Shown piece by piece: positions 1 to 64,000 of a stretch of 64,000 nucleotides of DNA. The notes beneath the pieces were generated by a model. That model was not told the origin of the DNA. It saw nothing but the letters and a program-made list of their open reading frames with translations, and did no database searches. Source of the stretch: an uncultured Bacilli bacterium (GTDB taxonomy: Bacteria; Bacillota_I; Bacilli_A; RF39; UBA660). Where the stretch lies: contig CANRDF010000002.1 of the NCBI GenBank assembly GCA_947629255.1, positions 44-64,043 on the forward strand, given 5' to 3'. The translations under genes and the position numbers were made by a program. How positions within the stretch are numbered: position 1 is the first letter of the stretch; the number at the start of each line of letters is the position of its first letter.

Positions 1-1
1 C

Positions 2-289
2 CTATTCGTTAATATTTTTAATGTTGTTATTATTATAAGTCATCCCTTTGGCTTTTGCAACTTCTTGAATTTTATCTAAAGAAGCAAGTTCATCGACCTG
101 CATGGATAAAGATTCATTAATACCTTCTTGTTCACTAATTTTACTACGCATTTGTTCTAGAGTAATATTTGTTTCTGATAACACTGCTTTGGTAAAGACA
201 ATAGAAACCGGAAATAAAAACAAAGCAATTCCAATTAAAACAAATAGCATTTTTTCTCCTCTTAAATAACGGTAATATCTTTTTTTCAT
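2..289 (-). CDS. ftsL: FtsL-like cell division protein
   Basis: 95 aa. Its start overlaps the rsmH stop (ATGA at 286-289). One N-terminal TM helix (LFVLIGIALFLFPVSIVF) is followed by a coiled-coil-like region. It sits in the canonical slot after mraZ-rsmH. Confidence 0.6.
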   Translation of the reverse strand: MKKRYYRYLRGEKMLFVLIGIALFLFPVSIVFTKAVLSETNITLEQMRSKISEQEGINESLSMQVDELASLDKIQEVAKAKGMTYNNNNIKNINE

Positions 290-1215
290 GAATTCTCTAT
301 CCTTTCTATGATTCTTAATTTCGCACTTTTACTTCGACTATTCATCTTTATTTCTTCTTCACTTGGAAGAATTGGCTTTTTACTCACTAATTTTACTTTT
401 GGTAAGTATTCTTTTGGAATTTCTGGTAATCCTTTTACCATAGGGTTTATTTCACTGTACTCCCTAAAGACTTTTTTGACAATTCGATCTTCTAAAGAAT
501 GAAAAGTAACTACGACCAGTCTTCCCCCAGGGTTTAGTAAGTCTATCGCATCAGGTAATACGCTTTCTAAATCTTTTAATTCTTCGTTTACTTCGATTCG
601 TATGGCTTGAAAGATATTTCTTTCTGGATGATTTTTAAAGAAATAGTTTGCTCCAACAGCGTCCCTTATGATATCCACAAGTTCTAAGGTTGTTTTGATT
701 GGTTTTTCTTTTCTTGCATTCACAATTTTACTTGCGATAAATGCACTTTTTTGTTCTTCTCCATACGTATAAAAGATTCGTTTTAAATCTTCTAGAGAGT
801 ACGTATTTACAACGTCATAAGCGGTTTTCGTATCACGCTTATCCATTCGCATATCCAAGTTCTCTTCTCTCATAAAAGAAAACCCACGTTCCTCATCTAG
901 CTGTGGAGAGGAAACCCCCAAATCAAATAATATGCCATCCACTTTTGTTACTCCAACACTTTCTAAGCACTTTTTCATATTGGAATATCTTGTTGAAAAA
1001 ATTTCAAAGTTATTTCCAATCTCACTTAAAACTTCTTTTGAGTAACAAACTGCTGTTTCATCACGATCGAAGGCGAATAATTTTCCCCTTTTTATTCTTT
1101 TTAATATTTCACTGGCATCCCCGGCATATCCAAGTGTAGCATCGACATAGATTCCATCACTTTTGATATTTAATCCTTCTATGGATTCTTTTTTTAACAC
1201 TGTATAATGCTTCAT
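286..1215 (-). CDS. rsmH: 16S rRNA (cytosine1402-N4)-methyltransferase RsmH/MraW
   Basis: 309 aa with MraW-family motifs DATLGYAGD and VVTFHSLEDRIVK. 4-nt overlap with mraZ upstream. Confidence 0.9.
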   Translation of the reverse strand: MKHYTVLKKESIEGLNIKSDGIYVDATLGYAGDASEILKRIKRGKLFAFDRDETAVCYSKEVLSEIGNNFEIFSTRYSNMKKCLESVGVTKVDGILFDLGVSSPQLDEERGFSFMREENLDMRMDKRDTKTAYDVVNTYSLEDLKRIFYTYGEEQKSAFIASKIVNARKEKPIKTTLELVDIIRDAVGANYFFKNHPERNIFQAIRIEVNEELKDLESVLPDAIDLLNPGGRLVVVTFHSLEDRIVKKVFREYSEINPMVKGLPEIPKEYLPKVKLVSKKPILPSEEEIKMNSRSKSAKLRIIERIENS

Positions 1216-1646
1216 TCATTCACTTCCATAAATAGATTCTCGGCGATATCACTAAGTTGTTCTTCGTTCGTGGTTAAGAATTTTTCCCACTCATCCTTAT
1301 CCCATATTTCAATTCGATCATTCGCGCCGATTACAACGCATTCTTTCGTTAAACCGGCGTGATGAACGAGTGGGGAGGTAATACAAGTTCTTCCTTGACG
1401 GTCAAACTCGCAAACAGTAGCACCAGAGAAGAAACTTCTTATAAAAGTTCTAGCATCTTTTTTGGTAAAAGGTAGAGTATTTAATTTTTCCACAAGATTT
1501 TGCCAATCTTTCATAGAATAGATGTATAAGCATTTCTCGAGACCTTTTGCAATAATGAATTCTTCTTGCAAAACTTCACGAAACTTTGTTGGGATAACAA
1601 TACGTCCCTTTTCATCAATGTTATGATGGTATTCACCCATGAACAT
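1212..1646 (-). CDS. mraZ: transcriptional regulator MraZ
   Basis: 144 aa with two SpoVT/AbrB-like halves (DEKGRIVIP and DRQGRTCI). First gene of the mraZ-rsmH-ftsL unit. Confidence 0.9.
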   Translation of the reverse strand: MFMGEYHHNIDEKGRIVIPTKFREVLQEEFIIAKGLEKCLYIYSMKDWQNLVEKLNTLPFTKKDARTFIRSFFSGATVCEFDRQGRTCITSPLVHHAGLTKECVVIGANDRIEIWDKDEWEKFLTTNEEQLSDIAENLFMEVNE

Positions 1647-1656
1647 ATTTTATCCC

Positions 1657-1691
1657 CCACTTTCTTCCACATTTCACCACTGTTCTACCAC
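1657..1691 (-). promoter_or_regulatory. array of four direct GTGG boxes (MraZ-operator-like) just upstream of mraZ
   Basis: The minus strand reads AGTGGTagaacAGTGGTgaaatGTGGAagaaAGTGGGGG. CCAC occurs on the plus strand at 1657, 1667, 1677 and 1688, giving 10/10/11-nt spacing. MraZ is known to bind phased GTGG(G) repeats in its own promoter. Confidence 0.5.
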
Positions 1692-1742
1692 TATATTACT
1701 AAAAGTCACAAAAAAAGTAAAGAGAAAAGATTTTAAAAATTA

Positions 1743-1772
1743 CAAAAAAAATCAACTTTACATAAAAGTTGA
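1743..1772 (-). terminator. rho-independent terminator (bidirectional hairpin)
   Basis: 8-bp stem TCAACTTT/AAAGTTGA (1752-1759 / 1765-1772) with a 5-nt loop, followed on the minus strand by TTTTTTTTG. It separates the surface-protein/TR region from mraZ. Confidence 0.6.
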
Positions 1773-1976
1773 CATTTTTATTGATCAAAAATTTTTTCAT
1801 TTTTCCTCCAACATCATAAATAGTGCTGTTATCATTTGAAATATTTGTATAGGAAGTTTACGTATAAACTTCCATCTGCATAGTGAATTTGGGCTATATC
1901 CTGGATAAATAATGTCCCTTATCCCTCTCAAATTATAGCCTTAACCATAAAATCCACGTATTATAAGGGGCTACAG

Positions 1977-2070
1977 AAGGGCAGGCCAAACACCGTTGGA
2001 GTTGTTAGCATTGTTGTTGCTCAAATACCCGTTCGAATTCACATTGAACGCATTGTTAGAGTTAGACATA
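1977..2070 (-). repeat. DGR template-repeat (TR)-like non-coding copy of the surface-protein 3' end
   Basis: AAY-rich: 12 AAY codons in 24 when read in the VR frame. It aligns codon-for-codon with 2240-2335, with differences concentrated on its adenines, and shares the GC-rich 3' block CCTGCCCTT. Confidence 0.55.
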
Positions 2071-2164
2071 TTTAATTTACCCCCTTTAATTATCACCAAT
2101 CTTGAGTTTGTTGATAACTCACCTGGAAGCCGGGACGAACATCCGCCCGTCCAACGGCTCATGA

Positions 2165-4900
2165 CTACCCCGCCGTCAATTGAAACGGTAAACTTGAAGT
2201 TCCCGTACCGCCCGAGATGCTCACAGAGAATGACAGATAAAGGGCAGGCAACACACCGTAGGAGTAGTAAGTGCCGTAGCGGTAGTTGACAAACCCGCTC
2301 GAAAGAACAGCGAACACAGAGTTGGAGTAAGGCGAATACGGCGATAACGTCCACATCCAACCACTTCCTGGTTTTAACCAATCATTCGAAGCACATTGTG
2401 TCTGATAATCTTCACTATTCCAGTTATATAACGCTTTTGCAAAACAACCATCTCTTCCTGTTTCTCCTCCACTTGTTGCATATCCATAATCACTTGGATA
2501 TGGGAGTGCGATACTTTTGAATAAACCAGAATCAGGTACTTTTGTACTTGTAGTTTCTGCAGATGATCTTCCTGTGTTACTTGCTTGCCATTCTGTTACT
2601 CTTGCAAAAGGTAAACCTTTAGTATAAGCAGAAGTTCCTCTTTCTCTTTCATAAAACATACTTACTGTTACATCATTATAAGTACTACTGCCTCCTAGAT
2701 TCCATATAATATCTTTATCTATCATATCTCTTGCTGATTCTTCCAATCCTTTAGTTCCTGTATCTGTTCCATCAAATTGACACGTTGTTTGTGAAGAAAT
2801 AGAACCATTGCTTCCTTTATAACAAGATACATCTGAAGAAGAGTTATAATATCCATCATTTAACATTTCCATTAATTGACTATCCGTCCAATCATTACTT
2901 CCAGTATCACTTGTAGAACTTCCTATTCCATCATCTTTATAATCCCAACTAAAGTCTTTTTCATTTGCTTTAATAGGATCAGCTCTTATTATTTTTATTC
3001 TTTGTTGAATTCCACTTGTTGTTTTCACATTTACTAAACCGATAATCCTCCATAATTCATTATTGAATCTTACATAATTATCTGGATTTACTCCTGCATA
3101 TCTTAATTCTGTTACTTGCCATTTTGCATCCATCGTTGTTTGGTCTGTATGTGGAACTTCATATAAACCATTTCCAGTAGTCACTATTTCCACATCTTTT
3201 ATTACATCAGTTGCTAAACCACTTATATATATTGTTTGACTAACTTCATTTACATTTCCAACAACATCTTTCACTCTTAATGTTACTTTATGTGTTTTTC
3301 CATATTTAGGGACAATAAATTCATGACTATTATCTCCACTTGTCCATTCTTCACTGTCATCTAATTTATATTCATAAGAAGCAATATTTGACTCACTATC
3401 TGTACTTCCACTTGCATCTGCTGTTATTGTTTTACCATTTACACTTAATTTAAGATTTGCTACTGGTGAATTGTTATCTACCCAGTTTATGCTTATTGAA
3501 TCATGACTTACATTATTATAAGCATCTTTCGCATAAATGTAATAAGTTCCATTTTCTGTTACGGTATAATCTATACTATGACTCTTTGGATTATTTTCAA
3601 TTGTTTCCCAAGATTCTGGATTTTTTTCTTCTTTCATTACTTGATATCCAAAAAGTCCTGCTTTTTCATCACTTAGTTTTATATGAATCGTGTCACTGGC
3701 TCCCCATGTAATTAATTCATTTGAAAGTTCAATTGTTGGTGGATCTTTATCTATAATTTCTGTACTATATTTCATGGAACTGGTATGTCCCATTGCATCT
3801 TGAGCAAAAATATAATAAACTCCATTATCTTCTATTGTTTTGGTAATTACTTGTTCTTCTTTGGTATTTTCTATTTCTGTCCAACTTTCTGGAGGTTCTG
3901 GTGTACTTTCTGAAAGTAATGCGATTGGTGTTAAGTCTTCTTTAATAACTTGGTATTTTACTAATCCACTTTGGGAATCTTTTAATGTTATTTTTAATTC
4001 TACTGATTGATAATTATTTGTTTCTGTATAACTAATATCTGGTCCTGTGGTATCAATCTTTGTCACTTCAAATTCTTGTTCTTTTTCATTTCCTACTTCA
4101 TCTTTTACTGTAAAGTAATAGGTTCCTGCTTTGGTAAATGTTTCTGTCACTGTAAATGTTTTATCTTTTTTACTAATTGGTTTCCAATTTTGGGTTTCTT
4201 GTCTTTCACTAATTTTGTATTCTGTTAAATCATATTTATCACTTGTTGCTGTAAGTGTAATACTTTCACTTTCTTCGTTATATATATCTGTATTAGATTT
4301 GGCAAGAACATTTACATCATTTTTTAATTGTTCATTTGATTTGTAAGTTGCTGTTACTGTAATCTTACTTTTAAAATAAGCATTCATCACATCATCGATT
4401 GCTGGTGTAGTTTCTTCTAACCATAATCTTAAATGATATGTGACACTTTTATGTTCTCCATCTAATATTCCTGTCGTTAGTCTATGGGAAGCAGTTGCAT
4501 TTTCTATCGTTTGAGTTACACTTTCATAGCTATTCAATAATGTAGGAGTTCTATCATCTAGTTGTACTTTTATATATTGTTCGGGTAAAGGTTTTTGCCC
4601 TTCCTCTAAACTTAATGTTTCTAGATTTACTTGATAAGTTAAAGAAGTTGTACATACATTGGTAATTGTAAATTCATAAGGAGTTAATTCGTGTCCTTCT
4701 TCATCACTAATAGGATAAGCTTTTGGTAATGAAATTGGATTTTTTTCATCTGTTAAAGTCACTTGAAAACAACTAGATGCTAATCTATCTTCATCTGTTT
4801 GAAATGCTCGAAATTGCCAAAATGCATAAGAGATTCCTACAACACTTAAAACTAAAATACAAACCCCTATAATTATTAAACTTTTTTTCTTTCTTTCCAT
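2165..4900 (-). CDS. large surface protein with N-terminal signal/anchor, tandem Ig-like repeats and a variable lectin-like C-terminal domain
   Basis: 911 aa. N-terminal TM segment (LIIIGVCILVLSVVGISYAFW, reminiscent of SipW/TasA-type signals). About 4 tandem ~95-aa repeats (..GTYYFTVKDEVGN.., ..GVYYIFAQDAMGH.., ..GTYYIYAKDAYNN.., ..KVTLRVKDVVGN..). C-terminus reads WMWTLSP...GVLPALYL. Confidence 0.85.
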   Translation of the reverse strand: MERKKKSLIIIGVCILVLSVVGISYAFWQFRAFQTDEDRLASSCFQVTLTDEKNPISLPKAYPISDEEGHELTPYEFTITNVCTTSLTYQVNLETLSLEEGQKPLPEQYIKVQLDDRTPTLLNSYESVTQTIENATASHRLTTGILDGEHKSVTYHLRLWLEETTPAIDDVMNAYFKSKITVTATYKSNEQLKNDVNVLAKSNTDIYNEESESITLTATSDKYDLTEYKISERQETQNWKPISKKDKTFTVTETFTKAGTYYFTVKDEVGNEKEQEFEVTKIDTTGPDISYTETNNYQSVELKITLKDSQSGLVKYQVIKEDLTPIALLSESTPEPPESWTEIENTKEEQVITKTIEDNGVYYIFAQDAMGHTSSMKYSTEIIDKDPPTIELSNELITWGASDTIHIKLSDEKAGLFGYQVMKEEKNPESWETIENNPKSHSIDYTVTENGTYYIYAKDAYNNVSHDSISINWVDNNSPVANLKLSVNGKTITADASGSTDSESNIASYEYKLDDSEEWTSGDNSHEFIVPKYGKTHKVTLRVKDVVGNVNEVSQTIYISGLATDVIKDVEIVTTGNGLYEVPHTDQTTMDAKWQVTELRYAGVNPDNYVRFNNELWRIIGLVNVKTTSGIQQRIKIIRADPIKANEKDFSWDYKDDGIGSSTSDTGSNDWTDSQLMEMLNDGYYNSSSDVSCYKGSNGSISSQTTCQFDGTDTGTKGLEESARDMIDKDIIWNLGGSSTYNDVTVSMFYERERGTSAYTKGLPFARVTEWQASNTGRSSAETTSTKVPDSGLFKSIALPYPSDYGYATSGGETGRDGCFAKALYNWNSEDYQTQCASNDWLKPGSGWMWTLSPYSPYSNSVFAVLSSGFVNYRYGTYYSYGVLPALYLSFSVSISGGTGTSSLPFQLTAG
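2240..2335 (-). repeat. DGR variable-region (VR)-like segment inside the 911-aa ORF
   Basis: Encodes YSNSVFAVLSSGFVNYRYGTYYSYGVLPAL and pairs with the TR-like copy at 1977-2070. Part of a locally GC-rich patch. Confidence 0.55.
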
Positions 4901-4905
4901 AATAA

Positions 4906-4932
4906 AAGACCTACTTTCTATCCTATAGGTCT
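4906..4932 (-). terminator. hairpin plus T-run between rpe and the surface-protein ATG (possible rpe-operon terminator or 5' leader structure)
   Basis: 7-bp stem AGACCTA/TAGGTCT (4926-4932 pairs with 4906-4912) followed on the minus strand by TTTTATT and then the ATG at 4900. Confidence 0.35.
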
Positions 4933-4964
4933 ATTCTATCATACCCCCCCCCCCAGTTTGTCAA
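4933..4964 (-). promoter_or_regulatory. sigma70-type promoter with a G11 homopolymer in the spacer
   Basis: The minus strand reads TTGACA (4964-4959) AACT G11 (4954-4944) TATGAT (4943-4938), overlapping TAGAAT (4938-4933). It lies 38 nt upstream of the ATG. Confidence 0.5.
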
Positions 4965-5031
4965 GGGGTATTTTGCATATTTTACATTTTGTGGTTTATT
5001 ATTTTGTGAAAATTATTTATAGTCTAAGAAT

Positions 5032-5649
5032 TTATCTTAATTTCCCTATTTGGCTTTCAAAATCTTCTTGCATACAAACGAATGAGCCACTTACCACTCG
5101 ATCGGCATAAGGACGAACCAAAAAAACCGTTTGATCGTTAATTCCTCCATCTATTGAAATTTCAAAATTTTTTTTTAATTTATCAATCTCTTGTAATTTA
5201 GGAATTACACTTTCCATAAATTCCTGTCCACCTTTTCCAGGATGAACCGTCATAACTAAAACAACATCAATATTACTTAAAAAAGGAAGAATCTTTTCAA
5301 TCGATGTTTCAGGATTAATAGATAAACCTACTGGAATGGAATAAGATTTGATAAGAGATATAAACTCATTTACATTCGGTATTTCTACAGGAATCGTGAT
5401 ACAACACGGGTTTAGGCTAGTTAAATATTCAATCTCTTCTTTTGGATTCTCTATCATTAAATGAATATCAATGGGCTTTGTAACATCTTGTAAATCTTTC
5501 ATGATTTCTTGAATCTCATAATTTCTTTCTCCACAAAAAATGCCATCAATCAAATCGACATGGATATAATCTGCCGAAGATTCATTAATTTTTTGAATCG
5601 TTTCTTTTTTTCCATATATACTTTTTAAATAAGACACCGCTACTTTCAT
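5032..5649 (-). CDS. rpe: ribulose-phosphate 3-epimerase
   Basis: 205 aa with motifs HVDLIDG, IDIHLMIENP, HPGKGGQEF and IDGGIN. Conserved position after rsgA, as in other Firmicutes. Confidence 0.8.
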   Translation of the reverse strand: MKVAVSYLKSIYGKKETIQKINESSADYIHVDLIDGIFCGERNYEIQEIMKDLQDVTKPIDIHLMIENPKEEIEYLTSLNPCCITIPVEIPNVNEFISLIKSYSIPVGLSINPETSIEKILPFLSNIDVVLVMTVHPGKGGQEFMESVIPKLQEIDKLKKNFEISIDGGINDQTVFLVRPYADRVVSGSFVCMQEDFESQIGKLR

Positions 5650-5811
5650 TTTTCTTCTCTCCCATCTTATTTTTTAAATATTCATCTATTTCTTTTTGAA
5701 TTTCTTTTTCAAATTCCTCATCAATCCTAATTTCTTCATCAGATAATTCTTCTAGTTCTCTATCGTCAAATAAATCTTTCCATTTTTTCATCATTTTCTC
5801 TAAAAATTTTT

Positions 5812-6648
5812 TTATTTTTTTCTTTCCAATACTATTTTTTGATAATTTTCATATCGAGATGGTAGAATATTTCCGTCCTCTACTGCCTGTTTTACTCCAC
5901 AACCAATTTCTTTTTGATGACTACAATCTCGAAATTTACAAGGATACTCATTAAATTCTACAAAACTTGTTTTGATTTCTTCTAAAGAATATTTATCAAA
6001 GCTTAAGCTGGAAAAACCTGGTGTATCACAAAAATAAATCTCTTGAATTTCATAAATTTCTGTATGTCTTGTTGTATGCTTTCCACGATTTAAAGCTTCT
6101 GATATTGCCTTTGTTTCGATATTTAAATTCTCATCCATACGATTTAAAAGAGTACTTTTTCCTGCTCCACTTTGACCTGTTAAAACCACAAAAGAATGTT
6201 TGAGATAAGAAATTAATGGTTTTAAATGTTCATTATCAAATACAGGAATGCCAATTGATTCATAGTATTTTTTAAGTATTTGATATTCTTTTAAAATTTG
6301 TTTACTTGCTAAATCTAATTTGGTAAAACAAATGACTGGTGTAACATTCGAAAGAAGAATACTTATAATTTCTTTATCTAATAAAAGTGTGCTTAAATTG
6401 GGTTCTACTAAAGAAGTCACTATAAGAGCTACATCAACGTTTACGACACTTGGTCTTAGAAGTTCATTTTTTCTTGGAAGAATCTCGACAATTGAAGAAT
6501 TTTTCTCATCAATTCTTACTCGATCTCCAACAAAAGGAGTTATTTTTTGTTTTCGAAATAACCCCCTTGGAGTACAGACATACTTTGTTTGATTACAAAG
6601 TACTGTATAAGAATTGCTTATATTTTTAACAATAATCCCTTCTAACAT
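5812..6648 (-). CDS. rsgA: ribosome small-subunit-dependent GTPase A
   Basis: 278 aa. Circularly permuted GTPase motifs (TKLDL, GQSGAGKSTLLN, DTPGF) and a C-terminal zinc knuckle (CKFRDCSHQKEIGCGV). Confidence 0.9.
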   Translation of the reverse strand: MLEGIIVKNISNSYTVLCNQTKYVCTPRGLFRKQKITPFVGDRVRIDEKNSSIVEILPRKNELLRPSVVNVDVALIVTSLVEPNLSTLLLDKEIISILLSNVTPVICFTKLDLASKQILKEYQILKKYYESIGIPVFDNEHLKPLISYLKHSFVVLTGQSGAGKSTLLNRMDENLNIETKAISEALNRGKHTTRHTEIYEIQEIYFCDTPGFSSLSFDKYSLEEIKTSFVEFNEYPCKFRDCSHQKEIGCGVKQAVEDGNILPSRYENYQKIVLERKK

Positions 6649-8399
6649 AAGCCATCACATGTCTCTTCATCCGTAGAGTCACCCTTTATAGCTACAGTAA
6701 TGGTAATACTTGTTCCACTTACAATTTGAGTTCCCTCTGCTCTACTTTGACCAATGACAAGCCCTGGTGTTTTATTGCTTACTTGTTCTATTTTATTAAT
6801 TGTAACATTATATTTTTCCAAATAGTCTACAACATTTTCAAATGTATAATTTCCATTGGCAAAGTTCGGATATTTGTCTACATTTGGAATATAAAGGAAT
6901 ACATAATCTCCTTTGGAAACTTTTTCTCCAGGTTTTGGATTTTGGTCTATGATGGTGTTTTCTTCTATATCTTTTTCTTTTGTATCTTTTGTTTCTTTCT
7001 GGATATTCACCCCTTTAGCTTCCAATTGTCCTTTAATTTCATAAAAATTTTTCCCTGTAAAGTCATCTAATGTAATCTTGGTATCTCCTTCACTAATCCA
7101 TAAGGTAATTTCTGTTCCTGTTGTTCGGATTGTATAAGCAAGAGGTGCAGTCTTCGCGACTTTTCCATATGGCACACTTTCAGATGCAATATGCTCTTGC
7201 TCTGTTGCTACTGTAAATCCAGCATCTTGTAAGGCTTTAATAGCATCTTCCACTGTGTAACCTGTTACATCTGGAATGGAAATTTTTTGTGTTTTTGTTA
7301 AATAAGGAATTAAAACAAATCCCACAGTAATTATTACTACTAAAATCGTAAGGATACTTGCAAGAGCAATTAATAATTTGCTATTTGATTTTTTTAAATC
7401 TTTTTTCGTAATTTGTTTTGAAAGAATTTCACTTTCCTCTTCTTTTACTTCTTTTTTAGCCATTTTCTTATCTACACTTTCTTTTTTCTCTTCTGTTACT
7501 ACTTTTTTAGGTGTTTTTTTGATTTCTTCTAGTGTTTCTGGATAAGGCAAGACGATTTTTGGTTCGTTTTTACGTTCATCATCTAAGCATGTGAGTAAAT
7601 CGTTATGCATTTCTCTTGCATCAGTATAACGATTCTTTGGATTTTTAGCTGTTGCTTTAATAATGATATTTTCAATACTTTGCGGAATGTTTGGAAGTTC
7701 GTCGCGAATACTTGGAAGTGGTTCTTTTAAGTGTTTAAGCGCAATCTCTACGGCATTGTCTCCTTTGTAAGGTAAAGAACCTGTTAAAAGTTCATACATG
7801 ACAATTCCCATGGAATAAATATCACTTTGTAAAGTAGAACCTTTCCCGTTTGCTTGCTCTGGTGGAATATAGTGGACACTTCCCATGACCGAATTTGTTT
7901 GTGTTAATTGAGTACTATTCATGGCCATTGCAATTCCAAAATCCATGATTTTTACTAAACCATTTTCGAGTATCATAATGTTTTGAGGTTTAATATCGCG
8001 GTGGATGATATAGGAGTCATGAGCCACACTCATTCCATCCGTAATTTGTAACATGATATCAATCACTTCGCTGATGGTAAGTTTTCCACGTTTTTTAAGT
8101 AAATTCTTTAAATGTTTTCCTTCTACATATTCCATCACAATGTAGTACTGACCATTATCCTCTCCAACGTCATAGACTTCCACGATATTGGGATGTGTTA
8201 AACTACTCGCGGATAAAGCTTCTCTTTGAAAACGTCTTACAAATTTTTCATCGTTTGCAAGGTCTCCTCTTAATACTTTTACTGCTACATTTCGATCTAA
8301 TATGGTATCATAAGCCAAGTATACATTGGCCATCCCGCCTTCGCCAATTGATTTTATTATTTGGTAACGGTCACTAATTTTTTGCCCCTTCATTATCAT
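6642..8399 (-). CDS. prkC: Ser/Thr protein kinase with PASTA domains (PrkC/PknB type)
   Basis: 585 aa. Hanks kinase motifs (GEGGMANVY, HRDIKPQN, DFGIA), a central TM helix and three PASTA-like repeats. Confidence 0.9.
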   Translation of the reverse strand: MIMKGQKISDRYQIIKSIGEGGMANVYLAYDTILDRNVAVKVLRGDLANDEKFVRRFQREALSASSLTHPNIVEVYDVGEDNGQYYIVMEYVEGKHLKNLLKKRGKLTISEVIDIMLQITDGMSVAHDSYIIHRDIKPQNIMILENGLVKIMDFGIAMAMNSTQLTQTNSVMGSVHYIPPEQANGKGSTLQSDIYSMGIVMYELLTGSLPYKGDNAVEIALKHLKEPLPSIRDELPNIPQSIENIIIKATAKNPKNRYTDAREMHNDLLTCLDDERKNEPKIVLPYPETLEEIKKTPKKVVTEEKKESVDKKMAKKEVKEEESEILSKQITKKDLKKSNSKLLIALASILTILVVIITVGFVLIPYLTKTQKISIPDVTGYTVEDAIKALQDAGFTVATEQEHIASESVPYGKVAKTAPLAYTIRTTGTEITLWISEGDTKITLDDFTGKNFYEIKGQLEAKGVNIQKETKDTKEKDIEENTIIDQNPKPGEKVSKGDYVFLYIPNVDKYPNFANGNYTFENVVDYLEKYNVTINKIEQVSNKTPGLVIGQSRAEGTQIVSGTSITITVAIKGDSTDEETCDGLC

Positions 8400-8401
8400 A
8401 A

Positions 8402-9142
8402 CTATTCACACTCACTCTTCATATCTAATAAGGCAATGGATATATTATCATTTCCGCCTCTTGCATTACATTTACGTACTAATAATTTCACTTTATCTTC
8501 GATGCTTCCTTCTTCATCTAACACTTTTTCAATTTGTTCTATGGTAAGCATGCCTGTTAGACCATCACTGCAAAGAAGGACACCATCCACATCTCTTTCG
8601 ACATCAAAGATATCCATATCAATTTGTTCCCCTGCCCCAAGCGCTTTCATCAGCACATTTTTCTTTGGATGATTTTTCGCTTCTTCTTCAGTTAAGTTTC
8701 CAGCTTCTACTAGTAAACTTACTAAAGTATGGTCTTTTGTTACTTTATGTAATTTGTTGTTTTTCCAAACAAAACCTGAAGAATCCCCAATATTTCCAAA
8801 AATTAAATAATCTTTTGTCACAAGTGCTAGAACTAACGTCGTTCCAAGTCCTGTCGAGTCATGATGATTGTTTGCATATTCTAAAATAGACGCATTAATC
8901 TCACTTACGTTATCATTTAACCAATTTACAGCATCTAATTTTGAACCAATACTGCTCATGGATGAAAAACGTTTTCCAAAATGTGTTACTGCTAGACTCG
9001 AAGCCACTTCTCCTGCACGATGTCCCCCCATTCCATCTGCGACAAGAAGTAAAAGCTCGCCACTTCCATTTTTGACAATCGTGACAGAATCTTCGTTATG
9101 ACTTCTTACTTTTCCAGCATCGGTTAAGTAATAAGACTTCAC
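8402..9142 (-). CDS. stp: PP2C-family Ser/Thr phosphatase (Stp/PrpC)
   Basis: 246 aa with motifs TDAGKVRSHNED, VADGMGGH and GGNDNIS. Immediately upstream of prkC. Confidence 0.9.
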   Translation of the reverse strand: MKSYYLTDAGKVRSHNEDSVTIVKNGSGELLLLVADGMGGHRAGEVASSLAVTHFGKRFSSMSSIGSKLDAVNWLNDNVSEINASILEYANNHHDSTGLGTTLVLALVTKDYLIFGNIGDSSGFVWKNNKLHKVTKDHTLVSLLVEAGNLTEEEAKNHPKKNVLMKALGAGEQIDMDIFDVERDVDGVLLCSDGLTGMLTIEQIEKVLDEEGSIEDKVKLLVRKCNARGGNDNISIALLDMKSECE

Positions 9143-9283
9143 ATGATCACCTCAATCATATTAAGCATATCAAAAATTTGAACTCAAGTAAATTCTTAAC
9201 TGATTTTGTCATTTATTTTTTTCCAAAGTTTCGACATATATTGACATCTTCTTTACATCATATGAAAAAAGAATGAATTATTT

Positions 9284-9970
9284 TCATCGTTTTTCATTTT
9301 TAATGATACGAAGTAATAATTCATCCTTTTTAGCTTTTTCTAAACACTCTTTATAAGCATTCTCAGTAATTCCACAAAGATCCATCTTTCGACATTCTTC
9401 TTTACTGACTTCATTTTGTTTTTGAAAATGATAGATACTTAAAAGTTCTTTGATGTTTCTTCCTTGTAAAAAAGCATAATCATGTTGTTCTAAAGATTGC
9501 ATGAGATATAGAGACTCTGGTAATTCTATTAAGCCATTCATTTTACAAATTCGTCCTGTTTTATCTCTTTTGATTTCCTCATAAAACCAACTTGTGAGTA
9601 AGAAGTAACGAAGTACTCTTTTATATTGAACAGCTACAGCATTTCGATCTTGCCATTTTCCAGAAAAGTAGAGTTCAATGAGTTTCTCATATTTTTGATA
9701 TTCTTCTGGTTCTAAATAATGGTAGAAAGGTTCTTCTTTTGAAGTATCTACCTCATCTGCAAATAAAATATTTTTATTAAATGGAGACCTTGTATAGTTT
9801 TCTAATAAAGGAATACTCTCATACGGAACTTTAGTTGAAGCTGCATAAATTCTTTTCTTCTTCGGAATTTTCTTCATTTGCTCTTCTCGAAATTTTCTTT
9901 TGTCTTCTTCTTTTCCTTCCCAAGTATAAATATCAATGTGTCCATTTTTTTCTTCATAAAGTAACATCAT
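9284..9970 (-). CDS. hypothetical protein
   Basis: 228-aa uninterrupted ORF in the operon-like minus-strand series. No motif recognised. Confidence 0.55.
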   Translation of the reverse strand: MMLLYEEKNGHIDIYTWEGKEEDKRKFREEQMKKIPKKKRIYAASTKVPYESIPLLENYTRSPFNKNILFADEVDTSKEEPFYHYLEPEEYQKYEKLIELYFSGKWQDRNAVAVQYKRVLRYFLLTSWFYEEIKRDKTGRICKMNGLIELPESLYLMQSLEQHDYAFLQGRNIKELLSIYHFQKQNEVSKEECRKMDLCGITENAYKECLEKAKKDELLLRIIKNEKR

Positions 9971-9991
9971 TCATTCCCCCTAGATAAATAT

Positions 9992-10555
9992 TTATTTTTC
10001 TTTTTTTAAAACAGGCTTGTCATTCCAAACATCATTTATATGTTGAGTAAGAGCCATCACAAAAGCTTCTTTCGTTTGATCGATTCGACTTACAACACCT
10101 TTTGTTAAAAGACTTACTCCCCCTTTTCCACTTCTTAAATCTTCTTCTTTAAAAATGTGATCCATCACTTGGCCTAAATCAGTTTCGATAATTTTTTTGA
10201 CATATTGATCAGGTACCGGAAAAGCTGGACTCATGCCCCAACTCTCATAGCCCTCTTTATCTTTAATCACCGCGACACTTACAATGACCCATTTTCCTAA
10301 AGCGTTGGTAATTCCTGATTCAATTCCTAAATAGTAATCAGCATCGATATGATTTTCTATCGCATACTCTCTTAAATGATCTACACGGTTTCTTGAACCT
10401 TCATAAATTTCTAGATTGACGGGTTCTTCTCCGACATCGGAAGGAACCTTAATTCCTTCTATTTCAAAATCTTCAAAATAATTTTGAAATGCTTCTTTCG
10501 CTCCCTTTATTTTTCCAGGATTTTGAGTTCCAATTAATATTTGCACAACGTTCAC
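9992..10555 (-). CDS. inosine/xanthosine triphosphatase (YjjX/DUF84-like NTPase)
   Basis: 187 aa. The pattern GTQNPGKIKGAKEAF ... EPVNLEIYEGSRNRV ... GIESGI matches the YjjX family as I remember it. Confidence 0.7.
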   Translation of the reverse strand: MNVVQILIGTQNPGKIKGAKEAFQNYFEDFEIEGIKVPSDVGEEPVNLEIYEGSRNRVDHLREYAIENHIDADYYLGIESGITNALGKWVIVSVAVIKDKEGYESWGMSPAFPVPDQYVKKIIETDLGQVMDHIFKEEDLRSGKGGVSLLTKGVVSRIDQTKEAFVMALTQHINDVWNDKPVLKKEK

Positions 10556-10560
10556 CTCTC

Positions 10561-11301
10561 TTATGATTTATATCCACCATCTATTTTTATCACTTCATCA
10601 TTAATAAAATCAGCTTCTTCACTTGCCAAATAACAAATAATTCTTGCTACTTCTTCCGGTTCTGCAAATCTTTTTTTATATATTTTTTCTGTTTCTTCTT
10701 CAATAAAATCTTTTGGTAAATTTTTATTCATGTCTGTATTTACCCATCCGGGTGCCACACAATTCACATTTATATAAGGCCGAAAATAATAAGCAAGATT
10801 ATGTGTTAAATTAATGATTCCAGCTTTTGAGGCATCATAATCAATACTCGTTGGAAAAAAGGTATTGATTCCATTTGTACTGGAAACATTAATCATTTTT
10901 CCACTTTTTTGTTTTAGCATAATTGTTCCAACAAGCTTACTAACCATAAAAGTTGCTATTAAATTTGTATTTAATGTATTTTTCCAATCATCTATCGTTC
11001 TATCCTCAAATTCTTTATCTATTGCAATCCCGGCGTTATTGACTAAAACATCAATACGTCCAAATTGATCCATAATTTGCTTTATCATGTCTTTTAATTC
11101 TTTTTCGTCTGTAACATCAGCTTTGATTGCCAATGCTTGCACATGAAAACTTTTTTTTACAAATTTCTTTAATTCTTCGGCTTCTTTATAACTTTCTTTA
11201 TAATTTATAACGACATTGTATCCTTTTTTTGCAAATTCTATCAATGTGGCTTTTCCAATCCCTCTAGAACTTCCAGTCACCAAGACGACTTTTTCTTCCA
11301 T
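10561..11301 (-). CDS. short-chain dehydrogenase/reductase (FabG-like)
   Basis: 246 aa with TGSSRGIG cofactor motif, NNAG, and catalytic S...YxxxK (YDASK). Confidence 0.85.
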   Translation of the reverse strand: MEEKVVLVTGSSRGIGKATLIEFAKKGYNVVINYKESYKEAEELKKFVKKSFHVQALAIKADVTDEKELKDMIKQIMDQFGRIDVLVNNAGIAIDKEFEDRTIDDWKNTLNTNLIATFMVSKLVGTIMLKQKSGKMINVSSTNGINTFFPTSIDYDASKAGIINLTHNLAYYFRPYINVNCVAPGWVNTDMNKNLPKDFIEEETEKIYKKRFAEPEEVARIICYLASEEADFINDEVIKIDGGYKS

Positions 11302-11306
11302 TGCTT

Positions 11307-11723
11307 CTATCTTACTTTCTTTAATAATCTTATTGTTTGCTCATCTAACTTTCCTTCATAATATTTTTCTAATACTTGTTTAAAAATTTCTTCTTTCGTT
11401 GCTTCATAAAATAAGGTCATAGAAGATTTTAATTTTAAATCATCTGGTGAATCCATCACACTTTTGATGTTGTTTGTTGGAATAGAGAAAACGGCTTCGG
11501 TAATTTCCAGTAAATGATTTCTTAAATATTCATTTTCAAAATAAGCTTTTGCTTCTTCTAAATCTTCTATTCCATAATAGTTTGCAAAGTAACTCATGCC
11601 AAGTCCTTTCAACTGAGGAAAGATATACCAAATCCAATGGGTTTCTTTCTTGCCATTTTTCATTTCTTCTAAAGCACTTTCATAATCTCTTTCTTGAGCT
11701 TCGATAAACCGTTCTAAATTCAT
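11307..11723 (-). CDS. DUF1810 family protein
   Basis: Conserved N-terminus MNLERFIEAQERDYESALEEMKNGKKETHWIWYIFPQLKGLG. I place the start at the ATG at 11723, which overlaps the mraY stop (TAATG). The longer ORF-track N-terminus looks spurious. Confidence 0.7.
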   Translation of the reverse strand: MNLERFIEAQERDYESALEEMKNGKKETHWIWYIFPQLKGLGMSYFANYYGIEDLEEAKAYFENEYLRNHLLEITEAVFSIPTNNIKSVMDSPDDLKLKSSMTLFYEATKEEIFKQVLEKYYEGKLDEQTIRLLKKVR

Positions 11724-12715
11724 TATAACCACACTCCATAAGTAATCGCGGCCATGGCAAGTAATAAACCAACGACATAGAATGCTTTTACAATATCGGT
11801 TTCTTTCCAACCTATTTGTTCAAAGTGGTGATGTAAAGGTGCCATTTTAAAGACTTTTTTATGGAATTTACGAATGGCAATAATTTGAATTAAACTTGAT
11901 AATGTTTCGACCACAAAGACTCCACCAATTAAAGCAAGAGATAATTCATGTCTTGTAATAATCGCGACAGTTGCCATCGCAGCACCTAAAGATAAGCTTC
12001 CTAAGTCTCCCATGAAGACTTTTGCTGGATGCGAATTAAAGAGTAAGAACCCAAGTAAAGCACCGACTAACACAAAACAGAAGATAGCCACTTCTTGGTA
12101 TCCTTCCATCCAAGTTGTATTCCAAGTAATAATACCAAATGCAACAAAGGCAATGACACTTAGGCCTCCACAAAGGCCGTCAAGTCCATCGGTAATGTTG
12201 ACCGCGTTACTAGAACCAACGAGTAAAAATAATATAAATAAACCAAAAGTCCATCCCATTGGAATTAAAATTCCTAAAGAAGTAATTTCAAGCTCTGGTT
12301 TTCCTCCATTTTGCATAAAGATATAGAAGAAAATTAACGCAATGACCATTTGAATTAAAAATTTTGTTGCAATACGAAGGCCTTGATTGTTATTATAACG
12401 AACCTTTAACCAGTCATCAATAAATCCTAAGAAGGCATAAGCTAAAAAGACAAACAAAACAATAATTAAATTATGATTGAATGTAATGCTTCCTCTAATA
12501 TACAGTAAAAATAAAGTAATCACCACTGGAATGATAAAAATAATTCCACCCATGGTTGGAGTTCCTTCTTTTTTTAAATGATTTTCACCAATTAAATGAC
12601 TCACGTGTTGTCTTACATTGATTTTTTTTAACATGGGAATAAAAATTAATCCACAAACAATTGCAAAGATAAAACCTAACATCATTGCAAGAGCTGTTTT
12701 TGCTAAAATAAGCAT
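11723..12715 (-). CDS. mraY: phospho-N-acetylmuramoyl-pentapeptide transferase
   Basis: 330 aa polytopic membrane protein with motifs KEGTPTMGG, NAVNITDGLDGL and APLHHHFE. Confidence 0.9.
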   Translation of the reverse strand: MLILAKTALAMMLGFIFAIVCGLIFIPMLKKINVRQHVSHLIGENHLKKEGTPTMGGIIFIIPVVITLFLLYIRGSITFNHNLIIVLFVFLAYAFLGFIDDWLKVRYNNNQGLRIATKFLIQMVIALIFFYIFMQNGGKPELEITSLGILIPMGWTFGLFILFLLVGSSNAVNITDGLDGLCGGLSVIAFVAFGIITWNTTWMEGYQEVAIFCFVLVGALLGFLLFNSHPAKVFMGDLGSLSLGAAMATVAIITRHELSLALIGGVFVVETLSSLIQIIAIRKFHKKVFKMAPLHHHFEQIGWKETDIVKAFYVVGLLLAMAAITYGVWL

Positions 12716-12798
12716 AGTTCCACCTACCTCATAAGTATTATACTAGAAAACAAGGTCTCTTTTCTACCTTTTTATTCATTTTTTTACATATTTATACA

Positions 12799-14712
12799 TT
12801 ATCCTAACATGAGCTTGACACTTCCGCCTTCTTTTACAAATTGATTTTCACTTGGACTTTGATAAATAATTGTCTCTCCACTTCCTGAAAATTCTAGGGT
12901 GTATCCTTTTAAACTTTTTTTAGCTTCTTCCACACTCATCCCAATGACACTCGGAATTCGATAGTATTTGGTATCCATCCAGTTGTATTCTTTTTCCATT
13001 CCTTCGGTGGTTGGTTCTAGCTTTAATACACTGATGGCTGTTTCTAAAATGGACTTTGCAACAGGGGCTGCCGTTTGGCCACCATACTGAATCGCTCCAA
13101 TGGGGTGATCAATTGCCACATAAACCACAATCTCTGGGTCATTGGCTGGCATGAATCCCATGAAAGACAAGATATAATTTCCTACCATATAATGCCCGGC
13201 TTCTACTTTTTGGGCAGTTCCGGTTTTTCCACCAACACGGTAGTTTTCAATGTAGGCATTTCGTCCACTTCCATTTGCAACAACACTTTCTAAGGCATAT
13301 CTTGCAAGTTTACTGGATTCTTCACTAATCACTTTTCTTTTTAGGGTTGGCTCTGCGCTAAAAATGACAGAGTTGGTCTCAGGTTCTAACATTTCTTTTA
13401 CTAAGTAAGGAGTATAAAGATTTCCGCCATTAATGACGGCCGAGACGGCTGCTGCTTGTTGGATTGGTGTCACTGAAATACCTTGGCCAAAACTGGTTGT
13501 GGCAAGTTCAACAGGTCCCATTTTCTCTGGTCGAAATAGAATACCACTTGATTCTCCGTTTAAATCAATTCCTGTTTTTTCACCAAAACCAAACTCATGA
13601 ATATATTTCATAAGTGTTTCGGTGCCGAGTTTCTGACCCAATGAGACAAAACCAGGGTTACAACTATTCTCCACTACGTTTAGGTATGTCTGGGCACCAT
13701 GTCCTCCACTTTTCCAACAGTGAATCGTCGCCCCATCGACATGGATGCTTCCTGAATCATAAAAAGTATCTTCAAATAAATTCACTGTTTTTTCTTCTAA
13801 GGAACTCGCAAGAGTCATAATCTTGAAAGTTGATCCGGGCTCGTAAGTCATCCAAATAGGTAAATTTCGATTAATGGTTTCATTGTCATAATCTTGATAG
13901 TGATTGGGGTCAAAGTTAGGCCTGCTTGCCATCGCATAAATTTCGCCTGTTTTGGGGTTCATTGCTAGAATCATCGCATGTTCTGGAGTAAATTTAGCCA
14001 TGACATTATCTAGTTCTCTTTCGGCTGCCAGTTGTAAATCTAAATCTATTGTAAGAGTTATATTAATTCCATTTTGAGGTTTTTCATATACTTCGGATAA
14101 TTCTAAACGATTTCCTTTGCCATCAGAAAAATACTTAATTGAACCATTTTCTCCAGTTAAATACTCATCATAAGTAAGTTCTATCCCAGATAAACCTTGG
14201 TTATCAATTCCTACATAACCAAGAACATGAGAAAGTAAAGAGCCATAGGGATAATATCTTTTACTTTCTTTTACTAAGTAAACTCCGTCATAACCTAAAT
14301 CATTAATTTGAGATGCAATATCATAAGAAAGTTGTCTTCCTTCTGGATGGACTCTTTCAATACTTGTTTTTTTACTGACATGGGCAAGCATACTCTCATA
14401 ATCAGAGTTTAATATTTCACTTAAAGACCTCGCCACTTCTTCTTTATTTTTAATTTGGTTAGGGATCAAAACTAAAGATGTGGTTGTTAAATTCGTGGCT
14501 AACACTTTTCCGTTTCGGTCATAGATTTCTCCACGGTCTGCTCCAATCGGAAGTTGTCTACTCCATAAAGATTCAGCTAAACTACTTAACTTATCATATT
14601 GAAACACTTGAATATAAAAGACTCGTATCATAATAATTATCAAAATACATAAAACCATTAAAAAGAAAAAACGTATTCTTGTATGAATATCAGAAAAAAA
14701 CATAAAAGTCAC
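12799..14712 (-). CDS. class B penicillin-binding protein (FtsI/PBP2B/SpoVD type) with C-terminal PASTA domain
   Basis: 637 aa. N-terminal TM, transpeptidase motifs STFK, SCN and KTGT, and a C-terminal PASTA-like segment (IPSVIGMSVEEAKKSL..). Confidence 0.9.
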   Translation of the reverse strand: MTFMFFSDIHTRIRFFFLMVLCILIIIMIRVFYIQVFQYDKLSSLAESLWSRQLPIGADRGEIYDRNGKVLATNLTTTSLVLIPNQIKNKEEVARSLSEILNSDYESMLAHVSKKTSIERVHPEGRQLSYDIASQINDLGYDGVYLVKESKRYYPYGSLLSHVLGYVGIDNQGLSGIELTYDEYLTGENGSIKYFSDGKGNRLELSEVYEKPQNGINITLTIDLDLQLAAERELDNVMAKFTPEHAMILAMNPKTGEIYAMASRPNFDPNHYQDYDNETINRNLPIWMTYEPGSTFKIMTLASSLEEKTVNLFEDTFYDSGSIHVDGATIHCWKSGGHGAQTYLNVVENSCNPGFVSLGQKLGTETLMKYIHEFGFGEKTGIDLNGESSGILFRPEKMGPVELATTSFGQGISVTPIQQAAAVSAVINGGNLYTPYLVKEMLEPETNSVIFSAEPTLKRKVISEESSKLARYALESVVANGSGRNAYIENYRVGGKTGTAQKVEAGHYMVGNYILSFMGFMPANDPEIVVYVAIDHPIGAIQYGGQTAAPVAKSILETAISVLKLEPTTEGMEKEYNWMDTKYYRIPSVIGMSVEEAKKSLKGYTLEFSGSGETIIYQSPSENQFVKEGGSVKLMLG

Positions 14713-14823
14713 CTAGTACATTTTATGTTTCATTTTCAGGAATATAAGTTATCGATTCACACTTATATTCAAAACTTTTTCAGCAGGTTCTTCTAATTTA
14801 GCAATTTTTCCCCGAAATCATTC

Positions 14824-15172
14824 CTATAATTTTTCTATTTTGCTTTTTATAAATTCATCGATTACGTTAGAATCCTTTTTTATCCATTTATAATTGTCAT
14901 GTTCAAAACTCAAGCTTATATCTAAGTCCTTATTCGGAACATCAATTAAAAAATCTAATTCAATATAATGATATTTTTCGTGGTTTTCTTTTATTTTATC
15001 ATAAAAATGCACTAGCTTAGCTTTTTCAGTACTATGCTTACTCCAATTTCTTCAAAGATTTCTCTTTTTAATGCTTCTAGTATCAGTTCTCAAAATTTCC
15101 ATGCTCCAGGCAAAAAGTCATCTTGAGCAGATCTTTGCACAACTAAAATTCATCTGAACATTTAAATTTCAT
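14824..15172 (-). pseudogene. Nudix hydrolase pseudogene
   Basis: A Nudix box is readable (GAWKF*ELILEALKREIFEEIGV), but the conserved Gly codon is TGA. A later in-frame TAG and at least two frame changes follow (MKFKCSDEF -> VVQRS..; ..KKLS* -> HFYDKIK..). Confidence 0.6.
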
Positions 15173-15177
15173 ATGAT

Positions 15178-15930
15178 TTATCCTCCTAATTCAAAATCAA
15201 GCATTTCCTTTGCAACACTTTCGTACAAGTCTTGTTCATGCTTTATCGTATCTATTAAAAACATTTTATCTTCTTTATAATTTTTAAGTCCTCTCATATA
15301 ATAAGGTTTATCATTATCAAGAACAATAAATGGCATGATATGATTTTTTAAACATTCTTTAAACATAATCATTCTACCTACTCTCCCATTCCCATCCCCA
15401 AAAGGATGAATACACTCAAAACGATAATGGAAATCAATAATATCTTCAATCGTTACCTTTTCTATTTCGTGATATTTCTTTAATAATTTATCTAAATCTT
15501 TTTCCACATTTTTTGGTGATGATGTATGAATCACATTGACAAGACCAATTTTATTGGGAACCACTTTAAAACCACCTACATTATATCGTGGATTTTCTTC
15601 ATCTGTCGTATTTCTTTTTAACATCATATTCATTTGAATCATGATTTCTTTAGTTAATGGTTCATCAATAATGTCTAAACAATAATCAAAGAGTCGAAAA
15701 TGATTTTTCATTTCCATTAAATCATCCAACTGAATTGCATTATTACTTTTTGGTATAAAAGAATTTGTTTCAAAAATTTCTTCTGTTTCATCTTCTGTGA
15801 GATGTCCGCCTTCTATTTTATTAGAATTATATGCAAAATTCACCTGTGAATAATGATAAATATTTCCTTTAAACTTTGATTTCCGCTGTTCTATAAGCTC
15901 TTCTTTTATTTTATCAATTAACATATCCAT
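15178..15930 (-). CDS. Fic/Fido-domain protein (probable AMPylase, class II auto-inhibited)
   Basis: 250 aa. Fic motif HPFGDGNGRVGR, plus an N-terminal SNKIEG matching the inhibitory [S/T]xxxE[G/N] motif. Confidence 0.85.
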   Translation of the reverse strand: MDMLIDKIKEELIEQRKSKFKGNIYHYSQVNFAYNSNKIEGGHLTEDETEEIFETNSFIPKSNNAIQLDDLMEMKNHFRLFDYCLDIIDEPLTKEIMIQMNMMLKRNTTDEENPRYNVGGFKVVPNKIGLVNVIHTSSPKNVEKDLDKLLKKYHEIEKVTIEDIIDFHYRFECIHPFGDGNGRVGRMIMFKECLKNHIMPFIVLDNDKPYYMRGLKNYKEDKMFLIDTIKHEQDLYESVAKEMLDFELGG

Positions 15931-16031
15931 GCTCCTTTAACAAAATAAGTATAACATAAACAAAACTAACTTACAAATTTTAGTATAACTATTAAATGGA
16001 CATCTTATAAATATATTATATTTCAATTATT

Positions 16032-16351
16032 GATAATATCTTTTACTTTCTTTTACTAAGTAAACTCCATCATAACTTAAATCATTAATTTGAGATGCTA
16101 TCTCATAAGAAAGTTGTCTTCCTTCTGGATGAACTCTTTCAATACTTGTTTTTTTACTGACATGATTCTTCTTTATTTTTTATTTGGTTTGGTATTAAAA
16201 CTAAAGATGTTGTGGAAAGTTTCGTAGCTAACACTTTTTGAAACACTTGAATATAAAAGACTCTTATCATAATAATAATTAAAATACATAAAAACATTAA
16301 AAAGAAAAAACGTATTCTTGTATGAATATCAGAAAAAAACATAAAAGTCAC
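16032..16351 (-). pseudogene. decayed duplicate of the 5' part of the PBP gene
   Basis: 16262-16373 is nearly identical to 14623-14735 (start codon, RBS and first 38 codons). 16032-16150 matches 14253-14385 with about 5 mismatches. Two internal deletions break the frame. Confidence 0.8.
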
Positions 16352-16387
16352 CTAGTACATTTTATGTTTCTTTTTTTAGAATCATTC

Positions 16388-16744
16388 TTATCGAATAATC
16401 TCAGACTGAAAATAACGTTCTTGAAATTCTGTTAAAGCACGAATGGCATCATCAGAGTAATCTTTACCGTCTTTGGATACGACTAATTTATCATCATTAT
16501 CATTTGTTCTATGAATGACTGCAATGACTTTTCCTTGACTTTCTTCCACTGGATCAAATTCGCCTATTAAATAAGCATCTAATTCTTCTCCATCCCCACT
16601 TATCGTATTTGGTATATAACCATAATTTAACATATACATAAATCCATGTTTAGGATGTTTAGTACCAAGTGGTCTATCAATTTGAACCACTACCTCTTTT
16701 CCTAAATAATCTTTCGCATTTGCTTCCATAAACATATCCTCCAT
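16388..16744 (-). CDS. small inorganic-pyrophosphatase-like protein
   Basis: 118 aa. The pattern NYGYIPNT...GDGEELDAYLIG...VIAVIHRTNDNDDKLV resembles the family I PPase core (DGDxLD). Confidence 0.55.
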   Translation of the reverse strand: MEDMFMEANAKDYLGKEVVVQIDRPLGTKHPKHGFMYMLNYGYIPNTISGDGEELDAYLIGEFDPVEESQGKVIAVIHRTNDNDDKLVVSKDGKDYSDDAIRALTEFQERYFQSEIIR

Positions 16745-16753
16745 TTCATTTAT

Positions 16754-18940
16754 CTAAAATAAATCATCTAATTTCACCCAATGGTTTGAATCAGATAAAT
16801 TTGAAATATATTTATTTGTATTTATTAAAACATAAGGAATTTCATCAATGAATCTTACAATGGAAAATACTACTTTTTTGTAATTTTCAAAACATTTTTT
16901 ATTTTTTTTCAAATAATTTGATATCGCATTGTATTTGAATTCTGTATGAGGATCTATATCTCTAAATCCTTTTGTTTCTAAAATAAATAATTCATTTTCT
17001 TGCGTTATTATTAAATAATCTGGATAAAATGGCAATGTTTCAGTAATCTTCGTTTCTTGTGATTTTACATTATACAAGATAGAAAAAAATTCTTCCCCCA
17101 TATCCCCATTTTTTAACCAACATTTTATTTTTTTATTTTTTAATAAATACTTACTAAATAAATACTCTGGCTCTTTTATAATATCATTATCATATAGAAA
17201 TTGAAAATCTGGTAATTTATTATAAATATAATTATTATCCATACTATCTATATATTTATTATAATAAGATCTTTCTGGAATGGTGTATATTCTAGTCGTT
17301 CTAAATTTTAAATTTGAATTTTCGTATTTATCAATTGCATCACGAATGATTAAAGATAATTGTTCTTTATTTGCTAAAAACATTTTTCTAAACTCTTTTC
17401 TATTTATCTTTGAGCTTTCAGCAATTGAGTATAAATAATTTGATATATTAAATTTGTTATATATTTTTTTTACATAATAATAAAATTTTTCTGATATATC
17501 TTTTTCAGAAACATCAATTTGTTTTTGGGCTTCCATTTCAAATTCATTATTATAAAATTTTTCTGAATCAATATCACCATCTAATATATTTCTCGTTATT
17601 TTTACATTTTTATTTAATTTTTTTATTTCTGGCGTGATGACTTTATATAATAATTCATATAATGTTTCCCCATCAATTAATCCAGAATATTGAATTGCCA
17701 TTTTTTCTGATACTAAATTCATAGCTTTTTTTTCAGCTACAAACTCATCTTTTATGATAGACATATTTAACTCAGAACGAATCTTACTTTTTAATTTTTC
17801 ATCTACTGTAATATTGTATTTAAAATTTTCGTCATCAGTATAAATATATGCTTTATTTAATTCTTGTTCTGTGTAATGATGTAATTGAGGCATTCTCATA
17901 ATTCTACCAATTGTTTGAATATCAAATATTATACTTGATGTTTCTCTTAATCGTATTAATATTTGAGATCTAGGACAATCCCAACCAGTTGCAACGGCTT
18001 GTTTAAAAATTAGAAATTCTACATCATTATTGACAATATCTTTTAAATTTTCTGATTTATTAGAGGCTAACCATATTGCTATTTTATCTTCTTCAATCCC
18101 AAAGGCTAATAATTTATTTTTTATTTTCTCACAGTTATCAATGGATGATGATTTATCTTTATCATAAGAAGAATCGTTTTCAATTTGTATAAGACATAGA
18201 GGTATAATTTCACTACCATTTGATTTATATAATTCTTGCAAATGATTTCTTTTTTCTATTGCCTTTTTAATTAAATTATCAACAAATAAAGAATTTTTTT
18301 CTATTTTTAAATCATCGTTGATATCTACAATTGACTTAATTAATCCCTCTGCAATCACATCATCTATTTCAACATTAATATGTTTACCTATAATATCTTT
18401 AGGGGTTGCAGTTACATAAATTGTCAAAAAAGGATCTATTTTATCAATAATATTTTGTGATATTTCAGTTGTAGAAGTATCATGGGCTTCATCAATAATT
18501 AAAATCAGTTTAGAAACTCGATTATTAAGAATAAAATCTAAGCCATTGAAATCTCCATTTCTCCAGGCAATATTATTATCACTATTTAATTTTTGCCAAT
18601 CGGTAAAAACGGCATCATTACTTTTTAATTCTTGATTTACTAAGATATCTTTTAACAGCAAACAATTGATATCTGTTGACATATTAGAGATCTTTTTCAT
18701 ACTTTGTTCATCTAATTTTCCTCTTCCTGGACTAATCCAGAAAAAGACAATATCACTATTAGAATCTAAAGATTTCAGTCTTGTTATTAAAGTATTCATG
18801 TATTTCCCTAACATCATTGTTTTTCCACTACCTACAGGCGCAGAAAAAGTAATATCAATATGTTGTTCATCCATATTATTTATTGTATATCTTAATAATT
18901 CGTTTATTGCTTTTTCTTGAAATTCAAACTTTTTCATCAT
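16754..18940 (-). CDS. Type III restriction enzyme Res subunit (SF2 helicase plus C-terminal PD-(D/E)XK)
   Basis: 728 aa. Walker A APVGSGKT, DEAH-like IIDEAHD, and C-terminal PDYLII...FILETKG. Its start overlaps the mod stop (TAATG at 18940). Confidence 0.8.
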   Translation of the reverse strand: MMKKFEFQEKAINELLRYTINNMDEQHIDITFSAPVGSGKTMMLGKYMNTLITRLKSLDSNSDIVFFWISPGRGKLDEQSMKKISNMSTDINCLLLKDILVNQELKSNDAVFTDWQKLNSDNNIAWRNGDFNGLDFILNNRVSKLILIIDEAHDTSTTEISQNIIDKIDPFLTIYVTATPKDIIGKHINVEIDDVIAEGLIKSIVDINDDLKIEKNSLFVDNLIKKAIEKRNHLQELYKSNGSEIIPLCLIQIENDSSYDKDKSSSIDNCEKIKNKLLAFGIEEDKIAIWLASNKSENLKDIVNNDVEFLIFKQAVATGWDCPRSQILIRLRETSSIIFDIQTIGRIMRMPQLHHYTEQELNKAYIYTDDENFKYNITVDEKLKSKIRSELNMSIIKDEFVAEKKAMNLVSEKMAIQYSGLIDGETLYELLYKVITPEIKKLNKNVKITRNILDGDIDSEKFYNNEFEMEAQKQIDVSEKDISEKFYYYVKKIYNKFNISNYLYSIAESSKINRKEFRKMFLANKEQLSLIIRDAIDKYENSNLKFRTTRIYTIPERSYYNKYIDSMDNNYIYNKLPDFQFLYDNDIIKEPEYLFSKYLLKNKKIKCWLKNGDMGEEFFSILYNVKSQETKITETLPFYPDYLIITQENELFILETKGFRDIDPHTEFKYNAISNYLKKNKKCFENYKKVVFSIVRFIDEIPYVLINTNKYISNLSDSNHWVKLDDLF

Positions 18941-20919
18941 TAGTTAATTCCTTTCATAAAATCTTCTGGAATCCTGCCAATTTCTAAACCTAAATTCACA
19001 ATATTTGCATCATTCATATTTTCCGAACGAACATAAATTTTATAAGTATGGGCCTTAGTAATCATTGATTTTATCTTATCAATATCCTTTGTTTTTGCAA
19101 CAATTTCAGGATAAATGAATATATATTTATCATCAGAAGAAATAGTATAAAATTTTTCATAATGAGTTATTTTATTTACATCTTCTTTTAACATGATATA
19201 CGAATTTATTTCTTTCATTACTTTGTCTTTCGTATCCATTTCATCATCTTCTTTTTCAATAAGACCTACATGATAATAGAGTAAATTTTCATCGACACCA
19301 TCTATTTTTTTATTTTCTTTCGTTATTCCTTCAATAATAATATCATTATTTTTAAAAATTTTTTTTAATTCATCATATTTATTACTATTTTCCACGAATA
19401 CTGTTTCCATAGAAGATATAATATCTTTAAAATTGTTTTTTATATCTTTTAAAGTGATTTTTGTTCTATATAACTCTGTTCTTTGGTTTCCGTTAGACTT
19501 GTACCCATTTATAAAATTTGATAATCTTTTATATGTGATATTGCGACAAATACCTAACTGTTGATATTCTTCTTCCTTTTTTAATTGTTTATAATCTTCT
19601 GAATCTTTCAATGCGTAATAAGAATTCATAAAATCTTTATATTCTTTTGACTTTTTAGATAGAGGCATCTTTGGCAAAAGTCCTTTTCGTATAAGATAAT
19701 CTATTTCTACATCTTCATCCACTTCATTGTTCGTACATAAAAAGAATCTTCTACTTCCATTGTCCATTTTATTTAATTCCATGACTGCTTGGCCAGTCGT
19801 ACCAGATCCTGCAAAAAAATCTAATATGATTGCATCATTTCTAGGACACGCGATTGTTATTAATCTTTTAATTAAATCTGTAGGTTTCGGAAATGGAAAT
19901 GTAGTATCTTCTTTATTTAATTCTAAAACTTCTTTTAATTGATTTTTACCAGTAATAGAAGTATGAACATCTGTTAGAACACTGCTTTGAACATTTAGAC
20001 TTGGCCCATTCACAAACTTTTTTTCTCTTGGAACTCCATCACCATTTTTGCTAAAAAATATTTCATTATTTGCAAGTTTCTTTTCATATTCTTCCTTTGA
20101 TAAAGTCCAATTTCTAGTATATTCTTTACCAGTAGGAGTTATAATCGTATAATACTTACTTCCTGTAGTAGATTTAATACCATTTCTAGCAATATTCGCG
20201 GAAAACCAAGGGCCTCGAGGATCTTTGTCTGGATTAGAACATTCTGAAGTTAATGTTCTAATTGCAGAGTATTTTCCTAATTTAGGTGTTGATTTGTAAC
20301 AAGCAATAATATATTCATGTTCGATTCTAACAGTATTCGATGGTGTTTTTTCAAAAGAACCTTCTGATTTATCATTTAGATACCAAATATAAGATTCCAC
20401 TCGATCATAGCCAAAAATAGAATCACATAACATTCTTAAAGGTGCATGTTCAACATCATCAATACTTATAAACATAACACCATCATCTTTTAATAATTCT
20501 TTTGCTAGTTTTAATCTTTTATTCATGAAAGAAATCCATTTACTATGTTTCCATACATCATCGGGATTTACTTTTTTATCGTTGTATGAGTAATCACCAC
20601 CACGATTATAAGGTGGATCTATATAAATTACATCAATAGAATTGGTATGTGTTTGCTTTAATATTTTTAAAAATTGGTAATTGTCTGATTCCACCAAAAT
20701 ATTATTATTAATTGATTTATTAATAATACTTCTTGACTTGTCAAAAATTAAGTATGGAATGTTTTTTTCCATTAAATTGGCAATATCTTCTGGCTGATCT
20801 TCCCAAATCAAGCCAAACCTTTTACTATTTGCTTTTTTGTTTAGATCAAAAATCAAATCAATTAAATTTTCTTTAGACATGTTTGCAATATTGTTTTCAA
20901 TTTCTTTTTTACTGTTCAT
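18940..20919 (-). CDS. Type III DNA methyltransferase Mod subunit (beta-class N6A/N4C MTase)
   Basis: Motif IV IDPPYN precedes motif I DFFAGSGTT. I prefer the ATG at 20919 (MNSKKEI) because of the RBS GGGAAGAGG upstream. The ORF track extends to 20940. Confidence 0.85.
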   Translation of the reverse strand: MNSKKEIENNIANMSKENLIDLIFDLNKKANSKRFGLIWEDQPEDIANLMEKNIPYLIFDKSRSIINKSINNNILVESDNYQFLKILKQTHTNSIDVIYIDPPYNRGGDYSYNDKKVNPDDVWKHSKWISFMNKRLKLAKELLKDDGVMFISIDDVEHAPLRMLCDSIFGYDRVESYIWYLNDKSEGSFEKTPSNTVRIEHEYIIACYKSTPKLGKYSAIRTLTSECSNPDKDPRGPWFSANIARNGIKSTTGSKYYTIITPTGKEYTRNWTLSKEEYEKKLANNEIFFSKNGDGVPREKKFVNGPSLNVQSSVLTDVHTSITGKNQLKEVLELNKEDTTFPFPKPTDLIKRLITIACPRNDAIILDFFAGSGTTGQAVMELNKMDNGSRRFFLCTNNEVDEDVEIDYLIRKGLLPKMPLSKKSKEYKDFMNSYYALKDSEDYKQLKKEEEYQQLGICRNITYKRLSNFINGYKSNGNQRTELYRTKITLKDIKNNFKDIISSMETVFVENSNKYDELKKIFKNNDIIIEGITKENKKIDGVDENLLYYHVGLIEKEDDEMDTKDKVMKEINSYIMLKEDVNKITHYEKFYTISSDDKYIFIYPEIVAKTKDIDKIKSMITKAHTYKIYVRSENMNDANIVNLGLEIGRIPEDFMKGIN

Positions 20920-21037
20920 AAATACCTCTTCCCACATCATTTTATCGAAAATTATTATATCATAAAACCCATTATTTTTCTATGAATTCAAAAACATTTG
21001 TATAAAAGCAATAAAAAAGAAGTCATTTTTTTTTGAC

Positions 21038-21118
21038 TTACTTTGATTTTGATGCAACCACACAACAAGTGATATCTAAGAGTAAAATAAGAAATAAACC
21101 TATAAAAATATACCACAT
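21038..21118 (-). CDS. 26-aa hydrophobic peptide (type I toxin-like candidate)
   Basis: Not in the ORF track. AGGTGA lies 7 nt before the ATG. Sequence MWYIFIGLFLILLLDITCCVVASKSK. A hairpin AAGTCA(A9)TGACTT plus T-run follows directly. Confidence 0.3.
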   Translation of the reverse strand: MWYIFIGLFLILLLDITCCVVASKSK

Positions 21119-21184
21119 ACTTCCATCACCTAGTAATATTATGCACAATTTAGGTATAATTATTCTTTATTTTGGAAATAATAA

Positions 21185-21640
21185 CTAGTTTATATTCTTT
21201 TTACGTGAAAATAACAAAAAACTTACTATTCCAAATAAACTTCCTAAAGAATCAATGGTTACATCCCAAAAATTACCAGAACGATTTGAGATAAAAATTT
21301 GATGAAATTCATCTGTTAAAGCATAAAATATACAGAATAAAAGAATGAATAAAAGTTTTTTTTGGTTAATATTTCCATATTGTTTCCATAAATTTATCGT
21401 TAGAAATCCTAGAACCCCATATTCCGTAAAATGAGCAAGTTTGCGGATCATGAAGGAGCAAATTTCACTTGAAAGAGGAATATGTGTAAGACTTTCTAAA
21501 AACTCTAAGAGACCACCGGATAATTGAGAACTGTCTTCCCCACTCTGGGCAGAAAAGAAAAAAATAAGTAGGAGCCAAAAAAGGAAAAAACTCCAAGCAA
21601 GAATCTTTTTCCTATTCATCTGGAGTTTCCAATACTTCAT
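21185..21640 (-). CDS. VanZ-like family membrane protein
   Basis: 151 aa, 4 TM, with motifs RKLAHFTEYGVLG and DEFHQ. Confidence 0.8.
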   Translation of the reverse strand: MKYWKLQMNRKKILAWSFFLFWLLLIFFFSAQSGEDSSQLSGGLLEFLESLTHIPLSSEICSFMIRKLAHFTEYGVLGFLTINLWKQYGNINQKKLLFILLFCIFYALTDEFHQIFISNRSGNFWDVTIDSLGSLFGIVSFLLFSRKKNIN

Positions 21641-23075
21641 TTAATTTTTGAATTGCGGACTCGACAGTTTCCATTTTTGGTTCCATAACGTATAAGTTCT
21701 GTCCAGGGTAACTATACGTAGGTAAGTTTGCTCCCGTTCCATCTACATTTGCTGTTTCCATTGTCCATGATGCCATATCATTGATTTGCATCTTTACTAA
21801 ATTGGTAATTTCTTCTGATGATAAACTTGTTTCAAAAGTTCCTTCTAATGCATTTAAAATTTGGTTATAATTGGCAATTAATGTAGAAGAACTTGAAACT
21901 TTATTGATAATAAGTTGCATGACTTGTTCTTGGTTTTCGCCACGATGACGATCTCCAGAATCATAAGCATGTCGTTCTCTTGCAAAAGCGAGAGCACATC
22001 TACCACCTACAGAATTATATCCAGGATAGAATGTACATCCGTTATCTGTCCAACAATTAAATGTATAATTAACGTCAGAATAAATATTAATTCCGCCTAT
22101 GGCATCCACAAGTTTTACTACTGCATTAAAGTTTACTCTCACATAATAAGGAATTTCAATTTCAAGTAAATCTTCAATAGTACTCATTGATGCTTCAATT
22201 CCACCAATGGTTCCTGCATGAGTTAGTTTATCGCGAAGTCCCGTAGTTCCATGAATCTGTACATAATAATCTCTTGGAATATGAATCATTAATATTTTTT
22301 TCTTGACTGGATTAATCGCAAGAATAATGTTGACATCACTTAAACTTCTTGATGGTAAATAATTACTTCTTGTATCAATTCCACTTAAATAAACAACAAA
22401 TGGATCTTTCGTAACATTTAAATTTTTATCTTCTTGCTCTATCTTAATTTTAATTTCAATCGTATCAAGAACCCGAACTTCCTTTTCAAAGTCTTTGTCA
22501 TTCTCAATCATAGCATCATAATTTCCTGAATTTACGACTAAAACCATTTCTGTGTCTGTTTTTATTTGTGTTAATAATTCTACAATGTTTTCTTGATATT
22601 CAATGGCTCCATTTAATTTTTCATGAACATTTTTTTCAAATAAGTCTAAATCTTCAAAATCTTTGACAGTTTGAATGGTTTTATCTTTTACATCTTCTAA
22701 AGATTGATAAGGAGAATTTGCATTCACAACAATATTATAAATATTGACTTCATATCTTGCTTGGATCTTATCTAGAAAAGATAAGACATCATTAATTTTA
22801 AAGACTGCAAAAATTTCTAATGCAATAAATAAAACACCTATAACACTTACAGTCATTTTGATCCAAGACTTTATACTTTTCTTCATTACAATTAAGCCAT
22901 GAATTGCTAAAAATAAAACAAGGATAATCACTATTAATATAAAGTATTTCAAAGGTAAGACATTTGCTTTAAAAATGAAATATCCTAAAATAACCATCAT
23001 AATAATAGATAATCCCCATATTATTCGTGTAACTAAATTTATATTCTTCTTTCTGCTTGTTCGTTTTTTTGCCAT
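21612..23075 (-). CDS. LytR-CpsA-Psr (LCP) family glycopolymer ligase
   Basis: N-terminal TMs and an LCP core (..VNIILAINPVKKKILMIHIPRDYYV..; ..RERHAYDSGDRHRGENQ..). Start placed at ATG 23075 (MAKKRTS, RBS AAAGAGG); the GTG at 23096 is unlikely. Confidence 0.85.
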   Translation of the reverse strand: MAKKRTSRKKNINLVTRIIWGLSIIMMVILGYFIFKANVLPLKYFILIVIILVLFLAIHGLIVMKKSIKSWIKMTVSVIGVLFIALEIFAVFKINDVLSFLDKIQARYEVNIYNIVVNANSPYQSLEDVKDKTIQTVKDFEDLDLFEKNVHEKLNGAIEYQENIVELLTQIKTDTEMVLVVNSGNYDAMIENDKDFEKEVRVLDTIEIKIKIEQEDKNLNVTKDPFVVYLSGIDTRSNYLPSRSLSDVNIILAINPVKKKILMIHIPRDYYVQIHGTTGLRDKLTHAGTIGGIEASMSTIEDLLEIEIPYYVRVNFNAVVKLVDAIGGINIYSDVNYTFNCWTDNGCTFYPGYNSVGGRCALAFARERHAYDSGDRHRGENQEQVMQLIINKVSSSSTLIANYNQILNALEGTFETSLSSEEITNLVKMQINDMASWTMETANVDGTGANLPTYSYPGQNLYVMEPKMETVESAIQKLNEVLETPDE

Positions 23076-23324
23076 ATTAAGTTTACCTCTTTCCACTACC
23101 TTTTACAGTATAACATACTTTTTGCTTATTTGGGAAAAAAGTTTTATTTTACACAGTTACCTATGATATTTCTTCTACATCTATAATCATAAAATTTTTT
23201 TTAATTTTAGCTTAAGTATTTCCATAGTTTTACTCATATTATAATCTAACACAATAAAAGGTAACATACTTAATACAAAAACTTCATTTTTTTCTTTTAC
23301 ACTTACTATATAATTATATAAATC

Positions 23325-24773
23325 TTAACTTTCATTCAAAATTTGGTTTATTTTAGAAACTGCACTTGTTACAGTATTTATATCAGGAATCATAACATAG
23401 TCAACAAAGTTTGTTAAATGAACTCTCCCTTTTGAATCATTTCCAGTCACAGATTGCTGTTCGTATTGCCAATTAGGTCTCTGAATTGTATCTCGAACTA
23501 AGTCTGTGACTAATTTTTTAGAAATATTTGTAGTATATAAATCACTCATAGCTTCTAAAATACTAAAGAAATTTACTAAATTTCCTTCTTTAATAACTTT
23601 TTCCATAATGTTAATCATAATTTGTTGGCAATTCTTTTGTCTTTGACTATCTCCTCCTGGGAAAGCTTTTCTTTCTCTAGCAATTGTTAAAATTTCAATT
23701 CCAGAATAATTTCGACAACCTGCTGTTACATATAACTTTTTTCCTAAATTATCATTGTATGTTCCTATAACTAAAGAATGAGTAGTCGTGTAAGAACGGT
23801 CAGAACAAAATTCTACTCCACCTAAAGTATCCACAAGTCCTACTAAGCTTTGAGTATTAACCTTGATATAGTAATCGATATTGATACCATATAATTTTTC
23901 TAAAGATTGAATGGATGTTTGAATTCCCCAAACACCGGCATATCCAAGAATATCTTTTGCTCCATTTTTTCCAGCTAATTCAATATAATAATCTCTCGGA
24001 GTACTTGTAAGTAATATTTTATGAGTTTTTTTATTCATTGTAAGAATCAAGTTAAAGTCAGTGTACATTCCTGTAAAATCAGTACCCCCAATGTATACAT
24101 TAAAAGAATCAGCATTAGGATTCACCTCATCCGTTTGTTCTTTTACAGTAACATCAAAGGTGTAAAGAATTTCATATGATTCTGGAGTAAAATCCGTATG
24201 ATACTCTAAGAAAAACAAATATAAAGATTTCTCAACAATAACGGCAGATACTTCTTCACTTCCTAAGCCTTGAAAAGAAGATGTAAAATCATTATACTTA
24301 ATATTTTCTGTTTGTATCGTTTTATTTAAAGTGTCAAATACTTGATCAATATTTGGAATATAATCATAAAATCCAATTTTTTGACCATTTATTTCATGAA
24401 TATCATTATATTTTTGATTTAATGTAACAACATAATAAGTATTCGTATACATCCCTGTTCCTGTTCCAAATAACTTATTTAAAAATCCATTCGTCTTATC
24501 CGCATAATAAATAACAAAAACACTGAGAAGTACAAATACTATAGATAATACATAGCCAACATATTGAATTTGTTTTTTCTTATGATTTAATAAAAGACAA
24601 TTCCCTACCCATAATAAAAGTAATATAGAAAAAAAACAAAACATATAAATGAAAGGAATGATATTTAATTTATGTAAAAACAAAAATAACAACAAAATAA
24701 ATAGTAATGTAATACTAGAAAATACAAGAAATGGTATCCCAAATTTTTTCCTTATCTTTTGATTTATATTCAT
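23325..24773 (-). CDS. LCP family glycopolymer ligase (second paralog)
   Basis: 482 aa with TM N-terminus and motifs LILTMNKKTHKILLTSTPRDYY and ARERKAFPGGDSQRQKN. Confidence 0.85.
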   Translation of the reverse strand: MNINQKIRKKFGIPFLVFSSITLLFILLLFLFLHKLNIIPFIYMFCFFSILLLLWVGNCLLLNHKKKQIQYVGYVLSIVFVLLSVFVIYYADKTNGFLNKLFGTGTGMYTNTYYVVTLNQKYNDIHEINGQKIGFYDYIPNIDQVFDTLNKTIQTENIKYNDFTSSFQGLGSEEVSAVIVEKSLYLFFLEYHTDFTPESYEILYTFDVTVKEQTDEVNPNADSFNVYIGGTDFTGMYTDFNLILTMNKKTHKILLTSTPRDYYIELAGKNGAKDILGYAGVWGIQTSIQSLEKLYGINIDYYIKVNTQSLVGLVDTLGGVEFCSDRSYTTTHSLVIGTYNDNLGKKLYVTAGCRNYSGIEILTIARERKAFPGGDSQRQKNCQQIMINIMEKVIKEGNLVNFFSILEAMSDLYTTNISKKLVTDLVRDTIQRPNWQYEQQSVTGNDSKGRVHLTNFVDYVMIPDINTVTSAVSKINQILNES

Positions 24774-24931
24774 ACACTCAACTCCATCACTACCATCTTG
24801 AGTATATCATGATTTATTATCTCTTTCAAGCTACTTTAAATTGTGAAACTTTTAATTAAATAGGATTTCAACAGCTTTTACACCCTTTTTCACCCACTTT
24901 TAGAAAAATACCCATTTTTTGGGCATTTCAT

Positions 24932-24971
24932 GTAAAAAATAAGAGATAGTTTTGCTATGATGAACTATCTC
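24932..24971 (-). terminator. rho-independent terminator
   Basis: 9-bp stem GAGATAGTT/AACTATCTC (24943-24951 / 24963-24971) followed on the minus strand by TTATTTTTT. It lies just after the gene ending at 24988. Confidence 0.6.
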
Positions 24972-24987
24972 ATTTTTTTACTTAAAT

Positions 24988-25326
24988 TTATATTGCAATA
25001 CACACTACTCCAATAATAATAGAAATGACCCCTATGATTTTCTTCTTGGATATTTTTTCTTTTAAAATGAAATAAGATAAAATCATTGTCCATATATAAG
25101 TAATGGATGTCATAGGAAGCACAACAGAATAATCCAAAAATTTAAGTAAGTAAATATTTAATATAGCTGAAGATAAATATAAGAATCCTCCAATATAAAT
25201 ATTTTTATTTTTTATTAAATCAAGAATGCTTTTACTAGAAGATGCTTTTTTTAAAAATAATGAAGCTATTGCACCTAGTAAGGTCATAATAACAAGTAAA
25301 ATATAATATTTAATCATTATCTCCAC
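24988..25326 (-). CDS. small 4-TM EamA/SMR-like membrane protein (ArnE/ArnF-like flippase subunit candidate)
   Basis: 112 aa, four predicted TM helices. Paired and overlapping with a 113-aa paralog, and adjacent to a lipid-carrier-type GT2. Confidence 0.65.
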   Translation of the reverse strand: MEIMIKYYILLVIMTLLGAIASLFLKKASSSKSILDLIKNKNIYIGGFLYLSSAILNIYLLKFLDYSVVLPMTSITYIWTMILSYFILKEKISKKKIIGVISIIIGVVCIAI

Positions 25327-25651
25327 CTCCTATTAAAAATACACCAATCATAATAATGAAAATACCCACAATATCTTGCCAAAGAATAGTCTCATGTAAA
25401 ATGAGACAAGCAAACAATATAGTAAAGATATAATTGACACTTAAAATAGGTTGTAAAACAGATAATTTTCCAAACTTATATGCATATAACATTAAAAGAG
25501 CACCAAATCCATATAATCCAAAACCTAACAGTAAATAAAACAAATTGTGATTAATAGATAATTTCCAAAATAACTGTCCTAAACATACACAGAAAGAGGA
25601 CAAAATCATTAAAAAGATTCCTTTTTTATTTTTTCTTAAAGACTCTATCAT
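25310..25651 (-). CDS. small 4-TM EamA/SMR-like membrane protein (second subunit)
   Basis: 113 aa, four TM helices. 17-nt overlap with the downstream paralog. Confidence 0.65.
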   Translation of the reverse strand: MIESLRKNKKGIFLMILSSFCVCLGQLFWKLSINHNLFYLLLGFGLYGFGALLMLYAYKFGKLSVLQPILSVNYIFTILFACLILHETILWQDIVGIFIIMIGVFLIGGGDND

Positions 25652-25660
25652 GTGTGCCTC

Positions 25661-26594
25661 TTAATTTAGCTTTGTAATAGATTCAACTAAGTAGTTTGTA
25701 CGTTTGAAAATTAAATTTAAAATAATTGTTAAATACTTAATAATAATGGCAAAGATAAGAAAGATTCCAGAAAAGCCAAAGGATAAGAATAACATTGTCG
25801 TTGTCCAACCTTCTACTGGCTTTCCAGTAAAGAATACCATTAAAGTATAAATAAATACAAAAATTGCAAAAAGAAACATCAAAATTGTAAGAACAATAGA
25901 TGCTTTATAACTTACATCGGTAAATAAAATTAAAGCATCAAAAGCATTTTTCTCTCTTTCTTTTCTTAAATTTTTATCCATCCTTGCTTTATATTCTATC
26001 GTAATATCATAATAAATCGTTTCTTTAGAAAGTCCACAGCTTGCTTCAATTGCTTTACGATATGGAACAGTTTTATTTAACGAATTCATTCGATTAATAG
26101 CTCTTCTTGATAAAATTCTAAAAGTTTCTGTATCAATTTTATTTTGAGAATAGGAAAAATGATTAAATATTTTGTAAAATAGTTTTGAAGATAATTTTCT
26201 TTTTCCTTTTGGACTTGCACTTACAATATCGTATCCTTCTAATGATTTTACATAAATATCAAAGATTAATTTGGAAGAATAATCTAAATTGATTGTATCA
26301 AATTCATATACAAAATCGCCAATGGCTAAGTCCACTCCAGCACTCATAGAGAGTTCTTTTCCTTGATAGAAACTCATATTTATGACGCTACAGTTACCCC
26401 CCCCCCTTAACGTTTTTTGACCACTCTCGGATAACCTCAGAAGATTTATCTGTAGAACAATCATTCACAAAAATTAGTTCATACTTTAAAAAATGATCTT
26501 GTAATGACTGATTTAAGATATCTGCAAACTTCAAAATATTTTTTTCATCATTTCGTATATAAATCACAGCAGATATAAAATTTTTTTCTTTCAT
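25661..26594 (-). pseudogene. GT2 polyprenyl-phosphate glycosyltransferase (ArnC/GtrB/CsbB-like), frameshifted at a G10 tract
   Basis: The two ORF-track pieces (26394-26594 and 25661-26464) are the N- and C-terminal parts of one GT2 (..ISAVIYIRNDEKNI..VNDCSTD.. / ..SMSAGVDLAIGDFVYEFD.. plus 2 C-terminal TMs). They are joined only if the homopolymer is G9 or G12. Confidence 0.8.
26397..26406 (-). repeat. homopolymeric G10 (C10 on the plus strand) tract inside the GT2 coding sequence
   Basis: Counted directly: 26397-26406 are all C. The upstream frame ends AAG GGG GGG GGG TAA. Confidence 0.9.
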
Positions 26595-27707
26595 TTATAA
26601 CACCTCATCTAAATCATAAACAGTATTAATCTTACCCGATAACACACTAATAAAAGTAGGATTCTCACTAAACTTCTTAATGACTGTTGGTCTTGAATCA
26701 TCAATTTCACTAGCAAGTAAAATTGGTTTCATGGAATATAAGGAGCCAACATATTGAAATCCAAATTCGTCTTTTAAATATTTCTTAGCTAAATTCGACA
26801 TATAAGGCCAAGCACTTTCTGGCTTTGCTTTACAGTTATTACAATTTCCAAGTTGTTTTGGAGAACAGAATTTAGAATTTACTTCTTTTTGACAATCAAA
26901 GGTTGGCAAACTCTCATAAGAAGTTTTATGAGGAGTAAAAGTCACTGATGTTAAAGAATGATATCCTGTTTTTCCAAATGGCATGATAGAAAAGAAAGGT
27001 CCATCCATGACAGTAATTCCCACATTTTTAAACTCTTCCGAAACTGTACATAATATAATTTCACATAATTCATATTTTATTTTAAATTTTTCATAACCAA
27101 GCATCTCTAAAATTTGATTGACACTTCCATAAGTAGCATTTAATACATAACCACTTTGATAAGTCCCTGTATTGGTTTTAATCGAATATACACTTTCTTC
27201 TTTTTTGATATCCGTGATTTCTTCATTAAATTGAATGGTTACATTTTTATATTTTTTAATTTCTTTCAAAAAGTATTCTTTTAATATTTGAGCATCATAA
27301 GTATATTCTTTTGTTAAAAAAGCTCCATCACACATATCTTCTTTAAAATATTTTGACGTTGCGACTTCATCACATTTTATATTGGCATTCTCACAAAACT
27401 TTTGAAATTGCTTTCCATTTGTCCATGAAAAATTTTTACTTGTCGCATATACTTGGTCAAAACTAGAGAGAATGGCAAAATCATAATCTTTATTGAATCT
27501 TTCAAAATAGCCGGCAGATTTAATCGCAGTAGAAAAACTTCTAGGATAATGATAACCCATATGAACTCTAGCTTGATTTATATAGGTTGCTCTCATAAAT
27601 GCTTCACTTTCTTTTTCAATTACTAAGATACTTTCTCCTTTTTTACCACAATAGAGAGCAGCATATAATCCATAAATTCCAGCTCCTATAATAATTTTAT
27701 CGTACAT
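26595..27707 (-). CDS. FAD-dependent oxidoreductase (DAO-type)
   Basis: 370 aa with N-terminal dinucleotide-binding motif IIIGAGIYGLYAALY. Confidence 0.75.
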   Translation of the reverse strand: MYDKIIIGAGIYGLYAALYCGKKGESILVIEKESEAFMRATYINQARVHMGYHYPRSFSTAIKSAGYFERFNKDYDFAILSSFDQVYATSKNFSWTNGKQFQKFCENANIKCDEVATSKYFKEDMCDGAFLTKEYTYDAQILKEYFLKEIKKYKNVTIQFNEEITDIKKEESVYSIKTNTGTYQSGYVLNATYGSVNQILEMLGYEKFKIKYELCEIILCTVSEEFKNVGITVMDGPFFSIMPFGKTGYHSLTSVTFTPHKTSYESLPTFDCQKEVNSKFCSPKQLGNCNNCKAKPESAWPYMSNLAKKYLKDEFGFQYVGSLYSMKPILLASEIDDSRPTVIKKFSENPTFISVLSGKINTVYDLDEVL

Positions 27708-27711
27708 ATTT

Positions 27712-28542
27712 TCACTTCTTTCTTTCTAGTTTTGGTTCCTCTTTCACGTCATATTTATGCATTAAATTTTGAAATAAAATTTTTAATAATTCTGAATTTC
27801 CTTTCCAAGGACTTATCTTTGTAGGAGTTTTTCCTTCACTAGGATATTCTCTTTTAACTGGTATTTCACAAGTTTTCATTTTTAATTGATCTGCTTTGAC
27901 AGATAAATAAGCAAGTAATTCATAAGTCATAAAAATATCTCTTAAAGGTTTTACATTTTCATCTTCTAAATATTTTTTAGAGTATGCTCGATATGCATTA
28001 GTTGTATCTGTATACCATTTATGAGCAGTAAGAGAAATAATCGGAGCATGAATAAAACGAACTGAAAAATATCTTAAAGGTGGGGTATTTATTGCCTCTC
28101 CTCCTTTAATAAAACGAGAGCCTTGAACAAAATCATATCCTTCTTCTAATTTTTCGACAAATTTTGGAACGTCTTCAATACTATCTTTGTTATTTCCATC
28201 TACAGTAATAACTCCTTCATATCCACGATTTAAAGCCCACCAAAATCCCATACGAAGTTGAGCTCCTTGTTTTCCACTATCTTTTTTAACCAGTAATGTA
28301 TTTACATCTAAAGATTTTAGTAGTTTATCATCCGTACAACCATCTGTAGAATCTGCATCACATATAATAATGTCTACATAATCAGAAACATGAGCCTTTT
28401 GAGCTCTTTTTAATTCTTTTTGAATTCTTTCTCCCTCATTGATAATAGGAATACATAAACAATATTTTTTACTTTTCTTTTGATATTCTTTACTTACAAA
28501 ATTTGGAACTCCCTCAATATTTTTATATTCCATCTTCTTCAC
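27712..28542 (-). CDS. GT2 family glycosyltransferase (Dpm1-like)
   Basis: 276 aa with motifs CIPIINEGERI, ICDADSTDG and VDGNNKD. Confidence 0.8.
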   Translation of the reverse strand: MKKMEYKNIEGVPNFVSKEYQKKSKKYCLCIPIINEGERIQKELKRAQKAHVSDYVDIIICDADSTDGCTDDKLLKSLDVNTLLVKKDSGKQGAQLRMGFWWALNRGYEGVITVDGNNKDSIEDVPKFVEKLEEGYDFVQGSRFIKGGEAINTPPLRYFSVRFIHAPIISLTAHKWYTDTTNAYRAYSKKYLEDENVKPLRDIFMTYELLAYLSVKADQLKMKTCEIPVKREYPSEGKTPTKISPWKGNSELLKILFQNLMHKYDVKEEPKLERKK

Positions 28543-29320
28543 CTACTAACTCTTTGACATATTGCATTACTTTTTTGATTGTTTCTAAATCTGTTTGTTT
28601 CATTTCTATAGAAAGATAATAAGGATAGTTTAATTGTTTTAATAATTCTGTTAATTTCTTATGTATTTCTCTTTTTTCTATAGGAACTAAATTTGGTTCA
28701 CTGATATGAATGTGATGAATAAAAGAAATATTGTCACTTAATAAATTGATATCTTCTTCATTTTGAATCACAGTACCTAAATCATAATTTATTTTTATAC
28801 TTGGCATATTGACTTTTTTCACAAATTCAATAGCTTCCATAGTCGTATTTAAAAAATTAGTATTATATATAGTTGGATTTGGTTCAATAGCTATAATAAC
28901 ATCTTTTTCTAAAGCATACTTTCCAATTTCTTGAAAAAACGAAATGGCAATTGGTTCATCAATATCTTTATCATTCATATTACGATTCTTTGGACTTCCA
29001 AATACTAAATTTTTACATCCCATGACGACTGCAAAATCAATAGCTTCTTTCGTATATTCAATAAGAATTCGACGATTTTCTTCGGATTCAAAAATATTTT
29101 CCGTCTTTCCAAACCAAATGGATTGCATAGAAGAAACTTGAATATTTTTTTGATCTAATTTATCTTTATATTCTTTTGCTTTCTCTAGATTTTGATAAGG
29201 AGCTTCAGGAACAATTTTAGTTGGAGCAATTTCTAAATCAAAATTATTTTCTTGTAAAAATTTTAGCATTTCTTCATCATACATGATATCCCATGCTATA
29301 TTGGAAATGGAAACTTTCAT
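28523..29320 (-). CDS. sugar phosphate isomerase/epimerase (xylose-isomerase-like TIM barrel)
   Basis: 265 aa with a pattern typical of the AP endonuclease 2/xylose-isomerase fold (..NLVFGSPKNR.., ..IAIEPNP.., ..IHISEPN..). Confidence 0.7.
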   Translation of the reverse strand: MKVSISNIAWDIMYDEEMLKFLQENNFDLEIAPTKIVPEAPYQNLEKAKEYKDKLDQKNIQVSSMQSIWFGKTENIFESEENRRILIEYTKEAIDFAVVMGCKNLVFGSPKNRNMNDKDIDEPIAISFFQEIGKYALEKDVIIAIEPNPTIYNTNFLNTTMEAIEFVKKVNMPSIKINYDLGTVIQNEEDINLLSDNISFIHHIHISEPNLVPIEKREIHKKLTELLKQLNYPYYLSIEMKQTDLETIKKVMQYVKELVGEEDGI

Positions 29321-30255
29321 TTTCTCACCAATCTTCTTTCTTCTTCTTTCACAAATTCTTTCAAATCTTCTAATACATATTCTTTAGAATAAATATATCC
29401 ATTTTGTCCATTTAACATCGTATCATATTTCGTTTTATAATTGTAATTTGGAATTTTATTGGCAATCTCATTTTGAAAAGGTTCTCCATAAATAGATTCA
29501 TAAATTTCAGAAATAGTAACAGGTTCTGTTGCTAAATGTAAAATAGGAATATGATTTTCTAAAGCAAATGTAATATGTTCCCATAAATGTTTTAAATTAT
29601 AAAATTGAAAACTTCCGCGACTATCTGTAAAATTAAGAGCTGAAAAATTTAAAGATTGGAAAATTTGCTTTAATTCTTCTCTTTCATTTCCTTCTAATTC
29701 TTTACATTTATAAAAACCATTCTCTTGTTTTTCATAGTATGAAGAAAGCTTATTTTCTTTTTGATAGAGTTCTAAATACTTTTCTTCTTTTAATAAACTT
29801 GGAATATAATGAATTAAATCATAAATAAAGTTTTTCTTAATATTTTTTCCATAAAGTCCAGGAAGTCTTACAATTAAATAATCTTCAAAATGATTCATCA
29901 CCCATTCTTCTAAATATCTTCTGTTTTTTCCATAAGCTTCTTTACTCGTCTCAAAACTTGAATCTTCATTTTTTTCATTTGGATTATCAAACACATCAAT
30001 AGTAGATATTAAAACAATTCTTTTTGGATTAATCTTTTCAATATTTTGAATGGCTCCTTTTATAATTTCAAAATCTGCATCGGGATCTTTATTTGCTAAA
30101 AATTTTTGAGCTGGTACTCCAGAATATACTAAAAGTTCAGGACACTTTCCATAAGCTTCCGTAATATTATGAGAAGCATATAATCCTTCAAACTTTGTTT
30201 GTTCACATAAATTAGATCCAACAAATCCAGTATACCCAACTAACATTTTTTCCAT
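29317..30255 (-). CDS. NAD-dependent epimerase/dehydratase family protein
   Basis: GYTGFVGSN Rossmann motif. Start placed at ATG 30255 (MEKMLVGY), preceded by AAGGAG; the ORF track extends to 30288. Confidence 0.75.
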   Translation of the reverse strand: MEKMLVGYTGFVGSNLCEQTKFEGLYASHNITEAYGKCPELLVYSGVPAQKFLANKDPDADFEIIKGAIQNIEKINPKRIVLISTIDVFDNPNEKNEDSSFETSKEAYGKNRRYLEEWVMNHFEDYLIVRLPGLYGKNIKKNFIYDLIHYIPSLLKEEKYLELYQKENKLSSYYEKQENGFYKCKELEGNEREELKQIFQSLNFSALNFTDSRGSFQFYNLKHLWEHITFALENHIPILHLATEPVTISEIYESIYGEPFQNEIANKIPNYNYKTKYDTMLNGQNGYIYSKEYVLEDLKEFVKEEERRLVRK

Positions 30256-30511
30256 ACTCACTCCTTCTTCCTTTTTATGAATCTTCATTATTGACTATAA
30301 AATATACAACATTAATATTTTTTATACCATCAACATTTTTTTAAAATTAAATCTAACAAAATAGATATTAAGCTTCTTAATTTAATAATATGATTTATAT
30401 TCTCTTGCGACAATAAATTATTTCTATAATCCTGGAAGGATTTACGTGCTCAAGCGCTGGTCCTAAACTCTGTCAAAAATATTCAAAAATTGTTCACTAA
30501 ATAGTTACTTT

Positions 30512-31678
30512 TTAATCTCTAGAAAATATATCTCTAGTATATATTTTTTCAGGTATATCTTTCAAATTATTATCTATACGATTTGCTACAATGACATCAC
30601 TTTGATTTTTAAATTTTGCTAAATCATTTATTACACTGCAACCATGAAAGCTTGTTTCTTTTAATGTTGGTTCATATATATTTATTATAAGATTTTCTTT
30701 TTTTAGTTTGTCTATAATCCCTTGTATAGCACTTGATCTGAAGTTATCCGAATTAGTTTTCATAGTTAATCGATAAATGCCAACAACTTTTGGATTTCTT
30801 TTTAAAATCATATTCGTAATATGTTCTTTTCTTGTATCATTAGATTTTACTATAGCTTCTATCATATTATTTGGAACATTCTCATAATTAGCTAGTAATT
30901 GTTTTGTATCTTTTGGAAGACAATAACCGCCATATCCAAAAGATGGATTATTATAATGATTTCCAATTCTTGGATCTAAACAGACACCATCTATAATATC
31001 TTTGGTATTCAATCCTTTTAATTCTGCATATGTATCTAATTCATTAAAATATGCTACTCGAAGTGCCAAATAGGTATTAGCAAATAATTTTACTGCTTCT
31101 GCTTCCGTACTATTCATATATAAAACTGATACGTCCTCTTTTAAAGATGCATTTTTTAAAAGATTTGCAAATATTTTTCCTGATTCTTCTTTTGTCCCAA
31201 TGATTATTCTAGAAGGATATAAGTTATCATAAAGAGCCTTACCTTCTCTTAAAAATTCTGGACTAAAGAAAATATTATCTATTTGGTATTTCTTTTTCAT
31301 AGATTCAATAAATCCTACGGGAATAGTAGATTTTACAACAATAGTTGTAGACACTCCCATATTAACAACTTTTTTAATAATGTCTTCTACACTTGATGTA
31401 TCAAAATAGTTTTTTTCATCATCATAATTTGTTGGTGTACTAATTACTACAAAATTAGCATCTTTAAACGCTTCTTTATAATTTAATGTTGCTGTCAAAT
31501 TTAATTCCTTTTCTTTAAAAAACTTTTCGATTTGCTCATCTTTAATTGGTGAAATACGATTATTAATCATATTTACTTTTTCCTCGATAATATCTAAAGC
31601 AACTACTTCATTATTTTGACTTAGTAATGTTGCTAGAGATAAACCAACATAACCTGTTCCGGCTACTGCAATTTTCAT
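30512..31678 (-). CDS. ugd: UDP-glucose 6-dehydrogenase
   Basis: 388 aa with motifs [22 protein letters not shown] and [10 protein letters not shown]. Confidence 0.9.
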
Positions 31679-31693
31679 TTTAAATTCCTTCTT

Positions 31694-32548
31694 TCATTTT
31701 GTTATTGTTAATTTACTTCCTAAATATTTTATTGCTGCTTCTGTATGCTTGTATAAGATTCCAGCTGATGGAGAAAATGTTAATTCTCCAAAGTATATTT
31801 TTCCATTAATTTCATATAAATCCACTCTTACAAAATCAAATCCTTTAGATAAATTAGCAGCTATTGTTATCATATTTTTCAAGTTTTTAGGCTTATTATG
31901 TTTTTTGTTACTTCGATATTCTTCTTTTGCATAATTTAAATATTTCCAATCTAAATCATAATAATCCAATCTTACTTTTTTTTCACGTTCTGAACATAAT
32001 AAAATACATTCCACTTTTCCATCAAAGCAATAAAATTTATAATCTAAAGGCATTTCATTTTGACCATCATTTAAATACTCTTCACATATTATTCTTGGCT
32101 TAATATAAGAATAATGATATTCCAAATATTGCTCTGCAAAATTTTTTTTCAATGATTCATTTAACTCGTACTTACAAGTTTCTATATCAAAATTTTTTTT
32201 GTTTTTACAAATATAAACTTTCCCACTTCCATGATTAGTTTTTAAAACAAATGCATTCGGCAACTTATCGAAACAAATATCATTTGCATTGTCATATACT
32301 CCATAAATTTTAGGTAGAAGTTTCTCATATCCTTTGCTTTTAATAAACTCCCTAACCATATATTTATCTGTTAAAAGCCCATATTCTTCATTATATTTAT
32401 GTATTATTAAATAATGTATTTTTTCTTCCAATGTTATAGGGTTAGATAGATTTAATTTTTTCCCTGTTAATCTATAATACAATATTTTGTGAGCTAATGA
32501 CTTGGGTAAAATCATTAGTAGTTTATGATATATTCTTTTTAAATACAT
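31694..32548 (-). CDS. TupA-like ATP-grasp protein
   Basis: 284 aa. N-terminus (..LNLSNPITLEEKIHYLIIHKYN...DKYMVREFI..) and C-terminus (..VRVDLYEINGKIYFGELTFSP..) match the ATPgrasp_TupA pattern from memory. Confidence 0.65.
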   Translation of the reverse strand: MYLKRIYHKLLMILPKSLAHKILYYRLTGKKLNLSNPITLEEKIHYLIIHKYNEEYGLLTDKYMVREFIKSKGYEKLLPKIYGVYDNANDICFDKLPNAFVLKTNHGSGKVYICKNKKNFDIETCKYELNESLKKNFAEQYLEYHYSYIKPRIICEEYLNDGQNEMPLDYKFYCFDGKVECILLCSEREKKVRLDYYDLDWKYLNYAKEEYRSNKKHNKPKNLKNMITIAANLSKGFDFVRVDLYEINGKIYFGELTFSPSAGILYKHTEAAIKYLGSKLTITK

Positions 32549-32576
32549 ATTACTTTTCCTTTCATCACTATAAAAA

Positions 32577-33746
32577 TTATTTCAAAATTTTTTTCCATTG
32601 TTTTAGAATTTTTTTGTCGTTAAAGACCACTGTATTTTTATGGGCTTCTTCACTCATATGGCACCTTAATGCTCTATCACGTTCCAATTTTAACATTTCT
32701 TTTGCAAATTTTTCTATATCAAACTGTGGAACTAATATTGCAGATTCATATCCTTTTGTTACTTCAATAAAATTATTTATATCGAATGCAATAATAGGAA
32801 GTCCAAATTGTAAAGCTTCGTTAAAAGTCATGCTGCATCCTTCCCAACGTGAAGAAACTAATAATGCACTTGATTTTTCTAAATATTCTTGAATATTTTC
32901 TGTAAATTCATGAATAATAATATCATTTTCTAATTTTTTTTCTTTAATTGCTAATATAATATTTTCTCTTTCTTCTCCTTCTCCTACAACATCTAACTTC
33001 CAAGTTCCTCCCATTTCTTTATATTTTTTATAAGCTTCAATTAACATATCGTATCCTTTAATTTTACTAAATCTTCCATATGATAAAAAAATATGTTTAT
33101 CAATATCACACATTCCGTTTTCTCGAAAACTTCCCGGATTAAATATATGTGTACATTTAATAGGGTATCTTTTTTCAATATTTTCTTTGTCTAAATTCAT
33201 TAGAACTACATATGAATTAAAGTTTGAACATAAATTATAAAACATTCTTTTTTCATTATAAAATCTTCTGCCTTTTGTTTCAAAATAAGCATAATAATTA
33301 TTATGTTGCCAACCAATAACTTTCGTATTAATAAATTTTGCAATACTCGCGGCTACTATACTATAGTAACTTGCAACACCTATTATATAATCATATTTTT
33401 CCTCGTTTATATGATTAATCAGTCTTTTTTTATAAGAAGATAAAGAATACATTTTTTCATTTAATTTTGGAAAACAAGATAATATTCCAATTCGGGCATT
33501 CATATCTAAAATTTTTCGCTTCAATTTTCGACAAACCTTTTCTGTAAAATTAACACATTCAGGCAAAAAATGTATTTTTACATTTTTATTTAAGTCATAT
33601 AATGATAGATCAATTTTTGTGTTTTCAGAGCAAATGATACTGACATCATAATTTTGGCTCGTTAATAAATTAGCTACTACACTCACTACTCTTTGCTCTC
33701 CCCCATAAGTAAATGGACTTGCCATAAAAAACGCTACTTTTTTCAT
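32577..33746 (-). CDS. GT4 family glycosyltransferase
   Basis: GT-B pattern (..GGEQRVV.., ..SSRWEGCSMTFNEALQFGLPIIAFD..). The likely start is MKKVAFFM at 33746; the ORF track starts at 33770. Confidence 0.8.
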   Translation of the reverse strand: MKKVAFFMASPFTYGGEQRVVSVVANLLTSQNYDVSIICSENTKIDLSLYDLNKNVKIHFLPECVNFTEKVCRKLKRKILDMNARIGILSCFPKLNEKMYSLSSYKKRLINHINEEKYDYIIGVASYYSIVAASIAKFINTKVIGWQHNNYYAYFETKGRRFYNEKRMFYNLCSNFNSYVVLMNLDKENIEKRYPIKCTHIFNPGSFRENGMCDIDKHIFLSYGRFSKIKGYDMLIEAYKKYKEMGGTWKLDVVGEGEERENIILAIKEKKLENDIIIHEFTENIQEYLEKSSALLVSSRWEGCSMTFNEALQFGLPIIAFDINNFIEVTKGYESAILVPQFDIEKFAKEMLKLERDRALRCHMSEEAHKNTVVFNDKKILKQWKKILK

Positions 33747-33832
33747 TATAAATAATTTTACACCTCTCATCTAATTAATTTTATCATTTATCAAAAATAT
33801 GTTCAACAAATTTGCGAAAAATAAATAATTTT

Positions 33833-35362
33833 TTATATTTTTTTGTTTAATTTATGTATAATTTGAATCACTAAATTTTTAAAATAAATAAAATTATTAT
33901 TCCGTAAATTAGTTAAAATTAAAATGGCATTTGTTATTATAAATACAAAAAGCATTTTAAATATAAATATCAATAATGTTATTTTAGTAAATATTAAATT
34001 ACTTATAATTGCTATAACCATACAAATAACACTACTACTGAACAGATAAACAAAATATTGCTTAAAATAAGTATTTACTTTTTTATTAAAGCCGTGTTTA
34101 TATAAAACTAATGGCTCTATCCAAATATTAGTCGTAATATTACTAATTGCAGTACCTAAAAATACTCCAAATACCCCAAAATATTTAGAAAGTATTATGG
34201 ATATCACAATATTAATAGTTCCTTCTAATAGTGGTTTGTATCTATCATACCAGTATAATCCCATAGCATCCTTAAATGTTAATACACTTTTTCTCATACC
34301 TGATAAGTAGTAATTAATCACAATAATCAGTACAATATCTACAGAAAATAAGTATTCTTGTCCGACCCAAATAAATATAAAATCATTAAATAATACTAGT
34401 AAACAAATACTTGTCAGTGTATATATATAATAATTAAAGAAAAATACTTTTTCAAAGATATTTACAACTTTTTCCATATTTTCTTTTACTGCTAAATTTC
34501 CTACACTAGAGATAACAGAATCAAAAAATTGAGAAATAATTTTTTTTAAATTATTTGTAATTAAATAATAATTTGAATATAACCCGACTGCAATTAACCC
34601 TACATAGCGTGATATTATAATATTATCTGTGGCATTTATTAAAACAGAACCAACCTTATGCATAAACATTGCTTTAACATTTTTAGTTATTACTTTTTCT
34701 GTTTTCTTATCTAATTTTTCCACATTATGTTCTTTTAAATATGGGTACATTCTATTTACTTTTATGTATAAAATAATATTTTGCAATAATATACCTAATG
34801 TTTGCATCAATAAATAAAGAATATAATTTTTAGTTAAAAACAATATAATTATTTGCATTATATTATATAATACATAAACTGAATAATGATAAATATAATA
34901 AATATATTGTTTTTGATCTGTAATCAATAATGATGTTTTATATGTAAAAAAATAAGGTAATACTGTGTTAATCACAAAAATAATATATATTAAATAAATA
35001 TTATTAATATTTGGCATTTCATTGATAAAAAATTCTAAAAAAGGAATAGCCCCAATTCCTAATATTAGCATTCCAAAGCCAATAAGAAAATATAATTTTT
35101 GGTATAGTTGTATTAATGATTTTATTTTATTTTTATTATTCTCTGCTAACGGCTTATACAAACTGAATGTCATTGCAGGTCCAACCCCAAGTTCAATTAG
35201 AGATAAAATTGCTATAATATTAGAAAAAAGTCCATCTAATCCTAAATATTCAGAAGTTAATACTTTTAAAAATAAATTTCTAGCTATTAGCGCAACAATA
35301 ACACTTACAAATTGTCCTATTAATGCGGCTATCACATTCCGAATTGAATTTTTAGTTCGCAT
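33833..35362 (-). CDS. wzx: polysaccharide flippase (Wzx, MOP superfamily)
   Basis: 509 aa, about 12-14 TM, with the typical N-terminus MRTKNSIRNVIAALIGQFVSVIV. Confidence 0.8.
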   Translation of the reverse strand: MRTKNSIRNVIAALIGQFVSVIVALIARNLFLKVLTSEYLGLDGLFSNIIAILSLIELGVGPAMTFSLYKPLAENNKNKIKSLIQLYQKLYFLIGFGMLILGIGAIPFLEFFINEMPNINNIYLIYIIFVINTVLPYFFTYKTSLLITDQKQYIYYIYHYSVYVLYNIMQIIILFLTKNYILYLLMQTLGILLQNIILYIKVNRMYPYLKEHNVEKLDKKTEKVITKNVKAMFMHKVGSVLINATDNIIISRYVGLIAVGLYSNYYLITNNLKKIISQFFDSVISSVGNLAVKENMEKVVNIFEKVFFFNYYIYTLTSICLLVLFNDFIFIWVGQEYLFSVDIVLIIVINYYLSGMRKSVLTFKDAMGLYWYDRYKPLLEGTINIVISIILSKYFGVFGVFLGTAISNITTNIWIEPLVLYKHGFNKKVNTYFKQYFVYLFSSSVICMVIAIISNLIFTKITLLIFIFKMLFVFIITNAILILTNLRNNNFIYFKNLVIQIIHKLNKKI

Positions 35363-35384
35363 ATAATTTACCTCCTATTCTATT

Positions 35385-36536
35385 CTATAATATAGACTGA
35401 TATAATTTATATATATTATCTGCATTTAATGATGCATTATATTTGTGAGAAGCATACTTTGAAGCTTCTTTAGCAATTAAGTTTGCCTTATCACTGTTTT
35501 CTAAAGCATATTTGATTACTTGAGCTAAATCTTCAAAATTACCTTGCTGATATAGTAATCCTGTTTTACCATCAATTATTAATTCTCTTGTACCAGCAGT
35601 GTTTGCTCCTATTACTAAACATCCGCAAAGCATTGATTCTATAGTCACTCTTCCAAAAGCTTCATTTTTAGAACAAACAAATGAGATGTCTGCCTCTAAC
35701 ATATGACTTTTAACATCTTTACTCATACCAATATAATGAATATATGATTCTAAATGTTTTTCCATAATTAATTGTTCTATTTCTGAAAAATAATTTTCCT
35801 CTTTCATTCCCATAAAATACACTTGAAATTCGTTAATATTTTCTTTTACTAATTTATCAACTGCTAACACTAAATCTTTTTGCCCTTTACCTTCTTGAAT
35901 CGTGCCTACTAAAATAAATTTTTTGATTTTATTTTTTAATATTTTTTTTGTGTGTGGTTTAAATTTTTCAATATCTATTCCGTTATAAATGATAGACATT
36001 TTGTCTTTTGGAAATATTTTAGAAAATTTATTATATATTGACTTAGATATACATATAATTTTATCGGATTTTGAAATTAAATTTATAGCATATTTTTTGA
36101 CTGCAAATTTATTATTTTGGTCTTCTTCTAAGAATTCTCTAATATGCCATATTATTTTTTTTTGCTCTTGTATTGCTGCTATTGCTCCCACATACGAATA
36201 TAATGAATTTATGTGTACTAAATCAATTTCATTTTTTTTAATATATTTTCTAATTTTTTTAATGCTAGCTTTATTTAATATATATTTAACTGTAAATTTA
36301 CAATAGTTAATACATTGTTTTAAAGTTTTAGAATTTTTAGGTATAATCCAAGAATACGTTTTAATTACTTGATATTTTATTTCTTCATTTTTTAGAATTT
36401 CTTCCAAATCTCCATGATTTGGTATAATTGTATATGTATCTATATTCTTATCTTTTAATTTTTTTATTAAATAAATCATGCTTAAGGACGCCCCTGAAAT
36501 ATTACTATCAGTTGCCATTAATAATACTTTTTTCAT
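35385..36536 (-). CDS. GT4 family glycosyltransferase
   Basis: 383 aa with C-terminal EAFGRVTIESMLCGCLVIGANTAGTRELI (E-x7-E region). Confidence 0.85.
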   Translation of the reverse strand: MKKVLLMATDSNISGASLSMIYLIKKLKDKNIDTYTIIPNHGDLEEILKNEEIKYQVIKTYSWIIPKNSKTLKQCINYCKFTVKYILNKASIKKIRKYIKKNEIDLVHINSLYSYVGAIAAIQEQKKIIWHIREFLEEDQNNKFAVKKYAINLISKSDKIICISKSIYNKFSKIFPKDKMSIIYNGIDIEKFKPHTKKILKNKIKKFILVGTIQEGKGQKDLVLAVDKLVKENINEFQVYFMGMKEENYFSEIEQLIMEKHLESYIHYIGMSKDVKSHMLEADISFVCSKNEAFGRVTIESMLCGCLVIGANTAGTRELIIDGKTGLLYQQGNFEDLAQVIKYALENSDKANLIAKEASKYASHKYNASLNADNIYKLYQSIL

Positions 36537-36547
36537 TTAATTCCTCT

Positions 36548-37303
36548 CTATTTCAAAAAAATTTTTACTGTTGTTTTGGCAAAATTTGTTATTTTCTGTT
36601 TACAAAAACTGATATCCGTTTGATATACTGGCAACTCCTTACATCTCAAATTATTATGTAATATCCAAACATTAAAAAGTCGCTCTGAAACAAATCCAAA
36701 AATTCTTTTATTATAGTCATCATAAGAAGATAGATCCACTTTTTTCTCTAAATCAAATAAAATATCAAATAACCACGTACAATATTTGTCTAGAATTTCT
36801 TTCTTGCAAACAAACATATTATATGCATAAAATTCATGCTTATCGAATACTTTATTAAAATCATCAATATATTCTGGATATTTGTTTTGAATAATAGTAT
36901 AACACAAATCTAAATCATTTTTATTATGTATTTTATAGTATTGCTCTTTTAAGTTATACTTAAGTATAATATTTTTTTTAGGAAGAATTATATCATTATT
37001 TTTTAAACATTTAATGACATATTTTTCAGATAGAAGTTTTTTAAATCCTAATAATTCTTTTTCAAAAAAATATCTTCTATAATGAACGAAACCAATTATA
37101 GATGCGTCACTATTTTTCCAAATCCAATATAATCCGGTTAGTTCACAAAAATTGGGATTTTTACTAGAAATATTATTCTCTGTATTGTCAAACTCTTTAG
37201 CAGATTTTATCTTTTTATTTAAATCTGTGCCAACTTGTAAAGGTATATATAATGGGTTTTTTGGAAAATTATAATCCTTATGAGTGATAATATAAATTTT
37301 CAT
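36548..37303 (-). CDS. DUF4422-domain putative glycosyltransferase
   Basis: 251 aa with motifs MKIYIITHKDYNFP, CELTGLYWIWKN and HYRRYF. Confidence 0.65.
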   Translation of the reverse strand: MKIYIITHKDYNFPKNPLYIPLQVGTDLNKKIKSAKEFDNTENNISSKNPNFCELTGLYWIWKNSDASIIGFVHYRRYFFEKELLGFKKLLSEKYVIKCLKNNDIILPKKNIILKYNLKEQYYKIHNKNDLDLCYTIIQNKYPEYIDDFNKVFDKHEFYAYNMFVCKKEILDKYCTWLFDILFDLEKKVDLSSYDDYNKRIFGFVSERLFNVWILHNNLRCKELPVYQTDISFCKQKITNFAKTTVKIFLK

Positions 37304-38577
37304 CTTTGCAATCCTTTCTTCATCTTTAATTTATCTTTTAAATATATTATCCATGCTATTGCTACAAAAAATATAATCATTATAGAATAATTTACAATTA
37401 CTATTGTAAACTCAATTAGTAAAATTGTTAAAAACATTAGTTTATCGTATTTTTTATAAAAAATTAATTTTCGTATTAATGAAAAAACTGGAAATAAATA
37501 AATAAATGTTATTAAGATGCCTCCTTCTGCAATCAAATTAAATAATCCCATGCTTTGCCCATATGATATTCTTCCTGGAGCCATAAAATTTTTAACTATA
37601 TTTTTATTTTGATATCCAACGCCAAAGATAGGATTAGTAGCAAATGCTTTTAAAGTAGCAGCCATATCATCCACTCTTAATGAAAAAGAAGGAACCTTTA
37701 TTTTATCGTATATTGCAACAATCATTAAAAGTAGTGCTGCAAAAATTATGACATAAATAAATTTCTTTTTTTCTTTTAGAAATAGCCTATTTTTAGTTAT
37801 ATATTTTTTCATACAATAAAATATTATTATAAAAGACATTAAAACTATTCCTATTGTTGAAAAGGTACTGATAATTGTTAAAACTAATATTATAATATTT
37901 TTATAGTTAATTTTATCTTTTAGAAGAAATTCATATGCAAAAGATATTAGTAAAGGAAAAGAAAACATGGAAGCTTCTGCAAAAATTCCGCAATTTCTTA
38001 TACGATATTTTCCAAAAATAGGTGACCATTGTGATTCAAAATAAAGATTAAAGTAAGACGAAATTTTAAAATTAGTATGCTTTATATAAACATAATTAGT
38101 TGGAAGAAGCCAATGAAAAACACTACCAAATACATAAAAAAATAGTGATATAATAGATATGACTATTGTAATCTTTGAAAAAATATCAAAAAATTTTTTT
38201 ATGTTTTTTTCATTAATAAAATCATAAAAATTTATAATAATTAAAGGAAGCATAACTGCAAATTTCAAAAAAAATGTTAATCCATTCGTAATGCTTATAT
38301 TTTTTAATAGTAAATGAAATATTGTGTAAATAGTAACTATGATTACTATGGAACTTAAAATAAATATAATTTTTTTAAATAAAACGAGTTGCTTATTTTT
38401 TATTTTCCACACAAAATGTAAGAACATTATTAGCAAGAAAATTTCGGAAATAAATAAATTAGGCGTTCTTAGTCCATCGTAAACACTTCCACAAGATATT
38501 ATTAATATAAATGTGATTAAATATAAATAAAAATTATCACAATGTTTTTTTAAAAAAGTTAAAATCCTTGTTTGCAT
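37300..38577 (-). CDS. O-antigen/oligosaccharide polymerase-like membrane protein (Wzy candidate)
   Basis: 425 aa, about 10 or more TM helices, located inside the GT/Wzx cluster. No sharp sequence motif recognised. Confidence 0.6.
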   Translation of the reverse strand: MQTRILTFLKKHCDNFYLYLITFILIISCGSVYDGLRTPNLFISEIFLLIMFLHFVWKIKNKQLVLFKKIIFILSSIVIIVTIYTIFHLLLKNISITNGLTFFLKFAVMLPLIIINFYDFINEKNIKKFFDIFSKITIVISIISLFFYVFGSVFHWLLPTNYVYIKHTNFKISSYFNLYFESQWSPIFGKYRIRNCGIFAEASMFSFPLLISFAYEFLLKDKINYKNIIILVLTIISTFSTIGIVLMSFIIIFYCMKKYITKNRLFLKEKKKFIYVIIFAALLLMIVAIYDKIKVPSFSLRVDDMAATLKAFATNPIFGVGYQNKNIVKNFMAPGRISYGQSMGLFNLIAEGGILITFIYLFPVFSLIRKLIFYKKYDKLMFLTILLIEFTIVIVNYSIMIIFFVAIAWIIYLKDKLKMKKGLQR

Positions 38578-39285
38578 TTATACCATCTTCTTTCTTTTAA
38601 AATATTCCTTAACAAACAAATATCTATTTTTTATCATTTTTCCAATAGGATAATGTGTCAATCGAGAAACATTATTTCCATGTCTTCTATATTGTATCAA
38701 AAAATTATTAATAAATATAGATTTTCCATATTTTTCACATAAAATTCCAATCCATTGGTCATGCATTTCAATATTACCTGGAATTGGTAAAATTTTATCT
38801 TTCAATTTTGCATCAAAAGCCATGCAACACCCTACATAAGAATTTTTAATAATATTTTTTAAAATACCAGCACCAGAATTTCTAAACTCGTATAAAGTCA
38901 TCCCAATATCTTCTAAGCTTGCATCTACCATTTTTGCATTATGTACTACTAATGAACAATCATTGTCTTGAAATGTTTTTAAAACTGTACTCACTTTATT
39001 TGGCATCCAAACATCGTCTTGGTCTGATAGGAAAATATAATCTCCTGTACAATTTCGAATGGCATTATCAAAATTTAATTTAACGCCTTTTTTAGGTCCT
39101 TCTACATATTTAACTCTTCTATCTTTAGAAATAAATTTTTTGATGATTTTTACTGTATCATCGGTAGAACCATCATCTGAAATTATCAGTTCATCATTTT
39201 TTCTTAAATTATTTAGTATAGAATCTATTTGCTGTGCAATATATTTTTCACCATTGTAAGTTGCCATTGCAACTGATACTTTCAT
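38578..39285 (-). CDS. GT2 family glycosyltransferase
   Basis: Canonical N-terminus MKVSVAMATYNGEKYI, plus SDDGSTD and SDQDD. Start placed at 39285 (AAGGAGG upstream); the ORF track extends to 39309. Confidence 0.8.
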   Translation of the reverse strand: MKVSVAMATYNGEKYIAQQIDSILNNLRKNDELIISDDGSTDDTVKIIKKFISKDRRVKYVEGPKKGVKLNFDNAIRNCTGDYIFLSDQDDVWMPNKVSTVLKTFQDNDCSLVVHNAKMVDASLEDIGMTLYEFRNSGAGILKNIIKNSYVGCCMAFDAKLKDKILPIPGNIEMHDQWIGILCEKYGKSIFINNFLIQYRRHGNNVSRLTHYPIGKMIKNRYLFVKEYFKRKKMV

Positions 39286-39290
39286 ATTCT

Positions 39291-39890
39291 CTATACCTCC
39301 TTTTGCCATTTTTCATATTCTTTTAAAATTTCTGTATGATATTTTGAATCATTAGACCATGGTCCATTTATCATTGTGTTTGTATATAATGAATAATCTA
39401 CTTTAATTATCCCTTCAGACTTTTCAAAGTAATTAAAAACTGCTATCTTTAATCTTGATTTTGGAAAAAATGTTTTTATCTTTTCTTTTGCTTGTGCAAT
39501 TGTATTTCCTGAATCTACAGAATCATCGACAAGAAGAATTTTTTTGGCACGTTTGTGTTTTCCATATTTTTTTTCATCAATTAAAATCATTCTTTCTGGA
39601 TTATTTTCATGAAAGGAAGAATTCATTTCTTTTTTTCTTAAATAAACATTTAATTTTTTTGGAATTAATTTTAATAAAGGTTTTAAAATTTTTTTTAATT
39701 TATTACCTTTTCTTGATGCTTGAATCTCTAATAAAGGAACATTATTTAATTTTGATAGTTCTTTACCTATTAGGTAAGCTCCTTTTGCTACAAATATTAC
39801 CAAATCATAATCATAATTTTGAATAATTTGATTATATAGTTCTTTACTTTTTTCTTTTACATTTTCTATTGATAGCTCTACATATTCCAT
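39291..39890 (-). CDS. phosphoribosyltransferase-domain protein
   Basis: 199 aa with PRPP-binding loop ILLVDDSVDSGNT. Confidence 0.7.
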   Translation of the reverse strand: MEYVELSIENVKEKSKELYNQIIQNYDYDLVIFVAKGAYLIGKELSKLNNVPLLEIQASRKGNKLKKILKPLLKLIPKKLNVYLRKKEMNSSFHENNPERMILIDEKKYGKHKRAKKILLVDDSVDSGNTIAQAKEKIKTFFPKSRLKIAVFNYFEKSEGIIKVDYSLYTNTMINGPWSNDSKYHTEILKEYEKWQKEV

Positions 39891-40572
39891 TTATATCACC
39901 TTTTCCTATCATTTTTAAAAGTTTAGCTATTTTTGTCCAAAAATGTGCTAATGGATGCGCATATTTTTTAGAAATTACTTTTCCTTGTTCTATAGCCTTT
40001 AATATTTTTTCTTTTGAAATATCTTCAAGAAATATAGAATTTCTTCCAAGTTCAAAAAAAGTATGTGAATCTCCGCCAATAATGCCTCTCAAATTATACT
40101 TTTTTGCAATTTCTTCCTGACGTTTTGATATTTCTTTATCTCTATTCCTGCCATTATGAATTTCAATCAAATCAATTGCTTCTTTATTATCTTTAATACA
40201 TTTTTCCTGCAAAACAGTCTTATATCTATAAGGTTCATAAGGATGAGGAATATATACTAATCCTCCTTGCTTTTTTATTTGTTTAATAGTTTCTTTAGCA
40301 CTTAAATTTGGTTCAATCTTATTTTTTAAAAAAAGTCCAATGATTTCTCCTTCTTTTGTAAAAATCTCTTCTCCAACAATTATACTTATTCCATACTTTT
40401 TAAATTTTTTTTGAAACTTCTGAGCTCCTTTAACTTCATTATGGTCTGTAATTACTAAACATTTTATATTTCGCAATTTGCACATAATGCCTATAAATAA
40501 TGCTGTAAGAATACTGTCATGTGAAAACCTAGTATGTACATGAAATTCTGTTTTCATAATCCACCTACTCAA
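39844..40572 (-). CDS. PHP-domain phosphoesterase
   Basis: 242 aa with motifs FHVHTRFSHDS, ITDHN and GGDSH. The true start may be MKTEFHVH at 40557. Confidence 0.75.
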   Translation of the reverse strand: MSRWIMKTEFHVHTRFSHDSILTALFIGIMCKLRNIKCLVITDHNEVKGAQKFQKKFKKYGISIIVGEEIFTKEGEIIGLFLKNKIEPNLSAKETIKQIKKQGGLVYIPHPYEPYRYKTVLQEKCIKDNKEAIDLIEIHNGRNRDKEISKRQEEIAKKYNLRGIIGGDSHTFFELGRNSIFLEDISKEKILKAIEQGKVISKKYAHPLAHFWTKIAKLLKMIGKGDINGICRAINRKCKRKK

Positions 40573-41569
40573 TTGTCACATTTTGATTATTGGATTGAAG
40601 TTGAATATAAGTGTTTCCATCACTTAGTTTCACTTCACTTCCATCTAAATAAGTATAAATCGTTTTATCTGTTCTAGTCTTTTTACTCCATTTAATTGGT
40701 ACAGCATAACCATTCGTAATGAAATAGCCATTTCCACTTCCTACAGTTTCTAAATCCCAATAATAATTATCACTGGCCATTTTTGTATTAATTTTTTGAA
40801 CAATAATATTTTTTGTAGTAAATTGTTCTTTTGTTTCATGGTCAATGTTAGCACTTCCATTGACAAACCTTTTATAAACTTTGTTAACTTCATCATATTC
40901 ATAGGTTGTATTTAATGTATTACTTGAAGGAATATATATTTTATTAGCTACTTGACTTTGTTCTTCTTTAATCAAACTCACATCATTTGGATCATAGTTT
41001 AAAACTAATCCTTTTTCTGTTGTGCCAGCAAAACTACGACTTGTAGCAAATTCTCTTATATTACCAATGCTTGTATAAGCAGTATGTTCAGTGGCTAAAT
41101 TTTCTGGATTGTTTCTCCAAAATGGTTTTGCATGTACAACTCCATTAATATAATTTATACCTGTAGAATTCATATCATCTTGTGCATAATGACTCCAACC
41201 ATAACAAACGAATATTGCATCTTGCTCAAAAGCGTAATCTAAGAAATTATGTCTAGCACTTCTTATTGTTCCAATCATTAGATCATTGATATCTTTATAA
41301 AATGCAAGTAATCGTGTAATTCCACCTTCTACCGGAATTTCATAAACCATGTATGCTTGTTGTAAACCCGTTTGTACTTTTACTGCAGCTGGTGAATTAT
41401 TAACTACTACAGCATAAGGTCTAGTTTTAGAGTATATATCGATAATATCAACTGTTTCTACAATAGGATTTTCTTCTTTTTGTTCATTTTCTTCTATTAC
41501 TGGTTCCTCTTTTTTACCACATCCTACACATAAAAAAGATACTAGAAAAACAACAAATAACTTTTTCAT
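40565..41569 (-). CDS. DUF3048-like lipoprotein
   Basis: 334 aa. Lipobox LCVGC after the signal peptide. The core YMVYEIPVEGGITRLLAFY resembles DUF3048. Confidence 0.7.
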   Translation of the reverse strand: MKKLFVVFLVSFLCVGCGKKEEPVIEENEQKEENPIVETVDIIDIYSKTRPYAVVVNNSPAAVKVQTGLQQAYMVYEIPVEGGITRLLAFYKDINDLMIGTIRSARHNFLDYAFEQDAIFVCYGWSHYAQDDMNSTGINYINGVVHAKPFWRNNPENLATEHTAYTSIGNIREFATSRSFAGTTEKGLVLNYDPNDVSLIKEEQSQVANKIYIPSSNTLNTTYEYDEVNKVYKRFVNGSANIDHETKEQFTTKNIIVQKINTKMASDNYYWDLETVGSGNGYFITNGYAVPIKWSKKTRTDKTIYTYLDGSEVKLSDGNTYIQLQSNNQNVTIE

Positions 41570-42252
41570 TACTTCGCACCATCTTTCTTTATTACAGCAA
41601 ATATAGTATCAAAAATTATTTGTAAATCTAGCAAAAATCCACAATGGTCAACATAATAGAGTTCCATTTTTATTCTTTCGTCATAAGAAATATTACTTCT
41701 TCCATTACTTGCCCAGTATCCAGTAAGTCCTGGTCTTACACTTAAAAATTTATCTTTATTCTTTTTATATTTTTTGACTTCATCAGGCACTACGGGTCTT
41801 GGTCCAATCAAAGACATATCCCCAATAAAAATATTAATAAATTGAGGAAACTCATCTAAAGATGATTTTCTTAAGAAATTCCCAATTTTTGTAATTCTTG
41901 GATCATTTTCTATTTTTCTATCTCTTAAATATTCTGCCCTTTTCTCAGGATTATGATTTAACCAATTTTTAAGTATTTCATCTGCATTAGGTACCATAGT
42001 TCTTAATTTAAAGATTCTTATTTTCTTTCCATGTTTTCCTAATCTTGTTTGTCTATAAAAAATTGAATGAAAATCACCCGTACAAACATAGGCAATCTTA
42101 ACTCCAATTATAATAGGCACTAAAGCAATTAAACCAATTATACTACATAGTATATCAAACACTCTTTTGCAACCAAAATAAAAATATCTTTTTCTATGAT
42201 GAACATAGTTTGTTGTCATAACTAACTCTTCACTTTCCATATAAAAATTCAC
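41569..42252 (-). CDS. undecaprenyl-phosphate sugar phosphotransferase (WbaP/CpsE-type initiating transferase)
   Basis: 227 aa with one TM and bacterial sugar transferase motifs (FKLRTM, DPRITKIGNFLRKSSLDEFPQ, SLIGPRP). Confidence 0.85.
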   Translation of the reverse strand: MNFYMESEELVMTTNYVHHRKRYFYFGCKRVFDILCSIIGLIALVPIIIGVKIAYVCTGDFHSIFYRQTRLGKHGKKIRIFKLRTMVPNADEILKNWLNHNPEKRAEYLRDRKIENDPRITKIGNFLRKSSLDEFPQFINIFIGDMSLIGPRPVVPDEVKKYKKNKDKFLSVRPGLTGYWASNGRSNISYDERIKMELYYVDHCGFLLDLQIIFDTIFAVIKKDGAK

Positions 42253-42738
42253 CCCATACCTCTTAGGTCTGATAACATTTTAACATTTATTCAATATGAC
42301 TTCAACTCTAAATTTCACAAATTTACAATATATATGTAATATATATAGTTTTGTCAAACAAAAGGTGACAGAGTCATGACAGTCTAACGACGGATACATG
42401 TTGTAAACACAAAAAAATTGATACGCCATGTTTTTTTTTGCGTATTTGATGATTAATTTTTGGTTTACTCATAGATTTTTCATTTCTTTCCAAAAATTGA
42501 GTTGGATTGGTTTGAAAAACTTAGTTTTGCCTTAGGCAGACGGTAGCTTGCTATTTGTTTGCTGAGCCTCTGCCTTATCATCACATCATCGGTTCCTGAA
42601 ATTTTGATGGCAAATTGGAATAACATATCACACTTCTATTTTAATTGCACAAAATGTCACAAATATTGTACGTTAGAAAATTAAAAAAAGTTAAACTAGA
42701 ATTGGCTGAATGTTTTCATAGTAATAATTATATCAGCA

Positions 42739-44253
42739 TTATGCTTTTCTATTATATTTTTTATAATGTTTATGCACAAAATCGTTTTTTAGTGAATTTG
42801 AATGATTGCATTTCTTTATGACTTTTGTTTTAATTATTTTTGCTTTTAATCTGTATATCCCATTTTGTAATAATGGATAAATTAAATCAATAACAATTGA
42901 TAAATCAATAATCATACATAAATAAAGAGAAGGATAAAAGTACCTTATTTCAAAAGATTGAGTATTAATTAAGTATGACCCATAATAAAATAATGATAAC
43001 ATAAATATTAACAAATATTTTTTTCTGTTTTCATCGTTCTTAAACCATTTTATCAAAATTAAAATCAAAGATAATAAAAATGTTACCCATGGTCTTAATG
43101 TGATAAGCGAAAATGCTTTTACCACTTTTTCATATAAATCAACAAATTGATGCCGTCTTTTGCCATCATTAAAATTATATTTTTCCATTATATTATATCG
43201 ATCATAATCATACTCAACATATCTAAGAGGCTGAATAATTCCTAAATTATATCCTATAAACTTTTGCTTTGCTATCAAAAAAAATTTTGTTTCTTTAAAA
43301 ATAAGATTTAAATATTTTGACAAAATAATTTGAAAATTTCCCTTATTAGAAATATTAGAGAATGTTATTTTTGTGTTTAACAAAGGTACAACTGATTGAT
43401 ACGAAGATTTTTCTATAGCAATCTTAGTAGCCGATTCTCCCCAAACATCATCAAGATACTCTATGTATTCTTTTTGAGTCGTTTCATCCATTTCTTGAAT
43501 AGTGCTTACAACTTCCCATACAAATCCTGCAGATACGCTTGATAAAGTTGTTATATTTAGAATCCACGAAAAAATTGGAACTAAGATAAAACCTAATATC
43601 AAAGATGCTATGCTAGCTATTTTTTTTGTTTTATTCATTTTCATTTTTAATACATAAAATACTAAAACAGGTATTATTGTAAAAGCATTGGCTCGATACC
43701 CGAAAATTGTAAACGAAAAAAATACTAGTAAAATAAATTCTATAACATTATCAAGTTTTTGTTTTTTTATATTTATCTTATCAAGCAATAAAACATAAAA
43801 AATTATACTAGCCACGCACAAAACTGAAGCTTCATAGTAAATTGATACACAAAATATTAATGGATTTAATCCCCAAAAGACATACTGAATTTTTTTATAA
43901 TGCTTTGCAAGTCTTTTTATTAACAAAAAAGTTGCCAAGAAAAATAGTGTAGCTTGCAAAAATGTATATGTTGCTATATTTCCAGTTAAAAATTTACAAA
44001 TTGCCATATAAAACGAAGGTATTACAGTTAGCCAACTACTAGCTACTATTGAATTTCTCTGCCCCATGAAAAATTTTCTCATGCAATCCAGAATTGTATC
44101 CGCAAAAGAAACACGTGTGTACGAATCTGAATACCATACTCCTGGATATGTAATAAATGTGCAAAACAAAGCCATTAGAAAACTTATAATGATTATATTC
44201 ATATTTTCTTTTAATTTTTGTATATAATAACTTTTTTTTAAATTACTTTTCAT
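42739..44253 (-). CDS. polytopic membrane protein (GT-C-like glycosyltransferase candidate)
   Basis: 504 aa, about 10 TM in the N-terminal half, a soluble loop, then C-terminal TMs. The first loop carries WYSDSY. Function is inferred only from topology and neighbourhood. Confidence 0.5.
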   Translation of the reverse strand: MKSNLKKSYYIQKLKENMNIIIISFLMALFCTFITYPGVWYSDSYTRVSFADTILDCMRKFFMGQRNSIVASSWLTVIPSFYMAICKFLTGNIATYTFLQATLFFLATFLLIKRLAKHYKKIQYVFWGLNPLIFCVSIYYEASVLCVASIIFYVLLLDKINIKKQKLDNVIEFILLVFFSFTIFGYRANAFTIIPVLVFYVLKMKMNKTKKIASIASLILGFILVPIFSWILNITTLSSVSAGFVWEVVSTIQEMDETTQKEYIEYLDDVWGESATKIAIEKSSYQSVVPLLNTKITFSNISNKGNFQIILSKYLNLIFKETKFFLIAKQKFIGYNLGIIQPLRYVEYDYDRYNIMEKYNFNDGKRRHQFVDLYEKVVKAFSLITLRPWVTFLLSLILILIKWFKNDENRKKYLLIFMLSLFYYGSYLINTQSFEIRYFYPSLYLCMIIDLSIVIDLIYPLLQNGIYRLKAKIIKTKVIKKCNHSNSLKNDFVHKHYKKYNRKA

Positions 44254-44334
44254 ATTTACTCTCCTTCATCACAAAACAATTAAATCTTAACATAATTGCA
44301 AGATGATTGCAATAGCAATAATTAATCATTATTA

Positions 44335-44388
44335 GTAAAAGCTAACCCTCTTGGATTAGCTTTACTTACGCTTGCAAATGAAATAAAT
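44335..44388 (-). repeat. 53-54-nt repeat containing a terminator-like hairpin (copy A)
   Basis: GTAAAAGCTAACC..TTAGCTTTACTTACGCTTGCAAATGAAATAAAT with stem AAAGCTAA/TTAGCTTT (44338-44345 / 44356-44363). Second copy at 46548-46600. Confidence 0.7.
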
Positions 44389-44390
44389 TT

Positions 44391-44633
44391 TTAAATATTT
44401 GGAGTATTTTTACCACGCCAAACTGTAACTTGTGTAATAATCATTTTGTCATCAGGACTTAATTTTTGAGACATCGCTCCAAATATTTCTGGTAAATCTT
44501 GAGTACTAAATACTTGATATGTATTATCAAATAATTTTGTATTGTATTGAAATGATTCTACATAATCAATAGCATCTTTCTTACCATTACAATCATTATT
44601 AGCAAATTGAAATGTAACAATATAACTATTCAT
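44391..44633 (-). CDS. small hypothetical protein (tandem paralog 2)
   Basis: 80 aa and roughly 75% identical by eye to the 81-aa neighbour. No family recognised. Confidence 0.5.
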   Translation of the reverse strand: MNSYIVTFQFANNDCNGKKDAIDYVESFQYNTKLFDNTYQVFSTQDLPEIFGAMSQKLSPDDKMIITQVTVWRGKNTPNI

Positions 44634-44669
44634 TATTCTTTCTCCTTTCTTTTTTCTTACAACTCTACA

Positions 44670-44915
44670 TTAAATATTTGGAATATTTTTACCTCTAAAA
44701 GAAATAGAGTGTGCAATAATCATTTTATCATCAGGACTTAATTTTTCAGATATAGCTCCAAATATTTCTGGTAAATCTTGGTTACTAAATACTTGATATG
44801 TATTATCAAATAACTTTGTATTGTATTGGAATGACTCTACATAATCAATTGCTTCTTTTTTACAGTTACAATCTTTAGTATCTGAAAATTTAAAGGTTAT
44901 AATATAACTATTCAT
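44670..44915 (-). CDS. small hypothetical protein (tandem paralog 1)
   Basis: 81 aa, MNSYIITFKFSD...YVESFQYNTKLFDNTYQVF. GGAGG-like RBS (gggaggaag) upstream. Confidence 0.5.
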   Translation of the reverse strand: MNSYIITFKFSDTKDCNCKKEAIDYVESFQYNTKLFDNTYQVFSNQDLPEIFGAISEKLSPDDKMIIAHSISFRGKNIPNI

Positions 44916-45032
44916 AAGACTTCTTCCTCCCTTCTATCTGATAAAGTAATTAAGTTAACCCATACACATGATCTTCTATATTTCATTCATCCTTTATCAT
45001 CTTCAGAATATCACTAATTAAAATAAAATACA

Positions 45033-45061
45033 ATTATAAATTAACGGTGTACCGTTAACAA
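45033..45061 (-). promoter_or_regulatory. promoter with palindromic operator TTAACGGTGTACCGTTAA in the spacer
   Basis: The minus strand reads TTGTTA (45061-45056), a 17-nt spacer, then TATAAT (45038-45033). The 18-nt perfect palindrome is at 45041-45058. Confidence 0.55.
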
Positions 45062-45142
45062 TTGTTAATAAAATTTTGATTTAAAAAATTAGTTTTTTAT
45101 GAATTAACGATTCCAAATCAAAAAAAAAGAAATAGAATTTTT

Positions 45143-45451
45143 TTATTTTCTATTTTCTTCTTTTAACTTTTCAATTGCTGTTATTGATAATCCTGTGACT
45201 TCAGATATATAACTTATATCAGATTTTCCTAACATTGCTTTTGCAATTTCCATTCTTTCTTCTTCAACTGCTTCTTCTTTAGCAAGAGAGATTCTAGTAT
45301 TCGTAAGACGCTCTTTGTCTTCCTCTTCAGAAACTGTCCTTATAAATGTTCCATCACTATTTAATATATACATTTTCTGATCAAACTCCTTTACTAATTC
45401 ATCTTTCTTCGATAACTCCACAAGTTCTTCTTCACTTGCTCCTAACATCAC
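45143..45451 (-). pseudogene. C-terminal fragment of an Rpn/PDDEXK_2 (YhgA-like) recombination-promoting nuclease gene
   Basis: Carries only the C-terminal tail (..EIAKAMLGK..ISEVTGLSITAIEKLKEE), typical of this family. About 190 nt are near-identical to 53449-53770. Confidence 0.6.
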
Positions 45452-45486
45452 TAGCCATGTTCATTATATGTTCTATCCCATTTTCA

Positions 45487-46343
45487 TTAATTTTGATTTA
45501 ACTTTTTTTGTAACTTTCTAATTTTTCCTTTTGTTACACCTGTAACTTTAGAAATTTTGTCTATTCCAAGTTCTGGAGTTTCCTCTAACATAGACTTAGC
45601 TATTTCAATGTTACGTTTCTTAGCAGCTTTTTCTTGGGCAATCTCAATTCTTGCATTCATAAGTAACTCTTGATCTCTTTCTTCAGATATTGTTCTTGTA
45701 AATGTATTATCACTATTTAATACAAACATTTTCTCATCAAACTCCTTTACTAGTTCATCTTGTTTAGATAATTCCATTAATTCTTTTTCATTTGCACTTA
45801 ACATCACTAAATGGATATTCTCTTTCTCGCCTTGTATGTTCTTATGATAACACTCTTTTTTAATTGTTGCAAGATTGATGGTTATAATTTTATAATTTTT
45901 TACATATGGTTTTAATGTTTTCGGATTTAAAAGTTGATAAACTTTTTTTTGCTCTCCTTTTTCTTCTCTAATAAAATTGAAGTCTATATTATGTGTACAA
46001 ATTCGCTCTTGGTATCATATTTATTTCCTCTTTTTACTTTCTCTGAATAATAAGAATTAAAGAAACAAAGGTTACGAACTCTTGTGGCTTCACCAAAAGA
46101 TGTATTTACTTCCACATGAGTATATTTTCCATCTTTTGTTTTAAGTAAGACATCTAAAACTTTCACTCTTTCTTTTTTATTACGAACAGGAAGTTCCGTT
46201 GGATAAAACTTTAAGACTTTCACTTCTTGTTCTAAAACTTCCTAAGCACGCGCATTCATAAATTTCGTATTATCAGGATTTACAAAAACGGTTTTAAAGA
46301 TTCGATCAATTTTAGCAGTTAAATAAGCGTCTTTTTTTGCCAT
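45487..46343 (-). pseudogene. Rpn/PDDEXK_2-family nuclease/putative transposase, disrupted
   Basis: Reads MAKKDAYLTAKIDRIFKTVFVNPDNTKFMNARA, then TAG (about 46244), then EVLEQEVKVLKFYPTEL...LDVLLKTKDGKYTHVEVN. A frameshift follows at about 45984 and the C-terminal tail runs to 45487. Confidence 0.7.
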
Positions 46344-46547
46344 AAGGATCATTTTCCCCCCCTCGAGTGAGCTATTCTACAACAAGGGGGGGTATGTCGA
46401 AACTTGTCGAATGATGTCGTCCAAAATTATATATCACCTCTTTTAATTATTTTTAGATTCTTAACTTTAAAAATTAGGAATAACATAGAAACTTATTCCA
46501 TTTTTTCTTGTTTCTTTCTCATTAAAAGCAAAAAAATTCAAGAAAAA

Positions 46548-46600
46548 GTAAAAGCTAACCATTCAGATTAGCTTTACTTACGCTTGCAAATGAAATAAAT
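46548..46600 (-). repeat. 53-nt repeat with terminator-like hairpin (copy B)
   Basis: Same sequence as 44335-44388 except in the hairpin loop. It lies about 70-120 nt downstream of the 46668-46696 promoter, with no ORF in between. Confidence 0.7.
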
Positions 46601-46667
46601 CATTTTTGATAAAAAATAACTTTTATCTTTTTTAGAATATCATTGTTTAAAATAAAAAGCAATAACA

Positions 46668-46696
46668 ATATTAACGGTACACCGTTAGTATATCAA
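46668..46696 (-). promoter_or_regulatory. promoter with palindromic operator TTAACGGTACACCGTTA in the spacer
   Basis: The minus strand reads TTGATA (46696-46691), a 17-nt spacer, then TAATAT (46673-46668). The palindrome is at 46671-46687. Confidence 0.55.
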
Positions 46697-46741
46697 TATT
46701 TTTTTGCTTTTAAAGTAATCGTTTTAATTTATTATTTTTAA

Positions 46742-46768
46742 CTAAAAAACTGTTACCAAAAAGTAACA
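46742..46768 (-). terminator. rho-independent terminator after the HicA-like gene
   Basis: Stem TGTTAC/GTAACA (46751-46756 / 46763-46768) followed on the minus strand by GTTTTTTAG. Confidence 0.5.
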
Positions 46769-46782
46769 ATTCTTAAAAAAAT

Positions 46783-47076
46783 CTATTCTTCAATATATTT
46801 ATTATCTAATAAATACTTTATATACTCTTCACAACTCATTGTACAATTCATATATCTTTCAAAATCATCTTTTTCTAACCTGATTTGTTTCATCATCGTT
46901 TTTAAAAGTCCATCTGGTATATCTTTTTGAGAACCACGACTAATTTTAGTATTAATTGCTGTCTTTTTTCCATTTCTATATATGTAAAAATATTCATGGT
47001 CTCCAGGAACCTCAGAAAATCCTTTCTTTAAAAGGATTCGTTTCACATCCTTTTTAGTTCTTGGCATTTTGTTCAA
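46783..47076 (-). CDS. HicA-like toxin-fold protein with C-terminal extension
   Basis: 97 aa. MPRTKKDVKRILLKKGFSEVPGDHEYF...DIPDGLLKTMMKQIRL parallels the HicA pattern (..eviklLek.GF......GSH........diP.gtl..ilkq.gl). Confidence 0.5.
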   Translation of the reverse strand: MNKMPRTKKDVKRILLKKGFSEVPGDHEYFYIYRNGKKTAINTKISRGSQKDIPDGLLKTMMKQIRLEKDDFERYMNCTMSCEEYIKYLLDNKYIEE

Positions 47077-47512
47077 ATAAAGACAGCAATTTATATTTTA
47101 ATTTTTGAGCATTGGTATCCAAATCACAATCGTTTTCAAAAACATAACTATGATATTGGAATTTCAATTCACATAGTAAATTGTTTTCTGCATCATTTTG
47201 AGTTTTGCCATAAACATACACATTATATTCTTCATTAGAATAGTAAAATCCATCTTCATCTGAACTTATAACAAATTCTATTGATTTTGAAAGTCTCACC
47301 ATTTTGTCTTGATCCACATCATATAATTCTATAAATGATTTTTGATATTCTGATTTTTCCATAATATAATTTTCTCCTATTATATTATTATTATCATTTC
47401 TTATCATTTTATTACTTTTAAAAATAAATTTTTTAATAAAATCATTTAATCTATTTTCTTGTTTAATATTTTCTATATAAGGAGTAGAAACAGTTGTATT
47501 TATATTTATCAT
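47054..47512 (-). CDS. hypothetical protein, possible HicB-like antitoxin
   Basis: 152 aa with a 23-nt overlap onto the HicA-like gene. The segment FVISSDEDGFYYSNEEYNVYVYGKTQNDAENNL resembles the HicB N-terminal fold pattern. Weak call. Confidence 0.35.
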   Translation of the reverse strand: MININTTVSTPYIENIKQENRLNDFIKKFIFKSNKMIRNDNNNIIGENYIMEKSEYQKSFIELYDVDQDKMVRLSKSIEFVISSDEDGFYYSNEEYNVYVYGKTQNDAENNLLCELKFQYHSYVFENDCDLDTNAQKLKYKLLSLFEQNAKN

Positions 47513-47533
47513 AACTTCCTCACTTTCATAAAT

Positions 47534-48145
47534 TTAATTTTCTTGATCAATATAACGATTACAAAAAGAAAGAAAACTTTTAATAAATTTTTTATCAATG
47601 ATTATATCTTGATTCATACAAGTATTAAAATCATACATTTTTAATAAACCATCAAAATTATCGGAATCACTTATACTCCTTTCCCAACAATTAATATTAA
47701 TATTATCAAATTTTAATTTTTTAAGCCAAGAAAATTGAAAATCAATAGTATCCATAAATATATTAGAATTCATACAACTTGTTTTAAAATCATTTTTTTT
47801 ATTTGCGTCAAACATTAAAGATGGAACATATCCCACTCTAACAAGTGCGACATCTTCTTCTAAAAATAACTTTAAAATAGTAAATACTATTTCCTCTAAT
47901 CGTATAATAAATGAATTTTTAACAGTAATCCTTATATTATTAAAATTTGCTAAAATTTGTAAATTAGGATTTTGATTAAAAATTATAAAAGGCTGATTAT
48001 TTTCTTGAGATGCCTCTATATTGATTGGTAAAATTATTGCCTCCCCTATTTCTGGAAATTTTTCTTTTATTAAAAATCCCATTTTCGATAATTTGTACAT
48101 AGTTTCATTAGCAAAGAAAAGAACAAACTGAATCTCATTTATCAT
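47534..48145 (-). CDS. hypothetical protein
   Basis: 203-aa ORF, first gene after the operator-bearing promoter region at 48150-48230. No family recognised. Confidence 0.5.
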   Translation of the reverse strand: MINEIQFVLFFANETMYKLSKMGFLIKEKFPEIGEAIILPINIEASQENNQPFIIFNQNPNLQILANFNNIRITVKNSFIIRLEEIVFTILKLFLEEDVALVRVGYVPSLMFDANKKNDFKTSCMNSNIFMDTIDFQFSWLKKLKFDNININCWERSISDSDNFDGLLKMYDFNTCMNQDIIIDKKFIKSFLSFCNRYIDQEN

Positions 48146-48212
48146 AAATATTATCTCCTTTGTGGCTTTATTGTAGCATACTTATTTTGCTTTTGCAAAT
48201 TTCTTTTTAACA

Positions 48213-48230
48213 TTAACGGTGCACCATTAA
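48213..48230 (-). promoter_or_regulatory. third copy of the palindromic operator (TTAACGGTGCACCATTAA)
   Basis: Near-palindrome with one arm mismatch. It lies just upstream of a TTTGCA-18-TACAAT promoter that faces the 47534-48145 gene. Confidence 0.45.
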
Positions 48231-48252
48231 CATTGCATATTACATAATAAAT

Positions 48253-49131
48253 TTAATCTTTAATTTCTAAATAATAATTCTTAAAATCTTCATGATAATA
48301 ACTTGTAACATTAAAATGCGTTTCTTTATGAAGTTCTATTGCGGTTATTAAATGTCTTATAAATAGTGCTATTAAATCTGCCGAATCATGCTCTAAAGTT
48401 AACAATAAACTAGATACATTAAACCTTTGAGTTTCTATATCATTTATTTTTACTGTAAAGGTTGGATAGCAATATGTTTTGATACTTGTAAAGCTATCTA
48501 TTGTTTCTTTATCTAAAAAAGTATTATTTTTAAAATCTTCTTCTACCATTTGATATGTGTAACATCCCTTTTTTAATATTAAAATGAAATTATGCCTAAA
48601 AGAATTATCAATCCCTTTATAAATATCATCAAAATCAACTTTTCTTAAATCAAATTGAACATTTTTACAAATCAAAAAACTAAAAATAGAATTGTATTCT
48701 TTTATCCTAGCTTTCGAATCTTCAGTTTGACACATCTTTTTTATATTTGATAATTTTCTTAATGCGACTTTAAATTCACTTTTCGTTAATCCAGATTTTA
48801 TTTCGCCTACTGCAAAAACACATTCTGATGGAAAAAATTGTAAAAAGTTATCTTTAATAAATTTAGGAGTATTTTTATCATAAACTACTATATCACATTG
48901 TGTACTTATTTCGTTTTTTGGATTTACTATAAATCCATCTCCAACAGCCTTATTGTCATCAATAATGAACTCAAGAAGATGTTTTGTACATTTTTCCCTA
49001 TAATGTCCAAATTCTGCTGGATGAATTAACTTTTTACCATTTTTAAAAATTTTTTCGGACTGTTCTGTAAAAACATATTCAAATGTTTTTAATTGATCAT
49101 AAAAAAGTTCTTTAATTATTTCATGTTTCAT
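48253..49131 (-). CDS. DUF6602-like PD-(D/E)XK nuclease-fold protein
   Basis: 292 aa. The pattern GHYREKCTKHLLEFI...GDGFIVNPKNEISTQCDIVVYD...FPSECVFAVGEIKSGLTKSEF shows a D...E-x-K core and matches the DUF6602 pattern as I recall it. Confidence 0.6.
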   Translation of the reverse strand: MKHEIIKELFYDQLKTFEYVFTEQSEKIFKNGKKLIHPAEFGHYREKCTKHLLEFIIDDNKAVGDGFIVNPKNEISTQCDIVVYDKNTPKFIKDNFLQFFPSECVFAVGEIKSGLTKSEFKVALRKLSNIKKMCQTEDSKARIKEYNSIFSFLICKNVQFDLRKVDFDDIYKGIDNSFRHNFILILKKGCYTYQMVEEDFKNNTFLDKETIDSFTSIKTYCYPTFTVKINDIETQRFNVSSLLLTLEHDSADLIALFIRHLITAIELHKETHFNVTSYYHEDFKNYYLEIKD

Positions 49132-49227
49132 CTTACTACCAACTTCTTTCTTTTGATAGTTAGATTAGCATAGATTTTTAGGAAACACAACAGAAAAAAT
49201 AACCATGCAAGGTTTACTTTCCCCCCT

Positions 49228-50325
49228 TTAATTTTCAAAATGTCCTCCCCTATATAATTTTTCAATATTATGGGCTTCTTGAAGTTCTTTATTTGTTGCA
49301 TTAGAAAGAGATACGACTCTTTTAGGACTTACAATAAATGTGCAATCAGGTCGTGTTATTTTATTACTCATAAGATAAGTATTATGGGTTGATAAAATAG
49401 TCTGTAAATTTGGAGTAGAGTTTAATTCTTTTACAACACTTTCTGCTAAATCAAAATGATAGTTAACATCAAACTCATCGATAAACAAAAACTTTACATT
49501 TGCTTGTTCTAGCCAAATCCTCCAACTGTAAAATAACCATAAATCATTCGTTCCTGTAGAAATCAAAGTAAAAAAAGGCACAACTGCATCTTTAAATCTT
49601 ATTCCTATTATATGATGATTACCTAAATTCATATCTTCTAAATGATAATTGATATGATTATTTTTTAAGAAAGTTTCAAAATTTTTTAATTTATTCTTTC
49701 TTAAAATAATATCATTTAATTCATTGTTGTGATATTTAATTCCAATAGATTCATCTTTTTTAATCCATAACATAGAATTTACAAAATCCATAAGTAAATG
49801 AATAGGATGATTTTTTATTTTAGGAAGTCTACTTGCTAAATAATTAATCATAGACATATTATCAAAATATTCCCAATTTAAAGATTCTGTATCTTCTATT
49901 TTAATAAATAAATGTTCTAAATCTTGAAAATGATATTCTAAAACTGTTTCATGATTAACAATCAATTTCTCATACACAGGGACAGTATCATAATCTTTTT
50001 TATAATATATGTATTCGATCATCATGTCATCAAATTGAAAAGTATATTCAAATTCTGCATAATCACGTTTAATTTCTAAATTCAAATAATTTTGATAATA
50101 TTTTCCTACATTTTGATATTTGTTAGTTAAAGTTAAAACAATATCAAAAATAGCAAATCCTAAATTAGATTTACCTGATGCATTCTTACCAAATAGTATG
50201 CTATTTTTTACTATTTTATTTTGAATTAAATTTTTATTATATTGATAATCATTTGTATTTAATAAATTCAAAGTTACTTTCTTTGAAAATCCTTTAAAAC
50301 CTAAAACAGAAAATTTTGTTAACAT
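49228..50325 (-). CDS. ABC-type AAA_21/AAA_15-like ATPase (defence-associated), paralog 2
   Basis: 365 aa. Walker A GKNASGKSN, Walker B FLFIDEFDVNYH, and STHN. Mosaic paralog of 56179-57285. Confidence 0.8.
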   Translation of the reverse strand: MLTKFSVLGFKGFSKKVTLNLLNTNDYQYNKNLIQNKIVKNSILFGKNASGKSNLGFAIFDIVLTLTNKYQNVGKYYQNYLNLEIKRDYAEFEYTFQFDDMMIEYIYYKKDYDTVPVYEKLIVNHETVLEYHFQDLEHLFIKIEDTESLNWEYFDNMSMINYLASRLPKIKNHPIHLLMDFVNSMLWIKKDESIGIKYHNNELNDIILRKNKLKNFETFLKNNHINYHLEDMNLGNHHIIGIRFKDAVVPFFTLISTGTNDLWLFYSWRIWLEQANVKFLFIDEFDVNYHFDLAESVVKELNSTPNLQTILSTHNTYLMSNKITRPDCTFIVSPKRVVSLSNATNKELQEAHNIEKLYRGGHFEN

Positions 50326-50365
50326 ATACTTTCCTTTCTTCTTTTGAACTTTTTTGCTTTATTCG

Positions 50366-51409
50366 TTATAACCATCTATTTTCTATTTCTAAATTAGTTC
50401 TTTTTGAAGTACCAGTTAAAATTTCTATATCGCGAACGGTAAAACCCATCTCTTGTAATTTTTTTAAATCTAAATTCTTATATTCAGGATGAATAGTCTG
50501 AAAAAGAATTCTTAAATAATCTGATTTGTTATTGGAATTACTAAAAGCAATGGATGACTTTATAATATTTTTTAATTCTCCTGGATATGGAATAGGATTT
50601 AAAAGTTTTAAAATTTTATGAAATAATCTTTGATTTTGTTCTATTTCATTATTTTTAGAAAAATCTTTTAATAAGAGATCTGCAATTTCTATTAAATCTT
50701 CTTCTGAATAACGATTAAAATGAATCACTTTATCAAATCTTCGAATCAATGCTTTATCTAACTTTTGATACATATTCGTTGTCGCAATAAATAAAATACT
50801 ATCTAATAATGAATTTTCTAATTCTTTCAAAAACATGGAAGTCGCTCTTCCCATTTCTCTTAAATCATTATCATTGATTCTATCTAATGCTAAAGCATCT
50901 ATTTCATCAAATAAAACAATAATTTTTTCAGGATGAGGGAGTGTTTTTAATTCTTCAAATAATGCAGATATATTTTTTAAAGTTTGTCCAAGTTTACTGT
51001 CAATAATAGAATCAAATCGAACTGTGTACAAAACTCTATCTAAAATTCTTGCTAAATGTTTGGCTGTTTCTGTTTTTCCAGTTCCTGGAGCCCCTTCAAA
51101 TAAAAATTTATTGACACCACATTTTTTATGAATTGCATTAATAATACCAATAACATCGTTTTTAATTTCTTCCGGCAAAGGTAGTAAATTATTAGAAGGT
51201 TCTACTTTTTGATAAAATGTCAATTTTAAATCTTCTCTTTGAGGCACAAAAGTATTTTCATCTGATAATAAAGCTAAAATATATTGAGATAGCTCAGCAT
51301 CTCCATTTAATTCAAAATCTTTAGCAATCATATAAGCTTCACTTCTAAATGATTCATCTGAACCTTCTACATGATATCTTATTAAATTAATCACATTTCT
51401 TTTTCTCAC
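50366..51409 (-). CDS. classical AAA+ ATPase with N-terminal helical domain
   Basis: Walker A GAPGTGKTETAKHLA, Walker B VLFDEIDAL, and sensor/arginine region ATTNMYQKLDKALIRRFD. Start placed at GTG 51409 with SD TGAGGTG 6 nt upstream; the ORF track extends to 51457. Confidence 0.75.
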   Translation of the reverse strand: MRKRNVINLIRYHVEGSDESFRSEAYMIAKDFELNGDAELSQYILALLSDENTFVPQREDLKLTFYQKVEPSNNLLPLPEEIKNDVIGIINAIHKKCGVNKFLFEGAPGTGKTETAKHLARILDRVLYTVRFDSIIDSKLGQTLKNISALFEELKTLPHPEKIIVLFDEIDALALDRINDNDLREMGRATSMFLKELENSLLDSILFIATTNMYQKLDKALIRRFDKVIHFNRYSEEDLIEIADLLLKDFSKNNEIEQNQRLFHKILKLLNPIPYPGELKNIIKSSIAFSNSNNKSDYLRILFQTIHPEYKNLDLKKLQEMGFTVRDIEILTGTSKRTNLEIENRWL

Positions 51410-51428
51410 CTTTTTCACCTCATATTTT

Positions 51429-52313
51429 TTAGTATAAATAATATTGAATACTATCACTAAAATGTTCTTTTGATACTTTTAAAAACTCACAAGCTTTCTC
51501 TCTTTCAATCTCTCCATATGCTTCTAATTTATAAACCATTTTACGGAATTGATATGGTTCTTCTAATGGTATTACACTATCATCATATTTTTCTTTATTT
51601 AAATGTAAATGCACTAATAAATGACCTACTGAAAAGATAGGTGTTATTTGAAGTTCTCTTAAACGAATGATAATAGCATAGTAATTTATTTGAAATTCTT
51701 TTTTGAATGCTTCAATTTCACGAAAATTTAGATTGGCTCTGTAATCTCCGAATTCGTTTATCATTGCTCTTCTAGGCATTAGCAATGCATTTGCAAAACG
51801 CTGGCAAAGTTCTTCTTGATTTAATTCTTTGTTTTCAATATTAAGTATTAAGTGTCCTAATTCATGGGCAAGAGTAAGTTTTTGCTTTCTTCCATCTAAT
51901 GTTTTATTTATTAAAACAATAAATGGAATTCCTTCCACTACTTCACTAAATGATTCTATACCTTTAAATCTATTTTCCATATTTTTTATTTGAATAATAG
52001 CTATTCCCTTTTTTTCTAAAAGAAAAATTAAATTAGAAATAGGAAGTTTTTGGGAAACATTTATTTCATTTCTAAATTTAATTGCGCTATTCTCTGCATC
52101 TTCTAAACTTTTACAAGAATATTTTTTTAATTTATATATTTTTTTATTCGATAATTTTAAAACCTCCAAATATTTAACAATCTCAATTTGAATCAGTTCT
52201 TTTAAAAGTTTTAAATCTTGTTGTTTTATTTTTTTTCTTTTACGTAACGAATCAAAAGTTAATTTAGGAATTTCTAACTTCATTATCTCATTTAAATTAT
52301 TCATTTTAACCAT
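51429..52313 (-). CDS. ImmA/IrrE-family (M78) zinc metallopeptidase-like protein
   Basis: 294 aa with HELGHLIL (HExxH) followed by E..CQRFANALLMP, the typical ImmA/IrrE signature. I saw no HTH domain. Confidence 0.75.
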   Translation of the reverse strand: MVKMNNLNEIMKLEIPKLTFDSLRKRKKIKQQDLKLLKELIQIEIVKYLEVLKLSNKKIYKLKKYSCKSLEDAENSAIKFRNEINVSQKLPISNLIFLLEKKGIAIIQIKNMENRFKGIESFSEVVEGIPFIVLINKTLDGRKQKLTLAHELGHLILNIENKELNQEELCQRFANALLMPRRAMINEFGDYRANLNFREIEAFKKEFQINYYAIIIRLRELQITPIFSVGHLLVHLHLNKEKYDDSVIPLEEPYQFRKMVYKLEAYGEIEREKACEFLKVSKEHFSDSIQYYLY

Positions 52314-52422
52314 CTCTTTCTATTACTTTTTTATCACAAAAAGAAACATTTGTAAAGATTAAATTGATGTTTAATATAATTTAAATGCAAAAAAAGAAAT
52401 AGATTTATCATTCCCTATTTCC

Positions 52423-53274
52423 TTATTTCATTTCAATTTCTTTTACGTCAGCATACTCATAGTTTAGTGCATTACTACTAGTAACTACACTTTCACCAAG
52501 TTCATTTTCTAAATCTTTTCTTGCATTCCCTGCAATCTTTCCTCCACGTCTTGCTACTTCAATATTTTCGTTTAAACCTTTCGGATTTTTCTTTTTAGCA
52601 ATTTCTCTTGTTGCTATTTCACCTAAATCAGCTAAGGCTACTTCAACATCAGACATATTATCTCTTAGCGATTCTTTCCTAAGCCCTTTAAATGATTTAT
52701 ACTCCTTGGCGGTCATACCTGACCATTCTTTATATATTTCATTTGTTAAAATTGCATATTCTTTGGATTCAGTGATTCCACCATCTTTCCATACATCTGT
52801 AAGTTGTCTCCTATCCTGAATACTCTTCATTCGTTTTAATATCCATTTTTCATCATAGCCCTTAGTTCTATATAAGTCTATTGCTCTTTGGGCTGCTATA
52901 GAAGGATCAAATGTTTCATCAATTCTTTCACTTCCTAGTTTTGCTAGCCATTGTTTTATAGGTTCTGCATTTTTTGAAGGAATGGATTCAATAATTCTAA
53001 ACATTCCTTCTATATCTACTACATCAGTTAATCGATATTTACCATCACTAGCCTTAAGTTTCAACTGGTGACAATTTGTCACCGTTTCATTTCCTTCATC
53101 TTTGAGACGTTGTTTTAATTTGTTCCAATATTTTCTACCATCTTTACTTTCCGATACGACCCCTACAATGTCAACAACACTAATAAAGTACTTTTCTTTC
53201 TCCTTATCCCACACTGTTCTAATTGTTTCATTGTTAAATAGTTTGTTTACTAATTGCATTTTATCTTGATTCAT
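52423..53274 (-). CDS. Bro-N-domain protein (antirepressor/DinD-like)
   Basis: N-terminal Bro-N-like segment (ETIRTVWDKEKEKYFISVVDIVGVVSES..GRKYWNKLKQRL). Start placed at ATG 53274 (MNQDK) after AAGGAGAG; the ORF track starts at 53295. Confidence 0.65.
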   Translation of the reverse strand: MNQDKMQLVNKLFNNETIRTVWDKEKEKYFISVVDIVGVVSESKDGRKYWNKLKQRLKDEGNETVTNCHQLKLKASDGKYRLTDVVDIEGMFRIIESIPSKNAEPIKQWLAKLGSERIDETFDPSIAAQRAIDLYRTKGYDEKWILKRMKSIQDRRQLTDVWKDGGITESKEYAILTNEIYKEWSGMTAKEYKSFKGLRKESLRDNMSDVEVALADLGEIATREIAKKKNPKGLNENIEVARRGGKIAGNARKDLENELGESVVTSSNALNYEYADVKEIEMK

Positions 53275-53448
53275 AATCCATCTCTCCTTAATCATTTGTT
53301 TCTATTTTAAAACTTTAACTTTATTTTTTTTCAGCATTTCATTTTAACCATCTCTTTTCTGTTTTTGTTTTATCACAAAAAGAAACATTTGTAAAGATTA
53401 AATTGATGTTTAAAATAATTTTTTTACTTATTAAAAAAAATAGATTTT

Positions 53449-53859
53449 TTATTTTCTATTTTCTTCTTTTAACTTTTCAATTGCTGTTATTGATAATCCT
53501 GTAATTTTTGATATTTTTTCTATTCCAAGTTCTGGACTTTCTTCAAGCATTGATTTTGCAATTCCCATTTTTTCTTTGGCTTTAGCTTCTTCAGCTGCTT
53601 CTTCTTTAGCAAGAGAGATTCTAGTATTCGTAAGACGTTCTTTGTCTTCTTCTTCAGAAACTGTCCTTATAAATGTTCCATCACTATTTAATATATACAT
53701 TTTCTGATCAAACTCCTTTACTAATTCATCTTTCTTGGATAACTCCACAAGTTCTTCTTCACTTGCTCCTAACATCACTAGATGAATATTCTCTTTGTCG
53801 CCTTGTATGTTCTTATCATACCATTCTTTTTTGACATTTTCAATATTGATTGTAATCAT
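53449..53859 (-). pseudogene. C-terminal fragment of an Rpn/PDDEXK_2-family gene (third copy)
   Basis: ITINIENVKKEWYDKNIQGDKENIHLVMLGASEEEL... parallels residues of the 45487-46343 pseudogene. The PD-(D/E)XK N-terminal half is missing. Confidence 0.6.
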
Positions 53860-53875
53860 TCTAACTGTGTACCCT

Positions 53876-53903
53876 TAATAAAAAATGTAATAATTATACA
53901 TTT
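53876..53903 (-). terminator. rho-independent terminator after the 485-aa gene
   Basis: Stem AAATGTA/TACATTT (53883-53889 / 53897-53903) followed on the minus strand by TTTTATT. Confidence 0.5.
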
Positions 53904-53942
53904 AAATAATTTAATATTCTCTTTTATACTTCAACATTTTAG

Positions 53943-55400
53943 CTACATTAGAAGCCTAGCGGCCTGTAGTTCTTTTATTATCTGATGATACATGTCAATT
54001 ACATATTTTCGAAATATCTTAACATCTGTATTTCTTAACTTGGTATTAGTAGCTCTTACTAATGGATAATCAAATGAACCATATTCAACCATTTGACTTT
54101 TTAATGAGTTTATAATACTTGTGCCCGTAAAAGCATACTTTTCAACATCATATAAACTACAAACTTTGATATGATTTATAATCCATTTATACAATCTATC
54201 AGATGTGTTTATCTTTAATTTCTCTGCCACCTTTTTATATATTAATTCCCTCTTAATATAAGATTCCTCCAATAAAACCACAATTCCAAAGCAATTATCA
54301 CGATTAAAATTAGTTTTATCATCATTTTCAAAAAAATCATATGATCTCTTAAAATCTAAATAAATTTGTTTGTATAATTGAACTACTGCATTGCTTATCT
54401 TGTTTATCTCATCTAAAATTGATTTTTCTTTCATACATCTAGTTTTAGAATAAGGAACCATTGATTTACATTCAAAAAATAGATATTCATTATTAATTCT
54501 ACACATGACATCTGAAGTTTTTAATTGATTTTTATTTTTTATATATTCTTTTTCTAGTATGATTTCAGTAAATAAATTTGATTTTAGTAAAATATCATAT
54601 AAATAAGCTTCCAAAACATCTTTGCCAAATAAAGTTCTGATATCATTTTGATTATCAGTAATTCTATATAGTAACGAATCAGTCACTGCTCTTGTTAAAC
54701 AATGCGGTAAAGGTAAATAAATTTTTTGACCATACTTAATAAATGGATAAATATCTGAAGGTCTAACACAATATAGATAATCTTCTATATTTTCTGCAAA
54801 CAAATCAATTTCTTTTTTAAATTCTTCTCGTGATATTGTTAATAGTTTTACCACAGTAGCATATTTCAAAAGTATATACTCTATTATTTTATAATTTAAT
54901 GAAACTTTTGAAGCAAAAAGAAAATTTAATATAATTCCAAATTCTAAAACAGATTTGTATTCTATTCCAAATTTTTTATAAAATTCATTTTTCATACTAA
55001 TTTTAGGACAAGTATAATTAAAAAAATAGTTGTATCTAAAATATTTATATATATCATAAGATTGGCAATCATATTGTGTTGAGCCAAATGCAATCAATAC
55101 ATAATCCACAAATTCTGATGTCTCACTTTTGCTAAGCAAAAAAGGATGGTGATAATTTCTTATGCAATTAATTATTTCGGAAAAATTATTTATATTCTGA
55201 CCTTTGAAATCTTTGAATTGATATTCATCCGCTTTAACCGAAAACATCAAAAAAGTTTCCAATTCCCATGGCATTGGTTGATTTTTATTGATTTTCAGAC
55301 AGTTAAAATCTATAAGTTGTAAAGAATAATACATCAAAATTCTCATTTTTTCATCAAATGAATATCTTTTTAAAATAACGGGCAATTTTTTATAATCCAT
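53943..55400 (-). CDS. hypothetical 485-aa protein with a possible C-terminal PD-(D/E)XK core
   Basis: Third gene of the ATPase-RloB operon, RBS AAGAGGT. The segment SDVMCRINNEYLFFECKS fits D-x12-E-x-K. No family recognised. Confidence 0.55.
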   Translation of the reverse strand: MDYKKLPVILKRYSFDEKMRILMYYSLQLIDFNCLKINKNQPMPWELETFLMFSVKADEYQFKDFKGQNINNFSEIINCIRNYHHPFLLSKSETSEFVDYVLIAFGSTQYDCQSYDIYKYFRYNYFFNYTCPKISMKNEFYKKFGIEYKSVLEFGIILNFLFASKVSLNYKIIEYILLKYATVVKLLTISREEFKKEIDLFAENIEDYLYCVRPSDIYPFIKYGQKIYLPLPHCLTRAVTDSLLYRITDNQNDIRTLFGKDVLEAYLYDILLKSNLFTEIILEKEYIKNKNQLKTSDVMCRINNEYLFFECKSMVPYSKTRCMKEKSILDEINKISNAVVQLYKQIYLDFKRSYDFFENDDKTNFNRDNCFGIVVLLEESYIKRELIYKKVAEKLKINTSDRLYKWIINHIKVCSLYDVEKYAFTGTSIINSLKSQMVEYGSFDYPLVRATNTKLRNTDVKIFRKYVIDMYHQIIKELQAARLLM

Positions 55401-55417
55401 TTTTACCTCTTAGTTCA

Positions 55418-56182
55418 TTAAATTTGCATATTTGCTTGTCCAACAGTTTTTCGAAAAAATTTATCATTAAAATATTCTATTGGCCATAAACAAAAAGTAT
55501 TTATAATGCTAACTGTCCCTTCTCTAAGTTTGTTTTTCATATATTTCAACAATTTTTCTTGAGAAAAATTCATTTTGTATTCTTCTTTTGATGTACTTAT
55601 ATCACAATTCAATAAATATTCATATTTATTCATCATCTGCTTCATTATAATTATGTATTGTTTTCTATTCATTTTTGAAAGATCACCAATACAAGAATAC
55701 TTATCAATATATCTTTTATACCCGTTTTTATGACATCGACTTATCAAAAATTCATAAGAATTAAAATCACTATCTGGAATGCTTTTAAAATGTTTAAAAG
55801 ATTCAAACATAGGATAATTTATATAAATCTTTCCATGGTTTGTTTCATCATCAAAAATTTGTATCATTTCTTGAACTTTAGATATAGAAAAGCCTTTATC
55901 TTGAGGATCTAGATCGAAGACCAAATAAACTTCTGGAAATTTTTTAGAAGACAAGATATTATATAATTCCATATTGTTGTCCTTAAGTGCTTTTTCCCTT
56001 ACTAATTCAACAATCTCTAAATCTGGATCCTCTTTTATTTCTTTATATAATGTATATATATTTGTACAATATGGTACACAGTAAAAATCATTTGTTTCTT
56101 TTTTTAAAAATAATCTTTGTATCACATCAAATAATTGTTTTTCCCCATTTTTACCCTCTACAATAAAGAGGATATTTTTCAT
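55418..56182 (-). CDS. RloB-like (AbiLii-like, Toprim-related) protein
   Basis: 254 aa. N-terminal ILFIVEGKNGEKQLF, then VYLVFDLDPQD and INYPMFESF, parallel the RloB pattern (CEGxxTE..YF / D.D / SNPCFE.W). 4-nt overlap with the upstream ATPase. Confidence 0.6.
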   Translation of the reverse strand: MKNILFIVEGKNGEKQLFDVIQRLFLKKETNDFYCVPYCTNIYTLYKEIKEDPDLEIVELVREKALKDNNMELYNILSSKKFPEVYLVFDLDPQDKGFSISKVQEMIQIFDDETNHGKIYINYPMFESFKHFKSIPDSDFNSYEFLISRCHKNGYKRYIDKYSCIGDLSKMNRKQYIIIMKQMMNKYEYLLNCDISTSKEEYKMNFSQEKLLKYMKNKLREGTVSIINTFCLWPIEYFNDKFFRKTVGQANMQI

Positions 56183-57285
56183 GCTATAAAATGACCTCCT
56201 CTATATAATTTTTCAATATTATGTGCTTCTCTAAGTTCTTTATCGGTTGCGTTAGAAAGCGACACGACTCTTTTAGGACTCACAATAAATGTACAATCAG
56301 GTCGGGTAATTTTATTACTCATAAGATAAGTATTATGTGTTGATAAAATAGTCTGTAAATTTGGAGTAGAGTTTAATTCTTTTACAACACTTTCTGCTAA
56401 ATCAAAATGATAGTTAGCATCAAACTCATCGATAAACAAAAACTTTATATTTGCTTGTTCTAATTGAATCTTCCAACTATAAAATAGCCATAAATCATTC
56501 GTTCCTGTAGAAATCAAAGTGAAAAAAGGCACAACTTCTTCTCCAAACCTTACTCCTATTACATGACGATTGCCTAAATCCATATCTTCTAAATGATAGT
56601 TAATTCCATTGGACTTCAAAAAATTTTCAAAATCTTTTAATTTATTATTTTTTAAAATAATATCATTTAATTCATCTATTTGATTTTTAATTCCTATAAA
56701 ATCTCTACCTTCGACACTTTTAAACCATAACATAGAATTTACAAAATCCATAAGTAAATGAATAGGATGATTTTCTGTTTTAGGAAGTCTACTTGCTAAA
56801 TAATTAATCATAGACATATTATCAAAATATTCCCAATTTAAAGATTCTGTGCCTTCTATTTTAATAAATAAATGTTCTAAATCTTGAAAATGATATTCTA
56901 AAACTGTTTCATGATTAACAATCAATTTCTCATACACAGGGACAGTATCATAATCTTTTTTATAATATATGTATTCGATCATCATGTCATCAAATTGAAA
57001 AGTATATTCAAATTCTGCATAATCACGTTTAATTTCTAAATTCAAATAATTTTGATAATATTTTTCTACATTTCGGTATTTGTTAGTTAAAGTTAAAACA
57101 ATATCAAAAATAGCAAATCCTAAATTAGATTTTCCCGATGCATTATCTCCAAATACCAATCCGTTTTTTACTATTTTGTTTTGAGTTAAATTCATATTAT
57201 ATTGATAATCATTAGTATTTGATAAATCCAATGTTACTTTTTTTGAAAATCCTTTAAAACCTATAACTGAAAATTTAGCTAACAT
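56179..57285 (-). CDS. ABC-type AAA_21/AAA_15-like ATPase (AbiLi/AriA-like), paralog 1
   Basis: 368 aa with Walker A GDNASGKSN, Walker B FLFIDEFDANYH, and STHN. Confidence 0.8.
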   Translation of the reverse strand: MLAKFSVIGFKGFSKKVTLDLSNTNDYQYNMNLTQNKIVKNGLVFGDNASGKSNLGFAIFDIVLTLTNKYRNVEKYYQNYLNLEIKRDYAEFEYTFQFDDMMIEYIYYKKDYDTVPVYEKLIVNHETVLEYHFQDLEHLFIKIEGTESLNWEYFDNMSMINYLASRLPKTENHPIHLLMDFVNSMLWFKSVEGRDFIGIKNQIDELNDIILKNNKLKDFENFLKSNGINYHLEDMDLGNRHVIGVRFGEEVVPFFTLISTGTNDLWLFYSWKIQLEQANIKFLFIDEFDANYHFDLAESVVKELNSTPNLQTILSTHNTYLMSNKITRPDCTFIVSPKRVVSLSNATDKELREAHNIEKLYRGGHFIA

Positions 57286-57417
57286 ATTCTTTTCCTCTTT
57301 TCTGGCTTTATCTTATCATTTTTACAATTACTAGTCAAGTTTTCCGTAAAAAAACTACGGATGATATGTTTTTTCATTTAATGAAATTACTAAAAAAGAA
57401 GCCTTCCCTTAGACTTC

Positions 57418-58716
57418 TTACTTTTCAACAACTTTTTTCTCAATCTTAGATTTGCCACCCATATAAGGTCTTAGTTTTTCAGGAATATTGATACTTCCAT
57501 CTTCACAAAGATTATTCTCTAGGAAAGCAATGAGCATTCTAGGAGGTGCAATAACCGTGTTGTTTAGGGTATGGGCAAGCACATTCTCCCCTTTATCATT
57601 TTTATATTTGATAGATAATCTTCTTGCTTGAGCATCGGTTAAGTTAGAACAAGAACAAACTTCAAAATATTTTTGTTGTCTTGGACTCCATGCTTCAATA
57701 TCACAAGAACGATACTTAAGATCTGCTAAATCTCCTGAGCAACAAACGAGTTTACGAACAGGAATATTTAAAGACAAGAATAACTCTACAGAATAATGCC
57801 ACATCTTGTCATACCAAGATTCACTTTCTTCTGGTTTACAGATGACAATCATTTCTTGTTTTTCAAATTGATGAATTCGGTATACTCCTCTTTCTTCAAT
57901 TCCATGAGAACCAATTTCTTTACGGAAACATGGAGAATAAGATGTCATGGTAATTGGTAAATCACTTTCTTTTAAGATTTGGTCTTTAAATTTAGCAATC
58001 ATAGAATGTTCACTTGTTCCAATTAAGTAAAGGTCTTCTCCTTCTATTTTATACATCATGTTTTCTTTTTCTTCAAAAGACATAACACCATTCACGGCAT
58101 CTCCATGAATCATATAAGGAGGAATACAATAGGTAAATCCTTTGTCAATCATAAAGTCTCTGGCATAAGCAAGAACAGCTGAATGAAGTCTTGCAATATC
58201 GCCCATTAAATAATAGAAACCAGTGCCACTTACTCTACCAGCAGCATCTTTATCAATTCCATTAAAACTTGCCATGATATCTGCATGATAGGGAATTTCA
58301 AAATTTGGAACCTTTGGCTCGCCAAAGTGTTCTTCATCCACGTTTTGAGTGTCGTTTTCCCCAATCGGAACATCAGGCGCAATCATATTCGGAATGCTCA
58401 TCATCTTTGATGTAATTTCTTCATTCAAATTCTTTTCTTCTTCTTCAATAGAAACTAATTCTTGATTAATTTCTGTTACACGAGCCTTCTTTTCTTCAGC
58501 AAGGTCTTTCTTTTGTTCTCTCATCAAAGCTCCGATTTCATTACTTACTTGATTTCTTTCACTTCTTAGAGTATCGCCTTTTACCTTTAATTCTCTTACT
58601 TTTTCATCTAATTCAATCACTTCATCAACTAAATGAAGTTTATGGTCTTGAAATTTCTTTCGAATATTTTCTTTTACTAATTCAGGATTTTCTCTTACAA
58701 ATTTTCTATCTAACAT
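57418..58716 (-). CDS. serS: seryl-tRNA synthetase
   Basis: Canonical N-terminus MLDRKFVRENPELV, and class II motifs (..FRKEIGSHG..RGVYRIHQFEKQE.., ..GSINIPEKLRPYMGG). Start placed at 58716; the ORF track extends to 58740. Confidence 0.9.
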   Translation of the reverse strand: MLDRKFVRENPELVKENIRKKFQDHKLHLVDEVIELDEKVRELKVKGDTLRSERNQVSNEIGALMREQKKDLAEEKKARVTEINQELVSIEEEEKNLNEEITSKMMSIPNMIAPDVPIGENDTQNVDEEHFGEPKVPNFEIPYHADIMASFNGIDKDAAGRVSGTGFYYLMGDIARLHSAVLAYARDFMIDKGFTYCIPPYMIHGDAVNGVMSFEEKENMMYKIEGEDLYLIGTSEHSMIAKFKDQILKESDLPITMTSYSPCFRKEIGSHGIEERGVYRIHQFEKQEMIVICKPEESESWYDKMWHYSVELFLSLNIPVRKLVCCSGDLADLKYRSCDIEAWSPRQQKYFEVCSCSNLTDAQARRLSIKYKNDKGENVLAHTLNNTVIAPPRMLIAFLENNLCEDGSINIPEKLRPYMGGKSKIEKKVVEK

Positions 58717-59191
58717 TTTCTTCACTCTCCAATTTTTCAATAATTCGTAGATAAGCTTTAATATATTTCTCTGTTCTTTTTAAATCTTTGGCTGTAATTT
58801 TTTTCACTCTTGTTAAATCCATATTATGGAGTAAATCTTTCATTTTAATTTCAAAAGCATCTTTATTGTTTGCATTTAACAAATGTTCAATGTATTCTTC
58901 ATAAGAATCATACGTATTGGTAAGAAGCTCTAAAACTTCAATGAAATCGTCGTCATAACCAAGACTTTCTAAATCTTTTCTTGTGACATTGGTATCTTCT
59001 AAGACATCATGCATAAGAGCCATCGATTTTTTTCTATCTTCTTTAAAATCTTGACTGACATGCTCCAAATGATTTAAGTAGTTGCTATTTCCTTTATCTA
59101 ATTTTTCAGAAAAGAGTTTTTCTACTAAAGCGTGGGATCGTTCATAAATACCTAAATTTCGATAAAAAGCACATTCACTTTCTTGAAACAT
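58706..59191 (-). CDS. small HD-domain (SpoT/RelA hydrolase-like) protein
   Basis: Motifs HLEHV and ALMHDVLEDT. Start placed at ATG 59191 after AGGTGGGG; the ORF-track GTG is at 59200. Confidence 0.7.
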   Translation of the reverse strand: MFQESECAFYRNLGIYERSHALVEKLFSEKLDKGNSNYLNHLEHVSQDFKEDRKKSMALMHDVLEDTNVTRKDLESLGYDDDFIEVLELLTNTYDSYEEYIEHLLNANNKDAFEIKMKDLLHNMDLTRVKKITAKDLKRTEKYIKAYLRIIEKLESEENVR

Positions 59192-59326
59192 ATTCCCCAC
59201 CTACCCACTACGAGAACATTATATCATGTTTTTTCAAAAATAGTCTATTTTCTCTTTTAAAATCGCATATTTTTCGTATTTTTATATTTGTTCTCAGAAA
59301 TTTAACCAAAAGTGCTTAAAAAATGC

Positions 59327-59355
59327 TTGCAACTTCTAATGTTTTATGATAAGAT
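59327..59355 (+). promoter_or_regulatory. promoter of tRNA-Ala
   Basis: TTGCAA (59327-59332), a 17-nt spacer, then TAAGAT (59350-59355). It lies about 14 nt before the tRNA 5' end. Confidence 0.5.
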
Positions 59356-59368
59356 TGATTTGTTCGTT

Positions 59369-59445
59369 GGGGGACTAGCTCAGTTGGCTAGAGCATCTGC
59401 CCTGCACGCAGAGGGTCGCGGGTTCGAGTCCCACGTCCTCCACCA
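59369..59445 (+). tRNA. tRNA-Ala (anticodon UGC), CCA encoded
   Basis: Hand-folded cloverleaf. Acceptor GGGGGAC/GTCCTCC with the G3:U70 Ala identity pair. D arm GCTC-AGTTGGCTA-GAGC. Anticodon arm TCTGC-CCTGCAC-GCAGA. T arm GCGGG-TTCGAGT-CCCAC. Oddities are C at position 33 and one C:A mismatch in the T stem. Confidence 0.8.
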
Positions 59446-59457
59446 ATATGAATTTAT

Positions 59458-59483
59458 CCTCGTATTTACGGGGTTTTTATTTT
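59458..59483 (+). terminator. terminator after tRNA-Ala
   Basis: Stem CCTCG/CGGGG (with one G:U pair), loop TATTTA, then TTTTTATTTT. Confidence 0.45.
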
Positions 59484-59487
59484 GCTC

Positions 59488-59518
59488 TGGTCTTGTTTTG
59501 GTCTTATTTGGTCTTGTT
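59488..59518. repeat. three direct TGGTCTTRTT repeats between the tRNA and the integrase gene
   Basis: TGGTCTTGTT at 59488, TGGTCTTATT at 59499 and TGGTCTTGTT at 59509, about 10-11-nt phasing. Candidate integrase arm-type sites. Confidence 0.5.
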
Positions 59519-59526
59519 CGTAAATT

Positions 59527-60690
59527 TTATAACCCATTTAATAAATCCATAATTGGTTTTTGTGTATCAGGAAATAAGTGCATATATGTCTTTTGCATAA
59601 CTTGAATGGTATGTCCCATTCTTTCGGACATCATAATAAAAAATGAATTCATTTCTATGTTTTTCTTTACAGCCTCATTAATTAACATAGATACATGAGA
59701 ATGTCGAAATTCATGAATTGTTATCTCTGGAACGTTACATAACCTAAAATAGCGATGTTTGTATCTATCAATAGTTGTTAATGCCAATGGTTCATTTCCT
59801 CCAAAAACATAATCTTCTTGCTTTGGATTAATAATTTTAAAATACCTTTGCAATTGAGCCATTAACGTATCAGATATATCCACCACTCTGGTTTCCCCTG
59901 TTTTTGTACTTGTAGATTTTTTCTTTCCATCCACAATCTCTCTCGATAGTGTTTTGGTTACTGATATTTTTTTATTAACTAAATCAATATCTTTCCATAA
60001 CAACGCAAGTGTTTCGCCCTCGCGCATTCCAGTATAAAACAAAAAAGTAAAAAAAGTATTCCACATCATATCATCAATGTGACTAATAAAATCGTTAAAT
60101 TGATTTAATGTGATATATCTTATATGTTCTTCTTTGGTACATATTTTTTCTTTTTCTTCCACAGTTTTTTTAAATGTTCCAAGCATTCTTTCATAATTAT
60201 GTGATATACCATAGTAATTTATTCCATAATCACATATTTTACATAGCCATAGATGCTGTTTGTTTCGATATTTATAAGATAACCCTTTATCTTCAATATA
60301 GTTATGCCATGCTAAAAATACTTGCGTATTTAAGTCTTTTAACCTATATTTTTCAAAAAAAGGAATTATATGATTTTTAATATCAGTTTTTATGTTCCGA
60401 TATGTAGAATATTTACATTTTTTCTTTTCTTCTTCTAAACACATAGCAATTACACTTGTGAATTTTACATACGGGTCATAAGATAATGTGTCTTTTTTAG
60501 AAGAAATTTCACCATAATAACTACATGCTTGTTGATATCCTTCGTGTCCTAGCCACATATTTCCATTTCCATCAACTCTGTATGTAGTTTGTTTTCCATT
60601 TACACGAGGTCTAATGTAATAACGTGTTTGTCCATTCACTTTCTTATCATATTCATAAATTGGTAAATTCTTTGATGATTTTTTTGGCAT
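59527..60690 (-). CDS. tyrosine recombinase / phage integrase
   Basis: 387 aa with catalytic region motifs TGMREGE, HEFRHSHVSMLI and GHTIQVMQKTYMH. Confidence 0.9.
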   Translation of the reverse strand: MPKKSSKNLPIYEYDKKVNGQTRYYIRPRVNGKQTTYRVDGNGNMWLGHEGYQQACSYYGEISSKKDTLSYDPYVKFTSVIAMCLEEEKKKCKYSTYRNIKTDIKNHIIPFFEKYRLKDLNTQVFLAWHNYIEDKGLSYKYRNKQHLWLCKICDYGINYYGISHNYERMLGTFKKTVEEKEKICTKEEHIRYITLNQFNDFISHIDDMMWNTFFTFLFYTGMREGETLALLWKDIDLVNKKISVTKTLSREIVDGKKKSTSTKTGETRVVDISDTLMAQLQRYFKIINPKQEDYVFGGNEPLALTTIDRYKHRYFRLCNVPEITIHEFRHSHVSMLINEAVKKNIEMNSFFIMMSERMGHTIQVMQKTYMHLFPDTQKPIMDLLNGL

Positions 60691-60803
60691 ATTTTAATTT
60701 TAACTCCTCTCTACTCCATCTATTAATATGCCTTCCTTTCTACAAGAATATTGTAGCATAAAATGCCCAAAAAGTCCATGAAAAAACAGTCCAAATGTTC
60801 GGA

Positions 60804-61379
60804 CTATTTAGGTTCCATGTTTTTCTTTAGTATTTGAATAATATAATCTCTATCCAATAATTCAACACGACAATCTTCGGCAAGTTCTTTTGCATTTTTG
60901 GTATAATAGTTATTAGTAATCACTATGGCTTTGTCGCATTTATAATGTTTTTTTCCAGCAACTATTTCCTGTATGGCTTTATTACTTACTTTATTATTAA
61001 ATCTTTTACACTGAAAAGCACATTTAATTCCGTTTTTTTCGGCAATAATATCTACTCCATAATCTCCAGTATAAGAGGTTCCATTTATATTAATATACCC
61101 ATCTAATGGAAGAAGAATTTCTACTAAAAATTTTTCAAATTCCTGCCCTGTCATGTAATCAATTTTATCAAGCAAATTCTCTCTATTCTCGTATTCAGTA
61201 TCTTTCTTTATACTTTGCTTATTTTCTTCATTTTTTAATGCTGATTTAATCGCTGACACAATAAGATATATGATTATAATTATAAATATCCACGCCCAGA
61301 ACCAAACTTGTTTCCATAGCCATCCTATTATAATACAGGCAAGATAAATTAAAAACGCTATCCCTAAAAGAGTTTCCAT
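60804..61379 (-). CDS. membrane-anchored Mrr-cat restriction-endonuclease-domain protein
   Basis: 191 aa. Two N-terminal TM helices, then FEKFLVEILLP...GDYGVDIIAEKNGIKCAFQCKRF...AIVITNNYYT, a PD-(D/E)XK Mrr_cat pattern. Confidence 0.7.
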   Translation of the reverse strand: METLLGIAFLIYLACIIIGWLWKQVWFWAWIFIIIIIYLIVSAIKSALKNEENKQSIKKDTEYENRENLLDKIDYMTGQEFEKFLVEILLPLDGYININGTSYTGDYGVDIIAEKNGIKCAFQCKRFNNKVSNKAIQEIVAGKKHYKCDKAIVITNNYYTKNAKELAEDCRVELLDRDYIIQILKKNMEPK

Positions 61380-61427
61380 AAATATGCACTCCGTTCTTAT
61401 TTATAGAATAACACATTCCAAAAATAA

Positions 61428-61451
61428 TTTCCACAGTTTCCCTGTGGTTTA
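61428..61451. promoter_or_regulatory. 24-nt repeat with inverted repeat CCACAG-TTTCC-CTGTGG (operator candidate, copy 1)
   Basis: TTTCCACAGTTTCCCTGTGGTTTA, about 49 nt upstream of the 61379 start. An identical copy lies exactly 410 nt away. Confidence 0.5.
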
Positions 61452-61796
61452 GTGGCAATCTATTTTTTTTACAGAAATATTATAATTTTCTAAATTTGGA
61501 ATATCTACATAAAGCGGTTCTCTAAACCCCTTCACTTCACCAACATTTGGAAATTTACTTTTAGAAATAAATATCGTTTTTTCTGTTTCTAAACTACCAC
61601 TTTTTAATTTAAAAGTTATTTTACATAAACTACTATCATCATCAATCTTTTTCTTAACTTTTAATGTAAAATTCACATAATAATCGTCACCAAGAAAATT
61701 TTTATCGTTTTCTATAGTTGGCTGAGATATTTCATAAGAAGACATAGAACATCCACAACAAACAAGCAATAACACAATTAACAATATTTTTTTCAT
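61449..61796 (-). CDS. small prophage lipoprotein
   Basis: Start placed at ATG 61796 (GGAGGG RBS). Signal peptide MKKILLIVLLLVCCGC with a lipobox. The longer ORF-track N-terminus is translated operator repeat. Confidence 0.6.
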   Translation of the reverse strand: MKKILLIVLLLVCCGCSMSSYEISQPTIENDKNFLGDDYYVNFTLKVKKKIDDDSSLCKITFKLKSGSLETEKTIFISKSKFPNVGEVKGFREPLYVDIPNLENYNISVKKIDCH

Positions 61797-61837
61797 AGTC
61801 CCTCCTTGAACTAAATTGTAACACAGGAAAAAACATT

Positions 61838-61861
61838 TTTCCACAGTTTCCCTGTGGTTTA
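61838..61861. promoter_or_regulatory. operator candidate, copy 2 (divergent region between the lipoprotein and XRE genes)
   Basis: Identical 24-mer TTTCCACAGTTTCCCTGTGGTTTA, 42 nt upstream of the lipoprotein ATG and 58 nt upstream of the XRE ATG. Confidence 0.5.
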
Positions 61862-61918
61862 TGGAATAATTTATCAATTTCTTGTTAAACTAATTTCAGA
61901 ATTGGTGGTAGTAGTAGT

Positions 61919-62131
61919 ATGAAGTTTAGAGCCAATGACTATAACAAGGGTGAAATTTTAAAAATTATCCGACAATCTACAAATTTGACTCAAAAAGAAT
62001 TTGCCGAGAAAATGGGAAAATCAACCAGAACTATTGAAGATTATGAGAGTGGAATTGTGAATTACAATATGCAATTTTTCAAAGACGTAGCAAAAAAATT
62101 TAATGTTGAAATTATTATTCAACGAAGATAA
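61919..62131 (+). CDS. XRE-family helix-turn-helix regulator (Cro/CI-like)
   Basis: 70 aa with HTH ILKIIRQSTNLTQKEFAEKMGKSTRTIEDYESG. The only protein gene I accept on the plus strand. Confidence 0.8.
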   Translation: MKFRANDYNKGEILKIIRQSTNLTQKEFAEKMGKSTRTIEDYESGIVNYNMQFFKDVAKKFNVEIIIQRR

Positions 62132-62132
62132 A

Positions 62133-62166
62133 AAGGATAACCCCATTTTAAGATTATCCTTTTCAA
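62133..62166 (+). terminator. bidirectional terminator between the XRE and endolysin genes
   Basis: 8-bp stem AAGGATAA/TTATCCTT (62133-62140 / 62154-62161) followed by TTCAATT. Confidence 0.55.
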
Positions 62167-62215
62167 TTGCCTATTTTTCATTTCAACTGCATATCATATG
62201 TGCAATTAGTCTGCA

Positions 62216-63094
62216 CTACACTTTTTTTATGTCTTTGATGTTCATTGCAGCCCATGTAATTAACTTACCATTTCTGTTAGCTGCTAAAACTACTCTATCA
62301 CCGTCGATTTTAGTAATTTGATATGATTTATCATATTGAGTTAACTTCACACCGTTATAGTTATATAAACGAGTTGGAACAACATTATCACCTACTTTAA
62401 AAGTTGATGCTGATGGTGTTGTTCCTTTTAAAATCTCATTAACTCTATTTTGAACCGCATAATAATCGTATCCTGCATTTGTAAGTCGATTCTTTCTATC
62501 ATCTCCGTTGCCCCATTTACCGTTAATTACTTCTTTAGCAAGTTCATCAACTGTTTTTGATGGTGTTGGAGTCGGAGCTGGTGTTGGTTCTGGTTTATCC
62601 TCATCAAATTCTACAGTTGGATATACAAAGCCTTGTAAGTAATAAGTTCTGCTTGTCGTAAAAGTGTAATTATTACTCTTTGAGTAAGTTTTCATGTAAA
62701 AATTAGTTCCAAGATATGCACTGTTACTACAAACAATATCACCATTTGGAAGTATTTCCTCGACAGCTGCTAAATGACCATGTGTTCCTTTATTGCTAGG
62801 AACGTCATTTTTTACAGAACTCCAACATGCAATTGCTCCAATCTTAGGTTCTTGACCTACTAAGTTTTTATATTGCGAGTTAGTATCATTTTTGCAATGA
62901 TAGAAAACTGTGGTGCTATCATAACCCTTTGATTTTAAAGGCTCTAGAAGTTCACCACTAACTTCCCAAAAACGACCGATAGCATAAGCGGTACAATTTG
63001 GCATTCCATAACCACCTCTTACATAGGGGTTTCCTGTACCATAATAATGTTCATCATTTTTTGATGGTGCTGTTGTTCTTGGTATAAATTTCAT
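62216..63094 (-). CDS. phage endolysin (CHAP domain, Cpl-7/CW_7-like repeat, SH3-like C-terminus)
   Basis: 292 aa. CHAP Cys/His context (MPNCTAYAIGRF, HGHLAAVEEI), a P/T linker, then ELAKEVINGKWGNGDDRKNRLTNAGYDYYAVQNRVNEIL. Confidence 0.85.
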   Translation of the reverse strand: MKFIPRTTAPSKNDEHYYGTGNPYVRGGYGMPNCTAYAIGRFWEVSGELLEPLKSKGYDSTTVFYHCKNDTNSQYKNLVGQEPKIGAIACWSSVKNDVPSNKGTHGHLAAVEEILPNGDIVCSNSAYLGTNFYMKTYSKSNNYTFTTSRTYYLQGFVYPTVEFDEDKPEPTPAPTPTPSKTVDELAKEVINGKWGNGDDRKNRLTNAGYDYYAVQNRVNEILKGTTPSASTFKVGDNVVPTRLYNYNGVKLTQYDKSYQITKIDGDRVVLAANRNGKLITWAAMNIKDIKKV

Positions 63095-63300
63095 TATTCT
63101 CCTTTTTCGTTCTTCTTATAATTAGCACTTGATAACATAAGTAATGCTCCTAAAAATGTATCTACTGCTGTTACAGTACCTACTACTTCCTCGCTGTATG
63201 GCAAGTGCCAAATACCAGCTAAAGCAAAATATAATGTACCAATAGCCGGCAATACAATTTGTGCTATATATTTTAAAATGTCATATGTTTTATTTGTCAT
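63094..63300 (-). CDS. phage holin
   Basis: 68 aa, two TM segments, charged C-terminus (NYKKNEKGE). Abuts the endolysin start. Confidence 0.7.
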   Translation of the reverse strand: MTNKTYDILKYIAQIVLPAIGTLYFALAGIWHLPYSEEVVGTVTAVDTFLGALLMLSSANYKKNEKGE

Positions 63301-63319
63301 TTTCCCACCACCTTTATTT

Positions 63320-63622
63320 TCATCTCTCTACTAAAAAATCTTGCATTTCTGTTTTTACTTTTTTTAATTTTTCTATGCTATTACCTGTAATCTCGTGATC
63401 CAGTAATGCTAGCATAGATTTACACATCATTTGATTTGCTTTTTCAATTGAATTTAAACGCTTGTTGTCATTGTCTAATAATTCATCGTGCTTATTCATT
63501 TTATCTTTGATTTTAGTTATAGGGCTTATTGCCCCTAAAATTGCTTTGGAAGCATTGTAGATTACTACAATACCTCCAGCAACTCCTAGAATTAATTCCC
63601 ACGTTATTGTCGTATAAATCAT
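63320..63622 (-). CDS. phage membrane protein (second holin/antiholin candidate)
   Basis: 100 aa with one N-terminal TM (ITWELILGVAGGIVVIY) and a coiled-coil tail. Sits in the lysis-cassette position. Confidence 0.45.
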   Translation of the reverse strand: MIYTTITWELILGVAGGIVVIYNASKAILGAISPITKIKDKMNKHDELLDNDNKRLNSIEKANQMMCKSMLALLDHEITGNSIEKLKKVKTEMQDFLVER

Positions 63623-63639
63623 TCCTTTCTATCTTTTAA

Positions 63640-64000
63640 TCAATTGTTTTTTGTGTATTCTACTGTAACATGTCCACTAAAGGTACTCCTGTCTAATCCG
63701 ACTTCTAATATGATATTATTACTATCAATACGACATCCGACACCATTTCCTATATTGCTAGATGGTCTTACCAGATTTATTGGCCAAAAAGCACTACCAT
63801 TTGTATCTCTTACCATCCCATAAATGTTACGATAAGTCACATTTGTGAGTCCTGTACTAAAGCTTGTTTCACCTGTTCTAGATGGCAAACTAACTGCAAT
63901 AGTTTTCCTATATAATGGTCTGCCGTCTATCCAATTTCCCACTACTGTTTCACTTGTAGAATAATCTGTAAGTTTATTAACAGCATCAATTATCTCGTCG
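63640..64000 (-). CDS. phage tail fibre / receptor-binding protein, C-terminal part (partial, 5' end off window)
   Basis: The reading frame stays open upstream of the ORF-track GTG (..DEIIDAVNKLTDYSTSETVVGNWIDG..) as far as position 64000. Sits just before the lysis genes. Confidence 0.5.
   Translation of the reverse strand, partial: DEIIDAVNKLTDYSTSETVVGNWIDGRPLYRKTIAVSLPSRTGETSFSTGLTNVTYRNIYGMVRDTNGSAFWPINLVRPSSNIGNGVGCRIDSNNIILEVGLDRSTFSGHVTVEYTKNN

Follow-up and report, generated by a model that had tools for sequence, protein, structure and literature searches.

In the prototype diversity-generating retroelement (DGR), that of Bordetella phage BPP-1, information passes from a template repeat (TR) to a variable region (VR) in an adenine-specific manner, the genes are ordered target, avd, TR and reverse transcriptase (RT), and the RNA flanking the TR is needed (bioRxiv 10.1101/2023.10.23.563531). 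Phage-type targets have a GC-rich hairpin or cruciform 4 to 34 bp past the VR, with a GRNA tetraloop (PMC3240598). DGRs that contain a MutS-like (MSL) gene are the 'Architecture D' of Wu et al. 2018, and the Legionella DGR carries such a gene (PMC5758913). Treponema denticola-type DGRs, whose accessory gene is HRDC, have several remote targets (PMC5758913). DGR targets of gut phages with a DUF6273 domain have been described in Faecalibacterium prophages (PMC11792537) and as tentaclins (PMC10743442), and the latter work connects DUF6273 with the CLec fold.

The locus analyzed here lies on the minus strand of a 64-kb stretch of DNA (the window). A first-pass annotation had proposed a DGR VR/TR pair without a local RT, and both the adenine bias of the pair and the homology of the region to complete DGRs of relatives support this proposal. 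The region is probably the target-side half of an MSL/Avd-type DGR whose protein-coding half is absent, and the module a decoupled relic. Its features are as follows.

2165..4900, minus strand: DGR target gene, an ORF with translation, encoding a 911-aa protein
2240..2337, minus strand: VR, defined by alignment to the TR; GC 0.53; ends in GGTGTGTTGCCTGCCCTT (2257→2240)
2127..2160, minus strand: GC-rich hairpin directly past the stop codon; -22 kcal/mol, z = -2.1
2072..2126, minus strand: pre-TR spacer with the motif AAAGGGGG and a promoter-like site, TTATCA-17-GATAAT (2117→2089), which is a consensus match from a promoter scan
1977..2071, minus strand: TR, non-coding; ends in the IMH*-like GGTGTTTGGCCTGCCCTT (1994→1977)
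1849..1976, minus strand: RNA domain 3' of the TR (post-TR), with homology to the corresponding segment of complete DGRs
1950→1933 (P1), 1924→1903 (P2) and 1873→1852 (P4), minus strand: post-TR hairpins, from the fold
1744..1772, minus strand: terminator-like hairpin followed by T8; -11.6 kcal/mol, z = -3.3; none of 200 shuffles folds as stably

The locus contains a GC-rich patch in an AT-rich genome, as the first-pass annotation had remarked: GC content was 0.43 to 0.535 across 2001-2400 (200-nt windows), compared with about 0.30 in the adjoining sequence. The span given there (1971-2381) in fact belongs to a 136-aa ORF with a TTG start, which is spurious and lies in a different frame. The VR (2337→2240) and the TR (2071→1977) lay where that annotation had placed them and aligned over 95 columns with one 3-nt gap, at a local alignment score of 83 versus 20 ± 3 for shuffled TR. 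When the 28 mismatches were tabulated by TR base, as had been suggested, they were enriched at adenines (17 of 28 TR adenines versus 11 of 67 other bases; Fisher P = 4e-5). Twelve of the 25 TR codons are AAY, in frame with the VR, so that adenines are concentrated in codon positions 1 and 2 as in DGR templates. This count equals the earlier one, and on the earlier alignment 11 of the 12 are indeed changed in the VR. The GC-rich block GGTGTGTTGCCTGCCCTT is common to the ends of both copies. Immediately past the common 3' block CCTGCCCTT, which had also been noticed, VR and TR diverge, as at an IMH/IMH*-type boundary. A like pattern, with VR/TR homology stopping after the GC-rich block, was seen at two related loci (L067 and L074). 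The adenine-specific transfer and the GC-rich common 3' boundary are likenesses to BPP-1.

A pair in current use would be expected to differ almost exclusively at TR adenines, whereas this pair shows 11 non-adenine mismatches and the 3-nt indel. The indel weighs less, because codon indels in the AAY run are also seen in L096, an RT-linked pair, and between synchronized targets of the related MAG Lapin-022__bin59, and because 3-nt indels beside AAC were recorded in a curated DGR survey (PMC5758913). Eleven non-adenine differences is the maximum among the targets accepted in that survey (PMC5758913), a point against the relic reading. The TR keeps the VR frame open, and the 32-aa Asn-rich mini-ORF reported over it (ATG 2069 to TAG 1971) is present, but we rejected it as a gene since relatives lack a start codon at the site.

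The 911-aa target protein carries a hydrophobic anchor at its N-terminus, PKD/Ig-like repeats (residues 476-559 match PKD_4) and a DUF6273-like C-terminal domain of ~340 aa with the variable region at its end. Its best homologues are 59-62% identical, and the exact protein had no record in the collections searched. The C-terminal 341 aa yielded 4,215 homologues, whose C-termini are hypervariable with the pattern WTLxPxSxSxxVFxVxSxGxV...GVWPALYL. The resemblance of this domain to DUF6273 is weak. The Pfam match (E = 0.004) falls below the cut-off and covers the C-terminal part of the profile, and the BFVD matches of the AF2 model (pLDDT 92.9) are DUF6273 viral or phage proteins at E-values of 1e-5 to 1e-3 and TM-scores of only 0.3-0.4. 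Searching the PDB with this model using Foldseek gave a single significant match, the T. ramosa IgA peptidase 9qa6, and neither Mtd nor TvpA as a sign of a CLec fold; a profile search of PDB sequences found nothing. The VR position at the C-terminal end of a DUF6273-like domain is a likeness to the gut-phage targets, as are the model's viral matches to DUF6273 proteins. In contrast to these, the protein here is cellular, membrane-anchored and multi-paralogue, and its gene sits in a core chromosomal neighborhood.

The hairpin downstream of the target gene occupies 2160→2127, directly 3' of the stop codon, rather than the ~2110-2145 given in the first-pass annotation. It consists of an 8-bp inner stem with a GGAU loop and an outer stem that extends the inner one. 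At ~80 nt past the VR, it differs from the phage-type hairpin in both distance and loop. The stop codon is followed by the same hairpin in L006 and L011. Of 70 paralogous targets, about 15, among them every one that has a TR, are followed by a comparable GC hairpin with compensatory changes, a conserved element specific to the family. The pre-TR spacer is 86-96% identical to those of L011 and L006, and the AAAGGG(A/G) motif also lies 5' of the TR in L038, L067 and L004.

Downstream of the TR, the RNA domain shares homology with its counterpart in the clade's complete elements, matching the family RNA profile over its full length (nhmmer, E = 4.2e-25, positions 2-125). A conserved post-TR RNA is a further likeness to BPP-1. 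RNAalifold predicted two hairpins in this family, with 10 of 14 pairs covarying, and the window retains both; P4 has a 9-bp stem and a UACG loop within an invariant ATACGT. The window keeps 32 of the 36 columns invariant in RT-linked copies and changes four, a weak test of decay given that L038, when left out, itself misses 18 of 54. This conservation of columns and hairpins could also mean continuing selection rather than recent detachment, which would speak against a relic. A third helix around the UACG hairpin shows compensatory changes in L086/L089, L038, L074 and L090; its 3' strand was left unaligned by MAFFT, and by eye the helix cannot form in the window. No known RNA family was found by an Rfam scan of 1600-2500 at E ≤ 1.

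The TR/post-TR unit is closed just upstream of the mraZ promoter region by the terminator at 1744..1772. The "strong terminator" annotated earlier at 1743-1772 proved to be a 9-bp AT-rich hairpin with T8 (1772→1744). A simple terminator scan overlooked it because the stem is AT-rich, and folding with shuffles supports it. Directly after the unit come mraZ (1212-1646) and rsmH (286-1215), in keeping with the mraZ operon described there. A 33-aa ORF at 1699-1800 (minus strand) contains NFYVK, similar to GKFYEV of the MSL N-terminus. We rejected this ORF as an MSL remnant, as tblastn gave no match and the region is of low complexity.

The enzyme genes are missing from the window. A scan of the 64 kb for the YxDD motif found no RT-like frame, and tblastn with two family RTs and the accessory proteins (MSL and Avd-like) returned nothing at E ≤ 1. 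Eight further RTs, six from the family and two more distant, gave chance-level matches only (E ≥ 0.4), and no second TR was seen. The motif scan and the tblastn searches with 10 RTs thus agree with the first-pass annotation that the 64 kb holds no RT or Avd; neither a nearby DGR-clade RT nor an accessory gene (Avd, HRDC or MSL) was found there.

Complete DGRs with the same layout occur in genomes of related gut "uncultured Bacilli/Tenericutes": a target, GC hairpin, TR and conserved ~125-nt post-TR RNA are followed by genes for a MutS-like protein, an Avd-like protein and an RT. They comprise L038 and L074 plus eleven further metagenome loci with both RT and TR, and an RT adjoins a homologous TR in L038, L074, L086-L092 and L095-L098. 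The RTs match RVT_1 at an E-value of about 1e-17 and have the DGR-type motifs GLPIGNxxSQ...YMDD. The Avd-like proteins match bAvd at about 1e-5 and NCBIfam DivGenRetAVD at 7e-7. A small ORF is MutS_I-like, its MSL assignment being a sub-threshold Pfam match (E = 0.004) together with conserved position, and an additional small ORF follows the RT. The best solved-structure match of the relatives' RT is 8ub7, a 328-aa "Reverse transcriptase" chain (E = 2e-17) that we take to be bRT, again a likeness to BPP-1. Unlike BPP-1, the relatives are ordered target, TR, accessory genes and RT, and the window has no RT.

These relatives resemble MSL-containing DGRs in their MutS_I-like ORF, Avd-like ORF and DGR-type RT and in a chromosomal surface-protein target with a C-terminal VR. 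They differ in the additional small ORF and in their hosts, which are AT-rich gut Bacilli rather than Proteobacteria, while the window lacks all of the protein genes. Paralogous target loci make up a decay series of the downstream module: hairpin only (L027, L032, L035); hairpin and part of the pre-TR (L011, L079); a truncated TR in addition (L004); TR and post-TR without the RT cassette (the window locus); an internal deletion that starts at MSL residue 26 and ends at RT residue 264 (L067); and complete (L038, L074, L086-L098). The window TR is one of only five genuine TRs in ~1 Mb of target loci.

To what extent are VR and TR of the window still coupled? In three relatives' pairs that were tabulated, non-adenine mismatches number 0-1, compared with 11 here; mismatches fall at adenines in 21 of 22 cases in L038, in 18 of 18 in L067 and, inside the TR, in every case in L074. 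Compared with the VRs of five relatives, the window TR has the deviating base at six of the non-adenine mismatches, and at four it is the window VR that stands alone. The window TR is ~6-8 substitutions from the template inferred from relatives' VRs. From this inferred ancestral template, which derives from the VRs of other species and not from the window genome's own master template, the window VR shows four non-adenine differences, compared with 11 from its own TR. Across all loci examined, no VR was in step with the window TR, the closest being 6-7 non-adenine mismatches away. Given the 11 mismatches against 0-1 and the private changes on both copies, the adjacent TR is not what wrote the present VR. 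Therefore, the VR, if still serviced, uses a different TR elsewhere.

Three of the four VR-private non-adenine changes are GC to AT, including one at an otherwise conserved Trp (TGG to TTG). Most private changes of VR and TR have this direction, which in our reading is the one that drift without constraint would take in a genome of 30% GC. The GC content of the VR (0.53) is nevertheless that of RT-linked pairs (0.52-0.56) rather than of long-dead paralogues (0.28-0.40; 70 paralogues compared), so that any decoupling is no ancient event, unless the VR continues to be refreshed.

The VR may, accordingly, still be rewritten from a remote DGR. A complete element elsewhere in the chromosome (RT, Avd, MSL and master TR) would then diversify it and the adjacent TR would be an irrelevant leftover, an account that we consider possible at somewhat less than even chances and that departs from the relic reading only on whether the VR is frozen. 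It draws on the GC content of the VR, on the mere four non-adenine steps to the relatives' inferred template and on the extra codon in the AAY run, a normal outcome in the family. An RT lies within 10 kb at only 2 of 79 target loci, and remote targets have been documented at distances above 100 kb (PMC5758913). In Lapin-022__bin59, seven targets on seven contigs differ only in the NN positions of NNC/NNT codons, and the flanks covered (at most 10 kb per side, less at contig ends) contain neither an RT nor a TR. These seven appear to share one template, and remote servicing thus appears normal in the family. Such synchrony, in which a single template appears to serve many paralogous surface-protein genes at scattered chromosomal sites, recalls the Treponema denticola-type DGRs, from which the present family differs in its accessory genes (MSL and Avd in the relatives) and DUF6273-like target domain, and the window target in retaining its own out-of-register TR copy. 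Against continued remote servicing stand the 64 kb with neither RT nor second TR, the GC-to-AT changes private to the VR with their lost Trp, and two sampled remote paralogues in DGR-bearing genomes (L033, L059) that are out of step with their own genome's TR. On balance, the odds between a frozen VR and one that a second, remote TR/RT continues to rewrite are about even, with a slight lean toward frozen.

The adjacent TR and post-TR RNA could instead be functional and used in trans by a distant RT/Avd, acting on the adjacent VR by unusually non-canonical copying or on other VRs in the genome. The TR does retain its open VR frame, 12 AAY codons and IMH*-like end, and the unit has a conserved post-TR, with a terminator after it and a promoter-like site before the TR. 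In about half of RT-linked loci, TR and RT are on opposite strands, which makes the TR its own transcription unit, and L095-L098 have two TR/post-TR modules per RT; the Gly-Tyr-Leu at the TAT TTG position of the TR also occurs in VRs of other lineages. Use of the template is nonetheless improbable given the 11 non-adenine mismatches that separate it from the adjacent VR (as against 0-1 in the three tabulated pairs of relatives), its distance of 6-7 from even the closest VR among the loci examined, the helix around the UACG hairpin that by eye cannot form, and the four changes at columns invariant among RT-linked copies. A broader version of this idea seems to us just as unlikely, namely that in these gut Bacilli a TR with its flanking RNA is a free-standing, separately transcribed "template gene" open to duplication and scattering. 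Orphan TRs such as that of the window would then work in trans with one distant RT/Avd/MSL cassette, whose enzymes would handle several templates, each for its own subset of paralogous surface-protein targets, and the whole would amount to a distributed, multi-template DGR. Finally, an origin outside DGRs, through a common tandem duplication affecting the 3' end of the gene or through similarity that arose by chance in GC-rich sequence, would suit the many non-adenine mismatches, the indel and the lack of an RT in the window but is scarcely credible in view of the alignment score (83 versus 20 ± 3), the adenine bias (P = 4e-5), a TR rich in Asn codons exactly at the homologues' hypervariable positions and flanking RNA homologous to that of RT-linked DGRs.

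The decoupled relic is the reading we prefer. The target-side half consists of the DUF6273-like VR with which a surface-protein gene ends, the GC hairpin, the adenine-rich TR, the ~125-nt RNA and the terminator, and the half missing from the window comprises, as seen in relatives, the MutS-like protein, the Avd-like protein, the RT and the small ORF. Going by the family and by what is established about DGRs, the TR and its flanking RNA would once have been transcribed, the RT with Avd would have made cDNA with misincorporation opposite adenines, and this cDNA would have replaced the VR, re-coding its AAY positions. At present, TR and VR are out of register, with 11 non-adenine mismatches, one extra codon and private substitutions on both. 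The module would represent one stage in the erosion of the downstream module among paralogous targets.

The locus is a well-preserved example of an already known type of system and adds nothing new in mechanism. It is valuable because it captures a clean, datable intermediate of DGR decay, in which template, flanking RNA and target are all still recognizable past the loss of the enzyme genes, and relatives provide every earlier and later stage in the loss of the downstream module. For annotation, targets and orphan templates of this kind escape RT-anchored DGR finders, and the GC content of a VR in an AT-rich genome offers a rough clock since the last retrohoming. The family may merit a study of its own: its hosts are gut Bacilli with small genomes, known from rabbit, human, chicken and mouse MAGs, and a single genome can encode up to seven or more paralogous surface proteins of the DUF6273-like kind, apparently kept in step through one template.

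Diversity-generating retroelement (DGR) origin of the variable region/template repeat (VR/TR) locus is close to certain. A GC-rich island comprises the 3' part of the 911-aa surface-protein ORF, the target, and the non-coding stretch behind it (GC 0.43-0.535, compared with ~0.30 nearby). The features of this end of the window are as follows:

2165-4900, minus strand: 911-aa ORF (target)
2165-3190: last 341 residues of the target protein, the part that was modelled
2127-2160: long GC-rich hairpin without a T-run, past the stop codon
1699-1800, minus strand: 33-aa ORF with a good ribosome-binding site, beginning just past the post-TR domain

Local alignment paired 2337->2240, within the ORF (VR), with 2071->1977, non-coding and downstream (TR), at a score of 83, compared with 20 ± 3 for shuffled sequence. 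Mismatches occur in 28 of the 95 aligned columns, affecting 17 of 28 TR adenines and 11 of 67 other bases (Fisher p = 4e-5), and the alignment contains a single 3-nt gap. Read in the frame of the ORF, the TR gives MSNSNNAFNVNSNGYLSNNNANNSNGVWPAL, with 12 AAY codons. Both copies terminate with CCTGCCCTT, and homology ends at that block. The alignment, adenine bias, AAY codons and common end therefore bear out the pair described in the first-pass annotation, except that its stem-loop was misplaced; this lies at 2160->2127, directly 3' of the stop codon. A mechanically called 136-aa ORF with a TTG start (1971-2381, minus strand), which runs in another frame from the VR to the TR end, is almost certainly not a gene; the first-pass annotation had given its coordinates to the whole region.

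Homologues of the C-terminal 341 aa (n = 4,215) were found in collections lacking the window's own species, with a best identity of 62%. Their hosts are gut "uncultured Bacilli/Tenericutes" metagenome-assembled genomes (MAGs) of rabbit, human, chicken and mouse origin, every one of them with many paralogues. At the C-termini of these proteins, fixed residues alternate with hypervariable ones (WTLxPxSxSxxVFxVxSxGxV...GVWPALYL), and the hypervariable positions coincide exactly with the Asn codons of the TR. The VR end has a sub-threshold match to Pfam DUF6273. This domain has been published as a DGR target that carries its VR C-terminally (PMC11792537), and it has a reported resemblance to the C-type lectin fold (PMC10743442). 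The AlphaFold 2 model of this segment (pLDDT 92.9) weakly matched DUF6273 phage proteins, and its sole significant PDB neighbor was the Thomasclavelia ramosa IgA peptidase (9qa6, E = 1.5e-8, TM 0.42), with which, judging from the model, the target may have a surface-protein module in common.

The downstream copy in the window is a genuine TR. A profile of the RNA domain behind the TR (post-TR), built from nine loci, matches window positions 1970->1849 along its entire length (E = 4e-25). RNAalifold predicted two hairpins in this domain, with 10 of 14 pairs covarying; both are kept in the window, one of them as a perfect 9-bp stem whose UACG loop lies within the invariant ATACGT. In BPP-1, cDNA synthesis requires RNA flanking the TR (bioRxiv 10.1101/2023.10.23.563531), and the window's post-TR segment is plausibly the equivalent of that RNA. 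A promoter-like site lies upstream of the TR, and a hairpin followed by T8 lies behind it.

Of 70 targets, ~15 have a long GC-rich hairpin past the stop codon, lacking a T-run and showing compensatory changes in the stem. Among loci of relatives (L numbers), it falls within the first 70 nt in L011, L013, L027, L032, L035, L038, L059, L067, L068, L069, L074 and L079, and one subgroup of targets has a conserved motif, CTAGTTATCCACA, behind it. In contrast to published DGR target hairpins, which lie 4-34 bp past the VR and have a GRNA loop, the post-stop hairpin of the window and its relatives does not fit that description.

Complete elements were identified in relatives. A DGR-type reverse transcriptase (RT; GLPIGNxxSQ...YMDD) lies within 10 kb in 2 of 79 target loci. 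The order in L038 is target, GC hairpin past the stop, spacer, TR, post-TR of ~125-150 nt, small ORF with a weak MutS_I match, bAvd-like ORF, RVT_1 RT and small ORF. Among solved structures, the best relative of the RT is a 328-aa "Reverse transcriptase" (8ub7). Scanning metagenomes with this RT yielded another 14 loci of the same clade, 11 of them with a TR as well. In L074, L090-L092 and L095-L098, the TR and the RT are on opposite strands and converge, so the template forms a transcription unit of its own. Opposite-strand TRs, MutS-like (MSL) accessory genes and remote targets have all been documented for DGRs (PMC5758913). L096 carries a second TR and post-TR module (2471-2665, minus strand) beyond the RT cassette, on the side opposite the first; this second module, shorter than the first by 21 nt, has no target beside it and adjoins a 324-aa transposase-like ORF. 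L095, L097 and L098 also have a second module, so each of these RTs is accompanied by two template modules.

The window is core chromosome. Directly downstream of the target are mraZ and rsmH; upstream are rpe, rsgA, a PASTA kinase, PP2C, mraY and a PBP; further along, a Fic gene accompanies a type III restriction-modification pair, and genes for LCP proteins and polysaccharides are also found there. The Fic and restriction-modification group, which sits between cell-division/cell-wall genes and two LytR-CpsA-Psr genes, is:

15178-20940: Fic-domain gene and type III restriction-modification pair (ResIII helicase-like, 728 aa; N6/N4 methylase, 666 aa)

A YxDD scan of the 64-kb window found nothing RT-like, and tblastn queries against it with ten DGR RTs and with accessory proteins from related elements returned chance-level matches only. 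The 33-aa ORF starts where relatives begin their MSL gene, and "FYV" is common to their N-termini; the resemblance is without statistical support. Across loci, the downstream module is retained to differing extents, which can be arranged as a series of decay:

Hairpin only: L027, L032, L035
Hairpin and part of the pre-TR: L011 (closest genome), L079
Hairpin, part of the pre-TR and truncated TR: L004
TR and post-TR, RT cassette absent: the window
Clean internal deletion joining MSL residue 26 to RT residue 264: L067 (4750-5040), adjacent VR and TR differing at adenines only
Complete module: L038, L074, L086-L098

L067 is a very recently disabled DGR. The window locus and L011 show no synteny (downstream gene mraZ versus truB), and are therefore dispersed paralogues carrying differing amounts of the module. 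Contigs of L004, L006 and other metagenome loci frequently end a few hundred bases past the VR or within the TR, which would fit breaks in assembly due to VR/TR repeats or to VR variation within the population.

The adjacent TR is probably a relic, decoupled from the VR, and some other sequence would be the template in current use, if there is one. Mismatches fall on adenines at 21 of 22 positions in L038, 18 of 18 in L067 and all of those within the TR in L074; the window pair has 11 non-adenine mismatches. Judged against the VRs of five relatives, the window TR is deviant at six of these sites and the VR at four, with one ambiguous, and the VR is four non-adenine steps from the relatives' inferred template and 11 from its own TR. 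The private changes of both copies are mostly GC->AT, which fits independent drift. The 3-nt indel carries less weight than is apparent because codon indels within the AAY run also occur in the RT-linked pair of L096 and in the synchronized targets of one genome; slippage has been given as their cause (PMC5758913).

Whether the VR is frozen or continues to be rewritten by a remote DGR is roughly an even call. Its GC content of 0.53 equals that of RT-linked pairs (0.52-0.56), with paralogues falling to 0.28, the gene-body level. Moreover, one related MAG, Lapin-022__bin59, has seven paralogous targets on seven contigs (L013, L015, L018, L022, L023, L025 and L030) whose VRs are identical except at the NN of NNC/NNT codons; 3n indels in the AAC run are seen there as well. 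No RT or TR was present within the flanks examined (up to 10 kb per side, less at contig ends), and servicing from a distance therefore seems to be the norm in this family; a single template appears to supply at least seven targets remote from it. However, the window VR has four private non-adenine changes, including Trp->Leu in GVWPALYL, and the two remote paralogues that were sampled from genomes with an RT are not in step with the TR of their own genome. That the adjacent TR is instead active as a satellite template is improbable; the VR closest to it among all loci examined has 6-7 non-adenine mismatches.

All features of the locus are within known DGR variation. Across ~70 target loci (L007-L084) and the window (2240-2337), VR GC content runs continuously from 0.65 to 0.28, with gene bodies at ~0.32. 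In AT-rich genomes, VR GC content may serve as a rough clock for the time since the last retrohoming.

Follow-up and report, generated by a model that had tools for sequence, protein, structure and literature searches.

We consider it highly likely that the G11 homopolymer on the minus strand upstream of the gene for a 911-aa adhesin-like protein is a phase-variable promoter element and, more specifically, still likely that it forms the variable-length spacer of a portable σA cassette that would switch the members of a surface-protein multigene family. In the proposed scheme slipped-strand mispairing at replication would add or remove guanosines, thereby shifting the distance between the -35 and the -10 box. 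The RNA polymerase of this clade would prefer a spacer of 17 ± 1 nt; at G11, i.e. 20 nt, the gene would be off or transcribed at a basal level from the extended -10 element only, and at G9 (18 nt) or G8 (17 nt) it would be on. In the consensus of a population most paralogues would appear off, the common lengths G10 and G11 representing the mutational equilibrium.

The promoter and its gene

Direct reading of the minus strand from 4970 to 4898 of the window (the whole stretch of 64,000 nucleotides that was analysed) gives TACCCC-TTGACA-AACT-GGGGGGGGGGG-TATGA-TAGAAT-AGACCTATAGGATAGAAAGTAGGTCTTTTATT-ATG (Table 1). The preliminary description had located an 11-nt tract between a -35 box and two overlapping -10 candidates, TATGAT (4943-4938) at 15 nt and TAGAAT (4938-4933) at 20 nt, in front of the ATG at 4900, and all these coordinates and lengths are confirmed. 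The G+C content of the window is 27.9% and its only two G/C runs of at least 10 nt are found at 4944-4954 and 26397-26406. As none of 100 dinucleotide-preserving shuffles of this window contains G10, the G11 tract is not a chance run. A standard promoter scan allowing spacers of 16-18 nt did not call the promoter, as expected for a spacer of 20 nt, and an alternative -35 placed 17 nt from TAGAAT can be dismissed, the hexamer at this position being ACAAAC, which is no match. The surrounding genes, all on the minus strand, are arranged in the order prkC, rsgA, rpe, 911-aa gene, mraZ, rsmH, and a terminator scan between the rpe stop codon (5032) and the promoter detected no terminator.

Table 1. 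Positions of the promoter, the hairpin, the gene and the second poly-G tract in the window
Feature	Position	Strand	Basis or remark
Conserved upstream box AATAAACCACAAA	4988..5000	-	5' cassette edge in the closest paralogues
-35 hexamer TTGACA	4959..4964	-	TTGAC in 24 of 25 distinct cassettes tabulated
AACT, 5' non-G part of the spacer	4955..4958	-	together with TATGA gives N0 = 9
G11 homopolymer (C11 on the + strand), candidate slippage tract	4944..4954	-	direct reading
TATGA, 3' non-G part of the spacer	4939..4943	-	TRTG/TGn "extended -10", TG at 4941-4940
-10 hexamer TAGAAT	4933..4938	-	20 nt from the -35 at G11; T1/A2/T6 invariant in 18 cassettes
Hairpin	4907..4932	-	5' arm AGACCTAT 4932-4925, loop 4924-4915, 3' arm GTAGGTCT 4914-4907
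Shine-Dalgarno-like AGAAAGTAGGT	4919-4909	-	overlapped by the 3' arm of the hairpin
T-run TTTATT	4906-4901	-	directly after the hairpin
911-aa secreted/anchored adhesin-like protein	2165..4900	-	domain searches, family comparison, structure model
Second poly-G tract, G10	26397..26406	-	in a GT2 (PgfS/GtrB-like) glycosyltransferase gene, 26594..25661

The 911-aa protein starts with a basic and hydrophobic N-terminus, as expected for a signal or anchor. Its N-terminal domain of about 190 aa is conserved throughout the family, Ig/PKD-like repeats are present and the C-terminal domain is variable. NCBIfam and Pfam recognize only a PKD/OmpL47-type Ig-like domain, and a sequence search of the PDB matched no solved structure. 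The N-terminal domain is modelled by AlphaFold as a β-sandwich (pLDDT 71), for which only weak pilin-like or TasA-like matches were obtained (E at least 2.6e-3, TM about 0.3). Rfam lists nothing near the promoter locus. Neither the 911-aa protein nor the 205-aa Rpe ORF is on record as an identical sequence, and look-ups with MraZ, RsgA and a 201-aa Rpe returned the same few low-coverage contigs each time.

A scan covering one genome per species identified 436 loci encoding the N-terminal domain. The 80 loci retrieved all stem from metagenome-assembled genomes (MAGs) of uncultured gut "Bacilli", "Tenericutes", "Firmicutes" or "Clostridium sp."; the samples include rabbit, Hadza and chicken, and genomes with at least 8 copies are frequent. 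On these numbers "surface-protein multigene family" is a fair description. The preliminary description had also combined the promoter switch with a hypervariable tip of the type generated by diversity-generating retroelements (DGRs). The gene cannot be regarded as a DGR target within the window, since a search of these 64 kb for a repeat partner of the 3' end of the gene (2165-2700) revealed no template repeat, a YxDD motif scan yielded no reverse transcriptase-like ORF, and the C-terminal coding region (2165-3113) is identical in two other samples. Thus, the suggested two-layer variation finds no support in the window. Metagenome contigs of the same strain (L001-L003) break in or at the end of the surface-protein gene, at window positions 3222, 3113 and 2160, which is likely due to sequence common to the paralogues; compared with window positions 1-3222 they exhibit no differences in the C-terminal region.

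A recurring cassette and its register

The G11 tract lies in the spacer of a σA-type promoter, and the same -35/poly-G/-10 module precedes paralogues and homologues at unrelated loci in several species. It is laid out as TTGAC-N, 0-5 nt, G7-G12, extended -10 (TAnAAT), hairpin and ATG, and this layout, with a homopolymer of at least about 7 nt between recognizable -35 and -10 boxes, is present in 25 distinct cassettes. Two paralogues from the same sample as the window locus (P0002 and P0003, 82% and 55% identity) and a homologue from a related rabbit-gut MAG (P0004, 69%) are located at unrelated genomic positions, and each has the module on its 5' side. The modules 5' of the ATG at these loci are TTGACT-tgtgt-G10-TATGATAGAAT (L006), TTGACT-tgt-G11-... 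(L008) and TTGACA-cc-G10-...TATAAT (L009). The AATAAACCACAAA box lies about 30-35 nt 5' of the -35 in L019 and L025 and has a variant form in L008.

G7-G11 tracts stand upstream of about 16 of the roughly 70 family loci with upstream sequence, in several MAG species, and wherever a run of at least G8 occurs in about 498 kb of fetched DNA (25 runs) it lies on the sense strand at a gene start. A metagenome scan specific for the locus gave 0 matches; the general cassette pattern TGTAAATTGAC-N1-4-G7+ was used instead and returned 27 contigs, and all low-GC contigs among them (about 18) carry this type of cassette where the downstream sequence suffices. Moreover, the cassette is found 5' of other gene families on metagenome contigs, e.g. 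prepilin-like genes (MNKKGFTLVELL..., MNKKGFTLVELLAVIAIL...), which in three samples have G10 (L099), G9 (L114) and G12 (L117). In L117 a T-to-G substitution lengthens the tract, the total spacer still being 20 nt. Two copies look like decayed tracts, both at about 2400-2440 of their contigs: L067, TTGACA-tttagaGGGAGGGGtatgg-TAGAAT, has an interrupted G-run in a 19-nt spacer, and L017 retains only G4 before ...TGaTAAAAT, its hairpin being present. The paralogues L024, L027, L033, L035 and L036 from one MAG, BRZ_FK__bin21, are preceded by a similar module, GTCAAACAATTGTAAATTTACTTTACAG-TTG-T6/7-GATATAAT, in which a short stretch of T takes the place of poly-G and a TATCGTA/TACGATA hairpin stands directly 3' of the -10.

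Two hexamers may be considered as the -10 box. When 18 cassettes are aligned over the stretch between -10 and ATG, both included, T1, A2 and T6 of the distal hexamer are invariant, the classic -10 signature, whereas the proximal TATGAT, which the preliminary description had also taken as a -10, is not conserved and would require spacers of 11-15 nt in the other cassettes. Counted to the distal hexamer, the spacers of the 25 distinct cassettes contain 10 nt outside the G tract (N0) in 19 cases, 9 nt in four, and 12 nt and 8 nt in one each, although this part is split around the tract in different ways (1+9, 2+8, 3+7, 5+5, and 4+5 in the window). The total spacer amounts to 20 nt (17 cassettes), 19 nt (2), 21 nt (1), 18 nt (1), 23 nt (1) or 16 nt (3), and the three 16-nt spacers represent one G7 lineage.

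To set the register, G-free TTGACN-Nk-TAnAAT pairs in 655 kb of the same DNA may serve as reference. They peak at k = 17, with 17 unique sequences, as compared with 2-7 unique sequences at each of the other spacings and 2 at k = 20. The narrow spacer optimum thus has a statistical rather than a biochemical foundation, drawn from the G-free promoters of the clade, and suggests that the RNA polymerase of the clade behaves canonically with a preference for 17 nt. As G-free promoters prefer this distance, the length of the tract should set the register of the promoter, and since the clade peaks at 17 nt and the cassettes at 20 nt, the assembled G10-G11 cassettes look 3 nt out of register, i.e. off or low. 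No cassette with at least G9 has a 17-nt spacer, and the single cassette at 18 nt is G8. In the window, where N0 is 9, G8 would result in 17 nt and G9 in 18 nt. Two routes to the on state had been envisaged, and only the loss of 2-3 G remains plausible; the gain of 1-2 G is unsupported because it depends on the unconserved TATGAT. That G11 is off and G8-G9 is on at this promoter is our favoured assignment, held with some reserve. The extended -10 may render the promoter partly independent of the -35 and thus blunt the effect of the switch.

A predominant spacer of 20 nt could also be the functional form. In such a fixed architecture a rigid G·C block would be part of an activator-dependent promoter (realignment by a MerR-type regulator) or serve as a protein-binding or structural element, and changes in length would be rare deleterious noise. 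MerR-type regulators re-align mis-spaced -35 and -10 boxes on spacers of 19-20 bp, and a design of this kind would account for the 20-nt total being shared across species with compensating differences in the flanks, for the many orthologous copies from different samples that are all G10, and for the interrupted, non-slippery G-rich spacer of L067 (GAGGGAGGGG), which is 19 nt long and not 17 nt. Nevertheless, we regard it as unlikely. The window spacer (AACTGGGGGGGGGGGTATGA) was examined for a MerR-type operator and has no dyad symmetry for a dimer, the related G7 lineage has spacers of 16-17 nt with the same N0, tracts from G7 to G12 are observed and the window locus itself differs between samples. 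Moreover, G10 tracts also break reading frames within coding regions (see below), which fits a mutational mode and not promoter design. On paper, a G-quadruplex, A-form shortening of the G block and reiterative transcription were considered as well, and none of them explains the excess of 3 nt.

Extended -10 promoters can work without a -35, so the element TGaTAGAAT might suffice and the G tract might be a hypermutable but neutral passenger. A TGn extended -10 is indeed present in 16 of the 25 cassettes. However, TTGAC and an N0 of 10 are conserved despite diverged surroundings, which would be unexpected if the -35 and the register were irrelevant, and neutral G10-G11 tracts should decay in a genome with 28% GC, whereas few loci (L017, L067) have decayed. 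We therefore judge a neutral tract to be quite improbable and retain the phase-variable spacer as the preferred explanation.

Tract lengths at the promoter and within coding regions

A comparison of tract lengths between samples reveals G10 and G11 at the locus and G7-G12 among the cassette copies, in assemblies of about 4-5x coverage. The tract is G11 in the window and in L091 and G10 in L090; the contig L093 ends within the tract and L094 just before it. The flanks at the locus are otherwise identical in these contigs. Only three assemblies, L090, L091 and L093, read into or through the tract here. A comparison of L090 with the window along 5.7 kb shows only two indels, one of which is in the tract. 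At a coverage of only about 4-5x the G10/G11 difference could also originate from slippage in vitro, i.e. during sequencing or PCR.

The second indel of L090 is the deletion of a single T (TT to T) at about 3064 in prkC, equivalent to about 7590 in the window. It splits PrkC into ORFs of 271 and 315 aa and represents either a genuine frameshift or an error caused by low coverage. At 5695-5757 the same contig ends by folding back: past the hairpin it runs into the promoter again in reverse complement (…TAGGTCTATTCTATCATACCCCC), which is an artefact that the inverted repeat has seeded during assembly. The contigs L007 and L011 begin within the G tract.

That the tract as a whole is an artefact, i.e. 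poly-G from two-colour Illumina chemistry or a mis-assembly, is hardly credible: contigs often end at the tract (L007, L011, L093, L094) and the fold-back of L090 lies just downstream of it, but the tract is internal to a 64-kb contig, and its recurrence in identical position and orientation, with conserved promoter flanks, across independent studies, hosts and assemblers excludes this explanation.

Poly-G tracts are found within coding regions, too. The second tract of the window interrupts a GT2 gene in such a way that the assembled G10 yields a truncated product of 66 aa, whereas G9 or G12 would restore an intact protein of 310 aa, a constellation typical of a translational switch. In the 310-aa product the Glycos_transf_2 match spans the tract and the PgfS model covers residues 7-305. 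The neighbouring genes, encoding an FAD oxidoreductase, a second GT2, an EamA-like pair and a LytR-CpsA-Psr protein, form a cell-wall glycan locus. Other samples have G11, by substitution, or G8 with loss of the following T (-3 nt in all). All three alleles are in an off frame and no "on" allele was seen anywhere, as would be anticipated for loci that are each off in the majority of cells; switching itself is thus a prediction. Similarly, two members of the surface-protein family carry an out-of-frame G10 within the 5' part of the coding region, 3' of an upstream ATG, at L023:2482 (in frame with G9 or G12) and L053:2476 (in frame with G8 or G11). The family may thus use both transcriptional and translational poly-G switches, both as candidates, and intragenic frameshift tracts in the same genome and family mark the lineage as a user of poly-G contingency loci.

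The hairpin and related systems

The helix of the hairpin between -10 and ATG already includes the final two nucleotides of the -10 hexamer, where it begins. In the window its stem comprises 8 bp, its loop 10 nt and its energy is -8.8 kcal/mol, other cassettes reaching -14.9 kcal/mol, and the Shine-Dalgarno region within the 3' arm reads GGTGAT or TAGGT. A T-run follows in all 18 aligned cassettes; the window copy was not called by the terminator scan, and the L057 copy (11 bp, loop of 5, T-run) was called terminator-like. Some cassette lineages lack the hairpin. Across the 18 cassettes pairing is preserved in 96% of the cells, with compensatory changes at 6 of 10 pairs. The covariation score is 0.588; in shuffles it is 0.196 and none of 500 attains the observed value, and slid controls pair to 33-51% only. 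As the hairpin covaries and many of its pairs are U-G with U in the 5' arm, it appears to be selected as RNA of the sense strand. A DNA operator is disfavoured, many of the pairs being U-G on the sense strand only.

A start site about 7 nt past the -10 excludes the 5' arm and, therefore, the hairpin would form only in RNA coming from upstream. A transcript from the window promoter (start at about 4926) would be devoid of the 5' arm and keep its ribosome-binding site free, whereas read-through RNA from the upstream rpe operon would contain both arms and would either be terminated or have its ribosome-binding site masked, so that expression would be governed by the switch alone. With the start site placed from the position of the -10 only, we see an even chance that the hairpin acts as an insulator against read-through. 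More tentatively, and with some doubt, we speculate that a "switch plus insulator" cassette operates clade-wide at hundreds of surface-protein and pilin-like genes, in which a mutational equilibrium of G10-G11 would park the promoter in the off state, 3 nt out of register, and the hairpin would form in read-through RNA only, each gene being silent unless its tract is G7-G9.

The mechanism very probably belongs to the class of promoter-spacer switches represented by porA, tp0126, tpr and vlp and would extend it to a new lineage. In porA from Neisseria meningitidis and tp0126 from Treponema pallidum a poly-G tract is located between -35 and -10, with an optimum of 17 nt (PMC7864442). The promoter tracts of the tpr genes (E, G, J, L) are permissive up to G8 and near background at G10; for T. 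pallidum tprL the reporter signal was clearly higher with the G8 promoter and about background with G10, and most copies by far in the isolates studied had G9 (PMC7864442). As in these systems, a guanosine homopolymer resides in the σ70-type promoter of a gene for a surface or outer-membrane protein and, as in tpr, the common lengths would be off and the on state shorter, here by 2-3 G. In contrast to them, our system is found in a Gram-positive-type, low-GC uncultured gut lineage that is known from sequence alone, the cassette is common to a far larger family and to unrelated genes, and it combines an extended -10 with a hairpin overlapping the start.

In mycoplasmas indels in the -35/-10 spacer switch transcription of vlp, maa2 and vmm on and off (PMC2268961). 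The family described here resembles M. hyorhinis vlp, M. arthritidis maa2 and M. mycoides vmm in being surface-protein genes with a candidate spacer indel switch, and several of its records are titled "Tenericutes". The vlp genes use poly(A) and belong to a multigene family whose members all possess a conserved promoter region, and vmm uses TA repeats. Unlike both, the present tract is poly-G in a genome with 28% GC and, unlike Vlp, the proteins are large, multidomain and adhesin-like rather than lipoproteins with repeats. The T-tract in the vpma promoter of M. agalactiae is a homopolymer and not a switch (PMC2268961), so a promoter homopolymer need not be one.

The modal tract length in Campylobacter jejuni is attributed to a mutational pattern in which G8 undergoes insertions and G11 deletions (PMC3401435). 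Both lineages have many G8-G11 tracts per genome at surface-structure genes, including an intragenic glycosyltransferase tract, here at 26397-26406. C. jejuni tracts are mostly intragenic, whereas most of those found here are in promoter spacers. For the hairpin the closest parallel is the left end of IS200, where a terminator and a Shine-Dalgarno-sequestering stem-loop act against impinging transcription (PMC4513863). Likewise, the stem-loop described here would block outside transcripts so that its own promoter alone counts but, in contrast to IS200, it overlaps the -10/+1 region of a candidate phase-variable promoter of a host surface-protein gene. IS10 is similarly protected against outside transcripts by "fold-back inhibition". 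A promoter-overlapping insulator is thus a possible extra twist beyond the known switches and, if it insulates against read-through, a compact design principle.

A literature search for RF39 together with phase variation found nothing. The contingency-locus strategy is known mainly from pathogens such as Neisseria, Treponema, Campylobacter and Mycoplasma. If the switch works, contingency loci would provide surface variation in abundant uncultured gut bacteria with reduced genomes, found in rabbit, chicken and human, which would apply the strategy to a very large adhesin-like family, pilin-like genes and a cell-wall glycosyltransferase. Poly-G tracts also break metagenome assemblies and give rise to gene calls that resemble pseudogenes. 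The distribution of tract lengths among reads could serve as a culture-free read-out of the surface proteins that a population expresses.

Two further elements were observed. A GTCAA-N11-TTGAC inverted repeat that includes the -35, and/or TGTAAA abutting TTGAC, is present in L022, L034, L047, L058, L103, L106, L116 and others and absent from the window copy; it might act as an UP-like element or as a site for a regulator. In the window an inverted repeat composed of a C4 stretch and the G-run flanks the -35 at 4968-4944. It resembles a 7-bp G·C inverted repeat of C7 and G7 runs around TTGTTGTAGAATAG at 46356-46392 on the minus strand, which lies directly 5' of the ATG at 46352, the start of a fragmented gene that looks like a candidate Rpn/PD-(D/E)XK-type pseudogene.

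Follow-up and report, generated by a model that had tools for sequence, protein, structure and literature searches.

Layout of the locus and its island

Four genes lie in a row on the minus strand of the window, by which we mean the whole 64,000-nucleotide stretch of DNA that was analysed. The initial annotation had called these four open reading frames, and all of them were present at the coordinates it gave. The features of the locus and two neighbours that serve as context are as follows.

52300-52445, minus: upstream cassette of ~150 nt, presumed promoter and 5' leader, duplicated at 53338-53489
51429-52313, minus: gene 1, HTH-less ImmA/IrrE-type M78 metallopeptidase (294 aa; 291 aa if the second ATG is used)
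50366-51409, minus: gene 2, IetA AAA+ ATPase (347 aa from a GTG)
49228-50325, minus: gene 3 (A'), PDC-M12A/AbiLi-like ABC (AAA_21) ATPase (365 aa)
49132-49227, minus: 96-nt spacer, part of the A' unit and kept in the sister lineage
48253-49131, minus: gene 4, DUF6602 nuclease with a NucC-like restriction-endonuclease fold (292 aa)
55418-57285, minus: context, complete PDC-M12 A+B pair (A, 56179-57285; B, 55418-56182; 4-nt overlap)
52423-53295, minus: context, Bro-N/DinD-like single-gene candidate system PDC-S13, behind the second cassette copy

The genes are separated by gaps of 19 nt (genes 1 and 2), 40 nt (genes 2 and 3) and 96 nt (genes 3 and 4), and no terminator-like sites were found between them on the coding strand. 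These gap sizes and the lack of terminators are compatible with a single transcript. The core of the upstream cassette (52317-52382), within the stretch that the initial annotation called as promoter, is a conserved element with a 92% identical copy at 53356-53421, upstream of the Bro-N gene, and both copies of the cassette are also retained in the sister lineage. A consensus promoter scan returned 46 sites against 40.7 expected and is uninformative at 25% G+C. Probably a single transcript covers the locus, driven by a promoter cassette that also serves elsewhere in the island. Rpn/PDDEXK_2 fragments, a toxin-antitoxin-like HicA/HicB-like pair and an AbiL-like pair surround the locus, as originally described. 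Duplicated stretches are also found around it.

The four genes and their usual partners

The domain readings of the initial annotation (an M78 protein without HTH, an AAA+ ATPase, an AbiL-type ABC ATPase and a DUF6602 PD-(D/E)xK protein) agree with the profile matches. The gene 1 protein carries HELGH at residues 150-154, followed by FANALLMP, and matches Pfam Peptidase_M78 (PF06114, 9e-9) and the PADLOC profiles RmrA (8e-25) and capP (1.5e-13); its match to the NCBIfam spr1629-family (7e-16) is far under that model's cutoff. Relatives at about 50% identity (49-52% to 347-aa proteins) are, among the matches listed, almost all 345-356 aa long and contain HTH_3. HELGH is invariant across the alignment. 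Columns 2-48, the HTH region of all the 347-aa homologues, are missing from the window protein and from one other (P0121). No HTH Pfam match was obtained for the window protein. In two context look-ups covering 9 contigs, M78 homologues overlap a 171-aa DUF3368 (PIN-like) gene. DUF3368 is by classification a VapC-group PIN toxin of toxin-antitoxin systems (PMC5499597). A tblastn search for DUF3368 across the 64-kb window gave nothing at E<=1.

By its sequence, gene 1 is what is left of an antitoxin-type Xre-HTH/M78 protein, the M78 part, after loss of the HTH and of the DUF3368 partner. It shares the M78 catalytic domain and the family C-terminal domain with Xre-HTH plus M78 pairs (RosmerTA RmrA, the spr1629-family and HTH-M78/DUF3368). 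Unlike those proteins, it has lost the whole N-terminal HTH (~55 aa), in place of which stand the promoter cassette and a new start, and it adjoins IetA instead of a DUF3368 or RmrT-type partner.

Gene 2 starts with GTG after a GAGGTG Shine-Dalgarno sequence, 19 nt past the M78 stop, and encodes the motifs GAPGTGKT, DEID and RRFD. It matches Pfam AAA (3e-24) and PADLOC IetA (5e-38); the NCBIfam IteA model scores it at 106 bits, under the equivalog cutoff of 510. IetAS was originally a toxin-antitoxin pair of plasmid pTiC58, and IetS is subtilisin-like. Gao et al. 2020 reportedly presented IetAS as a defence system. The toxin of the pair is the protease IetS, and the ATPase IetA is its antitoxin (PMC13069673). 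Over residues 1-336 the window protein is 52-63% identical to 92 IetS-linked IetAs, and homology stops at about residue 336 (about window position 50400). It deviates at 10 of 129 conserved columns, mostly conservatively (canonical members, 3.8±3.0), and conserved columns are kept in all three domains (N-terminal, AAA+ core and C-terminal).

Of 80 species genomes, 79 have the S8 protease IetS (~741 aa) directly downstream of IetA, and the same pairing was seen in all 13 complete viral-contig loci and in loci L005-L012. The single IetS-less genome locus of the 80 (L081) is a plain internal deletion that fused the last 15 aa of IetS to IetA; therefore toxin loss recurs. Four IetS queries run by tblastn against all 64 kb of the window detected no IetS (best E 0.22). 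The alignments identify gene 2 as a canonical IetA from which IetS was removed through a break inside the last ~10 ietA codons. It shares the N-terminal domain, AAA+ core and C-terminal domain of IetAS ATPases. It differs from IetAS in that these last ~10 codons are replaced, an ABC ATPase gene comes next, and an M78 gene stands upstream, an arrangement seen at none of the 79 IetS-bearing loci (no M78 homologue detected within 6 kb). The AAA+/metalloprotease pairing that the initial annotation drew from genes 1 and 2 is not conserved in their families, where IetA homologues pair with IetS and M78 homologues with DUF3368.

Gene 3 (A') has intact Walker A, Walker B and H-loop motifs (GKNASGKSN, IDEFD and STHN). 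It matches AAA_21 (7.5e-15), AbiLi (4e-31) and, over positions 1-364 of 369, PADLOC PDC-M12A (3.5e-110). The window has a single B homologue, which belongs to a complete A+B pair located 7 kb upstream. A' and the A gene of that pair are 88% identical in amino acid sequence, in a mosaic pattern with gene-conversion tracts of 100% identity. In Fusobacterium, Raoultella and Acinetobacter, the A homologues all have a B homologue behind them. Comparison of these sequences indicates that A' is an old extra PDC-M12A/AbiLi-type paralogue, recently gene-converted by the complete pair. It resembles the PADLOC candidate system PDC-M12 and AbiL (AbiLi ATPase plus RloB-like AbiLii) in matching PDC-M12A end to end, but it is without the overlapping RloB-like B gene; the 96-nt spacer and the unrelated DUF6602 nuclease gene stand there.

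Gene 4 matches DUF6602 (PF20247, 5e-22), PADLOC PD_DExK (3e-28) and NucC (2.5e-17), and its residues D80, E110 and K112 are invariant among 17 homologues. Its AF2 model (pLDDT 80) resembles NucC (E 4e-12, TM ~0.7), with the whole NucC chain covered. NucC is the cA3-activated nuclease of CBASS and type III CRISPR. Gene 4 differs from it by ~50 extra C-terminal residues, and no cyclase (CD-NTase/SMODS) lies near gene 4. Very different genes, among them those for integrase, FtsK/HerA, YobI NTPase and methylases, neighbour the 80 metagenomic DUF6602 homologues. Nothing resembling window genes 1-3 was found beside them, no homologue of the window ABC ATPase occurs within 5 kb, and AAA_21 is absent from their annotated neighbour families. 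Among the plasmid loci inspected, a solitary Klebsiella copy lies next to repA, and unrelated genes adjoin the other copies. The ABC ATPase/nuclease pairing read from genes 3 and 4 therefore does not hold for their relatives, since PDC-M12A homologues pair with PDC-M12B and DUF6602 has no constant partner. These varied neighbours are compatible with autonomous action. The Damona system is a single-gene DUF6602 cassette of a Vibrio cholerae integron that protects against phage alone (bioRxiv 10.1101/2024.07.02.601686). Compared by that paper's domain description, gene 4 shares with Damona the DUF6602 domain and the same secondary Cas PD_DExK and CBASS small-endonuclease matches, and DUF6602 homologues likewise have variable, often solitary genomic contexts. 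One DUF6602 gene (L035) adjoins a SMODS-AGS_C gene.

We also considered CBASS type III, which consists of a CD-NTase, HORMA, TRIP13 and NucC with CapH/CapP regulators. No cyclase, HORMA gene or CapH-type HTH partner was found at the locus; a single weak HORMA match (E 0.006) falls in the HicB-position protein. The window AAA+ protein matches IetA (5e-38) far better than TRIP13 (1e-16).

Sister lineages and selection

All four genes occur together only in same-species contigs (L192, L022 and L023) that are 97.7-100% identical. In the sister lineage (L001-L004) the M78-IetA-A' part is present at ~89% nucleotide identity; there a 349-nt MITE interrupts M78, A' has a frameshift and IetA is intact. 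Position 4 is occupied there by an OLD-like gene of 571 aa (ATPase-TOPRIM) instead of DUF6602. The 96-nt spacer after A' is conserved, and homology ends 8 nt into gene 4. The difference at position 4 is part of a block replacement, 4 kb in the window against 1.7 kb in the sister. The 4-kb block also brought the HicAB-like pair and Rpn fragments. At this position DUF6602 was seen only in the window's own species, which alone acquired this NucC-fold nuclease. Another lineage (L191) contains an intact HTH-less M78 gene plus IetA. The junction between the HTH-less M78 and IetA is common to three lineages.

The dN/dS ratio was 0.06-0.10 for IetA and 0.12-0.29 for M78 (0.12-0.16 for the window-L191 and window-L001 pairs, 0.29 for one pair). 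For A' it was 0.26-0.30, a more relaxed constraint. The window and L001, which both have the IetS-less junction, are separated by a dS of ~0.27. As estimated from these substitution rates, IetA and M78 have been under purifying selection over a dS of ~0.3-0.5, after partner loss, which shows function of some kind. A derived, toxin-less function is thus possible. Because IetA is intact and constrained in L001-L004 despite the broken M78 and A', it is independent of both.

Interpretation of the locus

Our favoured reading, which we regard as probable, is that the locus is a recombinational mosaic in a chromosomal defence island, built from parts of four catalogued modules. It would be a lineage-specific patchwork of the orphan halves of three known two-gene defence or toxin-antitoxin systems together with a stand-alone nuclease, and we hold this with similar, moderate confidence. 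Genes 1 and 2 would be toxin-less remnants kept by selection, and would most likely serve to counteract or control cognate toxins or repressors provided in trans. Such a role would be of an anti-addiction or immunity type, directed against incoming IetAS-type elements; direct phage killing seems less likely. A', if active, would most likely work together with the PDC-M12B nearby, as an alternative ATPase subunit. Gene 4 is most likely a nuclease effector that works on its own, in the manner of Damona. With separate roles for the modules, any anti-phage effect of the region would come from separable modules and not from a four-protein machine.

Such a machine, a single novel four-component defence system, had been the original proposal for this locus. 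One upstream cassette, short gaps without internal terminators and the persistence of the genes together in several same-species contigs would suit it. However, all four genes belong to PADLOC-catalogued families, each has a different conserved canonical partner elsewhere, and the expected co-occurrence in other genomes does not extend beyond the nearly identical contigs, the sister having genes 1-3 only, with genes 1 and 3 broken. We consider this system highly improbable. It is unlikely, too, that the locus comprises two new tandem two-gene systems, in which M78 replaces IetS for IetA and A' uses DUF6602 instead of the RloB/TOPRIM-like B, the latter being an effector swap of the AbiL/PARIS/Septu type. 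The junction shared by three lineages, the dN/dS of 0.06-0.16 in most pairs (one M78 pair at 0.29), the intact catalytic motifs and the presence of a nuclease-containing gene past the spacer in both lineages (DUF6602 here, OLD-like ATPase-TOPRIM in L001) can be cited for it. Against the first pair, M78 stands upstream of IetA and not in the IetS position, no M78 homologue was detected within 6 kb of any IetS-bearing locus, the conserved positions of IetA are not remodelled for a new partner, and IetA is maintained in L001-L004 while M78 is disrupted by the MITE and A' by the frameshift. Against the second, A homologues elsewhere are always found with B, none of the 80 DUF6602 loci has the ABC ATPase homologue within 5 kb, and the exchange at position 4 involved blocks of 4 and 1.7 kb and was no precise effector exchange.

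Partner loss in three of the four genes, the Rpn/PDDEXK_2 fragments and duplicated stretches, the MITE and the frameshift in the sister genes, and the relaxed constraint on A' (dN/dS ~0.3) could instead mean that the locus is non-functional debris, degraded toxin-antitoxin and defence remnants that are still open but heading to pseudogenisation. This seems quite unlikely, because all active-site residues are kept, IetA is intact at a dN/dS of 0.06-0.10 in three lineages long after IetS loss (dS ~0.27), and M78 is constrained in the window-L191 and window-L001 comparisons and intact in L191.

The mosaic reading has its own counter-points. Selection on IetA and M78 could reflect a new joint function and not an orphan role, and in this species none of the four reading frames or of their catalytic motifs is broken, with a spacing that would suit one transcript. 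The nuclease-containing gene past the 96-nt spacer in both lineages could also reflect an exchange of effectors behind A'. A doubtful but related proposal is that M78 and IetA, inherited together downstream of a captured promoter, form a new derivative of two antitoxins that has no toxin, with A' and an exchangeable nuclease slot as the output. If so, the M78-IetA protease-unfoldase pair might sense or disarm phage proteins or incoming elements of the IetAS or Xre-M78 type.

Gene content and upstream cassette

The initial annotation had described four minus-strand ORFs, and these were found with all the motifs that it quoted. Profile searches bore out the domain call of each gene (M78, AAA, AAA_21 and DUF6602). 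The pair in the last two lines is the complete PDC-M12 system of the same window; gene 3 is a second copy of its ATPase and is designated A'.

Features of the locus and its surroundings, with PADLOC matches
51429-52313, minus strand: gene 1, M78 peptidase (Peptidase_M78; RmrA 8e-25, capP 1.5e-13)
50366-51409, minus strand: gene 2, AAA+ ATPase (AAA; IetA 5e-38)
49228-50325, minus strand: gene 3 (A'), ABC ATPase (AAA_21; PDC-M12A 3.5e-110, AbiLi 4e-31)
48253-49131, minus strand: gene 4, DUF6602 protein (DUF6602; cas-associated PD_DExK 3e-28, NucC 2.5e-17)
52300-52445 and 53338-53489: two copies of a ~150-nt upstream cassette (core of 66 nt, 92% identical)
56179-57285: PDC-M12A (A), pair located 7 kb upstream of A'
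55418-56182: PDC-M12B (B), overlapping A by 4 nt

Gene 2 starts with a GTG that follows a GAGGTG Shine-Dalgarno sequence, 19 nt past the M78 stop. Gaps of 40 nt and 96 nt precede the ABC ATPase and DUF6602 genes, respectively, and no terminator-like hairpin was found between the four genes on the coding strand. The stretch that had been proposed as their single promoter is a real conserved element: segment 52317-52382 is repeated with 92% identity at 53356-53421, upstream of a Bro-N gene (PDC-S13, 8e-116). It is a putative promoter; a consensus scan was uninformative in this 25% G+C DNA, as promoter-like sites were not commoner than in shuffled sequence. Two defence genes that are unlike each other each lie behind one cassette copy, and the sister lineage (contigs L001-L004) keeps both copies. 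An imperfect inverted repeat, TTACAAA-N9-TTTGTGA, spans the putative -35/-10 region of the cassette and is a possible operator at which a shared regulator would bind. The sole match in an Rfam scan of the whole window was a tRNA gene at the island edge, just past serS (59369-59442, plus strand), leaving the locus without an RNA element. A megablast search of the locus against plasmids matched only a 166-nt AAA+ fragment.

IetA and M78 genes and their missing partners

Relatives of gene 2 number in the thousands at about 60% identity, with more than 5,700 IetA homologues found in all. In the first context look-up, a 741-aa Peptidase_S8 gene abutted the ATPase homologue in the classical IetAS arrangement. 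In this plasmid TA pair the protease, IetS, is the toxin and the ATPase, IetA, the antitoxin (PMC13069673). A related IetAS system occurs in the Erysipelotrichaceae locus L031. With an IetA alignment we surveyed GTDB species, each represented by one genome, and searched the 80 best loci by tblastn. IetS lay directly downstream of IetA in 79 of them, with IetS-bearing loci from Bacillota, Actinomycetota, Spirochaetota, Fibrobacterota, Fusobacteriota, Saccharibacteria and others; on viral contigs the pairing was present in all complete loci (13/13). IetS is absent from the window (best E 0.22). Similarity of the window IetA to other IetAs ends at about residue 336, which places the break that removed ietS within the last ~10 codons of ietA. 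The conserved family columns are kept in its N-terminal, AAA+ and C-terminal parts, with mostly conservative deviations at 10 of 129 conserved columns, as compared to 3.8±3.0 in IetS-linked members. Gene 2 is a canonical IetA whose IetS partner has been lost.

The sole IetS-less locus among the best 80 (L081, Fibrobacter) has HTH-M78 and HNH genes upstream of IetA and an AAA_21 ATPase gene downstream. We rejected it as an independent second case of the architecture. It is a recent simple IetS deletion: its IetA is 88.6% identical at the nucleotide level to the IetA of an IetS-bearing Fibrobacter, and the ORF terminates in the last 15 residues of IetS. No relation between its ABC ATPase and that of the window was detectable by BLAST. 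A remnant of type III CBASS (CapP-like, TRIP13-like and NucC-like proteins) was likewise rejected for the window locus, which has no cyclase or HORMA gene and whose ATPase is an IetA with 60% identity to canonical IetAs.

The IetA N-terminal domain occurs alone as an 87-aa protein on a phage contig (L209, IMGVR_UViG_3300025141_001339, 5992-6255) and also on contig L210 (1065-1359). The L209 protein shares 50% identity with residues 1-84 of the window IetA (tblastn 3e-22), and its gene is immediately upstream of the terminase large subunit and portal genes. Its role may be that of a phage decoy or an anti-IetAS factor.

Homologues of the M78 protein at about 50% identity are nearly all 345-356 aa long with an N-terminal HTH_3 domain, and those of 347 aa overlap a ~171-aa DUF3368 gene (9 contigs in two look-ups). 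DUF3368 is a VapC-group PIN-like TA toxin family (PMC5499597). By alignment, the window M78 is missing exactly the HTH_3 domain, whose place is taken by the upstream cassette of the island together with a new start; neither an HTH nor DUF3368 was found at this gene. The HTH-less form was seen only in the window's own clade, in the third lineage (P0121/L191) and as a disrupted copy in L001. Gene 1 represents the peptidase moiety of a protein of the Xre-M78 antitoxin type.

Origins of the ABC ATPase and DUF6602 genes

A' and A share 88% protein identity. At the DNA level they match in a mosaic fashion: certain tracts are 100% identical, and in others A' is nearer to the sister-lineage A' (0.92-0.97) than to the window A (0.78-0.83). 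This indicates that A' is an old paralogue that has recently undergone gene conversion. In Fusobacterium and on Raoultella and Acinetobacter plasmids, a B homologue follows each A homologue, and among these are 4-kb plasmids with A and B as their only cargo genes. A' has no B gene of its own. An ABC ATPase search of viral contigs found nothing. A 485-aa ORF with no family match (53943-55400, minus strand) begins 17 nt after PDC-M12B and may be an undescribed third component of the PDC-M12 variant here.

A profile of 17 DUF6602 homologues, among which D80, E110 and K112 are invariant, matched NucC structures (E 3e-17). The AF2 model of gene 4 (pLDDT 80, pTM 0.82) superposes on the whole NucC chain (Foldseek E 4e-12, TM ~0.7). 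We clustered the immediate neighbours of DUF6602 homologues in 80 metagenomic loci and found Tn916-type integrases, an FtsK/HerA-type ATPase, Xre repressors, YobI NTPase, methylases, an exonuclease and unknown proteins. No homologue of the window M78, IetA, ABC ATPase, PDC-M12B or other neighbours lay within 5 kb in these 80 loci. Elsewhere, a DUF6602 homologue is beside a complete PDC-M37 (Dodola-like) pair (L029), with a Mokosh-like cluster (L026), or solitary and adjoining repA on a Klebsiella plasmid. Gene 4 is thus predicted to encode a DUF6602 nuclease of NucC fold that has no constant partner. Damona, a single-gene DUF6602 cassette, protects experimentally against phage (bioRxiv 10.1101/2024.07.02.601686), and gene 4 shares the secondary matches reported for it (Cas PD_DExK, CBASS small endonuclease).

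Two candidate partners were rejected: the AAA ATPase preceding DUF6602 in L029 is PDC-M37B/DolB-like and unrelated to IetA, and the Pusillibacter "ATP-binding protein" encoded upstream of DUF6602 belongs to the DUF815 AAA proteins rather than the ABC ATPases. Directly after a canonical IetAS pair in an Anaerorhabdus MAG (L035, 6001-11348) come genes for a 246-aa DUF6602/NucC-like protein and a SMODS-AGS_C cyclase; these two genes are a CBASS-like module, in which the nuclease has a signalling partner. A DUF6602 search of the phage collection found nothing.

Close relatives, selection and the reading of the locus

The relatives of the window are uncultured low-G+C Bacillota MAG contigs. A same-species contig (L192, 99.95% identical) has all four genes, and two shorter ones (L022, 97.7%; L023, 100%) carry the A' end and DUF6602. 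The sister lineage (~89% nucleotide identity) has in common with the window the Bro-N gene, cassette, M78, IetA, A' and 96-nt spacer. The homology stops 8 nt into gene 4, and a 571-aa OLD-like ATPase-TOPRIM gene stands where the window has a 4-kb block of DUF6602, a 203-aa protein, a HicAB-like pair and Rpn fragments. Gene 4 was acquired recently and in this species only. The sister IetA is intact. A frameshift divides the sister A' into pieces of 233 aa and 134 aa, and a 349-nt MITE interrupts the M78 gene in L001 (GCA_947630065.1, ~5190-5538); the terminal inverted repeats of this MITE (ACCTCAATTCGCCTAAAGTGTTGCT) match perfectly over 25 bp, and its target-site duplication (AAAAAATA) measures 8 bp. 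At least one lineage can dispense with M78 and A'. The third lineage has an intact HTH-less M78, a ~170-nt insertion and then IetA.

dN/dS by the Nei-Gojobori method
IetA: 0.06-0.10
M78: 0.12-0.29
A': 0.26-0.30

The shared genes and these estimates indicate that the M78(ΔHTH)-IetA-A' string is older than the lineage split (dS 0.27-0.48). Purifying selection on IetA, and to a lesser degree on M78, has persisted without the canonical partners.

A new four-gene system, as the initial annotation proposed, would be a notable addition to the defence catalogue, but the comparative evidence says otherwise. Each gene belongs to a known family, all four occur together in the same-species L192, and the sister lineage has no DUF6602 at position 4. 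The arrangement is a non-canonical, lineage-specific variant built of known-family members. The locus is probably best read as a mosaic rather than a four-gene machine or a set of conserved pairs. Genes 1 and 2 would be two antitoxin-type genes left without toxins; survival of the antitoxin side is expected in TA decay, since a cell can lose a toxin without harm but not an antitoxin. The TA literature includes the concept of anti-addiction, and IetA, perhaps also M78, may be kept because they act on cognate toxins or repressors that arrive in trans, neutralising or regulating them. Gene 3 would be an orphan, gene-converted paralogue that may supply PDC-M12B, encoded nearby, with an alternative ATPase subunit, and gene 4 may be autonomous, acting alone in a Damona-like manner.

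The real selection on IetA and M78, and the recurrence in both lineages of A', spacer and a nuclease-bearing gene, would also suit two new functional pairs, M78 with IetA and A' with the nuclease. We consider this unlikely, since IetA is intact where M78 and A' are broken, its conserved positions are unchanged, and neither pairing was found outside the window's clade. Comparative data give no support to conserved 2+2 pairs. Read as a mosaic, the locus is a clear natural example of defence-island decay and reshuffling, with toxin/effector halves lost, antitoxin/sensor halves kept, paralogues gene-converted and cassettes swapped behind conserved spacers, and it calls for caution when defence systems are sought by "guilt-by-operon". 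The remaining puzzle is the strong purifying selection on a canonical IetA (and an HTH-less M78) without a toxin. If the orphan IetA is an anti-addiction or anti-IetS factor, it would bear on the IetAS mechanism.

Other minus-strand features of the island were also recorded.

46783-47512, minus strand: HicA toxin (PF07927) and an overlapping upstream 152-aa HicB-position protein
47534-48145, minus strand: 203-aa protein, no family match, preceding the HicB-position gene
45143-45451, 45487-45807, 45984-46223 and 53449-53859, minus strand: Rpn/PDDEXK_2 "recombination-promoting nuclease" fragments
44391-44633 and 44670-44915, minus strand: tandem 80-aa and 81-aa genes, 86% identical in nucleotides, no family match

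The HicA, HicB-position and 203-aa genes came with DUF6602 in the species-specific 4-kb block. The Rpn fragments, three C-terminal pieces and one N-terminal, flank the block that differs from the sister lineage, and a longer PDDEXK_2 ORF, of 249 aa, occupies the equivalent position in L022. The tandem genes, which lie between the island and the polysaccharide locus, are also kept by the sister lineage.

Follow-up and report, generated by a model that had tools for sequence, protein, structure and literature searches.

A candidate PDC-M12 defence pair and a partner-less, apparently gene-converted copy of its ATPase in an uncultured Bacilli bacterium

The window, i.e., the complete 64,000-nt stretch of DNA which we analyzed, contains two genes for related ABC ATPases approximately 7 kb apart on the minus strand. 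Both open reading frames of the initial annotation were recovered, ATPase A with 365 and ATPase B with 368 amino acids, and the two paralogs lie in different gene contexts as had been described. The region is organized as follows:

48253–49131, minus strand: DUF6602 PD-(D/E)xK nuclease of the NucC-like fold family (Pfam DUF6602, 78 bits; PADLOC PD_DExK, E = 3e-28, and NucC, E = 2.5e-17)
49132–49227, minus strand: conserved 96-nt spacer from ATPase A to the next gene, with few mismatches to the closest known relative L001
49228–50325, minus strand: ATPase A, partner-less paralog of B at the usual IetS position after IetA (PADLOC PDC-M12A, E = 3.5e-110)
50366–51457, minus strand: IetA-type AAA+ ATPase without IetS (PADLOC IetA, E = 5e-38; the true start is likely approximately 16 codons inside the open reading frame)
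51429–52313, minus strand: M78 (ImmA/IrrE, RmrA-like) metallopeptidase, first gene of its cluster (Pfam Peptidase_M78; PADLOC RmrA, E = 8e-25, and capP, E = 1.5e-13)
52423–53295, minus strand: Bro-N domain protein (PDC-S13) that separates the two modules (PADLOC PDC-S13, E = 8e-116; Pfam Bro-N), syntenic in L001
53943–55400, minus strand: 485-aa protein of an unannotated family with a helical N-terminal and a PD-(D/E)xK-like C-terminal part
55418–56182, minus strand: RloB-like Toprim partner, PDC-M12B/AbiLii-like (PADLOC PDC-M12B, E = 5e-55)
56179–57285, minus strand: ATPase B, Rad50/SMC-like ABC ATPase (AAA_21), PDC-M12A/AbiLi-like, canonical copy (PADLOC PDC-M12A, E = 8e-123; Pfam AAA_21)
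57310–57338, minus strand: promoter-like site TTGACT-17-TAAGAT, TG-extended, 5′ of ATPase B (consensus scan only)

The stop codon of ATPase B and the start of the RloB-like gene overlap by 4 nt (56179–56182), and the proposed coupling of the two genes is borne out by related loci: where there is room downstream of the ATPase, an RloB-like gene follows directly in 68 of approximately 73 cases. The partner contains the motifs FIVEGKNGE and FDLDPQD, and its match to the Pfam RloB model is 23.8 bits, below the cut-off of 31.5. By homology, ATPase B and the overlapping Toprim gene are a PDC-M12 pair of canonical, AbiL/RloAB-like make-up. The ATPase of this pair has a dN/dS of 0.07 against its ortholog in L001 (gene D). 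A serS terminator-like hairpin (57396–57419) is located just before the promoter-like site. The 485-aa protein had likewise been named as a partner of copy B, and this association is not recurrent: phmmer found a homologue in none of 63 PDC-M12 loci, and no recurrent third gene was seen in 45 of them. The protein gave no match in Pfam, PADLOC, NCBIfam, or PHROG; 429 representative clusters match it, and its AF2 model (pLDDT 91) shows weak fold matches to Can2, Card1, HamA, and R.BspD6I.

Upstream of copy A we find the protease/AAA+ pair of the initial annotation, which can be specified as the M78 peptidase and the IetA-type ATPase. The latter has more than 100 homologues with 57–64% identity, and in 68 of 70 a gene for an IetS protein of approximately 745 aa is located directly 3′. 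No remnant of IetS is present in the window, and none of 60 other IetA homologues has an M78 gene upstream. The genes from Bro-N through ATPase A are syntenic in L001 with 86–89.5% nucleotide identity, the comparison being one of two lineages only, the window and L001. Compared with L001, M78 and the IetA-type gene have dN/dS values of 0.12 and 0.13, respectively, ATPase A one of 0.26 against its ortholog C. Between IetA and ATPase A there is a gap of 40 nt, and in L001 the genes overlap; the M78 gene of L001 is split by a MITE-like insert. Copy A has just approximately 20 nt of B-type leader and is probably co-transcribed with M78 and the IetA-type gene. A 66-nt element upstream of this cluster is also found at the Bro-N gene. 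Downstream of the ATPase the homology to L001 stops 8 nt into the next gene, which in L001 codes for an OLD nuclease, and the spacer together with these first 8 nt (ATGAAACA) marks the exact point at which the DUF6602 and OLD sequences diverge. A conserved spacer and 8 nt in front of a swapped gene body could mean that the slot 3′ of copy A is a functional effector position. The hairpin predicted within the spacer is not a canonical terminator.

ATPase A and ATPase B are 88% identical on the amino acid and 91% on the nucleotide level, and their DNA homology extends from approximately 20 nt 5′ of the ATG to two codons short of the stop. The initial annotation had described a mosaic in which near-identical flanks (the N-terminal ~185 and C-terminal ~110 residues) enclose a divergent centre. 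This is true for residues 61–186 (96% amino acid and 98% nucleotide identity, dS 0.03) and for residues 291–368 (95% and 91.5%, dS 0.33), and the quoted central peptides and the differing last two residues (EN versus IA) are also correct. Residues 1–60, however, are 83% identical with a dS of 0.42, and the centre is not a special island of divergence, as residues 187–262 (71% identity, dN 0.17) with a dS of 0.38 lie within the background synonymous divergence of approximately 0.33–0.42. Because dS is lowest in residues 61–186, the outlier is the near-identical block and not the centre, and instead of a mosaic with identical flanks we see two near-identical tracts which interrupt a diverged background. 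The centre itself is that portion of a middle region, variable across the whole family, which conversion has left unhomogenised. The elements within copy A are:

49765–50172, minus strand: gene-conversion tract 1 (gene nt 154–561), counterpart in copy B at 56725–57132
49358–49511, minus strand: gene-conversion tract 2, counterpart in copy B at 56309–56462
49699–49764, minus strand: paralog-specific patch, residues 188–209 of copy A, counterpart in copy B at 56650–56724 and 9 nt longer

Tract 1 has 7 mismatches in 408 nt (dS 0.03 compared with approximately 0.4 elsewhere) and holds a perfect run of 212 nt (gene nt 222–433; 49893–50104 in A, 56853–57064 in B), which was matched by none of 20,000 column shuffles; tract 2 has 3 mismatches in 154 nt. 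Contig ends also support the tracts, as one contig (L087) breaks off within tract 1 and four contigs (L088–L091) within tract 2. All sequences are short-read metagenome assemblies, in which paralogs could be mis-phased around such tracts. The 13.8-kb arrangement is found again, with 99.96% identity and an identical ATPase A, in a second and independent assembly (L086), and at five of the six SNPs over these 13.8 kb copy B has changed to the A allele; these five switches adjoin the perfect run. When the four genes of the two lineages are compared, the 9-nt indel and the C-terminal codons pair A with C and B with D, and the near-identical tracts are specific for each genome. The duplication of the ATPase is older than the split from L001, and copies A and B have probably traded sequence repeatedly by gene conversion after this split, which left near-identical tracts over a background synonymous divergence of approximately 0.35–0.4. 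A short patch, residues 188–209, has stayed paralog-specific throughout.

In this patch fall 12 of the 22 fixed differences that distinguish A and C from B and D, and it has, including an indel of 3 aa, stayed paralog-specific in two genomes despite conversion elsewhere. The family motif MLW[FY]xx[VL]..G..[FY]xG..N is present in B and D and not in A and C. Copy B fits the family consensus at residues 188–201, and copy A shows at residues 188–198 the changes aromatic to I, S to K, hydrophobic to D, and N to Y together with the 3-aa deletion. Judged from the alignment, copy A departs within the variable centre from a motif conserved in the family, and this is not variation in a hypervariable loop. 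Nowhere else is the confidence of the AF2 model of the ATPase as low as in this patch (pLDDT 58).

ATPase A is, as far as the sequence comparison goes, an old paralog that lacks a Toprim partner of its own, and a second RloB-like sequence was not found in the window. A DUF6602-type nuclease does follow copy A after the spacer, and the initial annotation had proposed that the ATPase was rewired to it, so that copy A would be coupled to a downstream nuclease slot filled by alternative effectors, DUF6602 here and OLD in L001. Such a coupling would agree with the exact replacement of the cassette after the conserved spacer and ATGAAACA, and with the 3′ end of an A-type ATPase being found upstream in all seven contigs of the host species with the window-type DUF6602 gene. 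However, DUF6602 is found in none of 80 loci of the ATPase family, and in four contexts of DUF6602 homologues there is no neighbouring AAA_21 ATPase, the adjoining genes being unrelated. OLD-family proteins moreover have an ATPase domain of their own, the very lineage which carries OLD has the A-type ATPase as a pseudogene, and copy A is separated from the nuclease by 96 nt with no overlap. From the partner counts, the DUF6602 contexts, the synteny and decay in L001, and the likeness to Damona described below we conclude that effector rewiring is not supported, and we consider it improbable. The DUF6602 protein, for which we found 19 homologues with at most 46% identity, is in our judgement an independent, exchangeable single-gene cassette and not the dedicated effector of copy A.

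Alternatively, copy A could be a decaying relic that has lost its Toprim partner, serves no purpose by itself, and owes its open frame and its similarity to B only to occasional conversion from or to B. Thirteen lineage-specific amino acid changes in A against three in B and two in D, the exchange R349Q at a position which is R in 112 of 112 relatives, and the loss of the family motif point in this direction, as does L001, where ortholog C is frameshifted and has 31 private changes including E284D in Walker B, and also W268L, and where M78 is broken as well. On the other hand the 365-codon reading frame is intact in an AT-rich genome and the same in two assemblies, and eight of the thirteen changes fall into residues 210–242, where C may have been converted by D. 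With its Walker A, Walker B, and H-loop motifs intact and a dN/dS between A and B of 0.27 overall and 0.12 for the C-terminal third, copy A is not obviously dead, and decay seems to us possible, with the odds against it. We think it unlikely that M78, the IetA-type ATPase, and copy A act as a novel system of three genes, with the ABC ATPase in place of IetS and M78 in the protease role. Synteny in two lineages and the close spacing of these genes would speak for it, as would the location of copy A, with its short leader, exactly where IetS is usually found, the purifying selection on M78 and IetA, and the 66-nt upstream element that the cluster has in common with the Bro-N gene; the combination is nevertheless seen in one lineage only, none of 80 ATPase loci apart from L001 has M78 and IetA, and L001 has a broken M78 and a broken ATPase gene. 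It is quite doubtful, too, that copy A serves as one of two sensors for a single effector and works in trans with the RloB-like nuclease, whose gene is 6 kb distant, and equally so that conversion keeps the head lobes compatible with the nuclease and that the differing central insertion widens the range of triggers. Homogenisation or purifying selection of the N- and C-terminal lobes with the patch in the insertion between them would suit this arrangement, as would PARIS, in which the effector docks where the heads meet and the central coiled-coil insertion binds the trigger (PMC10802264). Yet a motif that 113 relatives conserve is altered in the A-type patch, a pattern closer to loss than to retuning, L001 has let its A-type copy decay with its B-type copy under strong constraint, and the analogy to PARIS is remote.

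We therefore favor, with a probability of roughly 60%, a defence island composed of a PDC-M12 pair and a partner-less, gene-converted copy of its ATPase, with DUF6602 as an independent, exchangeable cassette. Being partner-less and kept B-like by repeated copying, copy A has probably not been coupled to another nuclease. By analogy to PARIS, the Rad50-like ABC ATPase of the B system might keep hold of the Toprim nuclease, or control it, until an infection is detected.

Among known systems both ATPases resemble most directly PDC-M12 (AbiL, Campylobacter RloAB), a computational candidate system for which our literature search found no paper mentioning it by this name. Each of them matches PDC-M12A from end to end (E-110 for A, E-123 for B) and also AbiLi (E-31 and E-34, respectively), and the Toprim gene 3′ of copy B has its PDC-M12B match at E-55 together with weak ones to AbiLii and RloB. 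The order with overlapping stop and start codons is the family norm, and one relative (L033) is, like RloAB, embedded in a type I RM locus. Different from this family norm is the second ATPase copy without a B component, which exchanges sequence by conversion in the same island. PARIS, with the ABC ATPase AriA and the Toprim nuclease AriB, has the same two-part logic and fold class, the ATPase model showing a Rad50/SMC-like head and the sequence matching AriA and PtuA. This similarity is, however, marginal (E ~1e-5 to AriA chains over approximately 100 residues), the ATPase falls short of AriA by approximately 100 residues and its model lacks a coiled-coil four-helix bundle, AriB is absent from the PADLOC matches of the RloB-like partner, and the authors of the PARIS structure regard AbiL and RloAB as structurally distinct (PMC10802264). 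IetAS consists of the AAA+ protein IetA and the subtilisin-like protease IetS; the gene at 50366–51457 is close to IetA proteins adjoined by IetS, whereas here M78 is located upstream and ATPase A takes the position of IetS. Damona is a DUF6602 protein reported among the anti-phage cassettes of Vibrio chromosomal integrons, and its description was the single paper on DUF6602 that our literature search turned up. The window protein has this domain well above the Pfam threshold and has secondary matches (Cas PD_DExK, CBASS small endonuclease/NucC) in common with the published list for Damona, the likeness being one of domain and secondary matches set against the published description. We found no described case of paralog gene conversion for the PDC-M12 ATPase family. 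The pattern corresponds to concerted evolution of paralogs in its genome-specific near-identical tracts on a diverged background and in the retained paralog-diagnostic sites, and differs in that it involves the ATPase of a defence system and its partner-less copy.

Every gene from 47.5 to 59.2 kb is carried on the minus strand. Two paralogous ATPase genes, here called copy A and copy B, lie in this stretch together with the following genes:

56179-57285, minus strand: ATPase B, 368 aa
55418-56182, minus strand: RloB-like gene
51429-52313, minus strand: M78 peptidase, RmrA-like and capP-like
50366-51457, minus strand: IetA-like AAA+ gene
49228-50325, minus strand: ATPase A, 365 aa
48253-49131, minus strand: DUF6602 PD-(D/E)xK nuclease, NucC-like

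The two ATPases are 88% identical on the protein and 91% on the DNA level. Both match the PADLOC profile PDC-M12A over their full length (A, E=3.5e-110, residues 1-364 of 365; B, E=8.2e-123, residues 1-366 of 368), are also AbiLi-like according to PADLOC and match Pfam AAA_21. The Walker A (GKNASGKS / GDNASGKS), Walker B (FLFIDEFD) and H-loop (STHN) motifs, which are invariant in the family alignment, are found in A and B; copy A carries R349Q at a position occupied by R in 112 of 112 relatives. AF2 models ATPase A (pLDDT 84) as a Rad50/SMC-like ABC head; the model also matches PtuA, and on the sequence-profile level there are matches to AriA and PtuA. DNA homology between the copies begins about 20 nt 5′ of the ATG, so that the ribosome-binding site lies within it, and ends two codons before the stop, exactly at the start of the RloB-like gene in copy B. 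The initial annotation had correctly described the central peptides of both ATPases, the neighbors of copy A and the 4-nt overlap of copy B with the next gene.

It had also been proposed that the paralogs consist of near-identical flanks around a divergent center. This is only partly right, and the real outlier is the near-identical block:

Segment-wise comparison of ATPases A and B
Codons 1-60: amino acid identity 83%, dS 0.42
Codons 61-186: amino acid identity 96%, dS 0.03
Codons 187-262: amino acid identity 71%, dS 0.38, dN 0.17
Codons 263-290: dS 0.39
Codons 291-368: amino acid identity 95%, dS 0.33, dN 0.04

From the segment-wise dS values it follows that a moderately old divergence is the background and the near-identical block the anomaly. 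The first tract (gene nt 154-561) contains 7 mismatches in 408 nt and the second (gene nt 824-977) 3 mismatches in 154 nt. The longest perfect run measures 212 nt (gene nt 222-433), a length reached in none of 20000 column shuffles (shuffle maximum 142).

All data are short-read metagenome assemblies in which two lineages are sampled. The closest relative is represented by a MAG contig of a sister lineage (L001) and four metagenome contigs. L001 is syntenic with window positions 53470-49124 (Bro-N, M78, IetA and ATPase genes; 86-89.5% nucleotide identity) and contains C, the orthologue of A. The orthologue of B, termed D, is found on a separate 1.75-kb contig of the same metagenome, where the start of an RloB-like gene overlaps its end. 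According to a 9-nt indel and the C-terminal codons, A belongs with C and B with D; the duplication is therefore older than the split of the lineages. The high-identity tracts are specific to each genome. At nt 226-405 A and B are 100% identical and C and D 93-96%, and at nt 541-630 the orthologues are closest (A-C 0.93, B-D 1.00), the paralogs reaching 0.85 (A-B) and 0.80 (C-D). On the amino acid level 22 sites are paralog-specific (A=C versus B=D) and 9 genome-specific (A=B versus C=D); 31 sites are private to C, 13 to A, 3 to B and 2 to D. A recent duplication followed by local divergence is ruled out by the dS of about 0.35-0.4 outside the tracts together with the A/C and B/D orthology. 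The best-supported account is that A and B evolve in concert through gene conversion.

An independent assembly of the window's own species from another sample (L086) is 99.96% identical to the window across 13.8 kb. Five of the six differences fall into copy B (L086 2056-2281), at nt 210, 212, 221, 434 and 435, and these are the nearest mismatches flanking the perfect run on either side. All five switch the B to the A allele, with D retaining the window's B allele at four. The cause of these switches is a very recent A-to-B conversion or, alternatively, mis-phasing in a SPAdes assembly of low coverage. Further contigs of the species break within both tracts, as expected if the tracts are truly identical repeats. 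Conversion between a canonical defense gene and its orphan copy appears to be ongoing.

Copy B is the member with the regular partner. The RloB-like gene, which overlaps the ATPase B stop codon, matches PDC-M12B in PADLOC with E=5e-55. In AbiL/RloAB-type systems the partner has a Toprim/OLD-type nuclease domain, which is putative here: other matches of the product are weak (Pfam RloB, 23.8 bits, under the cut-off of 31.5; PADLOC AbiLii, E=1.6e-5), and its sequence contains an EG motif as well as a DxD motif. A second RloB-like sequence that could belong to copy A is found nowhere in the window. We surveyed 80 loci with ATPase homologues of 36-47% identity, using one genome per species. Of the about 73 loci whose downstream sequence is long enough, 63 + 5 have an RloB-like gene directly after the ATPase, usually overlapping its stop codon, and in 45 loci no recurrent third gene was found after the RloB-like gene. 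PDC-M12 is therefore a two-gene system of which B and its RloB-like neighbor are a standard member; as judged from these sequences the pair is best accounted for as a canonical PDC-M12 (AbiL/RloAB-like) system with a putative role in phage resistance. Homologues of DUF6602, M78, IetA or the 485-aa protein encoded at 53943-55400 (p485) were not found near the family ATPases of the 80 loci. Some family members are partner-less, namely those of L019, L033 (inside a type I RM locus), L067, L069 and L009. In L009, from a related rabbit-gut Bacilli MAG (4675-6890), a 93-aa RloB-like remnant comes after the ATPase homologue, and behind the remnant lies a second, different AAA_21 and RloB-like pair; this is another instance of decay and stacking of such systems.

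Copy A has a different setting. The AAA+ gene preceding it matches PADLOC IetA (E=5e-38, residues 21-351) and belongs to a very large family, with 57-64% identity to members that include homologues paired with IetS; its match to the NCBIfam IteA equivalog, with 106 bits, stays under the cut-off of 510. Among 70 IetA homologues of a metagenome scan, 68 were directly followed by a match to IetS of about 745 aa, and none of 60 had an M78 gene upstream. No IetS was found in the window, nor were remnants of IetS, RloB or OLD found elsewhere in it. ATPase A therefore occupies the place of IetS. In Rosmer (RmrT/RmrA), RmrA combines an HTH with an M78 peptidase and lies next to an RmrT toxin. RmrA profiles match the M78 protein here (E=8e-25) only from about profile position 94 on, Pfam detects no HTH in it, and PADLOC finds no RmrT profile among the neighboring proteins. 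Our search for M78 relatives in viral contigs found none; plasmids and phages yielded only XRE-M78 proteins of about 30% identity that have other partners, such as a PIN toxin. The copies of a 66-nt repeat (92% identity) at 52317-52382 and 53356-53421 directly precede the M78 operon and the Bro-N/PDC-S13 gene and may be a shared promoter or operator. Copy A is best explained as an old paralog without a partner, embedded behind M78-IetA in the position of IetS.

The initial annotation saw in the two neighborhoods one ATPase rewired to alternative effectors. For copy A and the DUF6602 nuclease this is unsupported, since DUF6602 occurs in 0 of 80 family loci and an AAA_21 ATPase in 0 of 4 DUF6602 contexts. 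Residues 32-133 of the nuclease match Pfam DUF6602 with 78.2 bits (cut-off 27), and a large protein database yielded no more than 19 homologues of it. The four contexts, a GmrSD/PLD/kinase-helicase island, PDC-M37A/B, a PDDEXK_2 gene and DLH/DUF5677, have no shared neighbor, which would be compatible with a protein acting alone. One homologue (L095) lies behind an AAA+ gene, but this pair is PDC-M37A/B and unrelated to the M78 and IetA genes of the window. In the sole paper on DUF6602 that we found, such a protein, Damona, is among the anti-phage cassettes of Vibrio integrons. A CBASS-like reading of the capP, TRIP13 and NucC matches (nuclease against NucC, E=2.5e-17) was rejected, because PADLOC finds no CD-NTase cyclase profile among ten neighboring proteins and the stronger IetA and RmrA assignments explain the capP and TRIP13 matches.

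In L001 the gene after the ATPase encodes an OLD-family ATPase-Toprim nuclease in place of DUF6602. Homology between window 49124-49227 and L001 8414-8516 takes in the 96-nt spacer plus the initial 8 nt of the next gene (ATGAAACA) and then stops. The nuclease gene is swapped at a fixed slot. Promoter and terminator scans were uninformative in this AT-rich DNA, and the hairpin of the 96-nt spacer is not a canonical terminator. DUF6602 is best accounted for as an independent cassette occupying a slot at which nuclease genes get exchanged.

The central segment had been proposed as a candidate determinant of partner or trigger specificity, and for a part of it a possible paralog-specific function has some support. 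A comparison of 19 relatives places the highest variability of the family in the whole region 61-260 between the two ATPase lobes, and the A/B differences concentrate in variable columns (p ~1e-4). Much of the divergent center is therefore the unconverted rest of a variable region. A hypervariable specificity loop is only half the truth, as residues 209-250 vary across the family but residues 188-201 form a conserved motif that is lost in A. Residues 188-209 hold 12 of the 22 paralog-specific sites in a cluster. In 113 relatives position 188 is aromatic in all, S190 is found in 82, V or L at 191 in 106 and N198 in 81. B and D keep this motif; A and C instead have I, K, D, a 3-aa deletion and Y. 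Other partner-less family members retain it, and its loss is therefore not a general feature of orphans. In the AF2 model the patch is a beta-hairpin and loop of the inter-lobe insertion and is the part modeled with least confidence (pLDDT 58). The effector of PARIS is docked on the ATPase heads, and the trigger is bound by the central insertion (PMC10802264). By this remote analogy a link of the patch to oligomerization or sensing is more likely than one to effector binding. A 22-residue patch that escapes homogenization in two genomes and overlies a family-conserved motif is a concrete target for mutagenesis in the uncharacterized PDC-M12/AbiL-type ATPases.

What copy A does can be read in several ways. 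From its sequence it may be a relic, a component of an M78-IetA-ATPase system specific to this lineage, or a second sensor serving the RloB-like nuclease. The orthologue C carries a 1-nt deletion in five of five contigs and private changes at the invariant positions W268, I282 and E284 (W268L, I282M and, in Walker B, E284D), and the M78 gene of L001 is split by an insert of about 349 nt (~5180-5530) with 25-bp perfect terminal inverted repeats (ACCTCAATTCGCCTAAAGTGTTGCT) that looks like a MITE. The dN/dS is 0.26 for A-C and 0.07 for B-D; against the sister lineage it is 0.13 for IetA, 0.12 for M78 and 0.12 for the RloB N-terminus. We consider it unlikely that A is a working spare, either as a second sensor that makes use of the RloB-like nuclease in trans or as a donor cassette copied into B by conversion. 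If the donor version were true, a defense sensor would be diversified from a silent or semi-silent paralog, and the five B-to-A switches between strains that are 99.96% identical would be a snapshot of that process. If the best-supported account is right, an ATPase adjoining a nuclease does not make a system, which calls for caution with defense islands, and a paralog mosaic can reflect gene conversion and not functional divergence. Exchange of defense genes at fixed slots is illustrated by this M78-IetA-ABC ATPase cluster and by the precise DUF6602/OLD swap behind a common start codon.

Further genes of the island are:

53943-55400, minus strand: p485, 485 aa
53449-53859, 45487-45807 and 45143-45451, minus strand: three related small ORFs, 64-89% nucleotide identity
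52423-53295, minus strand: PDC-S13, Bro-N domain
47054-47512 and 46783-47076, minus strand: overlapping genes for a 152-aa protein and a HicA-like protein of 94-97 aa (weak Pfam HicA_toxin match)
44670-44915 and 44391-44633, minus strand: tandem duplicated genes of 81 and 80 aa, 86% nucleotide identity, both present in the sister lineage
42739-44253, minus strand: 504-aa ORF

In four libraries neither p485 (Pfam, PADLOC, NCBIfam, PHROGs) nor a 136-aa protein was assigned to a family. The p485 family is sizeable (429 representative clusters), with D297 and K312 invariant. The AF2 model of p485 (pLDDT 91) has a helical N-terminal part and a C-terminal part weakly matching PD-(D/E)xK folds (Can2, Card1, HamA, R.BspD6I), making p485 a candidate for an uncharacterized defense nuclease. 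As a third PDC-M12 component it was rejected, having no homologue near the family ATPases of the surveyed loci, 45 of which show no recurrent third gene. The three small ORFs are similar to the C-terminal region of Rpn/PDDEXK_2 proteins ("recombination-promoting nuclease/putative transposase"). Each ATPase paralog has one set a few kb downstream, which hints at a larger and older duplication or at a role in island rearrangements. The HicA-like pair, in a variable segment downstream of DUF6602, is probably a toxin-antitoxin system. The 504-aa ORF is absent from the syntenic L001 stretch, is present in another contig of the window's species (L088) and is another variable insertion of the island.

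With regard to known systems, the ATPases are not assigned to PARIS: similarity to the AriA chain is weak (E ~1e-5), the ATPase model is devoid of the coiled-coil bundle, and the AriB family is absent among the PADLOC matches of the RloB-like partner. Compared with IetAS, the adjacent subtilisin-like protease IetS is absent here and the IetA-type ATPase is present.
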